The position numbers and the translations under genes were made by a program. Positions 1-64,000 of a DNA stretch of 64,000 nt are shown in pieces (the first letter of the stretch is position 1; every line of letters starts with the position of its first letter). Origin of the DNA: Lingula anatina (taxonomy: Eukaryota > Animalia > Brachiopoda); contig CM120644.1 in NCBI GenBank assembly GCA_051362555.1, forward strand, positions 1,868,954 to 1,932,953. Direction: 5' to 3'. Under the pieces are notes generated by a model, which saw nothing but the letters and a program-made list of their open reading frames with translations, had not been told where the DNA came from and did not search any database.

Positions 1-1969
1 ATATTGTTAATTGACCTGCAATTGCTGTTGCATATCTTTTCCACTAGATGCTGAAAAAAATGTAATTTCCTCTTTCAAATAATAAGTACATTTTACACAC
101 ATGAATTCAAATTTAATAAAGCTTTCCCTGTGTTATTCAAGGAAAAAAATCAGAGCCAGCTTGTAATGCAGCAGTTGAAGAAAGTGTTTCAGTGCCTCGT
201 GCATCATCTGTCCCCCGTCTTACTCCCACCATCTCCAACCCTGTGCCCTCCATATCTCCCCACACCCATACCATATCCAACCCTGTGCCCTCCATAACTC
301 CCCACACGCATACCCTGTGCCCTCCATATCCATCCCCCCCCCCCCATCTGTCTCATTTAGTTTTTTAAATTAAGTCATGCTTTCTTTATTTATTGTTTAA
401 ATTCTCTTTCTTTCAGTGTATGTTATTAACAACTTGAAAATGGATGGGCCAGCAATTAAGCACACTATGAGTGCAAAAATTCACACTGCAAAGAGGGCCT
501 TAAAAAAGGTAGGAAAAGTATTTTTAACTGTGATTAGATTATACCATGCCTGCTAAATTTAATTTAGTTTTACTTAACAACATAAATCATATATATGTAT
601 ATATATAGGTGTTTTTATTAATGGAAACTACTAGAAGCTTACTTGACAAACTACCTGTGAGTGCAACAAATTTTACAAGAAATGTCAAGTTTTATTTTTC
701 TTGTCTTTCAGATGTGATATGGTGCTTGTATCCCAGTCGAAATTTGGTCTGACTTCTCTAGCGAGTGAAACAACAGCGGTGATATGTTTTCCAGAGATCA
801 ACTACAACCTGCCTGATCTCTACGTTTATTTCTCTGGCTGACAGATTTGGAGTCTCCTAGGACAGCAGGGACTATCTAGCTATCAGTTCAACTGACCAAA
901 CTCACTCTGAGCTCTTATACTAAGTTCTACTCCTTATATACTTATACACACAAAATACATTACAGTGAATCATTAACAGGATTGAGATATTGAAGCCAGT
1001 TAACAGAATTAAGACATATTACTAAGGACTCAATAATTAAACTCGGACTTCTTTAAACTTGGATGTAAATAAAGTTGTTGAATCCTCTTAAAGATTAAAG
1101 CATCCTTTATAGCTTGGTTACTGTTCTTTCCAATGAATAAAATGCATAAGCAGATTCACGTTGTATCATTATATCAGAGACATCTGAACAATCTTTACCA
1201 AATGTTGATTTAATTTGATTTAAATGTGCAAGTTTCTAAAATAAAATATTGAAAAATGTTTATGGTGTTTCTTACTGATATTCTGTGTGTGCTATTTTTT
1301 CATTCATTTGATAATTTTCTGTATGTGTTCTGCCAGCTGCACTATATGGCTAAAATACAGTAATAATATTTTGCTACTCCATGATTTCAAATATGGCATA
1401 CATGATTGAGATGTAATTTAAAAAAAAAACTGGCATAAATAAAAGCATAATCACTGGGTTAAATATTAGTTGTCAGTCTACTGCAATAGTGGTACTGCAG
1501 AAGAATGTTTTTTCGATTTTTTTTTTTTTTTTTTTGGGGGGGGGGGGGGGGGAGGGTTCCGGAAAAATTCGCGAGAACAGTTCTGGAGATTTTGCAGCAA
1601 ATTTGCAAGAAGGATTTCTTATGAGTTTGCAGAGCATTCGCAAGAACAGTTCTGGAGGGTTTGCAGCAAATTTGCAAGAACTTCTAGTGAATTTGCAGAA
1701 AATTCGCAAGAACAGTTCTGGAGAGTTTGCAGCAAATTCGCAAGAACTGTAGTAGAGAGTTTGCAGCAAATTCGCATGAATGGTTCTTGAGAGTTTGCAG
1801 CAAATTTGCAAGAAACCTGTGACAGATTCCCTTTTGTCATGCTGATTAAGTTTGTGGGGAGTTTGCAGCAAATTTGCAAGAGACTTAATTTACATGGTAA
1901 ATTTCCTCTTGCAAATTTGTTGCAAATTTGCAGCAACTGTTTGCAAGAAGCCTTAAATTTTGCTAAGGG
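1..1969 (-). mobile_element. CACTA/EnSpm-like DNA transposon, partial copy (runs off the window start), inserted in an intron of ACS copy 0
   Basis: Near-exact reverse complement of 48964-50934. It ends in ATTTTGCTAAGGG at 1969 and has TTGCAGCAAATTTGCAA subterminal repeats at about 1570-1950. The flank GTATTCATTACG matches the empty intron site in paralog B (about 47206). Confidence 0.8.
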
Positions 1970-2131
1970 GTATTCATTACGATCACAACTTTTTATCTGT
2001 ACTTTTTAATCATTTTTATTTCGATAATACTAATGGAATCTATGCACAGTGTACGACTGTATGCTGGCGTTATGTATGGTAGTGTTCGTGTGTATGTAGG
2101 AAATTAACTGCGTTGCTCTGTTTTTTCCCAG

Positions 2132-2560
2132 GCCCACCAAAAACCAAGATATCGCAGAGGACGAACTGCGAGCTCACTGTGAGAGGGAGGTAGGTGAAAG
2201 TCCATCGTGTTAGGTACACATACAGTATGCAGTGCACTGTTTTCCGTTACCAGATCATTGTAATGCAGAGAGCAGTTCTGAGACTATAAGTAATGGTGGG
2301 GATTTACGAAAGATGCCAAATGACCTATTAAAAAAATCAAAGAATAGGGCCCAGTGAGAGGAAACGGTCGCCATATGACGTCATTTAGACTACATGTATA
2401 TATGGTTTGTGTTCGGGCTTTCTGCTTACTGTACTATGGATATAACATCCCTCTAATTCCCCATTTCAGCTGTTGGATCACATGTGGCCGGACCACTATG
2501 TCGTCATGGAGACGTTCCCCAGGGTGGGGATCAGGCAAAAGGTGACTATGTTTTGACCTA

Positions 2561-2607
<47 letters not shown>

Positions 2608-2835
2608 GTCATGGAGACGTTCCCCAGGGTGGGGATCAGGCAGAAGGTGAGGCCGGAGAAAGTTGTTTAAAAGTGGCTGTGAGTTTTAATTATTTGAAAT
2701 AGTGAGCGTGTTTATGTGTGTCATCTCGCCTAGAGGTTTTTCCACACCTTAATGCATGAATAAAATATATGATTATTTACCCGTCATTTTTCTTGACTAA
2801 CGCCCATTTGCCACCCACTTATTTTAACTGAAGAC

Positions 2836-2881
<46 letters not shown>

Positions 2882-3082
2882 GATAGCTTTTCTTAAAGAA
2901 CAAAGGGGCATTGGATCTGTTTACGTAAACTGTTAAATATGTTTTTAAAGCTGCTTTATGTACTTCTTATCAGAGTATCAATAATTCTGTCATGTCAGGT
3001 ATCCAAAGAAGAACTCCTGAAAAATGCCAAGAAAATTCTCGTGGATTCCGGTAAATTGAAGTGGAGTGAGATGAACCAGTGA
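2132..3082 (+). CDS. Last three exons of acyl-CoA synthetase (ACSF2-like) copy 0
   Basis: Exons 2132-2189, 2470-2541 ([24 protein letters not shown]) and 2999-3082 ([27 protein letters not shown]), all GT-AG flanked and nearly identical to copy B exons 16-18. Confidence 0.8.
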
Positions 3083-3103
3083 AAACAGTGGCGACAAGAC
3101 AGG

Positions 3104-3320
3104 AGTAGTTACATCCGTACTATACGGGAGAAAAGAATTCCACTTTTTTCTTTTGTTATGTTACATCATTTGAACAATGAAAAACCTATACCGGACAATG
3201 GGGATGTTTACAAAATAAACAAACAATTTTTTTAATGTAAACAAACGAGACTCCCTATTTTTGTTTACGTTTCACTATGGTAACGGATGACGTCACAGAA
3301 CGGGCCTGGGCATGTAGGAG
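3104..3320 (+). repeat. Polinton left terminal inverted repeat
   Basis: Reverse complement of 17083-17299; two substitutions seen by eye. Confidence 0.95.
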
Positions 3321-3477
3321 TAATGTTTACGTTTTGTCATAGCGACGGATGACGTCAAGCGCAATTCTTTTGTTAGGCGTGTTGCATGTTCAGGCGTGCA
3401 ATTTGAAGGCTATATATGTTGGAATGGTCAAATCAAACTCCAATTCACTGACCTAAGTTGTACGTTCGAACATCAAA

Positions 3478-4353
3478 ATGTCGCAGTTCTTCAAACTTGG
3501 TGAAGATAGTCTGTTGTCGATATGCAGAAGCAAACAGGGGGTCCAGTTGGTCGTCTTCAGCGATTTGAAAACGTTGAACAAGATCCGGATGCCTCGAGAA
3601 GCATGGGAAGATTTTAAAAACACCCTGCCTTCCGTCCAAACTGCTATGTCTACCGATACTGAAATAGATGATCAGCTGGGGGAAAACTATAATGTCCGTG
3701 TGCTGTACGACATTGGTAAGGAGGAATCTGTGATGAAGCTAGCCTACGCACCGGTAAGTGCGTCGTATGAAGCGATGTACGATGTACAATTTGACAAACG
3801 CACATTGGAGACGTTGCTGACCAAAATGCCTGAAATCAATGCAGCGCTGGGTGAAATCCCACCGACAACAGTCAGCGAGGAGCCGGAAGAAAGTGATGAA
3901 AGAATGTTTGGAGCCGAAAACGATGTAGAAGCAGACGTAGTATTAATTCATCTCATTTACGTGAAGTTGATCGTGCAGGAAATAGAGGCCATGCGTTACA
4001 GGTACTGTACTGGGTGTATAGCCGCGCACGGTTCCCAAAAGCATCACATGGATGGGTGTATGGCCGACTGGTCAGTTTCGGTACATGTGTACTTCACCAG
4101 GGCAAAAGCTGCTGTAAGTCATGAGGTAATACTGAAGGCCTACAAGTTAATGAAGAAAAAACTGAGACAACAAGAAAACCCATACATACTTTCCGTCATC
4201 ATGACTGCATCGCTGCTGGAAGATTTTCGGAAAGACGTGGAGGAACCGAGCCATGCGTTATCCCCTGATACCGTCCTCGCTAGTATGGTCTACGATGTGT
4301 GCAAGATTGTATATGGCGAACATTTGTATAAGGCGATAAAAAAATCAGAATAA
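3478..4353 (+). CDS. Polinton ORF1: putative tandem PC4-like ssDNA-binding domains plus Cys/His Zn-binding motif (291 aa)
   Basis: ATG ORF with a TATA-like TATATA at about 3411. Two segments fit the PC4 pattern (FKLGEDSLLSI...IRMPREAWEDFKNTLPSVQTAM; QLGENYNVRV...VQFDKRTLETLLTKMPEINAAL). C-terminal motif CTGCIAAHGSQKHHMDGC. The ORF is secure; the domain call is inference. Confidence 0.6.
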   Translation: MSQFFKLGEDSLLSICRSKQGVQLVVFSDLKTLNKIRMPREAWEDFKNTLPSVQTAMSTDTEIDDQLGENYNVRVLYDIGKEESVMKLAYAPVSASYEAMYDVQFDKRTLETLLTKMPEINAALGEIPPTTVSEEPEESDERMFGAENDVEADVVLIHLIYVKLIVQEIEAMRYRYCTGCIAAHGSQKHHMDGCMADWSVSVHVYFTRAKAAVSHEVILKAYKLMKKKLRQQENPYILSVIMTASLLEDFRKDVEEPSHALSPDTVLASMVYDVCKIVYGEHLYKAIKKSE

Positions 4354-4450
4354 ACTTTGAATTGAACAGAAAAAGACGCCGTATAATCTGTGTAGAATTA
4401 ACAAAGTTTGCATGGACATTAGCTAGAAGTGTGCGATGAAAGAAGACATT

Positions 4451-4655
4451 TGATTGGTTGATTATGACATCATATCTAAAAATAGATTTATATATGGAAC
4501 GTTAATTTGATGTGATGAAGACAATTTGATAGTAAAGAGTTGTTTACAAACATTTCATTGATTAAAATAATATGCGATTTGATTGGTTGAAAAAATGTTA
4601 TTTGTTGTTAGCTGTAACGTGATTGGTTAGAAAAAATGTAATACATGATTGGTTG
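4451..4655. promoter_or_regulatory. Cluster of four inverted CCAAT boxes (TGATTGGTT) upstream of the BIR/integrase/capsid gene block
   Basis: TGATTGGTT at about 4451, 4580, 4620 and 4646, in the only long gap in the rightward gene block. Confidence 0.55.
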
Positions 4656-4730
4656 AAATAAACACACCGCTTACCCGAAAAATTACAAAAATGTGTTTGC
4701 GATCATTTTTCTTTATACTGAGTAGACAGA

Positions 4731-5198
4731 ATGGATGATGATCATCCGGAAACCGATTCCGAGTTGGGGGGTGTGCTATATGGACCGGTCATGCCATACG
4801 CAAAAGAAGAAGACCGAATTTTGAGTTTTCTTAATTGGCCGGGCAAACTACTTATCAACCCAATCCCTTTAGCCATTAGTGGATTTTACCGAGACCCACG
4901 AGCGTCTAGACACGATGATGTGGTTCGTTGTTTTTACTGCGATTTGTATCTAAAGAATTGGGACCCGCTGAGAGATGCCCCAGATGTCGAACACGAACGA
5001 CACTCTCCTCAATGCACGATGAGTACGGTTGGAAAAAGAATAAATCAACGATTTAATGTACCACTTACACCTAAAAAGCGATTTCAAATGGTTAGGCTTT
5101 TTGTGGTAGATGACACACTGCCCGTTGTACATACCGCCAGTACAGTGATGTCGCTACTAAATACCCATTACGATGAAACTGGTGGGAACTATAAATAG
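4731..5198 (+). CDS. Single-BIR-domain IAP/survivin-like protein (155 aa)
   Basis: EEDRILSFLNWP...LAISGFY...DVVRCFYC-x17-H-x6-C gives the BIR zinc-ligand pattern plus the RxxSF-WP and LAxxGFY hallmarks. No RING domain. Confidence 0.9.
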   Translation: MDDDHPETDSELGGVLYGPVMPYAKEEDRILSFLNWPGKLLINPIPLAISGFYRDPRASRHDDVVRCFYCDLYLKNWDPLRDAPDVEHERHSPQCTMSTVGKRINQRFNVPLTPKKRFQMVRLFVVDDTLPVVHTASTVMSLLNTHYDETGGNYK

Positions 5199-5259
5199 AG
5201 ATAGGATAAAGAAAGAAAACATTTAGCTTGTTGGAATTGATCCATAACTGTATGAGAAA

Positions 5260-6366
5260 ATGCCGCGTAAGAAAAAAACCAAGAAAGGGCAGAACAAAAC
5301 AGATGCATATCTGCATAGTTTGTATACCAACCCGTCAAACCCTGTAAGCTTTGGTGGTATGTTAAAACTGTATAATGCCGCACGAAAAGATGGTATGAAA
5401 ATCAGTCGTCAGCAAATCAAAGATTTTCTAGCCGCCCAAGATGTGTATACATTACATGCACCGGTTAGGAAACAATTCAGTACAAATCGCGTCATGGTGA
5501 ATTATATTGATGATCAATGGCAGGGTGATCTGGCAGACCTCAGTAAGATAGCAAAATACAATAAAGGAATGAAATTCTTGTTAACCGTGATTGATATATT
5601 TTCAAAATACGCATGGGCAGTTCCAATCAAATCAAAATCAGCGGACAATGTATTAGATGCGTTTAAAGGCATTGTTTCCGAAGGCAGAAAGCCACTGGTA
5701 CTTCAAACTGATGCAGGGACAGAATTTACAAATAGAAAATTTCAAGCGTACCTCAAGAGTCAAGGCATAGCTTTTTTCACAACAAAATCGGAAAGAAAAA
5801 GCTCTGTGGTTGAGCGTTTTAACAGAAGCATAAAGACCCGTTTGTACAGATATTTCACAGCAAACAGTACGTTAACGTATGTGACAGTCCTAAACGACTT
5901 GATGACAGGATACAACCATGCAAAACATCGAAGCATAAAGATGGCCCCAATCGATGTGAATCCACGAAATGCAAACATTGTGTGGAAAAACTTGTATGGA
6001 AAAGTAAAAATAGGGAAGTCGGGGTTTAAATTTCAAGTAGGAGATACTGTAAGATTAAGCAAAACACGCACCCCTTTTGCAAAAGGATACGAACAGGGAT
6101 GGACACAGGAAATATTTACAATATCAGAAAGATTAAACAGAACACCTCCTGTGTATAAGGTGAAAGATTACAATGGAGAGCAAATCGAAGGTGTCTTGTA
6201 CGAACCAGAAATGATTAAAGTTATTAAAACTGACGACGTGTATCGTATCGAGAAAATTTTAAAGACCCGTGGAAAGGGGAAAACTAGGCAGCTTTTTGTA
6301 AAATGGGTAGGTTATGATGATCGTTTCAATACTTGGGTAGATTCGAAGGATGTACAAAAAACATAA
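5260..6366 (+). CDS. Retroviral-like (rve) DDE integrase with C-terminal chromodomain (368 aa)
   Basis: Catalytic triad in WQGDLAD / LQTDAGTEF / VVERFNRSIK. C-terminal YRIEKILKTR...LFVKWVGYDDRFNTWV is chromo-like. Confidence 0.95.
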   Translation: MPRKKKTKKGQNKTDAYLHSLYTNPSNPVSFGGMLKLYNAARKDGMKISRQQIKDFLAAQDVYTLHAPVRKQFSTNRVMVNYIDDQWQGDLADLSKIAKYNKGMKFLLTVIDIFSKYAWAVPIKSKSADNVLDAFKGIVSEGRKPLVLQTDAGTEFTNRKFQAYLKSQGIAFFTTKSERKSSVVERFNRSIKTRLYRYFTANSTLTYVTVLNDLMTGYNHAKHRSIKMAPIDVNPRNANIVWKNLYGKVKIGKSGFKFQVGDTVRLSKTRTPFAKGYEQGWTQEIFTISERLNRTPPVYKVKDYNGEQIEGVLYEPEMIKVIKTDDVYRIEKILKTRGKGKTRQLFVKWVGYDDRFNTWVDSKDVQKT

Positions 6367-6404
6367 ATGTAACCGGTACCAGACAAAACACCTCATTTGA
6401 AAGG

Positions 6405-7136
6405 ATGGCGTCGTCTTTTCATGTTATCTTACCGTCAAACAGCAGCTTTAAGTATTTCCCTAACAACAGACCCGAGACATTCCAAACAAAACTGTCATCG
6501 TCACTTAATCTAGAAGGGGATTTTGAAGTCGCATTGGTTGAACTACAGTACCCATATTCGTGGAACAATATTCAGAACGGTGTCTTGACATATTACGACG
6601 GGGTAAAAACAAATACGTTAAACATTACTGCAGGGTATTATCCGACAGTTGGCGATCTAATAACTGCAATTCACGATCAGTTAACAGCTATTGGAAAAAC
6701 AAACATAACGTTGGGTTATAACATTATCAGCAGACGAGTTACAGTTCACTTGAAATCGGGGGCCTACATCGATGTTGCGGGAGACATGGCGACAATGCTA
6801 GGGTTTAAACCGAATGTCAGAGTTAATGCAGATACAATAGCCCCTTACCCTCCAAACATGACGTTAGGGTTCAATTCCCTCTACGTGTATACAGATATTA
6901 TACAAAATCAGATGGTAGGGGACGCTTCGGCAAATTTACTGAGGATTGTTGATATTAATGGTGTTTACGGACAAGTGGTCACAAAAACATTTGACAATCC
7001 CATTTACATCCCTCTAAATCGTCGTCATATTGACACAATTCGAATAGATATAAGTCGTGACACGGGTGAACTTGTGCAGTTTGATAGCGGGAAGGCTATA
7101 GCGACACTTCATTTTCGCAGAAAGAGTTTATTATAA
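6405..7136 (+). CDS. Minor capsid protein (penton, PX)
   Basis: ATG at 6405. FHVILPSNSS..YFPNN...F.T.L...L.LEG.FEVAL.E..YP and LYVYTDII..Q.VGD....LLRIV are typical of Polinton minor capsid proteins. Confidence 0.85.
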   Translation: MASSFHVILPSNSSFKYFPNNRPETFQTKLSSSLNLEGDFEVALVELQYPYSWNNIQNGVLTYYDGVKTNTLNITAGYYPTVGDLITAIHDQLTAIGKTNITLGYNIISRRVTVHLKSGAYIDVAGDMATMLGFKPNVRVNADTIAPYPPNMTLGFNSLYVYTDIIQNQMVGDASANLLRIVDINGVYGQVVTKTFDNPIYIPLNRRHIDTIRIDISRDTGELVQFDSGKAIATLHFRRKSLL

Positions 7137-7138
7137 AA

Positions 7139-7516
7139 ATGGATCCTGTATACGTAGCGTTAGTAAAAAGATACGAAGCACAGGTGGGCGGAGGGTCCAT
7201 TCATAAATTTAGAGGTACAAGGGTACAATCACGAATGCAAAGAGGCAATGGTAGGTTATTTCAACCTAGACACGCTGAAATATTGCATGTAGATAGACAG
7301 AATAACCCGAAACGCACAGAACAACCCGCAGTAAAGAAGAAACGTAAAAGAAGTCGTACTCCGAAGTCAAAACTTTATGTTAATGGTGACGTCATAAGGA
7401 AAACGTTAAACGCCATGACTATAAAAAAGAACAACACACCTAAAGCAACCAGAAGAGTAAAAGGTAGACGACCAAAACAGTCACGTTCATTCAAGGCACA
7501 AGAAACGAATTTTTAG
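7139..7516 (+). CDS. Small basic protein, putative virion core/DNA-condensing precursor (125 aa)
   Basis: YEAQVGGG..FRG....QRGNG glycine motifs and an Arg/Lys-rich C-terminal half; lies between penton and major capsid genes. Confidence 0.65.
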   Translation: MDPVYVALVKRYEAQVGGGSIHKFRGTRVQSRMQRGNGRLFQPRHAEILHVDRQNNPKRTEQPAVKKKRKRSRTPKSKLYVNGDVIRKTLNAMTIKKNNTPKATRRVKGRRPKQSRSFKAQETNF

Positions 7517-7518
7517 AC

Positions 7519-8838
7519 ATGAATAACACTGAAAATGATCCCATCGTCAGAACTGAACTGGATATATTTTCGAATATACGCGATCATATGCAGACCGATC
7601 TGTTATCGAGCTATTTTGAAGAAGTGAGACCTCTCACTGCGGTTGCAGATGTGAGCCCCGTAATAGAATTTGTCATTAAAGGAACACCCGACGAATATAT
7701 CGATACGACGCAAATCAACCTATACGTTGAAGGTCAAATTGTTAAAGCAGATGGAACTGACATCGATGCAGGACAAAACACGTCAGTTGTGAATAACACG
7801 CTACACTCCCTATTTACAGCGGTCGACGTAGAGTTGAATGACCATTTAATAACTGTGGGACAGAATACATATGCCTACCGCGCATACTTGGAAAATTTAT
7901 TGTATTATGGGAAAAATGCTAAAGAATCGCTTTTAACTTCGGAAATGTATTACCAAGATACCGATGGACTGATGGATGACGTTGATGTAGACGGAGACCC
8001 AGGGAATGAAGGATTTAAGGCTCGTAATTCTTGGTTTCAAAGGAGCAGGAGGGTTGAAATGTATGGACCGTTAAAAATTGACTTAGCCACTCAAAACAAG
8101 CTTCTTCTGAATCAAGTGGACGTACGAATCAAGTTGCGAAGGACGTCGCATGCATTTTGCCTTATGTCGGACACGGATGCACAAGAACAATTTCTGATCA
8201 AAAACATATCCCTTTTTGTAAGGAGAGTCAAAGTATCTGATCGGTTGAAACTGGCTCATGAGAACATATTAGCCAAACACGTAGCATGTTATCCCATGAC
8301 TAGAAGGGAAGTCAAAGTTATCAATTTACCCAATGGTGTAAGAACGGCTCATATTGACAATGCGTATTTTGGACGCATGCCTAAACGTATTCTTTTGGCT
8401 TTGTTGGAAGATGATGCTTTTTCGGGAGATTATACTAAGAATCCGTTTAATTTCAAACACAACGATTTAAGGCAACTTCGATTAATGGTGGCGGGGGAAC
8501 AAATACCATTCAAACCTTACAATTTTGATTTTAGTGTTCAAGGGGGGTTAAACTACTTAAGGGCGTATTATGATCTTTTGTCAGCAGTTGGAGCGGCAGA
8601 CGGAGAGCACAGCATCGATATTGATAGAACTCAATACCTGAATGGATATGTTTTATTCGCTCACGATCTAACCCCTGATCAAACCTTTGACAATTATATA
8701 ACTCCAACAAAGCAGGGTTCGCTTAACATCGATCTGGAGTTTGGACAACAGATTAACAATATCGTGTTGCTTGTCATGGCAGAATTTGATTCAGTTATCA
8801 AAATTGACCAACGTAGGAGCGTTTTTGTAGAATATTAA
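7519..8838 (+). CDS. Major capsid protein (double jelly-roll, PY; 439 aa)
   Basis: ELDIF...QT, IEFVI, VNNTLHSLF, YAYRAYLENLL, GRMPKRI, NPFNFKH and GYVLFAHDLTPD motifs are typical of Polinton major capsid proteins. Confidence 0.92.
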   Translation: MNNTENDPIVRTELDIFSNIRDHMQTDLLSSYFEEVRPLTAVADVSPVIEFVIKGTPDEYIDTTQINLYVEGQIVKADGTDIDAGQNTSVVNNTLHSLFTAVDVELNDHLITVGQNTYAYRAYLENLLYYGKNAKESLLTSEMYYQDTDGLMDDVDVDGDPGNEGFKARNSWFQRSRRVEMYGPLKIDLATQNKLLLNQVDVRIKLRRTSHAFCLMSDTDAQEQFLIKNISLFVRRVKVSDRLKLAHENILAKHVACYPMTRREVKVINLPNGVRTAHIDNAYFGRMPKRILLALLEDDAFSGDYTKNPFNFKHNDLRQLRLMVAGEQIPFKPYNFDFSVQGGLNYLRAYYDLLSAVGAADGEHSIDIDRTQYLNGYVLFAHDLTPDQTFDNYITPTKQGSLNIDLEFGQQINNIVLLVMAEFDSVIKIDQRRSVFVEY

Positions 8839-8841
8839 AAT

Positions 8842-9369
8842 ATGAATACGAAGCAAATAGAATGCATTCTTCAGACTGATCCGGTTACGAGAACATGTTT
8901 TCAAGGGGTGTTTGCATCAGACGCGTTGCCCAAAAAGATATGGACTTATCCAGCATGCCTCGTGGCTAATACGGATCCTCACGATAAACCGGGCGTGCAC
9001 TGGGTTGCTTTTTACTTTGATGAACAGGGACACGGAGAGTTCTTTGACTCTTATGCGAAATCACCTTATTATTACAACGCAGCTTTTAAACGTTTTTTAG
9101 ATGAAAACTCTTTATCTGGGTGGAATTGTAACACTAGGACATTACAGAGCCTGTATACCAAAGTGTGTGGACAATACTGTATATATTACTTGATGAATAG
9201 GTCTCGTGGAAAAAAATTAGAACAGATACTTAGTAAATTCACCAGCGACAAACAGTTTAATGATATATTAGTGTATGATTATGTTAATGCACATTGCAAC
9301 ATACCCTACTGTGTAAACGCGTGTTTTCAAGTTTGTAGATCAAAGAAGTCACTAGGAATATTGTATTAA
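8842..9369 (+). CDS. Adenain-like cysteine (maturation) protease (175 aa)
   Basis: NTDPHDKPGVHWVAF (His), EFFDSY (Asp) and LQ......CGQYC (Gln/Cys). Confidence 0.93.
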   Translation: MNTKQIECILQTDPVTRTCFQGVFASDALPKKIWTYPACLVANTDPHDKPGVHWVAFYFDEQGHGEFFDSYAKSPYYYNAAFKRFLDENSLSGWNCNTRTLQSLYTKVCGQYCIYYLMNRSRGKKLEQILSKFTSDKQFNDILVYDYVNAHCNIPYCVNACFQVCRSKKSLGILY

Positions 9370-9434
9370 ACACATTTATTCGAGTAATAATAAAAATACA
9401 GCTGTGCAAATATGTTTTATGTTATTATTTTATT
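9365..9434. terminator. Convergent polyadenylation region
   Basis: AATAAA on + at 9389-9394; TTTATT (AATAAA on -) at 9375-9380 and 9429-9434, between convergent ORFs. Confidence 0.5.
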
Positions 9435-10196
9435 TCAATATATGTTGAATAAAGATAGTTTAGATTTTACTACATTTCCCGAATTCCTCTGAGTTGGCCG
9501 GGGAGCTAGTTTAGTTTTTGCTACATGTCCCGAGCCCATCTGAGTTGAACTGGAAGAAGTGTCCAACGACATAATCTGGTTGCGCCGCTTTACGTTTGAG
9601 ATGTTATTTAGTGGTACATTAAGACGTTTCAAACCCTTTAAAAATACAGTAAGCCCTGGCGGTTCGTAATTCCTACGGGGTACATACAGATCGTTAAACA
9701 AATCTACTACATTGCTTCCTTCGTACACTCTACCATTGTATTTCAACTCCCCTTGATCATTATACGACAGCACATTAGGTTGGTTAGACATGTATCTCAA
9801 AATTACGTTAGCTTTGCGACGCACACGCTGTGGTATTGCATCTAATATCTCGGCTTTAAGATGTAATACAGATCCAGCCTCTGACTTGACGGTGGGGGTT
9901 GCGGTTGCGTCAGCGGTGTCAACTCCAAGTTGTGCTTCTAATGGTTGTGACGAATTGTGCACAACAACTGCAACCGGTTCGCGTTTCCTCGCTTTACTCA
10001 GATATTGACTTTGAAGATCGTTGTAGATACTCATTTTTTCATCGAATGGTACATCGGTCCTTTGCAAGGTTTTCTTCATTTCATTTTCTAAACGTAGTGT
10101 TTCTTCGACAAAGGGGGAATAATTAGCGCTTACTCTCTGTTTCAAAGCATTCAGTTCGTTCTCGTTGATTAAGACCATTTTATTGAAGCCTGCCAT
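9435..10196 (-). CDS. Conserved Polinton hypothetical protein (253 aa)
   Basis: ATG ORF. LENEMKKTLQR.D...DEK..Y and GEL.YNG....GSNVVDL patterns resemble unassigned Polinton ORFs. Confidence 0.75.
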   Translation of the reverse strand: MAGFNKMVLINENELNALKQRVSANYSPFVEETLRLENEMKKTLQRTDVPFDEKMSIYNDLQSQYLSKARKREPVAVVVHNSSQPLEAQLGVDTADATATPTVKSEAGSVLHLKAEILDAIPQRVRRKANVILRYMSNQPNVLSYNDQGELKYNGRVYEGSNVVDLFNDLYVPRRNYEPPGLTVFLKGLKRLNVPLNNISNVKRRNQIMSLDTSSSSTQMGSGHVAKTKLAPRPTQRNSGNVVKSKLSLFNIY

Positions 10197-10503
10197 TTCT
10201 TGTTATCGGTTTTAGAATTGCCTTAACTGCACCCGGATTCCGTATCAAAATTATTTTTTTCCGCTGAATGGACACTTGTTTGGAAGCCAGCTGAACGATG
10301 ACGCGTTTAACCCTCCGTAATGCCGATTTTTCTGTCGCAGTCAGGGTAATATTTGTATTATATAATAGATTAGATGCGTAGTTACAGATAATTCTAACAA
10401 GATCGTAGGGTGAATTCTTAACAACGGCAGTTATCAATTTCTTGTCGGCTATGGAAAGCAAACTGACATGAGCATTGAATAACTTTTCTGTCTCAACTTT
10501 CAT
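10180..10503 (-). CDS. Small basic conserved Polinton protein (PW-like, 107 aa)
   Basis: ATG ORF next to the ATPase, with pattern NLLY..NITLT..EK..L...K..I..LA.......KK.IL. Confidence 0.65.
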   Translation of the reverse strand: MKVETEKLFNAHVSLLSIADKKLITAVVKNSPYDLVRIICNYASNLLYNTNITLTATEKSALRRVKRVIVQLASKQVSIQRKKIILIRNPGAVKAILKPITRNGRLQ

Positions 10504-10533
10504 GATACACCGCAGCGATGAAAATATGTTCAG

Positions 10534-11205
10534 TCATTTACATGTGTATGCGTAATGCGTTTCTCCGGGAAAGATATTGGTGCGCAGACGAATGCAATCC
10601 GCAGTGTTCTGTCTGAGGTCTATGAGTAAATAGCTATGGGCACTGGATGTGGCGTCTTTATAAACATTTATAAACGATTTTAGATCGTTGGGATACATTT
10701 GCATTCCTAGTGTTTTGACTTGCAGGGAGTCACGGGGGTTTTTAAAAAGAACCAAATAATGACAGTTCAACGATATGGTTCGCGCGTGCTTTTCTTTGGG
10801 AAATAAATTTTGTACAATCAATACTACACTGATGTTACGATGGTGAGAGCCTTTTGTGAATAGGTCACGGATCCGGGCATCGTCGCTACATTCGGCAAAA
10901 AGATCATCGAGTACTATTAGATTATTTAATTGAGAATCAAAAAAGGTGGCGTCGGTTAAGTCGGTCGGAATACCTTTAAAGAATGTTACTGTGTCAGGGT
11001 GCTCACTCTGCATTTCATCAAACAAGGGCTGCCAAATATCGTAACAATATATTATCTTTTGTGGCGACGGTGAAATCATTGTATCGGCATTTGATAATAG
11101 CCTTTTAATCCATACTGTTTTTCCTGAACCAGTGGGCCCTGCTAAAAGAGCAGTGAAAGGGTGTTTTAGATGTGTATCGTACATGTCCAAAAACGTAATT
11201 GGCAT
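10534..11205 (-). CDS. A32/FtsK-like genome-packaging ATPase (223 aa)
   Basis: Walker A GPTGSGKT, Walker B LIVLDD, FTKGSHHRNISV..IVQN and RTISLN.HY.VLFKNPRD. TATAAA lies about 30 nt upstream on the minus strand. Confidence 0.95.
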   Translation of the reverse strand: MPITFLDMYDTHLKHPFTALLAGPTGSGKTVWIKRLLSNADTMISPSPQKIIYCYDIWQPLFDEMQSEHPDTVTFFKGIPTDLTDATFFDSQLNNLIVLDDLFAECSDDARIRDLFTKGSHHRNISVVLIVQNLFPKEKHARTISLNCHYLVLFKNPRDSLQVKTLGMQMYPNDLKSFINVYKDATSSAHSYLLIDLRQNTADCIRLRTNIFPGETHYAYTCK

Positions 11206-11510
11206 TTATCGGCTTGACGGGTTTACTTTATAACTTTTATCACGTGTTATACACAAATGATATATTATTTCCTATGGCGAAAAGTGATAAAAATTGCAGT
11301 AACATTGATAACCGTTTTTCATTTTCAAGCTAAAGTTCGTAAGTTCGGGGGAGGGTACTTAGTGACACGGTGCATTCAGTTCTCATGCATCGTACACAAA
11401 GAGGCAATCGCCATTAATATTAATGTGTGCTGTTTCGTCTCTATGGGCCATTCAATAGCGTGTGATTGTGCTTGTGCACATTCTTTTGTGAAGAGATTAC
11501 GTTGAGAGCG

Positions 11511-11930
11511 ACATTGAAAGTACTAAAGAGACTGGTGTTGTTTCTGTACACGGGGGGTACAATAGAAGACCACAGCACGTACATTATTAACAACGTTTTC
11601 CCCCGAAGACGATATTATTGATAGTATTCGATTTGTACGGCAGGTACATTATTAACAACATTTCCCACGAAGACGATATTATTGATAGTATTTGATTTGT
11701 GTTATGTACTACTACATTTTATTGAGTGCAACGCTGTGTGACTATGTAATGAAATTTAAACGCGTATCAATCGATACAATAGAACAACTGTAGTCACACC
11801 CATGCGTGTTGTTGTAAGGGATTACATCAAGAGAGTGGCATTGAAATTATAAGAGGCTGGTGTTGATTCTGTGAACAGGGAGGACAATATAAGGCCAGGG
11901 CATATGAATAATCAACAGCATTTTCTCACG
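11511..11930. repeat. Direct repeats in the divergent ATPase/PolB intergenic region
   Basis: A ~58-bp unit at about 11579-11637 and 11644-11700; a ~90-bp diverged unit at about 11511-11602 and 11838-11930. Confidence 0.7.
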
Positions 11931-12369
11931 GTTGTCACCCTACATTTTCCCGCGAACAACACAATGGTATACGTAATTTTATGTGACGTGGGATATTTTT
12001 ATTGGTTAAAAGTTTTATTTCATTATTCTTAATATTAAACATCCTGGCTTCGGCGTCATTTGAGCATTAGCGTCTGTGGAGGCATGTCGCGGCAATACAT
12101 TGTAGAAGGTCCCATGGAGAGCCAGTGTAGGAGCACACAAAATGTAAGTTACTGAACATTCAGTCAATTTAATTCACGTTAAAATTTTTGTATATATCGT
12201 TAACATTGTGTCTAAAATGTTTAGCTGTCTGAAAACGGGGGACTGATTTGATTTTTTGATCTTTATAGATATCACGCACAGTGGCTATTGCTTGAGCTTG
12301 AGATTTCCTTACCCTCACCCCTTACATTACCCCTCCTTTTATTACATGTGCCTTTAACACTATTTTATC

Positions 12370-15300
12370 ATGGGTGACACAGAGTCTGAGGGATCGGTTT
12401 CTAATTTGTGGGAAGACATGAGTAATGAGGATGATTTATTGAATGCGGAGCATGAGAGTGGTGATGAGTTATGGGCTGATTCAAATGTAACAGACGATCA
12501 GCTGGTAAATCATGTAGATCAGTTCGAAGGTGAACTCGGGATGGGGTTAGATTATAGAAGGTTTTATAATCTGCGACGGGTCAATGAACGGCGCATGAAA
12601 AAATTTTCAACTGTAAACACGGACTATCAGCTCACATTCTCCCATTTAGAAAATAGAAGTTTAAATTCTATGATCCCGTTCCTACGTGAGCTTTTCCAAA
12701 ACATATTTGACGACTTAGTGCAGAACATGCTTCCTCATGATTTGGTCAGAATTGTCTTGCAATCTGACACGTTAGAGTATCCCATATCAATAGCGTTCAC
12801 GAGGGTATCTGAATTTACAGTGGATCTCTTTTTGGACGAATTGATAAGAGTATTACAGTCTCACGAGGAGTTTAGACTTGACGCATCTATTATTTTAACT
12901 GTGTGTCATGTCAGTATGCCACGCCCTGGTGGAGCAAGATTAAAAAGAGGGTCTATGGGTCTGCAGAGCTTTCTCCACGCAAAGCGTTCAGTCATTCAAA
13001 TACGTAACGGGGCGGGAGATCAGTTGTGTTTAGCGCGTGCATTGGTTGTAGCTATGGCCAAAGCAGATAATGACCCCGAATATGCAACAATCGTTGATAA
13101 CCGTTGTCGTGAACAATTAGAAAGAGCCCAAGACTTGCATACAAGAGCTGGAGTACCGTTAGGTCCTTGTGGTGTCCCTGAAATTAAACAGTTTCAGTCA
13201 TATTTGAGTAATTATCAAATATCTGTGTTTTCTGGAGATCACTTTATGAGTTTAATTCATAAAGGACCTTCAGCTTTGAAGGAGCTGTTTTTATTTTATC
13301 ATAAGGGGCATTATGATGTCATAACTTCGATAACAGGTTTCATGGGTAGAGCGTACTATTGTACGGAATGCAATATAGGTTTTGATCACATGGGTGACCA
13401 TTCGTGCGAAAAATATTGCGAGAGGTGTAAAAAGGATTCGTCATGCAAGTTTGAAAATTGGCGTCATTGCGATCAGTGTAGCAGAAATTTCCTCTCTGAC
13501 AGCTGTTTTAGAAATCATACACTTGTACCCGAACAAGGTAAATGGTCAACCTGCCGACGATTTACTCTTTGTAAAAAGTGCACTAAATTTGTCGATCATA
13601 AAAGGGAAGAAAAACATGTGTGTTACACTTACAAGTGCAAGTCATGTAATAAGTACGTCAAAGACGGTCACTTATGTTACATGCAAATTGATAGAGATGA
13701 CCTTGGTGAGGATGATGACGATTTACTTATGTATATCGATGAGAATCCTGCTGCCAATTTCATTGGTAAGTTTAAACCTGGTTCAAAACGCCCTTTCATA
13801 TTTTTTGATTTTGAAGCGCAGCCATCGCATGTTCATACCCCTAATCTAGTGGTTGCTCACAGGGTATGTCATCACTGTCTAAATTTAGACGTAACCCCCA
13901 CTAGTACATGTGAGCTATGTGGCAAAAATGAACATGTGTTTAAGGGGCCGTCGTGTGTTGATGAATTTTGCAAATGGGTATTTGAAGATCAGAGTTTTGA
14001 ACGTGCACAAGGTAAAAGGAAAAGGAAAGGAAAAAACAAAGGAGGTCGCAGTAAACGAATGAATCCTGGAGCATCGTTATGTTTTGATGGTGCTGATTAT
14101 GAATGTGAGAATGACGAGGAGGATATGATCATACATAATGGGGCTATATTGTTGGCACACAACATGTCTGGTTATGATGGTTTTTTCCTCTTAAAATGGC
14201 TCAAAGACCAATGTATCGTTCCTGAGGTGATATTACGGGGCGCCAAGGTGCTTTCTATTAAGGTGGGCGATATAACCGTTATTGATTCTTACAGCTTCCT
14301 CCCCATGGCACTCAACAAACTTCCCGCTGCATTTGGTCTAGATGAATCCCTGTCAAAGGGCTACTTCCCCCACTTCTTTAATACCCCTGAAAACCAAGAC
14401 TATAGGGGTAAAATGCCCGCCACTAATTTCTATGGCTCTGATTCAATGTCTACCGGTGCGAGAGAAAAATTTTTGGCATGGTACAATGATCAGGTTAGTC
14501 AAAACTATATATTTGATTTCCAAAAGGAAATACTCATATACTGCCGCATGGACGTCACCATTCTTCGGCAAGCATGTCTCCGATTCAGGAAATTGATGCT
14601 TGATATAACAGTTGCGAATGGTGTGGAAATTGATGTTTTTTACAGATCTATCACTATAGCCAGCGCATGCAATGTTGTGTTCAGATCTTTATTTCTTATG
14701 CAAAACACGATCGGCATTATTCCAGCACAGGGGTATAAGCCGAAAAACAAAACGTCCGTGAAAGCAGCTAAATGGTTGCGGTATAGGGCGGAGCGTGACA
14801 ATGTCTTTATACAGCATGCTCATAATCAGGGAGAAAAGAAAATAGGAAAGTTTGTCGTTGATGGTTGGGCGTCAACAACTAACACTGTCTACGAGTATCA
14901 GGGGTGTTTTTGGCATGGGTGTCCAAAATGTTACAACAGTTACAATATCAACAATGTCAATTTGATGACAATGGGTGAGTTGTTAGAAAGGACGGTGGAT
15001 AAGAAGCATGCGCTTCAGTCTTTAGGTTTCAACTACATAGAGGTATGGGAGTGTGAGTTTGACAGGGTCATACGGGAGGATGCTGGCGTGAAAGAAATAG
15101 TGGATAGCGTGAACGTTGTCGATTGTATTGATCCTCGTGAAGCCTTTTACGGGGGCAGGACGAACGCAGTCAAGCTTTTTTGTCAGGCAGATCAGGGACA
15201 GAAAATACGTTACATTGACGTGTGTAGTCTATATCCCTATGTCAACAAATACAAACCATACCCCCTCTGTCACCCCACCATCATAACCGAAAACTTTGGT

Positions 15301-16763
15301 CCTCTTAGCGAGTATGAAGGTTTAGTCAAATGTACTATTCTTCCTCCTCACGGCCTTTACCATCCTGTCCTTCCCTATAGATCACAAGGGAAACTAACAT
15401 TTCCTCTTTGTCGCACATGCGCTGACACACTGCAGCAGTCACGGTGTGAGCATAATGACGAAGAGCGTTGTATGACAGGTACATGGGTTACGGTCGAGTT
15501 AAAAAAGGCCGTTTCCAAGGGCTATGTGATTAAACAAATGCACGAGGTCTGGCATTATGATCATGTTAGCGAATACAACCCAATCACCAAAACGGGGGGT
15601 CTTTTCTCTGACTATATCAATACATTTCTCAAGCTCAAACAAGAGGCCAGCGGCTATCCACCAGAGTGCACGACACCACAGCTCAAAAGAGACTACATTG
15701 CTTCCTACTTCACCAAAGAGGGCATTCGACTAGACCCTAACCAAATTAAGAAGAACCCAGGTCTGAGGGCTTTGTCTAAACTGATGCTTAACAGCTTTTG
15801 GGGTACGTATAAACAGAGGTAGCATTCATTTATTACATACACTATGTCTGAGGTTCACGCATGATTCCAATATTTGTATTTGTCATTCACCGTAAATAAT
15901 GGTAATAACATCGTACGTACATTTGCATATTACATCTGTCCTTGATGCTTTATTATGTTTACACCTTGTTTATTCACATCATACAATATTACAGTACTTC
16001 TCATCCGTGCATTTTCACTATCCTTACTCGCATAGTTATGTTATTATTTTTTATGTTTGTTATTTCAGGCAAATTCGGTCAACGAATGAACATGACACAG
16101 TCCGAATACGTCACCGAGGTGGACGAGTACTTTGCACTGCTGTTGAACAAATCCGTCGATGTCACCAACGTGATGTTTTTAACCGATGATATGGTGGAGG
16201 TACACTACAAACACCAATCTGAGTTTAATGAATGCTCCGATAAGACCAACGTCGTCATAGCCGCGTACACCACCGCCCACGCTCGTATGGTTCTTTACAG
16301 CGCCATAGAGGTCCTGGATCGAAACGTTCTTTACTTTGACACGGACTCAATCATCTTCCTGGACGATGGCAGTGCACAAACCAACGCCTACCTAAATACC
16401 ATCATGGGCAGCTACCTCGGCGACTTCACCGATGAGCTAGATGAGGGGGACCACATCACCACCTTCGTGTCGGGCGGGCCGAAAAACTACGCATACGTTA
16501 CCGCAAAGGGAAAGACAATTTGTAAAGTGAGGGGTATCTCACTGAATTATGAAACCTCACAAATAGTGAACTATGAGACTTTACGTAACATGGTACACGG
16601 TATAGGTCCGAAAGAGGTGTCAACAACTACACATCATAAAATTGTGCGAGACACTCTGAATAAAGAACTGCTCTCTAAAAGGGAGGATAAAGTTTACCGG
16701 GTTGTGTACACTAAACGTGTCATTCAGCAAGACTCATTTGATACACTACCATACGGCTATTAA
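12370..16763 (+). CDS. polB: Protein-primed family B DNA polymerase, two exons (12370-15802 + 16069-16763; about 1375 aa)
   Basis: Exonuclease motifs FFDFE, AHNMSGYD, YCRMDV; VSR-like insert VDG....VYEYQGCFWHGC; motif A DVCSLYP; motif B KLMLNSFW-G-KFGQ restored by GT-AG intron 15803-16068; motif C YFDTDS; PKNY. Confidence 0.93.
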
Positions 16764-17082
16764 CTTTCATAAATTGCCGAGTAGTGTTGTTTATATATTT
16801 ATCATTTTTCATTTTGTTGTACATACATTGTTTTGCTGTTTTAATCTGTACATGTAATTGATAGATTCACTATACTCACTTTGCACTGCATTATGCTTAA
16901 TTATTATCTTTTAGTAAATTAGACATTTATGTACATTGTTTTAATGTTTTAATGTGTATATACAACTGTTCACTATGATCAACTTACAATGCAATTATGT
17001 ATTTCAATAAAATCATGTTTTATTTACAAATTTACTTGTTTACTACTACATTGTGCCTTTTTCCTTAGTAATTCTTTAAAAT

Positions 17083-17299
17083 CTCCTACATGCCCAGGCC
17101 CGTTCTGTGACGTCATCCGTTACCATAGTGAAACGTAAACAAAAATAGGGAGTCTCGTTTGTTTACATTAAAAAAATTGTTTGTTTATTTTGTAAACATC
17201 CCCATTGTCCGGTATAGGTTTTCCATTGTTCAAATGATGTAACATAACAAAAGAAAAAAATGGAATTCTTTTCTCCCGTATAGTACGGATGTAACTACT
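17083..17299 (-). repeat. Polinton right terminal inverted repeat
   Basis: Reverse complement of 3104-3320. Confidence 0.95.
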
Positions 17300-17764
17300 G
17301 ACAGGCCTGGAATTGTCTCACATCCGGGACTTCTGACATTTGCGAGATTTCTCGCGAGACGAGATTGAAACTTTCCAGTGACCAATATCGATTTGTGCTA
17401 GTATAAACAGAAAAGAAAAAAGGGAAGTTAATTTAAGAAATGAAAAAAACAAAATTTATCGAGATAATGTTGATGTAATTGACGTTTCTGAAGTAAATTC
17501 AAATGACAGTTTTATATGGCGAAATATCCAATGACATGACATCTTTCATCTTTTTCAAAATGAATTTTATAAGAATGGCAGGATCTCAAGAAAAAAACTA
17601 TTAGAACATGTGGCACTTATTTTGTTAAATGAACCAAGATGTGTACGTAAAAAATCGTAAATGAAATTCTTGCTGTGATTGTAAAGGTTTTAAATGGTCT
17701 TTAGGTTTCTGTGTTGCTGCCTTTAACGGGTTCATTATTGTGAAAGAAAATAATGTTTCAATTT

Positions 17765-18739
17765 CAGGCCTTCCCAACTACCAGACTCGGCACCTACGGG
17801 TCCAGAATAAACCGGCATATCTGACCATACTACCCGTTTTCAAGGTGTGTGTCAGATCGCATAAAAGAGTATCATACCCTATCACAAATTCTGTAAGCCT
17901 ACCTGTCATCCGGGTATCGCGCCTCGTTTTCGTCAAGTAGGAGTCGTATGAATACAACAGACGACTCCCTCAATCAGGGGGTGGAAACGCGCTACTTAGC
18001 CTATGTGATTAAGACGAGCCTAGCCGTCAGTACCGGTTATTATTTTGTGACCTTGAGGAGCAATTAGGTTTGGTCGTTGCGGCACGCATGAACAGTAGTT
18101 GAACTACCACACCTGGGTCTTTTGTTTTTGACAACTGTTCACTCGTCATCGAGGCGCTTGTTCAAGACTACAGGCTGATATCTACTAGTACTACCAGTGG
18201 CTTCATTAGTAACGTTCCCACAATACTTAAGTTTTCTGTCCGTGCGTACAAACCCTGAAAAAGGACAGCCTCGCTGACGAGAACAATGGACGTTTCTCAC
18301 CCCTCTCTAGGATTACCCCTGCCCTCAATCTCGTCCATCCCGGTAGTCATGAAAATATTTAACCCCCGACAGAATATGCTTCCGCTATCAAAATTAGGTC
18401 TACTTTTCTAAATTAATATATAAGTTTGCAAGTTCTTATTTACAAAACATCATTGGCTATGTCCGAACCTAAATTTTATGTTAAAAATTGCGGTAGGCCT
18501 ACTGTCAGATTTTAGCATAAACAGAGAAAATTGCAGCAGCGCATGAATCTAGATGAGATGCACTACTTTCCAACCCCGCTTAGGATCATTGCTATCACAT
18601 CGCCCACCAGGCAAAATCGGTGTGGTGGCTGATACTCTGTAATGCGATCTGACACACACCTTGAAAACGGGTAGTGTGGTCTGATTAACCGGTTTAAACT
18701 GGACCCGTAGGTGCCGAGTCTGGTAGTTGGGAAGGCCTG
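17765..18739. mobile_element. Non-autonomous DNA transposon (about 975 bp) with ~95-bp imperfect TIRs
   Basis: CAGGCCTTCCCAACTACCAGACTCGGCACC ... GGTGCCGAGTCTGGTAGTTGGGAAGGCCTG. Absent at the paralogous sites (about 35845 and 59292); apparent duplication AATTT. Confidence 0.8.
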
Positions 18740-19502
18740 AATTTCATTTTGTTGAATATTTTTTTGCTCGGGTATACCGTAATCACAGATTGTTATGTGT
18801 CATGGCTGCCGGGCTGTTGTCCACTCGACACAATTTTTGCGCTGTCGCCATCTTCTGTAATTCTATATACAGCATGTACTTGTATACGCGTGATAATCTT
18901 CAAATCAACAGGCGGACTAACTCTGGCCCCTTTGCCACCCCAACAGTTGGAGAGAAAACAAACCTAAACAAACGGAACAATATTTTCTACACTTAGTCTC
19001 CCATTTTTAATATATGCTATTATTGGAATTATTCAACAAATTCTTTCTGTAGGCCCTGTGTTTTTCACAAAGTTGAAAATAAGGGTGCACATCTGTCTGT
19101 TTTGTTGCACTTGCACACTTGATAAAACATCTCAAACGAGATAGGATGAGCTTCTCAGCCCCCATTTCCATAGAATAGGGGGCTAACTTGTCAAATATGG
19201 CGACCCACTACAAAGCTTGCCGTCTAATCCGCTAATAGACGCTGAATAGATATCCCGTGGGGAAGTATTCAAGTGGGTCGGCCATTTTTTACCCTTGGAC
19301 AAATTAGTCCACTGTTCTTTATGTGGCCATAGTCACCATCGGTCTACAAAGCAATTCTGCGGGGACTCACATTGCCTGAAATTAGCTTAACAGATTAACA
19401 TGCCCCCTCTCGGCGTTAAGTAGAATACAGAAATGCTGGTGATTATTCGAGTACATATGAAACAAGAGGAGGAGTGTCATTCAGCGTAGCTGATTGTTCT
19501 TA

Positions 19503-19940
19503 GACCCCATTCCAAGAGATTAGATCGATCCAAACTAGATCGACCTAACTCCCTGGGGGTTCACGCTAAATAGCTGTCAGCCGAGCGGGCACGAAAGTTA
19601 ACTAAACCCATACAGCTTGTAGTACATGTAGGCGGGACGGACATTTAAGCCGGATTATCTGACAGCAATCTAGTGAGACTCCCCACGGGGATAGATCGAT
19701 CTAAATGTTTGGGAATACGCCCTTGGACCCCATTCCCAGAGATTAGATTGATCCAAACTAGATCGATCTAACTCCCTGGGGGTTCACGCTAAATTGATGT
19801 CAGCCGAGCGCGCACGGTAGTCAATTACCCCCTTACAGCTTGTAGTGGGCGGGACAGACATTTAAGCTGGCTAAGCTGACAGTAATCTAGTTAGACTCCC
19901 CACGGGGAAAGATCGATCTAAAATCTGTGGGAATGGGGTA
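19503..19940. mobile_element. Tandem pair of ~220-bp MITEs (Harbinger-like, TTA flanks)
   Basis: Two similar units start ACCCCATTCC..GAGATTAGAT.GATCC at about 19503 and 19726; the second ends GGGAATGGGGT (inverted terminus). Confidence 0.6.
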
Positions 19941-20899
19941 TTAGTGAGAGTCCCGCATAGTTGGGTCGATCCATTTAGACCGATGATGTCCATGAAAATG
20001 GAGTCTTTATTTCATTTGTGGAAATAGTTTACATACTGTATATGAACACCACAAGGCAAACAAAATCTCTGGTGTTGACAAAAACCGGATCTTCACAGTC
20101 GAACGAAATATATAGTAAACCGCAATGGTAGACGTTTTTTATCGCTTTGAAATCCAGGTTAGAGAAACAAATGAAAAAACTGCCGTCCAAAATAAGGACA
20201 AAGACAAGGCGGTGACAGGCAGCTTAAGTAGGAAGTTATGACAGAGATAAGATCGGTTGGGTGTATATGTTTATCTTTGTAACCCACATGCACAAAAATA
20301 TACCCCAACTCACATGAAACAGTCTCTCAGGGCCTGTGCGCAAAACAGACATTTTCCAAGACCTGGGGCTATCTGGCTTTCTAAAATCCAGTCGTCTTAG
20401 GCTAAGGCCCACCAAACAAGTGAAAATATATATTTATTAACAGGTGATCATGAAAGGTGCACTCCATGGGTTTGAAAATCTCGCAAGTGTTTATTTTTGC
20501 CTTCCACGGCTTTTAGTAAAAACCTTAAAAAACAATTAAACCCCTTAAACAAATTTTCTGGGGCGTACCTGATGTTTATACATCTTAAGAAGGTGCTCGA
20601 TGGTTATAAAGACTGGCCAGTTATTTTAAACTAAATCAACCTTTATAAATTTAATTTAAGATCGAATTCAAGTGCAGAGAGGGATGGATATAAGATTCGT
20701 GAGTAAGAGAAAATTGGTTATTTTCCCGGCAAAATCCATTTGGAGGGAAGATTCCAAGGTGTTGCCCTTAAATAAATACTCTTTGCATTAAAATTTATCT
20801 GACATTACGTATGTTATTAAAAGAAAATCGACCATTATCAAAGGCTGCGGATTAGTATAAACCAGTGACTGTCAAGTCATTCCGGATAAAGACAAGGAT

Positions 20900-20945
20900 C
20901 CACCAATCAGGAGTGAGAGGTCAAAGATAACGTTTATTTATAAAC
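20900..20945 (+). promoter_or_regulatory. Putative ACS promoter (CCAAT + TATA)
   Basis: CACCAATCAG at about 20901 and TTTATAAA at about 20937. The same arrangement precedes copies B (about 37861) and C (about 62662). Confidence 0.5.
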
Positions 20946-21030
20946 TATATTTATTACAGCGGTGTGTATAGAGTGTATATGTGTCAGTGTCTATTCACGA
21001 GTACGTCTGTCTGGCATTGCGAGAGGAAGG

Positions 21031-24000
21031 ATGTGGAAGTCAATCGTTGAAAACCCAAGGTATCGTATTTTTCCGTCTGTCTGTTTGTCTGTCTGTCTGT
21101 CGGTCTGTCTGTCGGTTGGTTCAATTGTTTACCTACTAAGAATCGATGTTTGGAGTAAACTACACATTACTCTTTTTCACCTCTGTATCCAGCGATGCCA
21201 CGCCTCCAAACGAACCGTTAAAGAACAGTTACATCCACGGGGCCAGCAGCGAGCCTCTAGTGGGACGCACGGTGTGGGAATGCCTGCAGGAAGCGGCCAG
21301 GGAAAAGCCGGACAGGGTAGCCATCAGGTTGCCGCAGTTTGGCCAGGATCTCACCTATAAAATGATATGTGACAAGGTGAGTTGAGGTGGTAGAAGGTTG
21401 TTAGCGGTCTAAATGTACGATTTCGGGGGGCGGGGTGTGTGAAATGACAGTCGAATATGGTAATGAAGTTAATTAAACTGCAGTTATGAGAATGGATGTG
21501 AAGTTAATGTTGGACATAGAAGAAAATAAAGGAAATGCACCAAATGCCCGTAAAAACAGAAAGAAAAAACAGCATTCTCCCACCAGTATTTCGCTCCCTT
21601 TTCCTTCAAAGCAGCGGGCAGCTCATTTGACGCCAACATATGATATAACTGACCATCTGATTCCACGGGAGATTAGTCAGCGTTAGTTCGACCCATTTTG
21701 ATAGATATTGAGATGAAAGGAATGCTGTTACCTTCAGGCTTCTACATTTTTTTGCAGAAGGAAGATAAGTGTGGTTTAAGTAGTAGATATCTATTGTAAT
21801 TTTCTTCAGAGTTAATTTAGTTTTTAAATTGCCACCCTGGGGCAAGTTTGCACGCCCCGAGGGGGAAGTTGACTCACATACTAAAATCCAAAAGAACAAT
21901 ATCATTTTATTCATTTTTATGCATTTTACTCGATAAACTGAGTGACAGAAACAACTGAAAACTTCTTAAGGCCGGTGATAGGGTCAAATACGCTTAAAAT
22001 CAGGTTTTTGAGTTTTTTGTGTGTTTATATTAATCAAAAAAGTATCTAACGTTGGATGTTATAATTTTTATGAATTTGCATCGCAAAATGTGTCTTTTAA
22101 TGAGTTTTTCAACCGGCACGCGCCCCAGTCAGGCTGACAACTAAGCCACGCCTCTGTTACTAAGGGCCGTTGCCATGAGGGGGGTCGGAGCACAGTTAAT
22201 GAGTTATAAGCCGATTACGTGTGCGGTAATAGGTCATAAGTCTTACATCAGCTTAGCAGCTAGTACACTTAGTCTAGCTAGTACACTATGGGGAAGAGAA
22301 AAGTTCGTGTTAAAAGTCCATTTCCAGAGGAAAGAAAGAAAATTTTGAAAGAGAGTAGGGACTATGCGTGGCGGTTGGGGAAAACCGGCCCTATTTGTTC
22401 AGTCGGATAACTGATTTCTGTATACCTAATAAATGGGTGAAAGAGTTAATCGAATCGCCTAAATTAATTGACAAATGAAAGAAAAATCGATAAATAAATA
22501 AAAAAAAACGCTAAAAAGGATACTTTTAGCCTACCTCTTAATTTTTGCGATATATATCGGCGAGCGTATCTGCGACACGTTACGAAACCGGAAATGATTG
22601 TTGGTCGCCGTTTGCAAAAGGTAAATTTAATGTTGACAAAATAAGATTTTATTCTCAAAGATATGATATCATGGAGCTTGAGAGACACGCGAAAAATTGT
22701 GATGTGAATGGCCAAACGAGAGAAATCCAAGCAAGGGTTGACAGCACGATTAAAACAATAAAAATAAAAACGCATGTTAGCGGCTTTGCATTTTGCGATG
22801 TTTGGAGAAAAACAATTTCAAAATCACTGATCAAGCGGGAAGAAAGAGTTCAAAATGTATCCAAAAATGAAAATCACAAAAAGACCCCGAAAATAGTCAA
22901 GACTAGCAGGTAAAAAGCAAATAGGGTCTTAGTGTCATGTGTGTAAAAATAAAATATTTATTCAAAAGCCTTCTCTCAGCCACTTTTACCGCTGAATCTT
23001 GTGCAGCTGAGCGTCTCCCCTTTATCTTAGCTGGCATTTTGAGAGAGACCGCTCTGAAGTAATCACTGGATTTTTCCGTTGATCTGACGATTACCAAGTG
23101 CCGTGCAAAATAATCCTGCAGCGTTACCCGTCAAAAAACTCTTATTAACACAAGTGACGGCCACTTGCTCTCGACAGACAGTTTTATCTGATCACTTTGC
23201 CGATAACAAAGAAGTAATCTCTCAGGTAAAATAACTCGTTTGCTGAGGAAGAGCCATTGAAACGTTCAAATGCAACTTCACACCTCTTAAATGCGGTTAA
23301 ACTTAATCGCCTTTGTTAGCGCTTCCTTCTACATATCCTTGACACCCTACTGGGCATCACTAGGCTAGGGTCCTCTCCAGAGCTGTCAATCAAAATGGCG
23401 GCACGCTTACATGCCTAACGAGTGGTCGGAAAATGTAACAAAAGCACGATTTTCTGCCCCTTCAAAGCACCCAAACAAAATATTTTTAGATGACAATAAG
23501 CAATGGTTCCATCTGATCGTATAACCGATAACAGGTAAATTTGCCAGCTAAGCATTTGACTAATAAGCCTTGTTAACCAACCTGTGAACGTTTTTGGCTG
23601 TTTTAACAGCTTTCTATATTGACGAGATAAGTGAATCGCTGCCAAGTATATCTCACTATCTGAGCAACCGATCGTTACAAAAGTTGCACCTATTGTTTTT
23701 AGGAATGTGGACTACAGCATGATATCAGGGGTTTAAGAGGAAATTGTTTGTTTGAAAGTTATCGCCTTTTGAAGTGAATAACCCATTGAAATATGGGCTG
23801 ATTTAACGTAAAAGATGATAAAATCAAAAGTAAATAGTTTAAGACAATTCCCTGGTACCCCGCTGTAGTGCTTTCACCCAGCTTTATGAGGCCTTTTGAA
23901 TCACTTGAATAGCTGTCTTGGTTATAGAGAAAATCCCAATACCGAAAACGGCATTTTTCCCCTCAAATTGGCGCCAGAGCGTCATCCGTTGGACACTTCA

Positions 24001-27000
24001 CTTAATCCCCGTCTTTAATTGGCCTTTTGGGAAGTTTGTTTTAATTTTTTATAAAAACTTATAAGCCCAGGGCTTTGTTTCTATGACTTTGGTCCTTTTA
24101 CTATAAGTGGCCTTAAAATAAAACCGAATTTAACAACAATAACCAAACAAATACACGACCAGTAAAAAAAATCTATCTCATCTACCTCTGGTTATTCGGA
24201 CAGAGATTTAGTAATTACACACACTGGACAATAGAAGTGTCACCCCTACTGAACCAATACTATGGGGGAGATAAATGACTGTGGAATGATATGCTCCTGG
24301 TATCATTTTATTAACATCAAATTTCACAAAAAATCACAAAATGAGAACAAAATATACATGCTACCAAAATATGCAGTTTCAAGTCCAAAATTAGTACTTA
24401 GTGGCATAGCCACGTGACCTAATAATAGGTGCCAGTCTACGAGGCAAGGATTCATATAATTGTCTGATGCGTTCAGGGCTTATGCTGGCCCAAGCATGAA
24501 ACACTGAACATAACAGAGTTTCTCTGCTGGTTAGACGGGCATTTGTCAAATGTTTTGACATAGCATTCCACACATTTTCTATTGTGTTTGCATCCGGACT
24601 ATGGGCAGGCCACATCACCTTGCGAATGTCCTGTTGGTCAAACCAATCATCAACTGCTCTGGGCCTGTGACAAGGAGCATTGTCATCCTGGTGAACAAAT
24701 GGATAATTCCTGTCACTAAACATGTTAGTAATAGATGGTAGCAAGTCTGACTCCAAAACATCGATATATTTCTAGTGATTCATGTTTCCATTAACCACTA
24801 TCAATTCGCCCACGCCACGGATGCTGATGCAGCCCCACACCATGATGAATATGCTGCTCCGGGTTCGAAAATTCAGTGCATGTGGTTCAAATGCTTTACC
24901 AGCAGTTCGCCAGCATCGTACCCGTCTGTCATCAGAGGTCAGACCAAAGCGACACTCATCAGAAAAAAATATAAAGGACCAATTGTCATGGACTGTCCAG
25001 TTCCAGATCCTGTTGACCCTAGTTCACTCTACGTTGCCTGTTTTGTAACGATATAAGAGGTTTCAGTCTTGCTACCCTGCTGTAAACTCTCTGAGCATGT
25101 AACCGACACCGAGCAATTTTCACAGACACATTCTTATGCGAGAAATTGTTCCACTGTGTTATCAACTGACAAGCAGTTTCGAACTTTGACAACCTGGACA
25201 TCAAAATCAGTCGTCGGTCTTCACGGCCAGTAGTTTTTCTTGGACGACCCACCAGAGGCAATTTGTCTCTTGATCCAGTGTTTCTATACCGAGACCAGAC
25301 CCTCTGCACGGTTCTGACTGAACAATTCAATTGTATCGATATTCTGACATTGCTCATATTCCGTCTCTTCAGGATAATAACTTGACGCCTATAATCCGTT
25401 AGATAATTGCCTGTATCTTGCCATATTGGAGGAAGACAGGAATAAAATTTGCTGTACATGCACAAGACCAACAATACAATTCCATGGTATAGCGCTTTTA
25501 TACTCATTAGTCACATTATAAGTAGACCAGGCATTATAACTACCCAAGATCTGCCTACTTTTATTACTCTGATTTAGGGGGTGACACTTCTATTGTCCAG
25601 TGTGTGTACATAAGAATGAAAGTGTTGTGTTCTCTATTCTCCATCAGAGTCACCGTTGTTATACACACACACACACGCACATACGCACGCACGTCCAAGG
25701 TTTTGAAAAAGGGTCGTTTTACGACCATGGCAAGTATTACGGACGCTGCCTAGCTGGTCTCTGAGTTTTTAATACACAATAGCCTCAATAGGTACTGACA
25801 GGTACTGAAATCATAATCGGAATAATTGATACATGCATACTTATGGTTTTCAGAGCACAGAACTCGCCAAAGGACTGCTGGCACTAGGGTTGAAGAAGGG
25901 AGATTTTCTCACCATTACAAGTGTTACGGACGCTTCATATGTATATATGGTATATGCTGCAGCACAAATTGGCGTTGTCATAAACGCGGTAATTACGTTA
26001 TATTCTCAAATTATATGTAATTTTAGAAGCAAAAACAAAAAGCATAGAAAATTATATTCAAATTCATTTTCAAAGAAATTACAAAAGTATGACAGTTGTT
26101 TCTGTTCTCATGTTAAAGCTCCTCTGTCGATCCATTGGTTTCCATTGAAACAAAAATAGGGAAACAGTAGAGCCTGCAGGTCTTTAAAACAACAAATGAA
26201 ATAGAACACGTGTGTCATACATTCATCTTATCACGTTAGATCTGCCGAGGTGACCTTATGTTCCAAAATAATACACCAACGTTATACATCGATGCAAATT
26301 CATGTCTTTTCATTTTAGCCGGCGTATGCGTACCGACCACGTTCAAAATTCCTAGACATAGCTCTTAATCAAGTATGTATAGCGACAAAATTTGTTAAAA
26401 CGTAAATTCCAATGAAAAGGTGTGTTATTCCAAAGCAATTGATATTTTAAAGGTTTTGAAAATGTTTAAAATGTTTGTCAAAAACTGAGAATTTCTGATA
26501 TGAATGATTCTGACACTATAGTCTGAGACAGTCAAAATTGTATTTTTGTTGAGTTAAAGTATAAAATTGGAAAAAAAGGCATTTGTCAAGGTACCCATGG
26601 CATCGATTTCTTTTTTCAGTTAAAGTCCAAAACACTGGTGATAATAGAGAATCAGGACGGAGAAAATGTCGCTGCTTTGAAGGAACTTATACCAGACTTG
26701 GAGACATTTGGTGGAAGAAACATACAGTCTGAGAGGTAGAACCTGGGGTGTAGTCTTATCCCAGCTGTGACGGTTAAACGTAGCACCCTGCTGTTATAAC
26801 AGGCAATGTGGACGTGAATTCTAATCACTCCACACTCTAACCACCACGCTCCTGTACATCTGGTATTAAGGAAACCAGATTGTCTCGATCTCTATGGCGA
26901 GCTGATTGCTGTGATAAGCAGTCTAGTTGCACCAAGTCAATGTGTCACATCTGATCCGAAAAATGCCTTATCTCGTGTCAAAGTAATTGCAAATCGGTGG

Positions 27001-30000
27001 CAAATAGGGAAACCAAAAGGGTGTACAGGTGCTCCTGGGCCTCTTCCTGAACTCTACTTGACCTCTTCCTGACCTCTGTCTGACCTTTTCTTGACCTCTT
27101 TCTGACCTCTGTCTGACCTCTGCCAGAAATCTGTCTGACCCCCTTTCAATAACTGTATCCTTAGAGGCACAATTAGAAGCGCAATTGTAGACGCGACACA
27201 TACTTGTAATATTCCCGCAAGAAAACGCAGTAGATACTCCAGCGCAGTAGACTACTGCACTCATACTGCAAACCGCAGTAGACTACTGCAATCATACTGC
27301 AAACATGCTTCAAATCTGCTTCGATTTGGGAGCTAATTAGCATAATTGAAACATGCTTCTATCATGCTGTTAATCTACTGCGTTAATGCTCCTCTCTTTA
27401 CAAACCTATGTACTTTTTGGAGTAGAATTGCAGTAGGCTATGCTGCATTTCTACTGCATATATGCTCCACACCACTACTGCGTTAATGCTTTTTTGCTAC
27501 TTCGATACTACTGCATTTTCGTGCGGGATTGACTTACGAAGTTCTAAAGTTGCTTGCTAATTCAGTTTCTAATTACCATGTTTTGAACATCATCGGTACT
27601 TTTAAGTACTTTTAAGTATTCAACTCAAGTGTATTTATTTCAGGGTACCCCACCTTAAGAATATCATTATTCCAAATGTGTCGAAAGCAGCTTACGGGTG
27701 AGCGCCATCTTTATCTTTGTTTATCCTGCTGTTCAATTATAAACTTATATACGTGTAGTAGACACATTATAGGCATACTGAGAAAGTTTATAATTACTTA
27801 TATCCCAGAGAAACAACCATGACAGATGTCAAGACAAAAGTACTAAAAATTAATATATTTCAAGAAGATCTTTAAGACCGACCTTTTGATATAAATTTCA
27901 ATAAAATAATTTAAGATAAATCTGTAGCTGTCTAGTTAAATAACTTACTAGTTAAATACTGTGTTCCTCGGCGTTTTGTTACATGGGCAGATTTATCTCA
28001 TTTTGTGGACTGCTGATGTCTGACTTTTGATTAAAGAAATCTGCTATCGAAAATGGAAGTCTAAATTTTTCAGCCTGTCCTTCGAAGATGTCACAAAGCT
28101 TGGTAAAGATATTTCAGAGGACGTCATCCAAGCAGCCAGAGATGCTTTCACTGGGGATGATCCTATAAACACGGGACTCTCCTCGGTACGAAACGAACCG
28201 CTTTTAAATAAATTTTCTAAAACATGGTAGAGAATGAGTTTATCAAAAAAAAAAAAAAAATAATAATAATAATTTAGATACTTTCTCGCACGGAGATCAT
28301 TGGAGTGGAAATGTTTACTTGATTGAACGTACTGCTGTCTGTGGAAAACATCACATTAACACCGTTAACCATCCTTTTTGACTCCAGGGCAGCACCGGCG
28401 TTCCTAAATGTTCCGTCAATAGTCATTTTAAGGCGGTCAACTTGCTCAAGTTTTCCTTACTACGATACGCTGACTATAAGAAGGTAATAAAGACCATTTT
28501 CAAATAATGTAATTCCTGTATCGTGAAATCTTTAGAAAACTAGAAAAAATGTAACCTTCTATCCTATGACATTTCTTACAAGGACTTTCAAATGCAACTA
28601 TATAATTCCTGTAGTATATGTTACAGTAATTAACGCTTTTTGTCAAACGATAGTACTTGACTTTGCTTTATACGACAAAATACAACCAGTTTTACAACGG
28701 AACTCCTCTGGTCATCTTGGTGAACAATGGATGACCCAACAGAAATATCAGATCCAATTAGCTCTCAGATGTTGGAAATCCTCTTGTTTTCTGATAGACT
28801 TATAGTGTTCAGCAATCTACCTATTGATCTATAGGCTAATCTATTGATTTATCTGTTGATCTATCTGTACTAGCTATTGATCTATTTATCTATCTATTGT
28901 GATACCAGCCGGTGGTAGTTGGAGTGGGTAATCCCGTTAACGACGAACTGGTAGCAGATTACGTCTACTGGGTCAGTGTAGAGTATGAGAAAGACATCCA
29001 GCTTGTGATATTACCGTCCACACTATGGGACGTAGAATTCCAGGGGGAGAACGAAGATGAGGGCTACCACATGGAGGATTTGTACAAATCAATACAAGAG
29101 TGCAGGTATGTTGTATTGGGTTACCCAGCAGACAAACGACATTGATTCACCGTTGAATCAAGTTTAATTTTGGTGGATCAACGTTGAATCAACGTAGAAT
29201 CATTGTCGTTTGCCTGCTGGGTAGTCACTTTAAGCCCCTGTGACATTGGGCTTGTCACCTCTTGGAGAACAAATTTGAACCCGCTCTTACAAATGTGTAA
29301 TATGACAATCTGTAATAGTACATTAACACTGATAATGTACATGTACGTACGACTTTGATTTTGAAGGCGACTATCATATTTTGTCAAAACTCCAACTTTA
29401 AAGGAATTGGTAATGGGCAAACTTTGTCGTCCAAAGCGTCGCAAACCCAGTGTAACAGGAGTTTTGTTGTTTTGAAACGAGGTTAGAGACTTTCGAAGGT
29501 TTAAATTATTTGGGCAACATCCGGTTAAGTTAGACGTCACGGTTCACACGTACATGTATGGTGTATAATCTGGGTTCTCGTTTTAAGTTTTCTTTTAAGT
29601 AAAAAACGTAATTCGTTTTTTTAATAATGAAATATTGATTATGGATACTAGCCAAATTAAAACATTTGTAGATATTTTTGTTGTTCTAGGAGGAAAACAG
29701 CGGTTGTATTTTTTGACGTGGTCTGTGCAGACGTTCTTATAAATGTTACCACGCTTTGTGACGTTCAAAACCAACTGGCGAACGAATTTTCTCCCGGACA
29801 ACATTAAATCTCGATTCCTTCTTTAAATCGTTCGTTTCCAAGTGCGCCTCTAATTGAAATTTTGAAATTTTCAATTTTTCAAGCCCAATGCAAAATTTGA
29901 TTTTAGTTAAATATATTTCAATGGAATTCACTTAAGAAGCACGAGCTTTTAATGTCAATGGTACTTCATTAAATTCATTCATTAAAACATAATCTCCACT

Positions 30001-31163
30001 TTTTCAGGATCACCCACATGGAGCTGTACCCGACATTTCTGATGAAGGGTCTGGAGCTTGATGCCGAGATTGTCCAGAAATACGACACGTCTTCTGTTAA
30101 ACGAGGTACATTTCTTCTTCGATAAATTTGTACTTATTTGATAAAACATTTCAGATTTACTAGAGGAAAAATAATAAATATAATGATAAAAATGATAAAA
30201 TAAAAAAGCGTACCTTGTAGTAGCTTATTATGAACATTAAAACCAGGGCTCACTTTATCACTTTAGATGCTGTGTAAATATATAAATGTACTCCTTCGGA
30301 ACTGAAAATAATCTAAAAACAATCTTACAGACAATTCTTGCACCGGACTCTTGTTTTAAGTTTGTCCTAGGCCATGTATACATCTTTTTTCTCTCCTCCA
30401 GCACCTGTGTGTACTATAGACCTGTTTGAATCAAGGATGTTTTTTTTTTGTCTTCTTTAGGTATTCTCACATCCACAGTGATCACGGAGAAACTGAGAGA
30501 GCGGTGCTCAAAACTAATCCCAGAATTTGTGGTAAGGTTTTGCCTTTCGATATCTTTAATTGAGCCATATAAGATATTCTAGGTGTTTCCATATTTAGGT
30601 TAGGGTTTGGTTGTTTCCTAAAGATTGTTATTAAGAATTTTCCAGTATCCTTTGATATAATACCAGTATGCTAACGTGTATCTTTAACCTTTAAAGGAAA
30701 TATAGAATTACACGATTTCTTCAACTGGTCCTCGATGTAAAAGGAAACAATGCAAACACACAAACACACAACTTTCAGAAACATTCTATAAATTATTATG
30801 ACCTTGAACACTATGAAACTACAGCTTGAATTATTTCATTTACATAGAGCAGAAGAGCACGGTGTTGTATATTTATTTTCCGACAAAAAAGCTTACAAAA
30901 AGTCGCACAACATGTTGCAAATGCGTTTTTCTTGTACTGTGAATGGGAATACAGCACTGCCAAGGGAATACATTGCTTGTTCTTGAAAGTAGAAAGTGGA
31001 TTGTTGGTTTTGAGCTGATGAACTTCATCACGTATAATTCACTCTTGGTGTTTTCAGGTCGCACTCGGCACTACAGAATACTGGAACATCAGCGCCACCT
31101 ATCCACTGGATGACGACTTTGACCGCCGGTACCGCGGTATAGGCTTTCCACCGCCACACACTG

Positions 31164-31221
<58 letters not shown>

Positions 31222-33507
31222 ATGAGAGAGAGAGGGAGACAGACAAAGGGAGTCTTGTCCAAAGCTTTCTAAGTTAATCAAACAAACTTCATTATAACTA
31301 TAGTTGTGTAAAATGATATTCCTTCTATATAGAGTTCAGTGACCCTGAAGATGACCATGAAGATTTTGCCTTCAATAAAGTTATTTCCTGGGCGTCTATT
31401 AGAAAAAACAATGTTACCAATATGTCAAAAAATCTTCAGCCATATTGGTTTCAATAAGCTGGTCTATTTCTTCGTATTACAGGTGAAAATAGTTGATGCA
31501 AACAACAAGATCGTTCCTCCAGGCGTGGAAGGGGAAATATGTGTGCGAGGGGTGTTCATGTTCAGTAGTTATTACGGTTCTGAAGACTTGTACAGGAAAG
31601 TGGTGTCTCCGTCTGGTTGGTACCACACTGGGTATGTTATGTGTTAAATGGGACAACGCGTTTAATGAGTTGAAACAGCACAATGGGTGAATGTGATAGT
31701 TGTGACAACACACTTGGTGAGTGTGATAGTTGTGACAACACACTTGGTGAGCGTGATGGTTGTGAAAAAACACTTGGTGAATGTGATAGTTGTGACAACA
31801 CATTGGTGAGTGTGATAATTGTGACAACACATTGGGTGAGTGTGATAGTTGTGAAAACACATTGGGTGAGTGTGATAGTTATGACAACACACTGGGAGGG
31901 AGTGATGTTTGTGACTTTGCAGTGTGAGGTTGTCAAATGTGTGACATATCGTAGTGCATAATATAACTGCAACTAACACCCTAAATATGTTTTAAAATGT
32001 TTATATGAACTTTGATGAAAGAAATAAGACAAGTGGGGTGTTTGCGAAGCGTGTGCTTATCCCGATCCAATTAATCATTTTCTATTCCACACCCCAGAGA
32101 CATTGGTACGATGAATGAATACGGGTTTATGTACTACACTGGACGGAAATTTCATGTACTCCATTTTTCTCGCTGGGGCGACAAGGTTTATCCTGCTGCT
32201 ATAGAGACTGCAGCAGCAAAACATCCTAAAATCAGTCTGGCACAGGTGAGAGAGAGAGAGAAAGAGAGAAAGAAAGGCCTGTAGGGGAACGGTTGTGGGG
32301 AAGTCTGGAGCACACTCTCTAAAACAACTCGACTAACTCCTTTTGGTATAAGCAACGTCATTAATACCCCTGTACGAAAATTTCCATTAATAATATGATA
32401 TCAGTACTTACAACTGTATGACTCACGACATATATTATAGAAATACACGCATGATCGGAAGAGTCGAGTGGTCGTTTACGAACGTTTGTGTTCTGAAACA
32501 GGACATTTTGTCATGAAACAGTGATAATCATAGCTATAATATAATCAAAGGAAAAAACGGCCCTGTTTCTGAAAATGCACGCACCTCTATATCGCTTACT
32601 GTTGTAATTGTTCTTGAAAGGTGCTCCCGACCATCACAAGGATGCTCATTATATCCATTGCCTCGGAAATCAATGACATATATCGACAAAAGGGCTCACT
32701 TTTCTGGGAACGGAACGCATATTTTATTATTATAATCATTATAATTATTTTTATTATGATAAAGATGATGAAGATGATGATGATGATGATGATGATAATG
32801 ATGATCTTTTTCCTTGGTTTAGGCAGTTGGGTTTAGAAAACCTGGCGAAGATGACCTTGATACCATCATTCTGTGTGTTATGTAAGTAACCGTATGAAGT
32901 GGATGTTCAATCTTTAAAATACGCGTACGTATCTAGCTGCAAAATCTGCCAAAATGATTAAGTACTACATGTACATGCATATCTATACAAACCTCTCGCG
33001 AAAATGCCGTTGACTATAGCCCCATTCAGAATAGCGGTCTTACTAGTCCGAAGTTCAAATATGGCGACCTACCACAAAGCTTGCCGTCTAATCCGCTAAT
33101 AAGCACTGAATAGATATCCCGTGGGGAAGTATTCAAGTGGGTCCGCCATATTTGACCCTCAGACCAATTAGTCCCCTATTCTGAATGGGCCTATGACAAG
33201 AGCTCTTCAGCGACTTATTTGACTCGTGAATTTATGACAACATTTGGATATCCATAGGTGCATTAGTAAGTTTAACATAATTTGACGGTTATCAACATAA
33301 AGTTATAGTTACTATACGAACTGTAGGGCCTACAATTATTTTGCCGCAGTCCATAAAGCAACCTTACATTTTACGCTGAGTCATTCCACACTCACCGTCC
33401 TGGTATCATTATAAACAAGATTGACAGTGTTGTAGTGTTTAATAGGACAGACATATTTGGAGGAATGACATCGAATGTTCGCGTGTGCGTGCGTGCTAAC
33501 GCGAGCA

Positions 33508-33545
<38 letters not shown>

Positions 33546-35280
33546 TGGGTGCGCTCAAATGTGTAAAAACGTATGTAAGAAGATGAATGAATGTGTGCGT
33601 GGGTGCCTGTGCGAAAAGGCATGCTTGATATATTTCTAAAACGTTTTCTCTTCTATTTCTCCAGACCTATCCAGGGCCAAAATATAACAGAAGGTGAGCT
33701 GCGATCTCATTGCAAGAGCGAGGTGAGTATGAGCCATGATGGTGGAAAATCCAGTGAGTTACGTAAAATCCAATGAATTATGACCTCAGTAAGAGTAAAA
33801 AAGCTGGTGATTTTGCGAGCACTTAAGAAACAAAAGGAGGCATGTCATTCAATTGTGCTGATTGCATTTAGCAAGAGTCCCCCACAGAGTTGGGTCTATC
33901 CTTGCACGTAGGTCGCTGGTGTCTTTATGACCTTTATGAGAAGGGGGTCTTAGTCTGTCCCTATGTTGATTATACTTTAAGAATCTTTAAACATCTAATG
34001 CACCGTACGTTTAGGAAAAAAAACCTGGATTAACTTTGAATGCAGGAATGGGGTCGTTGACCATTGGTAAGTACGTGAAAATTGTCGTTTTTTTCAGGAT
34101 AATCCAATTTTTGGCCAAAACGAAGAGTTATTATGACTTTAACGTATTTTAACGTTCTTATTTCTAAATCAAATTGGAATAGTTTAGCTCATGAATTTCT
34201 CCGTCACTGAAATGCTCCTTTTGTGTTTATTTATGTCATCATTCCATTATGACTGCAGCTGAGAACTCCTCATTTGCCCAATTATACCATCCACGTATTG
34301 TTGGCCAGTGATGCAACATCTAGCGTTATTCGGGCATAGTTGCGACGATTACTTTTTGTCTTGGTGCAACGGGCGTAAGCAGGGAGAGTAAACCTGGCGC
34401 ACGGACGTCAGGCGTTGCGGTTTAAGACAGTCGTAGCCGAGTAAATTTACGCCCTGTTGGTGCAACCGGGCCCAGATGCTTAACGTGGGATTGAACACTG
34501 TACGACACTGTATAATTTGTCGTGTTATCTGCCCATGTGGTGACGTCATTTAATTTCGGATCAAGTTAGGCTGGGTGTGAACACCCCATATTTGACGCCA
34601 CACTCATGATTCTTCTCTCCTGTTGTTTTTAACTGTTGGATTAAATGTGGCCGAACGTAATAAACAGATCGAAGAATAGGGACAAGTGAGAGGTAACGAT
34701 CGCCATATGACGTCATTTAGTCTATATATGGTTTGTGTTCGTGCTTTCTGCTTACTATACTATGGATATAACAGCCCGTAATTCCCCATTTCAGCTGTTG
34801 GATCACATGTGGCCGGACCACTATGTCGTTATGGAGACGTTCCCCAGGGTGGGGATCAGGCAGAAGGTGAGGCCAGAGAATGATGTTTAAAAGAGGCTGT
34901 GAGTTTTAGTTATTTAAAAAAAGTGTGCGTGTTTGTGTGTGTCAACTCGTCAAGAGTTTTTTCTCACCTTATTAATGCATGAATAAAAATTATTATTATT
35001 TAACCGTCATTTTGCTTGCCTAACGCCCATTTGCCACTTATATGTACAGTATATATATATATATATATGGTATTTGTGACCTTGGATGGTTTTTTCGTAA
35101 AGAATAAAGGGGCAATGGATCTGTTCACGTGAACTGTTATTATGTTATTATGTACGTCTTACATGTGTCAGAGTATCGATAATTCTCTTCCTTCAGGTCT
35201 CCAAAGAAGAACTCCTGAAAAGTGCCAAGAGTATCCTCCTGGATTCCGGTAAATTGAAGTTGAGTGAGATGAACCAGTGA
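21031..35280 (+). CDS. Acyl-CoA synthetase/AMP-binding enzyme (ACSF2-like) copy A, 18 exons, about 607 aa
   Basis: Exons 21031-21059, 21193-21376, 25854-25988, 26319-26372, 26620-26735, 27644-27697, 28074-28185, 28388-28483, 28909-29105, 30008-30105, 30461-30531, 31058-31165, 31483-31631, 32098-32245, 32823-32881, 33665-33722, 34795-34866 and 35197-35280 sum to 1824 nt in frame. Motifs [44 protein letters not shown]....QK. Confidence 0.88.
21970..24112. mobile_element. Kolobok-like non-autonomous element in intron 2 of copy A
   Basis: TTAA on both sides; imperfect TIR GGCCGGTGATAG / GGCCACTTATAG; absent from the equivalent intron of copies B and C. Confidence 0.55.
24218..25606 (-). mobile_element. 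Tc1/mariner element (1389 bp)
   Basis: 29-bp TIR CACACACTGGACAATAGAAGTGTCACCCC and TA TSD. Empty site GTAATTACATTAGAATG in paralogs (about 38810 and 63601). Confidence 0.95.
24391..25420 (-). pseudogene. Disrupted Tc1 DD34E transposase
   Basis: HTH and GRPRKTT in the 25019-25507 ORF; QDDNAPCH-...-SPDANTIENVW (D34E) and IIRSRGYATKY in the 24391-24756 ORF. The frame is broken between them. Confidence 0.85.
27214..27527. mobile_element. MITE with CCC termini and GCAGTAG/CTACTGC subterminal repeats (CACTA-like)
   Basis: CCCGCAAGAAAACGCAGTAG ... CTACTGCATTTTCGTGCGGG, flanked by ATT. Confidence 0.6.
29124..29221. mobile_element. ~100-bp palindromic MITE (CCCAGCAG termini)
   Basis: CCCAGCAGACAAACGACA ... 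TGTCGTTTGCCTGCTGGG with TA on both sides. Confidence 0.65.
31680..31900. repeat. 30-bp minisatellite in intron 13 of copy A
   Basis: GTGA(A/G)TGTGATAGTTGTGACAACACA(C)TTG, about 7 copies. Confidence 0.9.
33020..33193. mobile_element. Palindromic MITE; related copy at about 19158-19330, truncated copies at about 36285 and 59733
   Basis: CCCATTCAGAATAG ... CTATTCTGAATGGG; the core CTTGCCGTCTAATCCGCTAATA...GATATCCCGTGGGGAAGTATTCAAGTGGGTC is shared with 19215-19280. Confidence 0.7.
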
Positions 35281-35444
35281 AAACAGTGGCGACAAGACAG
35301 GCCTGGAATTGTCTCACATCCGGGACTTCTGACATTTGCGAGATTTCTCGCGAGACGAGATTGAAAGTTTCCAGTGACCAATATCGATTTGTGCTTATAT
35401 AAACAGAAAAGAAAAAAGGGATAATAATAATAATAATAATAATA

Positions 35445-35475
<31 letters not shown>

Positions 35476-36344
35476 TTTATCGGGATAATGTTGATGTAAT
35501 TGACGTTTCTGAAGTACAAATAACAGTTTTATATGGCGAAAGGCCTCGATGAATTTGCATAAAGGGGTAAAAATTCTTGATACATTGTGTTTGCTTTAAT
35601 TGATTAAAATGTCCAATGACATGACATCTTTCACCTTTTTCAAAATGAATTTTATAAGAATGGCAGGATCTTAAGAAAGAACTATCAGAACATGTGGCAC
35701 TTATTGTGTTTAATGAACCAAAATGTGTACGTAAAAAAACGTAAATGAAATTCTTGCTGTGATTGTAAAGGTTTTAAATGGTCTTTAGGTTTCTGTGTTG
35801 CTGCCTTTAACGGGTTCATTATTGTGAAAGAAAATAATGTTTCAATTTCATTTTGTTGAATATTTTTTTACTCGGGTATACCGTAATCACATATTGTTAT
35901 GTGTCATGGCTGCCGGGCTGTTGTCCACTCGACACAATTTATACACTGTCGCCATCTACTGTAATACTATTATACAGCATGTACTTATATACGCGTGATA
36001 ATCTTCAAATCAACAGGCGGACTAACTCTGACCCCTTTGCCACCCCAACAGTTGGAGAAAAAACAAACCTAAACAAACGGAACAATATTTTCTACACTAA
36101 GTCTACCATTTGCGAAACAATTAATACATGATATTATTGGAATTATTAACCAAAACCTTTCTGTAGGCCCTGTGTTATTTACAAAGTTGAAAATAAGGGT
36201 GCATATAAATAAGTCTGTTTTGTTGCATCACTGTACACTGTACACTTGATAAAGCATCTCAAACGAGATAGGACGAGCTTCTTGGGCCCAATTACCATAG
36301 AATAGGGGACTAACTTGTCAAAGGGTCAAATATGGCGACCCACT

Positions 36345-36348
<4 letters not shown>

Positions 36349-36424
<76 letters not shown>
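36349..36424. repeat. (TA)n microsatellite (paralogous tract at about 59798-59867)
   Basis: Directly visible. Confidence 0.95.
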
Positions 36425-36430
<6 letters not shown>

Positions 36431-37987
36431 AACCACAGTTGGAGACATTTTTATCGCTTTGAAATTATAAGGTTAGAGAAACAAATGGAACAAAAATGCC
36501 GTCCAAAATAAGGTCAAAGACAAGGCAGTGACAGGCAGCCTAAGTGGGACGTAATGACAGAGATAAGATCGGTTGGGTGTATGTTTATCTTTGTAACCCA
36601 CATGTACAAAAATATCCTCCCAACTCACATGACACAGTCTCTCAGGGCTTGTGCGTAAAACAGACATTTTCCAAGACCTGGGGCTATCTGGCTTTCTAAA
36701 ATCCAGTCATCTTAGGCTAAGGCCCACCAAACAAGTGAAAATATATATTATTAGGTGATCATGAAAGGTGCACTCCATGGGTTTGAAAATCTCGCAAGTG
36801 TCTATTTTTGCCTTCCACGGTTTTTCGTAAAAACCTTACATAAACCTTAAAATCGATTAAACCCCTTAAACAGTTTTTCTGGAGCGTACCTGATGTTGAT
36901 ACTTCTGTGGGAGCTTAAGAAGATGTTCGCTGGTTATAATGACTGGTCAGAAATTCTAAATTAAATCAACCTGTATAATATTTTAAAATTAAAATTAAAA
37001 TTTAAGATCGAATTCAAGTGCAGAGAGGGGTTGATATAAGATCCGTGAGTAAGAGAAAATTGGTTATTTTCCCGGCAAAATCCATTTGTAGGGAAGATCT
37101 CAAGGAGTTGCCCTTAAATAAAGGAATTTGTTTCACTTTGTCAGCCTACTAGCATCCTTATCCCAATTTCGACAAGATATTTATTTAGGCTCATGTTGTT
37201 ATTATATATTTGGTTTACATTCAACTATCTTTCGACTTCTTTTCGGCTGTATAATTTTGGCACATAACTCATTTGGCTTTTGTTTGTATATATATACATG
37301 CACAATAACATGAATATATTTTGGCTTGCAGTATTTCGGCTTATGCTATTTTGGTTTTTATTTTCCATTATTTTTTCTGGTTGCAATTGTTGGCCTCTTT
37401 GCAACCCCACAAATGAAAATATTTGCACTATTTGTTTTGATATTTATTTTTAAGACATAACATTACGTTATTTTAACTAATTAACATTATTTAGTGCTAT
37501 ATAATATCTAACACCATCCTTTAATAGAGGGACCTTTCAATAAAAGCGGCCGCTACCGGCCAAATTTCGTACACTATACATGTATATCTGTGTTTGTCAT
37601 TTACTTATCCTTTGGCTTGGGTTAATGTTTAGTTTAGTTTAAATTATTTCACTGTAACATATGCTTCCACTTGTGTGGATGAAAATGACAATATGAATAC
37701 AAATTTTGTGAATATGCTATTAATGAGGAGACATAAATACTGTTTGCATTAAAATTTATGTGACATTACGGATGTGGTTTAAAAAAATCGACCAATAACA
37801 AGGGCTGCGGATTAGTATAAACCAGCGACTGTCAGGTCATTCTGGATAAAGACAAGAATCCACCAATCAGGAGTGAGAGATCATAGATAACTTTTATTTA
37901 TAAACTATATTTATTATATCGGTGTGTATAGAGTGTATTTGTGTCAGTGTCTATTCAGTACGTCTGTCTGGCATAGCGAGAGGAAGG

Positions 37988-38031
37988 ATGTGGAAGTCAA
38001 TCGTTGAAAACCCAGGGTATAGTATTTGTCC

Positions 38032-38069
<38 letters not shown>

Positions 38070-41000
38070 TGGTCTGTCTGTCGGTTGGTTCAATTGTTTA
38101 TTTACTTAAGAATCGGTGTTTGCAGTATACTTCATATTATTCTTTTTCACCTCTGTATCCAGCGATGCCTCGCCTCCAAACGAACCGTTAAAGAACAGTT
38201 ACATCCACGGGGCCAGCAGCGAGCCTCTAGTGGGACGCACGGTGTGGGAATGCCTGCAGGAAGCGGCCAGGGAAAAGCCGGACAGGGTAGCCATCAGGTT
38301 GCCGCAGTTTGGCCAAGATCTCACCTATAAAATGATATGTGACAAGGTATGTTCGTGCATAGTGAAAAGACTGCTCCAGAACCGAGTTAGGTGGAAGGGG
38401 GATGTTAGCGATCTAAGAGTTAATTCATTTTTTTAAATTACCACCCTGGGTCAAGTTTGTGCACCCCGAGGGGGAAGTTGACACACATACTAAAATCCAA
38501 AAGAAGTATATATTTTTCTTTTTTTGTGCATTTTACTCGATAAACTGAGTAACAGAAACAACTGAAAACTTGCGTCGTCCCTGCGGGGGTACAGTCATTA
38601 AATTTCTGCTCCATTGGGACGACACATGGGGAGGCGTGTGAGAGGCGGAGAAGCTATTAAAAGATTAGGCGGTTTTTCTTTCATGTACGTCCACCATATT
38701 TAGTACCTAGGATTTGTAAAGCCTAGCTCAACTCGTTGTGAATGCGATCTTACACGATTAGTAAAAAAAATCTATCTCATCTACCTTTGGTTATTTTGAC
38801 AGAGGTTTAGTAATTACATTAGAATGAAAGTGTTGATTTCTCCATCAGAGTCACCGTTGTTACACACACACACACACACGCACACACGCGCACGCACATT
38901 CACACACTCACAAACACACACACACACACAAACGCACACAAACGCACACACACGCACACACACATACACACTCTCACAAACACACACAGGCGCACACACA
39001 TACACACACTCACAAGCACACACATACTCACAAACACAAACACACACGCACACACACATACATACATACATTCATACAAGCATACATATAAAAATATATA
39101 TGTCTAAAGGTGGAACGGGGGACCACGAAAAGGGGCGGACTAGCCCATAACGTGACTTCTCCAATTGACAGAGGGAGGGTCAGATACGTGTCACGTTAGA
39201 GATAAGAGTGGAGTGCAGGTTTGCCCCGGGGAAGGACAAGCAGTGCACATGCACTGTTTATATATATTGTAGATTAAGTGTTGATCTTTTTGTAAAAAAA
39301 TGTTTATATATTTAAATGTCTAACGAGCATTATATGCAATGAAAAGGTTGTTTCACTGATTATCTTTTCAAAGAAGCATGCAAACTTTGCACAAGGGCGA
39401 TTATTGTTTTGGCAATATGACTTTGCGAAAAAGTTGGGGTTGAAGCCCATGTGTGCACCATCAGCAACACCTAGAATATAAATGAATATATACATGAAAC
39501 AAAACCGCCAGTGAACCTGATAAGATAGTATCGTACATGTATTATTTGTCGTACATGTATGTCCATCTATGTATGGCAGACGTTGTTTCTGAAGATGCGT
39601 TTTCAAGGAATACCAAGGCATGTAGTTGCATGTCTAAGATCAGTTGTTATAAGAAATGCTACACAGAAAACTACACGGACAACGTATTCCAAGGATTAGG
39701 GCTCACCCCCCATGAAACAATCGTTCTCCGTAGAGCAAACCAACTCTGCGGGAACTCTCGTTAAATGCAACAGATAAGCAAGGATCCTCGAGATTCTGGC
39801 GCTGAGTATATGAAACAGAAAAGCTGGTGAAATAATCTGTATTTAATTAGCGTAATTATCATCATTATTATATGCATTTAATTTTTGATTATTTGTTTAA
39901 ATATTTCATTTATGTAGATTTTCTTTTTTCGCTGAGTGAATAAAGTTAAATTGAAAAAAGAAACAGAAAACCAGGTGATTATACGTCTTACGTTGGAAAC
40001 GAGAGGACGTTAGCTAATCTGAACACCTGATTGAATTCAGCGAGAGTTAGGTCCTTCTACGTAGAACGATAGTGTCAGAGCCCTTAGAGTAACTGATGAA
40101 ATTATGTTCGTCCAAGGTTTTGAAAAAGAGTCGTTTTACGACCATGACAAGTATTACGGACGCTGCCTGGCAGGTCTGTGAGTTGTTAATACACAGTAGG
40201 TACTGACAGGTACTGAAATCAAAATCAGAATAACTGATACATGAATACCTATTGTAGACGACGCGTGTCACACAGTTGCCATTATGGAATAGTCAGAGCT
40301 TAATCACTGTGTTTACCCGGCAAGAATAAAGCTAACCTGAACTGATTGGTTTTCAGAGCACAGAACTCGCCAAAGGACTGCTGGCACTAGGGATGAAGAA
40401 GGGAGATTTTCTCACCATTACAAGTGTTCCGGACGCTTCATATGCATATATGGTATATGCTGCAGCACAAATTGGCGTTGTCTTTAACGCGGTAATTACG
40501 TTATATTCAAATTATATGCAATTTTAGCAGCAAAAACACAAAGCATAGAAAATTATATTGAAATGCATTTTCAAAGGAATTACAAAAATATGACAGTTGT
40601 TTCTGTTGTCATGTTAAAGCCCCTCTGGCGATCCATTGGTTTTCCATTGAAACAAAAAATAGGGAAACAGAGCAAACGAACAATATGTGGTGCCTCGATA
40701 TGAAACCAGACAACTTTTGTGTTTTTAATCTCCAAATATTAAAAAGATTAAATTAAGTTCATAAATAGGCTGGGAACAAGAACTTATTATATAGCATATT
40801 TTATATTAACTATTATTGAAGATCATAATAATAAACGAGTCGCATTTCAATGTACTCCATGCTATGGTCTTTACTTAAAAATAGCAAATTTTACGAGATT
40901 ACATATTGCATCGTATTGTTTGGTTCCATTGCCTCGCTTTCAAAAATTAGAACAGGCGCTCCAAACCGGGAGAAACCGGGAGAAAGTAAAAGAAATTATA

Positions 41001-44000
41001 TTGGCCAAGTTCGCCCTTGCACAAGAATGTCCTTGCAGCATTATCTGCAATTAAGCTTCCTACGATTTAGAATGTATTTTGCAATATCATTTTCAATCTG
41101 GCCCATGAAGAATTTTATTAATCAAGAGTGGGGGAGGGGTGAAAAATCCCAATTGGGGCCACATACATGTATAACACTATAAATACAATGGGAATCCCTT
41201 TAAAATGAAGGTAAAATAAATGTTATTCTAAGGAATTTCGACGGATTTACTTTTTACAAGATAAAATCACTCGAACATTTCTAATATAAATTTTCAAAAA
41301 GACACCAGAGAGCAAATGAAATTAAATCAACCAGACGGTAAACACCGGCAGGCTTTGTCAATTTCACCAACTTCTCAAACAGCGCACTTTTCGCGCATGC
41401 GTAGTTGTTTGAAGCCTGTGTTGGGAAACAGTAGAACCTTCAGGTCTTTAAAAAACAAATGAAATAGAACACGTGTGTCATACATTCATCTTATCATGTA
41501 AGATCTGCCGATGTGACCTTATGTTCCAAAATAATACACCGACGTTATACATCGATGAAACTTCATGTCTTTTCATTTTAGCCGCCGTATGCGTACCGAC
41601 CACGTTCAAAATTGCTAGACATAGCTCTCAATCAAGTATGTATTGCGACAAAATTTGTTAAAACGTAAATTCCAATGAAAAGGTGTGTTATTTCAAAGCA
41701 ATCAACATTTTTAAGGTTTTGAATATGTTCACAAAAACTGACAATTTTGCATTGACATGAAAGATTCTGACACTATCGACTGACACAGTCAAACTTGTAT
41801 TTTTTTGAGTAATGTATAAAATTCGAAAAAAAAAATCGTTTGTCATAGAACCCATGGCATCGATTCCTTATTTCAGTTAAAGTCAAAAACACTGGTGATA
41901 ATAGAAAATGAGGCCGGAACAAATGTCGCTGCTTTGAAGGAACTTATTCCAGACTTGGAGACATTTGGTGGAAGAAACATACAGTCTGAAAGGTAGGTAT
42001 ATCTGTTGGCAGACCCCCGCCCGCCCCCCCCCCCCCCCCCCCAGCAAACACGTCACATTCGGATCACGTGGATAGCACGTTGCTACCACATTATAACGTC
42101 ATAGCCACGGATTAACCACGTGTTTCCCACGTTACGTGTTTGCTGGGCCCCTCCCTCCTACAGCATCAATAAAGAATGGATACCATCCGAGATAGTATAA
42201 AACGAGGCTTAATTTTAGACAATATGTGTCGTCCTGGAAAACCAGAAATGTGTATGGATTTACAAATGGTAGGGCTAACTTGTCAGCTACTTCTCTCGCG
42301 GCACTAAACTTCTGATGACTATAATATTGTCTGATGACAATATATTATCACATTTATTTCAGGGTACCCCACCTGAAGACTGTTGTAATTCCAAACCTGT
42401 CCAGTGCAGCACACGGGTGAGTGTTGTTGTCGTGTTGTTCTGGATTGTTTTCAGTTTAGATAACGGCACTGGTAGACTGAGGAACGGGATGTGTGTGGGT
42501 GTGGGTGTGGGTGTTGGAAAAGGGACCTTACCTATATATTAACCTCTAATATCAGTCGCTCTTAAAATATAGTACGTATGTGTAATTAATCGGGTTACTG
42601 GCTGTTTAACTTCCGTCCTATTTCAGCACATATTGCGACAACTAATTTCTAACCACAAAGAATCAATCTAATCTCTGCTGACTCCCACACCCACTTTTAT
42701 GGAGTGAGACCGTCTCAGACGGGAAGAAATATATTCACCACAGACCTCCGCCAAGGGAAACAAGGGCAATTACTGACAGGAAGAACAGAAACAAAAATCC
42801 CTTTAGAATATTAGAAGACCCGCCTTGAGCTTCATAGATAACTTAGAACAAACCTCTAACGTTTCCGTAACTTGAAATTGCAAGGGGTTTCTCTATTGTA
42901 AAGGTGTGCTTTAAGCTCAGGGTGTAGAAGATTCGGATTCAGTTGAAAACTTCACCACTTCTTTCCCTTCTGAATTACTGCCTGTACTATTGTACTTTAC
43001 ATCAATTTTTCCCAAAATTTGTGAGAAACATGTATTTTGTCCACTAAAAAACTGACAACGCCGTTGATAACATGCGGCAACCTCTTTGGCGAAAGTACAT
43101 GTACAAATGACGCGAAACCATCATTACATCCCCTATTGAGCTATTATGGTACTAAGCGTGACATTTCCAGGTTGTCTCTTGAAGACGTCACCAAACTTGG
43201 AGAAGTGGTATCAGAAGAGGAAATACAAGCAGCACGAGACGCTTTCGGCGGGGATGATCCAATTAACACGGGTCTTTCCTCAGTGAGTATATTGCCAACC
43301 TTTAACTTTTCTTTATCTGAAGGCACGTTTTTAGATAACAGTATTCCATCTTTTTTGGTCGTTCGATTAAGTTTGTTTAAAGACGCCATTAATCCCTGAA
43401 GTGTTTGTTGGCAATACAATATCTTATCGACAATTATCACTGAAAAGTTAGTGATACCTTAGATTTCACACTTACACCAGTTATGTAAAATGGGCAAATT
43501 GTTAGCTGTTAAATTTACATTTGGCTTACGTACTTGGTTTTTAAAAAATGAATACGACGCCTTGATATTCATTGAGCATGTGACCGTAACACTGATGATT
43601 GTGACGGACATTCATAGCATCAAAAGGTATAACAACGGGTATTTATTATATCAGAGAATACTGCTAGGACTGTAAATAAAATCAAAGACTAAATTATTAC
43701 CTTTAACTTTTTGTTGGTATAACAGGGTAGTACTGGTGTACCAAAATGTTCCATCAACAGTCAGTTTAAGGCCGTGAATACTACCAAGTTTACCATGCTG
43801 CGAAGTGGGAATTTTAACGAGGTAAATCTTATTATTGTTATTTATTTGTTTTTTTTTCAAATAAGAATAATTTCATCTTCATTGTCTGAGATTAGTAAGT
43901 GTTCTGGGTGGTTTAGAGATTTTGCCCCCCTAAAAAAGAATTTTCCTGGGACAAAGGGTGATTTTCCCATTCTAACCAATGATTAATGAAATCATCCCGA

Positions 44001-47000
44001 CATTGAAAGCTAGACCATGTTTTTTTAAGTTTACTTTTTGAAATAATTTCTTAAGAGATTATTACCGAGATAGCGCCATCTATGAAGGTCCACGTGGCCA
44101 GATTCCAGAATAATTGCGATAACCACTTTTTTAAGTGATTAAATGATATTTAGTATATTTCTGTGAGTTGTTTACCATGTATTTATTGTGAAATGTGAAT
44201 CTCATACGAGCAGTTATTATCCCTTAAAATACTCGTGTCGTGTTTCTCCAGCCGGTGGTATTGGGCGTGGTCAATCCAGTCCACGATGAGTTGACGGTGG
44301 ACTACGTTTACTGGGTCAGTGTGGAGTATGAGAAAGACATCCAGCTGGTCATATTACCGTCCACACTGTGGGACGCAGAATTCCAGGGGGAAAACGAAGA
44401 TGAGGGCTACCATTCGGAGGATTTGTTCAAGAGCATTCATGAGTGCAAGTAGGTTTGATAGTGCAAGGTGTTACGTTATCAGTATTTTTCTTTCATCTAT
44501 TTATTTTCACATATTTGCATTTATTTACTCTGTGAAGATTAAAGCGTTATTTTCATTAAGTTAGGTAATGATTACCATTACACTTGAACCTTATTGGAGG
44601 CGCCATTATAGAATATCATCTGTCACAAGACAATTCACCTGTACGCTGTTGTTAAAGGATCACCAACCTCGAGGTCTATCCGACATTCATACTCAGGGCG
44701 TTGGAGCTTGACGCTGGCATCGTGCAGAAATATGACATATCGTCTGCGAAACGAGGTGCGTTTGTCTGAAATTAAATCACCAAACGAGCATTTTTTCTTG
44801 GTGTTAAATCAAAGTGTATGAATGGTATGGAATATACAAAAAACACGAACAGACGTTTGCAACGGTATAGAAAATAATGTTTGTACCTGGTAAATTCTGG
44901 TCCTGTTATAGGGTTTTGGGCGAGATATTGTAAATTGTGAATCCTTGAATACAATAGTCCAGAACAAACATCCAAATGTATGTGTATGTTATATGTTTTG
45001 CGCTTTCAGTTAACCTCACATCCACTCTCATAACGAGGAAAATGCGGGAGGATTGTTCGAAACTATTTCCAGAAGTTGGGGTAAGTGTATCTCCTACTCG
45101 GTATTGCACTTGAAGGACACTGGCCAGTTTCCCAAAACTATAGAATGACGAAACAGGCATTTAGATGGGACCGGGCACTATGGGATACTGGTTCACTTGT
45201 TTAACCTATCCGTTTTCAGGTAGGGCAGGGCACTATAGAATACTGGTACACTTCTTTAACCTATCCGTTTTCAGGTAGGGCAGGTCACTATAGAATACTG
45301 GTACACTTCTTTAACCTATCCGTTTTCAGGTAGGGCAGGGCACTATAGAATACTGGTACACTTCTTTAACTTATCCGTTTTCAGGTGGGACTGGGCAGTA
45401 CAGAATCCTGGTACAATATTTTAACGTACCCAAGGGATGACAATGACGACCACAGATACCGTAGCGTAGGATTTCCAATGGCTCATACTGAGGTAAATAT
45501 ACAGTTCGCTCATATCTATGGAGCAGACATCTTGTACAGTAAAATTCACTCGGAATCATTTTTTCACATTAATCATACACTAAATAATTTATATTCTCTT
45601 GTGTTACGTTATTCTACTTCTGTTAATATTCTATTATTTTTTTTAGGTGAAAATTGTTGATAAAAACAACAAGATCGTGCCAATTGGCATTGAAGGGGAA
45701 ATATGCGTAAGGGGATTTTCGATGTTCAGTACATATTACGGTTGTGAAGACTTATACAGGAAAGTGATGTCCCCGTCTGGCTGGTACTACACAGGGTATG
45801 TTAAATTTGACCGCATGGAAGGAGAATGTGATAGTTGTGACAACACATTGGATGATTGTGATAGTTGTGACAACACACTGGATGATTGTGATAGTTGTGA
45901 CAACACACTGGGTGAAGGTGATAGTTGTGACAAAACACTGGATAATTGTGACAGTTGGGACAGCACACTGGATGATTGTGACAGTTGTGACAACACACTG
46001 GATGATTGTGACAGTTGTGACAACACACTGGATAATTGTGACAGTTGGGCAACACACTGGATAATTGTGACAGTTGTGACAACACACTGGATGATTGTGA
46101 CAGTTGGGACAACACACTGGATGATTGTGACAGTTGGGACAACACACTGGATGATTGTGATAGAACACACTGGATGATTCTGACAGTTGGGACAACACAC
46201 TGGATGGTTATGATAGTTGTGGCTGTGAATTAGAAGAAGTGTAACTTTTGAAAATCTTGAATGACTTTTTCATCCTTTTCATTCGCGACACGTAAAATAA
46301 CAAGTTGAACGCCTTAGGAAAACATTAGGTTTATACCGCGATGTAATAATATTGTACCTCACATTATCTGAAGTGTAAAAATGAACTACATTTTAGGGAC
46401 ATTGGGTCTATGGACGAGTACGGGTTTACATACTACGCTGGCAGAAAAGCCAATGTACTTCATTTTAACCGCTGGGGTGACAAGGTTTATCCTGCTGCTA
46501 TAGAAGCTGCGGCAGAGAAACATCCCAAGGTTAGCCAGACACAGGTGAGAGAGAGAGAGAGAGAGAGTGAGAGAGAGAGAGAGAGAGATAGATGATACAT
46601 TTTAACAGAAACCCACTTCATATTTCGTATTGCAGGCTGTCGGTTTTAAGGAGCCAGGGGTGGTGGACTTAGATACAATCATCTTGTGTGTCATGTGAGT
46701 GGCCTTTATGTAATTTATATAATACTAAAGTACTGCTTTTTCGGTAGTACTATTAATGTAGAACATACATCTTTTTGGGAGCCTAAAAAAATTATTCGTA
46801 TATTCTTATTTTCCAGTAATACAATGTATTCTCTTTTATCCTATAGAGCGTCATTCCAATGTCATGATGTATCACAAAGTCTTTCTCCTACATTACCTTA
46901 TTTGGTAATGTAATAATTCCTCAGCTCTTACACAATGTCTATGATTATCCCTTTTTCCATAACTTTCCATCATTACGTCAGTACCAAAATGTAATCATTC

Positions 47001-47805
47001 TCTTCTTAGGCAATGGTATGTTACTTGACCTTAGGTCGCAATTTCTATTAATACAGATTTTTCATTGTATCATCCTGAAGGAATGATAACTATACTCCCT
47101 TTTTCTTTTGTTATTATTGAACAACACATGTACTCTTTAACTCTCTTACTTACACTGTTTAACCTCTTAACAAATTCATATTGTATCAGTAATGAAATGT
47201 ATAATGTATTCATTACGATCACAACTTTTTATCTGTACTTTTTAATCATTTTTATTTCGATAATACTAATGGGATCTATGTACAGTGTACGACTGTACGC
47301 TGACGTGTATGTATGGTAGTGTTCGTGTGTATGTAGGAAATTAACTGTGTTGCTCTGTTTTTTCCCAGACCCGCCAAAAACCAAGATATCACAGAGGACG
47401 AACTACGAGCTCACTGTGAGAGGGAGGTAGGTGAATGTCCATCGTGTTAGGTACACTTACAGTATGCAGTGCACTGTTTTCTGTTACTAGAACATTGTAA
47501 GGCAGAGAGCAGTGCTGAGATTAAGTAGTGGCGGGGTTTTACGAAAGATGTCAATTTACCTATTAAAAAATCAAAGAATAGGGCCCAGTGAGAGGAAACG
47601 GTCGCCATATGACGTCATTTAGTCTACATGTATATATGGTTTGTGTTCGGGCTTTCTGCTTACTGTACTATGGATATTAAAACAGCCCGCCAATTCCTCA
47701 TTTCAGCTGTTGGATCACATGTGGCCGGACCACTATGTCGTCATGGAGACGTTCCCCAGGGTGGGGATCAGGCAAAAGGTGACTATCTTCACTGTTTTGA
47801 CTTAT

Positions 47806-47850
<45 letters not shown>

Positions 47851-48018
47851 CGTTATGGAGACGTTCCCCAGGGTGGGGATCAGGCAGAAGGTGACTATAT
47901 TCACTGTTTCGACCTATTCTGTGTGTGTGTGTGTGTATGTGTGTGTCTATGTCGTCATGGAGACGTTCCCCAGGGTGGGGATCAGGCAGAAGGTGACTAT
48001 ATTCACTGTTTTGACTTA

Positions 48019-48057
<39 letters not shown>

Positions 48058-48123
48058 GTCATGGAGACGTTCCCCAGGATGGGGATCAGGCAGAAGGTGA
48101 CTATATTCACTGTTTTAACTTAT

Positions 48124-48159
<36 letters not shown>

Positions 48160-48392
48160 TATGTTGTCATGGAGACGTTCCCCAGGGTGGGGATCAGGCA
48201 GAAGGTGAGGCCGGAGAAAGTTGTTTAAAAGTGGCTGTGAGTTTTAATTATTTGAAATAGTGAGCGTGTTTGTGTGTGTCATCTCGCCTAGAGGTTTTTC
48301 ACACCTTAATGCATAAATAAAATATATGATTATTTACCCGTCATTTTTCTTGACTAACGCCCATTTGCCACCCACTTATTTTAACTGAAGAC

Positions 48393-48430
<38 letters not shown>

Positions 48431-48631
48431 GATAGCTTTTCTTAAAGAACAAAGGGGCATTGGATCTGTTTACGTAAACTGTTAAATATGTTTTTAAAGC
48501 TGCTTTATGTACTTCTTATCAGAGTATCAATAATTCTGTCATTTCAGGTGTCCAAAGAAGAACTCCTGAAAAATGCCAAGAAAATTCTCCTGGATTCCGG
48601 TAAATTGAAGTGGAGTGAGATGAACCAGTGA
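37988..48631 (+). CDS. Acyl-CoA synthetase (ACSF2-like) copy B, 18 exons
   Basis: Approximate exons 37988-38016, 38163-38346, 40357-40491, 41582-41635, 41877-41992, 42363-42416, 43172-43283, 43726-43821, 44252-44448, 44659-44756, 45010-45080, 45385-45492, 45647-45795, 46397-46544, 46636-46694, 47369-47426, 47707-47778, 48548-48631. Same exon structure and motifs as copy A. Confidence 0.85.
42040..42147. mobile_element. ~108-bp MITE with CCCAGCAAACACGT TIRs
   Basis: CCCAGCAAACACGT ... ACGTGTTTGCTGGG. Confidence 0.65.
45165..45384 (+). repeat. Four 55-bp tandem repeats derived from the exon-12 acceptor and exon start of copy B
   Basis: Units start at 45165, 45220, 45275 and 45330; each ends CCGTTTTCAG. 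Confidence 0.9.
45825..46220. repeat. 30-bp minisatellite in intron 13 of copy B
   Basis: GATGATTGTGACAGTTGTGACAACACACTG, about 13 copies. Confidence 0.9.
47738..48206 (+). repeat. Five tandem copies of the exon-17 3' half plus donor, separated by (GT)n spacers
   Basis: GTCATGGAGACGTTCCCCAGGGTGGGGATCAGGCAGAAGGTGA recurs five times here, twice in copy 0 (about 2500-2650) and once in copy A. Confidence 0.9.
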
Positions 48632-50429
48632 AAACAGTGGCGACAAGACAAGCCTGGAATTGTCTCACATCCGGGCTTCTGACATTTGAGAGATTTCCCG
48701 CGAGACGAGATTGAAAGTTTCCAGTGGCCAATATCGATTTGTGCTAGTATAAACAGAAAAGAAAAAAGGGAAATTAATTTAAGAAATGAAAAAAACAAAA
48801 TTTATCGAGATAATGTTGATGTAATTGACGTTTCTGAAGTAAATTCAAATGACAGTTTTATATGGCGAAATATCCAATGACATGACATCTTTCATCTTTT
48901 TCAAAATGAATTTTATAAATATGGCAGGATCTTAAGAAATAACTATCAGAACATGTGGCACTTCCCTTAGCAAAATTTAAGGCTTCTTGCAAACAGTTGC
49001 TGCAAATTTGCAACAAATTTGCAAGAGGAAATTTACCATGTAAATTAAGTCTCTTGCAAATTTGCTGCAAACTCCCCACAAACTTAATCAGCATGACAAA
49101 AGGGAATCTGTCACAGGTTTCTTGCAAATTTGCTGCAAACTCTCAAGAACCATTCATGCGAATTTGCTGCAAACTCTCTACTACAGTTCTTGCGAATTTG
49201 CTGCAAACTCTCCAGAACTGTTCTTGCGAATTTTCTGCAAATTCACTAGAAGTTCTTGCAAATTTGCTGCAAACCCTCCAGAACTGTTCTTGCGAATGCT
49301 CTGCAAACTCATAAGAAATCCTTCTTGCAAATTTGCTGCAAAATCTCCAGAACTGTTCTCGCGAATTTTTCCGGAACCCTCCCCCCCCCCCCCAAAAAAA
49401 AAAAAAAAAAAAAAAAAAAATCGAAAAAACATTCTTCTGCAGTACCACTATTGCAGTAGACTGACAACTAATATTTAACCCAGTGATTATGCTTTTATTT
49501 ATGCCAGTTTTTTTTTTAAATTACATCTCAATCATGTATGCCATATTTGAAATCATGGAGTAGCAAAATATTATTACTGTATTTTAGCCATATAGTGCAG
49601 CTGGCAGAACACATACAGAAAATTATCAAATGAATGAAAAAATAGCACACACAGAATATCAGTAAGAAACACCATAAACATTTTTCAATATTTTATTTTA
49701 GAAACTTGCACATTTAAATCAAATTAAATCAACATTTGGTAAAGATTGTTCAGATGTCTCTGATATAATGATACAACGTGAATCTGCTTATGCATTTTAT
49801 TCATTGGAAAGAACAGTAACCAAGCTATAAAGGATGCTTTAATCTTTAAGAGGATTCAACAACTTTATTTACATCCAAGTTTAAAGAAGTCAGAGTTTAA
49901 TTATTGAGTCCTTAGTAATATGTCTTAATTCTGTTAACTGGCTTCAATATCTCAATCCTGTTAATGATTCACTGTAATGTATTTTGTGTGTATAAGTATA
50001 TAAGGAGTAGAACTTAGTATAAGAGCTCAGAGTGAGTTTGGTCAGTTGAACTGATAGCTAGATAGTCCCTGCTGTCCTAGGAGACTCCAAATCTGTCAGC
50101 CAGAGAAATAAACGTAGAGATCAGGCAGGTTGTAGTTGATCTCTGGAAAACATATCACCGCTGTTGTTTCACTCGCTAGAGAAGTCAGACCAAATTTCGA
50201 CTGGGATACAAGCACCATATCACATCTGAAAGACAAGAAAAATAAAACTTGACATTTCTTGTAAAATTTGTTGCACTCACAGGTAGTTTGTCAAGTAAGC
50301 TTCTAGTAGTTTCCATTAATAAAAACACCTATATATATACATATATATGATTTATGTTGTTAAGTAAAACTAAATTAAATTTAGCAGGCATGGTATAATC
50401 TAATCACAGTTAAAAATACTTTTCCTACC

Positions 50430-52232
50430 TTTTTTAAGGCCCTCTTTGCAGTGTGAATTTTTGCACTCATAGTGTGCTTAATTGCTGGCCCATCCATTTT
50501 CAAGTTGTTAATAACATACACTGAAAGAAAGAGAATTTAAACAATAAATAAAGAAAGCATGACTTAATTTAAAAAACTAAATGAGACAGATGGGGGGGGG
50601 GATGGATATGGAGGGCACAGGGTATGCGTGTGGGGAGTTATGGAGGGCACAGGGTTGGATATGGTATGGGTGTGGGGAGATATGGAGGGCACAGGGTTGG
50701 AGATGGTGGGAGTAAGACGGGGGACAGATGATGCACGAGGCACTGAAACACTTTCTTCAACTGCTGCATTACAAGCTGGCTCTGATTTTTTTCCTTGAAT
50801 AACACAGGGAAAGCTTTATTAAATTTGAATTCATGTGTGTAAAATGTACTTATTATTTGAAAGAGGAAATTACATTTTTTTCAGCATCTAGTGGAAAAGA
50901 TATGCAACAGCAATTGCAGGTCAATTAACAATATACTTACACTACTACCATTGCTCTGGTTGTCCTTTTATCTAAAAAAGTTAAAACATAAAATGTTATT
51001 CTACCAAAAAAGTGATGCATTAAGAATATATATTTATATATATGAACAGTTTATCATAGGTTGCATGGTTGTTTGAACTAAAAAAAAAGTGGGGTTCCTG
51101 TTATTCAGAAGCAAGGCAACACTGAAACATTTTGGATTCTGTGTTACTATTAAAAAAAAAAAAAAAACAACAATAATTATGGAATTATCAGACATATTAG
51201 TTTCACAAAGAAGAGATAAGTCAGTATGAGGGTGATACACTTAAATTCTTAGATTTGTTCAGAAGTCTTTGACACTCACTGAAAATACATTTACTCACCT
51301 TTCACATATGCCTTCTTTTCTTTCTGACATGCATTTCTGTCATCTAAAATAAAAGGAGAATAGGTTTCAAAGCATTCTTTTAAAACACATGTATTTGCAC
51401 TTTGATATTTCTCCTTTCTGTGGAAATGACCAAAACTGACTTTTAAAACCATCAAGACTATTAAAACTATAATTTTTTCCTGTGGCAGATATGATTGAAT
51501 GTGCAAGTTTTTTTTTCAAGATAAAAAGTAATTTCAAGGGGCTAAGTTTAAAGGTGCATATGAAGTAAATTTTGGCCATGCACATAAGCCAACAAAATGC
51601 CAGCATATAGTTTCAAGTAGTATAATTTAGAGGATTACCAAAAGGCATAGTTTAATTAACCCCCCCTCCAAAAAAAGAAAAGAAAAAATATTTGAACAGA
51701 TTTTTCTGCTAGCACTCTATGCTGTATATCAATGGGCAAAAAAATAAATAATAATAATAAATAAATAAATAATAATAATAATAATAGGTCATGAAAAAAG
51801 GCTTAATTTCTGGCCAAAAATTTAAAGAAAGGAGCAGTCTAAAGCTCTTTAATGACCAATCTGGTGACTTATTCAGTTTACCCCTTGTCATGTTAAATTT
51901 ATTTGAGTAATTAGGAAATTTGAAGAAGTAGTTTATATATGTTACTGGAAATCCATGTTACAGCGATGCTCTGTAAATATGTACCTTAAGTGCCGTATGA
52001 ACCCTTCTGCCCTTTGAATTTATTTCACCTAAGCAAACTATACTAATTGAGAATACACTTACCACTAAATGTAAATCACTTTTGCCAAATACATGCAACC
52101 ATCCCAAGGAGCCATGAGTGTCTCTCCAACAGTAGGGACTTCCCCTTCTTACTCTTCCTCCCTCTGAAACTTCGAAACGTCTTCCACTGATACAACTCCA
52201 TCCTTGTCAAAACAAATAGTAATCCACGTCTC
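50430..52232 (-). pseudogene. Spliced accessory gene remnant of the EnSpm-like element (possible BEN-family protein)
   Basis: GT-AG flanked minus-strand exons: about 52073-52231 (TWITICFDKDGVVS...VGETLMAPWDGCMYLAKVIYI, with stops), about 51299-51344, a Pro-rich segment at about 50600-50795 and about 50430-50520 (YVINNLKMDGPAIKHTMSAKIHTAKRALKK). Confidence 0.4.
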
Positions 52233-52275
52233 TATAATTTAAAAAGAATATAGTTACACACTTATTCAACCGTAA

Positions 52276-52308
<33 letters not shown>

Positions 52309-53418
52309 AAGGAGAGAGAGAGAGAGAGAGAGCAGAAAAAAAGGAGAGAGAGAGAGGGAAAGAGAGGAAAATAAGAAGAGAAAGAGAGAGAGAGAGAACG
52401 AGATGGCCTTCCCAACAAGTACCATACTAGCGCCCCCATACTAGAACTGTATTTAGAATCGGTTTACTTTCTACTTTCTACTCGCAGGCATGATGAGAAT
52501 TCTCTGAGTGTAGTAAAATCCTATCTTGAACCAAACGTTCTGATTAACCTTTGCACTCACCTGGCTTTGCAATCAACGCATAATAATTTCTAACTGGTTA
52601 CACCAACTTAAAATCAGCTGCCGGTAAATCTCAAACCGTCTTCTTCTTCAAAATTTCCCGTGATGCATCAGATCGCGCATCAACCTATCACGATTAGTCG
52701 TTTTCATGACCATTTCCGGTTGTCAGATAATCGCCGTTCATGAGAGCTCCGTGGACCAAGAATCTTAAATTTGATCTAACTATTAGAAAAGGTAGATTCT
52801 GCCAACACCACTACAGATCTGCTCCTGCATCCAGACCAACTATTGTTTACTGGGGTGGAATTGTTGAAAAGTCGTCAAGGCTGCGCGTGTCTTTATTTCG
52901 CGGAAGATGAATCCCAGCAATACTAGCAAACCATGCAGTGAAAGGTACGTAGCAGCTTATCTAGCAAGATAGTTATCAGATGATTGAAAATTATCATCGC
53001 AATATTTGAGTGGGTGTCAACAGAGACTTGAATGTTGGAGGTCTCTCAGGTGTCTCTTCAGAAAAAAAAAAAAAAGCACGAAACAGTTTGATACATTGTT
53101 TAATAGTGAGTGTTAGTAAATATTACTTTTTTTTCTTTCCATTCCTAAGTTACCATCAGATTTATATTATCTTTACATTGTTTTATTAAAAGGAGCATTT
53201 GGTTTGTGTATTTTTTATGAATTGACATTGATAAAAGTTAAATAATTTTAATGTCTTAAAACTGATAAATGCCATATAAAATGCATTTTTACATTAAAAG
53301 CATCTTTTCTGCTTACATTTTAGCTTTGTGTCAAATAATGATGACATTTTAAATCAAGTCTATAACAATCCAGTGAAGTTAAATAGCCCAAATGTACTTA
53401 TATGTCAGGTTACATTAA

Positions 53419-54409
53419 AGACAGTCTCAGCGCGTTAAACCCTTAAAATAGCACGAAAATGAATTTTCCTGGAAAACTCACCAATTTCCCCATAATGACC
53501 AAGGTATATCTTATCCAAAACCGTTCAGAAAATGAAGCTACCTAATACCGTTTTTAAGTTCCATTAAATAATAAAAGACGACTCGTCTTAAATACTCAGC
53601 TACCACCTCACAGTACGGCTTCAGAACGCGCAATTTCTCGCTAAGTCTCGCGGTTTACTATGAATGAAGTACTACGGCTGAGACCCGGATGTTACTATTT
53701 GGCGCCAAAACAGCAAACATGGCTCAGACGCGCGTCAAGTCTGAAGAGGAGAGCGACAAAAGGGGGCGAAAGAAAATAGCCACTCCTGTTCAAAAGATAC
53801 GAAAGAAATTAGAGACAGACGAAGAAGCACTCAGACTGTGTATGTTGGGAGGGAGGTGGGGCGGTGGAGGACACTTAAAGCTGAGTTAGGACTCACATAC
53901 GAGGCAATGGCGAAACTACTCCTCGACACGTGAGTATGCGCTTCACAGGTCTCAAGTGTGTCTCATTATCATATTATCCTGTTCACAATAAATGGCAATA
54001 TTTGTGCTCATACAAAGTTGGTTACGTGTATAAGAGCGTTTTTGGGCTTTACTTTTTCTGTTTTTGATCGGTACATGTACCGAAAAGATGGACAGGCGGC
54101 ACTTACATGTCTGACAAGTTTCGCTGTGTAGTCGTGACGTCTATCTCATTCTGACTGAAGCCTGCTGTGATTGGTCGTAAGCATGGGAAAATCGAGGTCG
54201 TGACCTTGAGCCGGAAGTACTTCTGGCTGTGCTCCGAAATCATGATAAATAGTTTTCGTTTTCTAATTCTTTATTCTAGTTGTCTTAACAGGACTTTTGT
54301 GACCCAGACTTATTCATATAATAATAAACAATCTCCCAAAACACAAATCTGATCAAAGTTTTACATAGAACCTGCTTCTATACATTAATCTAACCCACTG
54401 AGTTGTCCT
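53419..54409 (+). mobile_element. Kolobok-like element nested in the EnSpm-like transposon
   Basis: TTAA flanks; imperfect TIR AGACAGTCTCAG / AGGACAACTCAG; internal frameshifted exon at about 53719-53930. Confidence 0.5.
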
Positions 54410-56289
54410 TTAAATTTTTGAGTTACAGTTAGATTAGGCTCTGCTGTGCTGTATTCTTCAAAGTGGAATTGTTTAGGAAAGCTTATTAAGAGACAGTTTG
54501 AGTCTTAGGAGATGGGGACTTGCTTGTCCTAAACAACAAATAATTATTCACTTTACAATAGTCCCCGAATCTTTGATACAGATCAGTGCTATAGTAATTA
54601 ACAGTCAGGTGTGAATAGGGCTCTTCCTTGCTAGCAGCACATCTTGTGGGCTGAGCATTTCAGATAGTTGTCGTCCAATTGAAAATTGTCACCTTTATAA
54701 GAGTGAGTGTCAACTAAGAATTTGGAAGGAGGATTCCCTTTAGTGTTTCTTAAGACATGACAGTTTGATACTTAACTGTGTATAAAATATTACCCTTGTC
54801 TACTGTTATTCCCTATTTAGTTTATTCTAGTTTAACAAAATCTAATAAAATTAGCTGTAGGTTTCTGTGTATATTACCATAGTTAAAGGTACATTTTGAA
54901 CTGAGTGTGGTGAAACATGGATTCTCAGTAAATGCTTATTAACTACTTCTACTAGTTTGGTATACAACTAGAATAATTTATTAGACATGACAAGGAAAAA
55001 TCACTTGATCAGCAAAAAGGAGCTTTTAACTGCTCCTTATTTTAAATTTTGGCTGAAAATTTAACATACAAGTACATATCTTACTTATCTGCCTGGATTA
55101 TATCGGCATAGCAAGCTAGCAGAAAATATTGTTCAAATATCATTTTTCGGGCAGTATTAAGTGATGTCTTGCGGTAATTATCTTAGTACTATTTAAAATT
55201 TTTACTAGCAATTGGTGAGCTTTTGTGGCAAAAATTTACCATTTATGCATCCTAAAATTGATAAAATTTTGATGTCTCTAGGTATATGCATAACAAAATG
55301 CAATTTTCCATTATTAGAACCCCTTCTACAGTCATTTGGGTTATTTGTCAGGAAGTGAAATGCTTTTAATTGAATCCATTATAATCCAGTGAAGCTAAAT
55401 AGCTTAGGTAGTCCTAAAATATCTGTCAGATAATATAGAATTTAAAATTGAGTTGTAGTCACATTAAGCTTTGATGACCTGTAAATACTCTTAGAAGTGG
55501 AATTGTTCAGCTAAGCTTGTTGAAAGACAGTATGTACCTTAAGGGATAGATACTTGTTTGTTGTTAAATGCTTCTCTAATTAGCAAGTAGGAATTTTAAG
55601 GTCCATGATCTTTACCTAGATACAGATCAGTTATTAACAGTCAGGTGTGAACAGGTTTCATCCTTTCTCTCAGCATCTTGCAAGATGAGCATGTCAGAGA
55701 CTTGAATGGGGGGGATGGTGGGGGAATCTGGCAGGTGTCTCTTAAAAAATAAGTTTAATACATTGCAAAAATTTGAAGGTCAAAAGTGAAAAAAAAGAAC
55801 AAAAAACTACAAGAAAAGATTCAGAAAATAATAACAAGTGCCAAGGAAAATATAATTTTCTAGCATTAAGGACTATCAACATTTACTTGATCATTTTACA
55901 GTGCAATTCTATTCGAACAAGCCAATACCACAGACATAAGGAATATATACATGTATTGCTATATGAAGACTATCAATGTACAAACTAGCAGAAGAAATTT
56001 AAAGGTATTCAGGCACTAATTAGAGTTTAAGAGCCTGTGAATTACATGATTTGAGTGACATCTAGGGTTTTATTCTTAAATGTCCATTCCACAGCATGCT
56101 TAAGCAGAAATACATTTTTACTATTAAGAATGTCGGATTGGGGAGGGGGGGTGTTAAAGTCAAGTAAAATTAAATAATCAATGCACAAATAACTGTAAAT
56201 AAAACTTTATTCATACTTCACTAATTATGTACGCTAAAAATCCTGAAAACCGAGGATCCAACTGAACTTAATAAGCATGGGTTTGCTGT

Positions 56290-56321
<32 letters not shown>

Positions 56322-56827
56322 ATAATTTGCTTTTAATTCTTTCATTGTTTCATTCTGATGAACCACAGGGCTTAGAGATTTAACAAATTGAATTGAAAGA
56401 CCTCTCAGATAAGAATCAGTGTGTAATGTGTTGGTCTGCTTAGACAGTTAATTATCTCTCAGGTGTGTAGTTTCCATAAAAGAACCAAATTCTGCTGCAC
56501 TGTAATTATCCATGAAAATTTGAAAGACCAGATGTGTCAAGGACACTGAATTTGAAGTTCCACCCTTACTAGTATGCATTTCAATTGAAGGACCACTGTT
56601 CTTTGCTTAGATAGAAATCAGTTTGTTTATGTAGGTGCTATATAATGAAATGAGAATCTTTCTGCTTTGAATACAATGCTACTTAGTAATCTATAGTAAA
56701 TGGGGACTGAAAATGTACATCTTTTTTTAATCAATGAGACCTGTTATAATAAATTGATCAATCTAGGCTTATTGTGACATATATTTTTCATAATTCTTTT
56801 TTTTTTTCTTATTTTTTTTAGACAAGA

Positions 56828-57310
56828 TGGCTGACCAACTTGGTAGAGTGAGACCCAAAAGATAAAGACCTTATCCTGAGAATGCCAAAGAGTTGGATGT
56901 ACAGAATATTAAAGCAACAGCTATATGTGACATACCTGACACAATAAAACAACTAAAAGAAGTTTGTGAAAATGACAATGGCAAAGAAAACTGTGGTCCT
57001 AACTTCTCTTATAGCGAAGAAGAGTTGAGTAATGAAGTGCACTGTGATGGTGATTATAGTGACAGTGATGATGATTTCAATGGAGATACCTGTGATGACC
57101 CATGTGACAAACCAATTTACCCTGATCATAACTTGACAGTGCACCTTAGTATTTTGCTCATTTTTCTGTATGCCACTGCCCATGCAATTACTGGGAGTCA
57201 ATTAAGTGATCTTCACATGCTCATCAGTATACACTGGTTTGCAAACTCACCCTGGGCTAAAGAGTTTATTTGTTTTTAAGAAGTACTTCTGAGGAATGTC
57301 ATCCCCTGTA
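56828..57310 (+). pseudogene. N-terminal remnant of EnSpm-type transposase
   Basis: An acidic stretch followed by PIYPDHNLTVHLSILLIFLYATAHAITGSQLSDLHMLISIH, the pattern recalled from the N-terminus of animal EnSpm transposases. Stops and frameshifts are present; no catalytic core was seen. Confidence 0.55.
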
Positions 57311-57617
57311 GTGTTGATTTTTATGTTCATTGATAGTTGGTGGGTTACATCATAACTCAGTATTGCTCCAAATCTGCCTAAATCATGAAAACCCTATGAA
57401 ATCTTAACATCATCCTGGTTACTCGGTATTATAAGCAGTAAATCAAAGTATTAATTTGATAATAATACATAAGAACTTAAATTATATCAAGTACAAATGT
57501 TATTATGAATAAATAATCATTTATATAAACATTTGGAACTATTTTTTTTTATGTGGGGTTATGTAAATAAATAAATTTGGCCAAAAAGTGGGCAAAATCC
57601 ATAACTGAACATGAATT

Positions 57618-57651
<34 letters not shown>

Positions 57652-57789
57652 TACAATTTTGTTAGTTTGAGTAAGGATGGTTTCGAGAATGGAAAAGAAG
57701 TTTTCAAATGCCTAAATCTTGATTATTTCAAAAAAAAGTTAATTTCTATTTTTATAAGTTTTTTGCAAACTGTAAGCAAATAGCCATTT

Positions 57790-58195
57790 TTGTTTTTTTT
57801 TTGCAAACTTCTTGCGAACTGTAAGTTAATTTCTAAGTTTCTTGCAAACTTATCGCGAACTGTAAGTAATTGTCTAAGTTTCTTGCAAACTTGTCGCAAA
57901 CTGTAAGTAATTGTCTAAGTTTCTTGCAAACTTCTTGTGAACTGTAAGTTGATGTCTAAGTTTCTTGCAAACTTATGGCGAACTGTAAGTAATTGACTAA
58001 GTTTCTTGCAAACTTATGGCGAACTGTAAGTAATTGTTTAAGTTTCTTGCAAACTTGTCGCGAACTGTAAGTAATTGTCTAAGTTTCTTGCAAACTTATC
58101 GCGAACTGTAAGTAATTGTCTAAGTTTCTTGCAAAGTATTGCGAACTGTAAGTAATTGTTTAAGTTTCTTGCAAACTTCTTGTGAACTGTAAGTA
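57790..58195. repeat. 41-bp tandem subterminal repeat
   Basis: AACTGTAAGTAATTGTCTAAGTTTCTTGCAAACTT(A/G)TCGCG, about 10 copies. Confidence 0.9.
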
Positions 58196-59145
58196 GACTG
58201 CTGAGTATCTCGAAAATTTGATGCAAACTAAGTAAATGTCATCTTGCAAACTTCTCCCAAACTATTAACAAATGTCTAAGTGTCTTCAGGTGTCTTCAGA
58301 CTTCTCATAAACTAAAGTTTATAAATTTCTTAGTTTCATGCAAAAATCTCATAAGCTGTTAGTTAACTTGGCCTTTTTTTTTTTTTTTTTAAACTTAATA
58401 CTAATATTTTGGCTCGAAAATGGCACTTCCTGACATCCATGCTCAGTGCAAACATCATTAATTTAACTGTATGTTAGTAAAAAAAGGTATGGACTTTCTT
58501 GCAAAACTCAGGCAAACTTTTATATGAAAAAGAATTTGCAAATTTGCTGCAAACATGAAACAATTTCTTGCAATTTCTTGCAAATGAATCAACTTGGTGT
58601 GTATAAAAGCTGAGTTTCTTGCAAACCTTTATGTAAATGAGGAGTTTATTCCAAATTTACTGCATTTGCAACAATGTTAGTCTTTCTTGCAAACTTCCTG
58701 CAAAATGTTATGTAAATGAAGGTTTTCTTGCAAATTTTCTGCAAATTTGCAACAGGGTATATTTATCCTTGCAAACTTTCTTCAGGCTTTTATGTAAATG
58801 AGCAGTTTCTTGCAAATTTGCTGCAAATTTGCAACAGTGTATAGTCTTTCTTGCAAACATCCAGCAAACTTTTATGTAAATGAGGGTCTTCTTGCAAATT
58901 TGCTGCAAATTTGCAAGAAAATAGAAGCTTTCTTGCAAATTTGCTGCGAATTTGCTAGAAAATGATAGTTTTCTTGCAAACTACCTGCAAACTTTTAATC
59001 TTCCTGCAAATTTGCAGCAAATTTGCAACAACTGTGATTTTTCTTGCAACAACCTGCAAACAGTTTCTTGCAAACTATTTGGTTTGCAGCAAATTTGCTG
59101 CAAATTTTTTGCGAGTTTGCTGCAAACTTTTCATTTTGCTAAGGG

Positions 59146-59793
59146 TTATTTTGTTAAATGAACCAAAATGTGTACGTAAAAAAATCGTAAATGAAATTCT
59201 TGCTGTGATTGTAAAGGTTTTAAATGGTCTTTATAGGTTTCTGTGTTGCTGCCTTTTAACGGGTTCATTATTGTGAAAGAAAAGAATGTTTCAATTTCAT
59301 TTTGTTGAATATTTTTTTGCTCGGGTATACCGTAATCACATATTGTTATGTGTCATGGCTGCCGGGCTGTTGTCAACTCGACACAATTTATACACTGTCG
59401 CCATCTACTGTAATACTATTATACAGCATGTACTTATATACGCGTGATAATCTTCAAATCAACAGGCGGACTAACTCTGACCCCTTTGCCACTCCGACAA
59501 TTGGAGAAAAGACAAACCTAAACAAACGGAACACTATTTTCTACACTAAGTCTACCATTTGCGAAACAATTAATACATGATATTATTGGAATTATTAACC
59601 AAAACCTTTCTGTAGGCCCTGTGTTATTTTCAAAGTTGAAAATAAGGGTGCATATAAATAAGTCTGTTTTGTTGCATCACTGTACACTGTACACTTGATA
59701 AAGCATCTCAAACGAGATAGGATGAGCTTCTTGGGCCCAATTACCATAGAATAGGGGACTAACTTGTCAAAGGGTCAAATATGGCCACCCACT

Positions 59794-59871
<78 letters not shown>

Positions 59872-62800
59872 AACCACAGTTGGAGACATTTTTATTGCTT
59901 TGAAATTATAAGGTTAGAGAAACAAATGGAACAAAAATGCCGTCCAAAATAAGGTCAAAGACAAGGCGGTGACAGGCAGCCTAAGTGGGACGTAATAACA
60001 GAGATAAGATCGGTTGGGTGTATGTTTATCTTTGTAACCCACATGTACAAAAATATCCTCCCAACTCACATGACACAGTCTCTCAGGGCTTGTGCGTAAA
60101 ACAGACATTTTCCAAGACCTGGGGCTATCTGGCTTTCTAAAATCCAGTCATCTTAGGCTAAGGCCCACCAAACAAGTGAAAATATATATTATTAGGTGAT
60201 CATGAAAGGTGCACTCCATGGGTTTGAAAATCTTGCAAGTGTCTATTTTTGCCTTCCACGGTTTTTCGCAAAAACCATACATAAACCTTAAAATCGATTA
60301 AACCCCTTAAACAATTTTTCTGGAGCGTACCTGATGTTGATACTTCTGTGGGAGCTTAAGAAGATGTTCGCTGGTTATAATGACTGGTCAGAAATTCTAA
60401 ATTAAATCAACCTCTATAATATTTTAAAATTAAAATTAAAATTTAAGATCGAATTCAAGTGCAGATAGGGGTTGATATAAGATCCGTGAGTAAGAGAAAA
60501 TTGGTTATTTTCCCGGCAAAATCCATTTGTAGGGAAGATCTCAAGGAGTTGCCCTTAAATAAAGGAATTTGTTTCACTTTGTCAGCCTACTAGCATCCTT
60601 ATCCCAATTTCGACAAGATATTTATTTAGGCTCATGTTGTTATTATATATTTGGTTCACATTCAACTATCTTTCGACTTCTTTTCGGCTGTATAATTTTG
60701 GCACATAACTCATTTGGCTTTTGTTTGTATATATATATATACATGCACAATAACATGAATATATTTTGGCTTGCAGTATTTCGGCTTATGCTATTTTGGT
60801 TTTTATTTTCCATTCTTTTTTTCTGGTTGCAATTGTTGGCCTCTTTGCAACCCCACAAATGAAAATATTTGCACTATTTGTTTTGATATTTATTTTTAAG
60901 AGATAACATTACGTAATTTTAACTAATTAACATTATTTAGTGCTATATAATATCTAACACCATCCTTTAATAGAGGGACCTTTCAATAAAAACGGCCGCT
61001 ACCGGCCAAATTTCGTACACTATACATGTATATCTGTGTTTGTCATTTACTTATCCTTTGGCTTGGGTTAATGTTTAGTTTAGTTTAAATTATTTCACTG
61101 TAACATATGCTTCCACTTGTGTGGATGAAAATGACAATATGAATACAAATTTTGTGAATATGCTATTAATGAGGAGACATAAATACTGTTTGCATTAAAA
61201 TTTATATGACATTACGTATGGGGTTTCAAAAAAAAATTTTCGACCATTATCAAGGGCTGCGGATTAGTATAAACCAGTGACTGTCAAGTCATTCTGGATA
61301 AAGACAAGGATCCACCAATCAGGAGTGAGAGGTCATATAGTAAACCGCAGTGGTAGACGTTTTTATCGCTTTAAAACCCAAGTTAGAGACACAAATGGAA
61401 TAAATGCCGTCCAAAATAAAGACAAGACAAAGCAGGGACAAGCAGCCTAAGTAGGACGTAATGACAAAGATAAGATCGGTTGGGTGTATGTTTATCTTTG
61501 TAACCCACATGTACAAAAATATCCTCCCAACTCACATGACACAGTCTCTCAGGGCTTGTGCGTAAAACAGACATTTTCCAAGACCTGGGGCTATCTGGCT
61601 TTCTAAAATCCAGTCATCTTAGGCTAAGGCCCACCAAACAAGTGAAAATATATATTTATTAACAGGTGATCATGAAAGGTGCACTCCATGGGTTTGAAAA
61701 TCTCGCAAGTGTTTATTTTTGCCTTCCACGGCTTTTCGTAAAAACCTTACACAAATCTTAAAAACGATTAAACCCCTGAAACAATTTTTCTGGAGCGTAC
61801 CTGATGTTGATACTTCTGTGGGAGCTTAAGAAGATGTTCGCTGGTTATAATGACCGGTCGGAAATTTTAAACTAAATCAACCTCTATAATATTTTAAAAT
61901 TAAAATTAAAATTTAAGATCGAATTCAAGTGCAGTGTCAGCCTACTAGCATCCTTATCCCAATTTCGACAAGATATTTATTTAGGCTCATGTTGTTATTA
62001 TATATTTGGTTCACATTCAACAATCTTTCGACTTCTTTTCGGCTGTATAATTTTGGCACATAACTCATTTGGCTTTTGTTTGTATATATATATACATGCA
62101 TAATAACATGAATATATTTTGGCTTGCAGTATTTCGGCTTATGCTATTTTGGTTTTTATTTTCCATTCTTTTTTTCTGGTTGCAATTGTTGGCCTCTTTG
62201 CAACCCCTAAAAAGAAAATATTTGCACTATTGGTTTTGATATTTATTTTTAAGACATAACATTACGTAATTTTAACTAATTAACATTATTTAGTGCTATA
62301 TAATATCTAACACCATCCTTTAATAGAGGGACCTTTCAATAAAAGCGGCCGCTACCGGCCAAATTTCGAACACCATATATCTGTGTTTGTCATTTACTTA
62401 TCCTGTGGCTTGGGTATAATGTTTAAGTTTACTTTAGTTTAAATTATTTCACTGTAACATATGCTTCCACTTGTGTGGATGAAAATGACAATATGAATAC
62501 AAATTTTGTGAATATGCTATTAATGAGGAGACATAAATACTGTTTGCATTAAAATTTATGTGACATTACGGATGTGGTTTAAAAAAAATCGACCAATAAC
62601 AAGGGCTGCGGATTAGTATAAACCAGCGACTGTCAGGTCATTCTGGATAAAGACAAGAATCCACCAATCAGGAGTGAGAGATCATAGATAACTTTTATTT
62701 ATAAACTATATTTATTATATCGGTGTGTATAGAGTGTATTTGTGTCAGTGTCTATTCAGTACGTCTGTCTGGCATAGCGAGAGGAAGGATGTGGAAGTCA

Positions 62801-63650
62801 ATCGTTGAAAACCCAGGGTATAGTATTTGTCCGTCTGTCTGTCTGTCTGTTTGTCTTTCTGTCTGTCTGTTGGTCTGTCTGTCGGTTGGTTCAATTGTTT
62901 ATTTACTTAAGAATCGGTGTTTGCAGTATACTTCATATTATTCTTTTTCACCACTGTATCCAGCGATGCCACGCCTCCAAACGAACCGTTAAAGAACAGT
63001 TACATCCACGGGGCCAGCAGCGAGCCTCTAGTGGGACGCACGGTGTGGGAATGCCTGCAGGAAGCGGCCAGGGAAAAGCCGGACAGGGTAGCCATCAGGT
63101 TGCCGCAGTTTAGCCAAGATCTCACCTATAAAATGATATGTGACAAGGTATGTTCGTGCATAGTGAAAAGACTGGTCCAGAACCTAGTTAGGTGGAAGGG
63201 GGATGTTAGCGATCTAAGAGTTAATTCATTTTTTTAAATTACCACCCTGGGTCAAATTTGTGCACCCCGAGGGGGAAGTTGACACACATACTAAAATCCA
63301 AAAGATGTATATATTTTCTTTTTTTGTGCATTTTACTCGATAAACTGAGTAACAGAAACAACTGAAAACTTGCGTCGTCCCTGCGGGGGTACAGTCATTA
63401 AATTTCTGCTCCATTGGGACGACACATGGGGAGGCGTGTGAGAGGCTATTAAAAGATTAGGCGGTTTTTCTTTCATGTACGTCCACCATATTTAGTACCT
63501 AGGATTTGTAAAGCCTAGCTCAACTCGTTGTGAATGCGATCTTACACGATAAGTAAAAAAATCTATCTCATCTACCTTTGGTTATTTTGACAGAGGTTTA
63601 GTAATTACATTAGAATGAAAGTGTTGTTTTCTCCATCAGAGTCACCGTTG

Positions 63651-63691
<41 letters not shown>

Positions 63692-64000
63692 CGCGCACGC
63701 ACATTCACACACTCACAAACACACACACAAACGCACACACACACAAACGCACACACACGCACACACACATACACACTCTCACAAACACACACAGGCGCAC
63801 ACACATACACACACTCACAAGCACACACATACTCACAAACACAAACACACACGCACACACACATACATACATACATACATTCATACAAGCATACATATAA
63901 ATATATATATGTCTAAAGGTGGAACGGGGGACCACGAAAAGGGGCGGACTAGCCCATAACGTGACTTCTCCAATTGACAGAGGGAGGGTCAGATACGTGT
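59146..64000 (+). repeat. Segmental duplicate of about 35700-39190 with an internal duplication of the upstream region
   Basis: Long near-identity to the upstream region and intron 2 of copy B; 61335-62670 repeats the promoter-proximal block. Confidence 0.85.
62789..63147 (+). CDS. Exons 1-2 of acyl-CoA synthetase copy C (continues beyond the window)
   Basis: ATG at 62789 (MWKSIVENP); exon 62964-63147 ([16 protein letters not shown]...MICDK) is nearly identical to copies A and B. Confidence 0.8.

What the first reader, a model, noticed from the sequence alone, without database searches (positions are those of the whole stretch)
15803..16068. Spliceosomal intron splits polymerase motif B; retention gives a dead polymerase
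Seen: TGG G|GTACGT ... TTTGTTATTTCAG|GC AAA. Removing 266 nt (phase 1) restores NSFWGKFGQ exactly. The intron is T-rich and has an in-frame TAG ending at 15822, so unspliced RNA encodes a 1150-aa product that keeps the terminal protein/exonuclease regions but lacks the DTDS catalytic motif. Known: Polinton genes are mostly intronless, and P elements restrict activity through a retained intron that yields a repressor. Inference: replication depends on host splicing, possibly as a tissue-specific on/off switch. ORF-based annotation would wrongly call this PolB broken.
Basis: partly seen in the sequence, partly recalled or inferred. Interest (0 to 1): 0.85.

Follow-up and report, generated by a model that had tools for sequence, protein, structure and literature searches.

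The report
Intron hotspot in Polinton polymerase motif
A virus-like jumping element, likely from a brachiopod genome, has its DNA-copying enzyme gene cut inside a catalytic motif by an ordinary host-type intron that is likely spliced out, and many distant relatives carry introns within a few bases of the same spot, which suggests repeated gains in a gene family described as intron-free.

Summary
A 266-nt GT-AG intron (15803-16068) splits motif B of the polymerase of an intact 14.2-kb Polinton (217-nt inverted ends, 6-bp target duplication). The host is likely Lingula: exon 2 is 99% identical to a Lingula RefSeq fragment. RNA depth falls from 12.7 and 6.9 on the flanks to 0.4 in the intron. Read ends fit the junction, but no joint reached the tool's 3-read threshold. 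The intron is not a one-off. Of 70 metagenome loci found with an intron-blind pattern, 18 carry GT-AG introns in this motif at three registers within 3 nt; proteins imply a fourth. Intron-bearing polymerases are not one clade, and several have no other intron in about 3 kb of the gene. Best reading: a routinely spliced intron, gained more than once and likely kept because an invariant motif tolerates only exact removal. The tissue-specific switch is unsupported: what retention would make differs among relatives. Boldest open reading: nuclease cutting at conserved motifs seeds protective introns. The papers I read call Polinton core genes intronless; this scan noted intron-split Polinton polymerases before on other DNA.

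The parts
3098..3103 (+). left target-site duplication GACAGG
   Evidence: a copy of the host repeat has it once (near 35296), a second empty copy lies near 48647
3104..3320 (+). left terminal inverted repeat, 217 nt, begins AGTAGT
   Evidence: I4, 99% complementary
3478..4353 (+). 291-aa ORF, no family hit
4731..5198 (+). BIR-domain (inhibitor-of-apoptosis-like) ORF
   Evidence: PF00653 E 5e-14
5260..6366 (+). retroviral-type integrase with chromodomain
   Evidence: PF00665 E 2.5e-13, PF00385 E 4e-7
6405..7136 (+). 243-aa ORF, possibly minor capsid protein (guess from position only)
   Evidence: no hit; the atlas did not answer
7139..7516 (+). 125-aa basic ORF, no family hit
7519..8838 (+). 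likely double jelly-roll major capsid protein
   Evidence: PF21738 E 0.0011, below the curated cut-off
8842..9369 (+). adenovirus-like cysteine protease
   Evidence: PF00770 E 4e-4, just below the cut-off
9435..10196 (-). 253-aa ORF, no family hit
10180..10503 (-). 107-aa ORF, no significant hit
10534..11205 (-). packaging ATPase
   Evidence: PF04665 E 9e-8, PF02456 E 1e-5
12370..15802 (+). polymerase exon 1: exonuclease motifs, Vsr-like domain, motif A, first part of motif B
   Evidence: PF03175 E 3e-37; motif positions (motif labels recalled)
14887..15060 (+). core of the Vsr-like nuclease domain inside the polymerase
   Evidence: weak match to 1VSR, E 0.12, FWH motif aligned; domain described for pPolB2 in 10.1101/2023.08.22.554363
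15803..16068 (+). GT-AG intron, 266 nt, phase 1 in the Gly codon of motif B; in-frame TAG at 15820-15822; branch-like CTTAC at 16023-16027
16069..16763 (+). polymerase exon 2: rest of motif B, motif C (YFDTDS, 16332-16349), C-terminus
17006..17011 (+). only AATAAA between the polymerase stop and the element's end (candidate poly(A) signal)
17083..17299 (-). right terminal inverted repeat
17300..17305 (+). right target-site duplication GACAGG

Best explanation
This is a host-type GT-AG intron in motif B of the polymerase gene of an intact Polinton, likely removed routinely by the host spliceosome so that a full enzyme would be made, and it is one of several introns that Polinton lineages likely gained separately at this motif. 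Shown: splice-type ends, a depth gap in RNA, same-site and near-site introns in relatives, and intron-free relatives interleaved among them. Inferred: an A/T-rich insertion (for example filler DNA at a repaired break) can arise anywhere, but in an invariant catalytic motif it survives only if spliced exactly and can be lost only by exact deletion, so introns pile up there (a retention ratchet). Unspliced RNA would give a product without motif C; this is read as a by-product, not a regulator.
For: Ends and frame. RNA: pooled depth 12.74 (exon 1 flank), 0.42 (intron), 6.86 (exon 2) in 4 runs; bin sums fit reads ending at 15801-15803 and starting at 16068-16069. The one read that enters the intron shares the C15795T variant with reads that stop at the junction, so the expressed copy family has the intron. 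Relatives: 18 of 70 loci have GT-AG introns of 62-132 nt in motif B (9 at the window's site, 7 at -3 nt, 2 at -2 nt), 48 are continuous, 1 lacks the acceptor AG, 3 are unclear. 50 of the 120 best short homologs begin with intron-like residues before the Gly; all 50 have a residue there that a YAG acceptor can encode (the 60 rows of this class form 11 clusters at 80%). The ends are kept while interiors show no similarity between groups. Intron-bearing rows as one clade are rejected, AU p 4.85e-160; the -3 group is 79-82% identical to an intron-free locus. L013, L025, L028 and L029 are open for 799-846 codons upstream and 224-227 downstream. 8 intron sites have mean conservation 0.84 against 0.63 expected, p 4e-5; 3 of the 8 lie within 3 nt, p 1.25e-4.
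Against: No joint passed the 3-read threshold in any of the 7 runs laid; junction use is inferred from depth arithmetic on about 5 reads from copies roughly 95% identical to this one, and an intron-free DNA copy is not excluded. Non-monophyly cannot tell gain from loss: a shared origin of the window's intron with the same-site clade is not rejected (p 0.544; p 0.191), and intron-free rows nested in that clade (L030, P0069, P0087) suggest that exact loss does occur. Without motif B the enrichment is weak (p 0.025), and the detector favours conserved flanks: it dropped one likely real site (L063) and missed downstream introns in L036 and L063. The Ser-codon register rests on protein ends only (10 proteins). 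The ratchet itself was not tested.
Confidence: 0.6

Rival explanations
1. Targeted cutting: a site-specific nuclease (the polymerase's own Vsr-like domain, or one from a competing element) cuts conserved motif DNA; repair leaves insertions a few bases apart; spliceable ones survive and make that allele resistant to further cutting, as intron-plus alleles are in homing systems.
For: Three DNA-level registers within 3 nt and a fourth at -8 nt. Other introns fall in or beside motif A and in the Vsr FWH motif. The gene carries a Vsr-like domain, and Vsr-like domains form a homing endonuclease family (PMC3239194). Parallel intron gains linked to breaks are reported in Daphnia (PMC4202315, abstract).
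Against: No cleavage data. The domain is present in intron-bearing and intron-free polymerases alike, so it does not sort them. About 1.6% of columns are as conserved as 0.9, so retention alone could also give clustering.
Confidence: 0.15
2. Regulated retention switch: splicing is limited to some tissue; elsewhere the retained intron gives a truncated repressor or a degraded RNA, as in P elements.
For: Early in-frame stop; 18 of 19 introns give a premature stop or frameshift if retained; the donor is imperfect (8 of 11); one read enters the intron.
Against: Most informative reads lack the intron; one read can be pre-mRNA or DNA. The retention product differs among relatives, including 12 read-through forms. 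A switch would work anywhere upstream of motif C and does not explain the clustering. 48 of 70 relatives have no intron in this motif.
Confidence: 0.1
3. One ancient intron in motif B, later shifted by a few bases in some lineages and lost in most.
For: Same site in polymerases about 52% identical; joining the window to the same-site clade is not rejected; nested intron-free rows suggest losses.
Against: Needs many exact losses (48 of 70 loci and 111 of 120 long homologs are continuous; some of the latter are gene models that may be spliced) and compensated shifts of 2, 3 and 8 nt inside an invariant motif. The -3 group's closest relatives are intron-free.
Confidence: 0.12
4. An inactivating insertion that mimics an intron by chance; the element is dead.
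For: No joint was listed by the read tool.
Against: All other genes are single open frames and the ends are 99% matched. GT-AG ends at the same codon in 9 unrelated loci. Depth gap in RNA.
Confidence: 0.03

Closest known systems
Polintons/Mavericks of animals with Vsr-containing pPolB2 (10.1101/2023.08.22.554363; PMC8097293; PMC8502044)
   Same: Inverted ends, 6-bp target duplication, integrase, polymerase, ATPase, protease, capsid-like gene; Vsr-like insert; pPolB2 is reported from Brachiopoda.
   Different: Core genes are described as intronless; here the polymerase has an intron in motif B, as do 18 of 70 related loci.
Introners in dinoflagellate polinton-like elements (PMC12166617)
   Same: Spliceosomal introns inside full-length Polinton-like proviruses.
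   Different: Those are copies of host transposon families. This intron has no copy elsewhere in the window, no terminal repeat and no similarity to relatives' introns, and the site recurs across animal-associated lineages.
Homing group I introns and inteins in conserved motifs of DNA polymerases (I-HmuI and I-Bth0305I in PMC3239194; conserved-site preference recalled)
   Same: Intervening sequence inside a catalytic motif; a nuclease domain nearby.
   Different: No self-splicing RNA structure, no gene inside the intron, several registers and unrelated sequences.
P-element third intron (recalled, no call)
   Same: A transposon enzyme gene that needs host splicing; retention gives an early stop.
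   Different: No evidence of tissue control or of a conserved truncated product.
Parallel intron gains in Daphnia (PMC4202315)
   Same: Independent gains at homologous positions, linked to break repair.
   Different: Host genes within one species, against a mobile element across phyla.

Membership tests
Polinton/Maverick | [quoted passage not shown] | tested here: met
   217 nt, 99%; GACAGG on both sides
Polinton/Maverick | protein-primed family B polymerase plus retroviral-type integrase | tested here: met
   PF03175, PF00665; phrog_1907 for exon 2
Polinton/Maverick | packaging ATPase, protease, capsid proteins | tested here: inconclusive
   ATPase clear; protease and major capsid below the curated cut-offs; minor capsid without a hit
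pPolB2 with Vsr insert | Vsr-like nuclease domain between exonuclease and polymerase | tested here: inconclusive
   E 0.12 to 1VSR with the FWH motif aligned; same pattern in 42 of 64 references; not placed on a pPolB1/pPolB2 tree
U2-type spliceosomal intron | GT donor, pyrimidine tract, YAG acceptor, branch-like motif | tested here: met
U2-type spliceosomal intron | removed from RNA at the predicted junction | tested here: inconclusive
   depth gap and read ends fit; no joint reached 3 reads
group I/II self-splicing intron | conserved RNA structure | tested here: not met
   0 Rfam matches; z -1.34
introner | many similar copies, terminal repeats or target duplication | tested here: inconclusive
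   none within the window or the fetched loci; no whole genome was held
P-element-type splicing switch | tissue-restricted splicing | not testable with these tools
   tissues of the runs not given; too few reads
P-element-type splicing switch | conserved truncated repressor product | tested here: not met
   stop position varies; read-through forms exist

The most novel reading that the evidence does not exclude
Animal Polintons fight a homing-like conflict in which a nuclease, possibly the Vsr-like domain fused into the polymerase, cuts the conserved catalytic-motif DNA of rival elements, and spliceosomal introns born at those cuts spread because they shield the site: spliceosomal introns acting as immunity cassettes in a virus-like element.
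Probability: 0.15. Interest if true: 0.9.

Novelty: new variant of a known kind. Interest (0 to 1): 0.64.

Why it matters
Surveys that demand long intronless frames, or treat gaps as decay, will class intact Polintons as fossils; about a quarter of the loci in this sample (18 of 70, with near-copies among them) would be affected. An intron in the replicase ties these elements to nuclear transcription by the host. Repeated gain at one short motif, with close intron-plus and intron-minus relatives, gives a compact system for testing how spliceosomal introns arise and why they persist, which is a long-standing open question.

Tried and rejected
No whole genome was held, so copy number and intron status of other host copies are unknown. 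Viral-contig scans gave nothing close: 0 loci, 4 distant loci not used. No RNA holder was listed by the run index; 9 raw-read runs were offered by species label, and 7 were laid. I first read the 32 reads skipping 3097-17300 as an empty allele; rejected as unproven, because the flank is a repeat with empty copies near 35296 and 48647. The joint 11472-11816 is not GT-AG and is not read as splicing. A first motif search suggested that the -3 group lacks the Vsr domain; this came from a strict pattern, and the domain is there. Three clade tests did not finish; one of them was rerun on 33 rows, the other two were not. Origin by duplication of the motif's own GGT AAG codons was considered: only 2 of 48 intron-free loci have them, and it cannot give the other registers. 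The PDB search of exon 2 gave no real hit. The atlas did not answer. Kapitonov and Jurka 2006 and the 2024 Koonin review were not held; Repbase annotations could not be seen and may already note split polymerase genes. Escape from silencing of intronless genes (PMC8770142, search listing only) could favour an intron but does not predict its site.

Full report
Observation. The sequence is as described: GT at 15803 after TGG G, AG at 16067-16068 before GC AAA; 266 nt, phase 1, 42% T; a TAG at 15820-15822 ends the 1150-aa frame. Exon 2 runs to 16763, holds YFDTDS and matches a DNA polymerase profile. Of 11 frame-restoring GT/AG pairs near the site, only this one gives NSFW-X-KFGQ, colinear with intron-free relatives. 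There is no Rfam match, unusual folding or terminal repeat.

Setting. The gene lies in a 14.2-kb Polinton (3104-17299) with 217-nt inverted ends at 99% and GACAGG duplicated on both sides. Integrase, ATPase, protease, capsid-like and BIR genes are single open frames. Exon 2 is 99% identical to XP_013396729.1 of Lingula anatina, a 216-aa model holding only the part after the intron; the host is therefore likely this brachiopod or a close relative. No whole genome was held.

RNA. Nine runs were offered by species label; seven were laid. Expression is low: 186, 23, 62 and 73 reads on 14.4 kb, about 100 of X1's on the host flanks. On 15450-16450, four runs gave 11, 4, 21 and 15 reads. Pooled depth is 12.74 before, 0.42 within and 6.86 after the intron. 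No joint was listed, as listing needs 3 reads. Bin sums are consistent with 2 reads ending at 15801 and 3 starting at 16068 in X8, and 2 ending at 15801-15803 and 2 starting at 16068-16069 in X7; the joint can slide one base. This is my arithmetic, not a reported junction. One X8 read runs into the intron to about 15924 and shares C15795T with the others. Reads come mostly from copies 90-99% identical, tissues are unknown, and an intron-free DNA copy is not excluded.

Relatives, protein level. Of the best 120 of 1584 long homologs, 111 run through motif B, 5 end LNR-stop (as AG|GT after the Asn codon would give), 1 ends four residues after the Gly, and 3 are other. Of the best 120 of 1808 short homologs of exon 2, 50 begin with hydrophobic non-homologous residues then Gly-Lys-Phe, 5 with such residues then Ser-Phe-Trp-Gly, 1 fits the -3 register, 14 are continuous, 47 start after the motif, and 3 are other. 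All 50 have, before the Gly, a residue that a YAG acceptor can encode; 12 read through a 23-48-residue insert. These rows are not independent (11 clusters at 80% among 60 rows).

Relatives, DNA level. A pattern for the 13 codons before the site, blind to what follows, found 70 metagenome loci and none among viral contigs. 48 are continuous, 18 have GT-AG introns of 62-132 nt (9 at the window's site, 7 at -3 nt, 2 at -2 nt), 1 has a broken acceptor, and 3 are unclear. Interiors are similar only within small groups; the window's intron matches none. In L013, L025, L028, L029 and the window this is the only interruption in 1000 or more codons examined.

Trees. Upstream and downstream blocks were aligned apart, with the junction residues left out. 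A 205-row quick tree shows a clade rich in same-site introns that includes named coral proteins, the -3 group among intron-free kin, and the Ser-type rows scattered. For the tests, NCBI gene models were left out (they may be spliced), rows lacking either block were dropped (all Ser-type and -2 rows), and near-copies were thinned: 60 rows, 58, 33. Intron-bearing rows as one clade are rejected (p 4.85e-160). Joining the window to the same-site clade is not rejected (p 0.544 and 0.191). So the window's intron may be ancient or a parallel gain. Different registers point to separate gains unless introns slid; the trees alone cannot tell gain from loss.

Site preference. A junction finder gave 35 candidates; 7 were dropped by a splice-signal filter (one, in L063, is likely real), leaving 8 distinct sites. 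Their mean conservation is 0.84 against 0.63 (p 4e-5); without motif B, 0.76 (p 0.025); three within 3 nt has p 1.25e-4. The finder favours conserved flanks and missed introns visible in L036 and L063, so these values are optimistic.

Mechanism. Shown: splice-type anatomy, RNA gap, recurrence. Inferred: routine host splicing is needed for an active polymerase, because motif C lies in exon 2. I commit to repeated gain plus a retention ratchet (0.6): only exact splicing or exact loss is tolerated in an invariant motif. Rivals: nuclease-targeted gain with protection (0.15), single origin with sliding (0.12), regulated switch (0.10), dead insertion (0.03). The Vsr-like domain makes the nuclease reading worth a test but does not sort intron-plus from intron-minus genes.

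Literature. Passages seen: PMC8097293 states that no introns were observed in intact elements and treats Genewise introns as decay; 10.1101/2022.07.12.499685 calls the core genes intronless; 10.1101/2023.08.22.554363 describes the Vsr insert, lists Brachiopoda and filters on ORFs of 900 aa; PMC12166617 reports introners in dinoflagellate elements; PMC8502044, PMC12220804, PMC11296320, 10.64898/2026.10.13.758929 and 10.64898/2026.07.28.741278 show no spliceosomal polymerase intron in the passages returned; PMC11131425 on coral polintoviruses has no occurrence of 'intron'; PMC5718144 and PMC3239194, passages. Abstract only: PMC4202315, PMC3229294. Listing only: PMC8770142. Seven searches aimed at Polinton introns listed no paper whose title or abstract start describes this pattern. 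Two key papers were not held; Repbase and supplements were not seen and could bear on novelty. P-element biology, motif names and the conserved-site preference of inteins are recalled. This scan's own notes describe intron-split Polinton polymerases in other genomes; I had noted the two-site pattern before reading them, one of them gave the Vsr lead, and none covers look-alikes of this stretch.

Verdict. New variant of a known kind; interest 0.64.

Noticed in passing
window 4731-5198: The Polinton carries a BIR-domain (apoptosis-inhibitor-like) gene, PF00653 E 5e-14, a trait recalled from large DNA viruses.
   Followed up: no
window 1-1969 and 48964-50934: About 2 kb of 99-100% inverted repeat enclose roughly 47 kb, including the Polinton; possibly a larger element whose left end lies before the window.
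   Followed up: no
window 1970-3103, 17300-17618, 34655-35541, 47206-48963: The Polinton sits inside a host repeat with two empty copies in the window; this repeat is transcribed across the empty site in run X1 (32 reads).
   Followed up: partly
window 11206-12369: A 1.2-kb gap between the divergent ATPase and polymerase genes holds a 65-nt tandem duplication; 4 reads in X1 show a 343-nt skip without GT-AG ends. An acceptor-like TTTATAG near 12268 could mark a 5' UTR intron.
   Followed up: partly
L015, L024, L070, L036, L040, L063, L009: Further GT-AG introns in relatives: in the Vsr FWH-G motif (L015, L024), two codons before motif A (L015, L024, L070), in the motif A Ser (L036, L040), and several more in L009, L036, L063.
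   Followed up: partly
L052: Intron at the window's site with an intact donor but AA in place of the acceptor AG; likely a decaying copy.
   Followed up: no
window 15945-16068: The exon-2 frame stays open for 41 codons back into the intron from an ATG at 15945, giving a 272-aa ORF; similar extensions occur in many relatives and look like a by-product of T-rich sequence.
   Followed up: partly
window 31638-31943, 38854-39169, 45812-46251, 57756-59035, 63647-63986: Several tandem arrays (8, 30 and 41 nt units) and dispersed repeats of the host.
   Followed up: no
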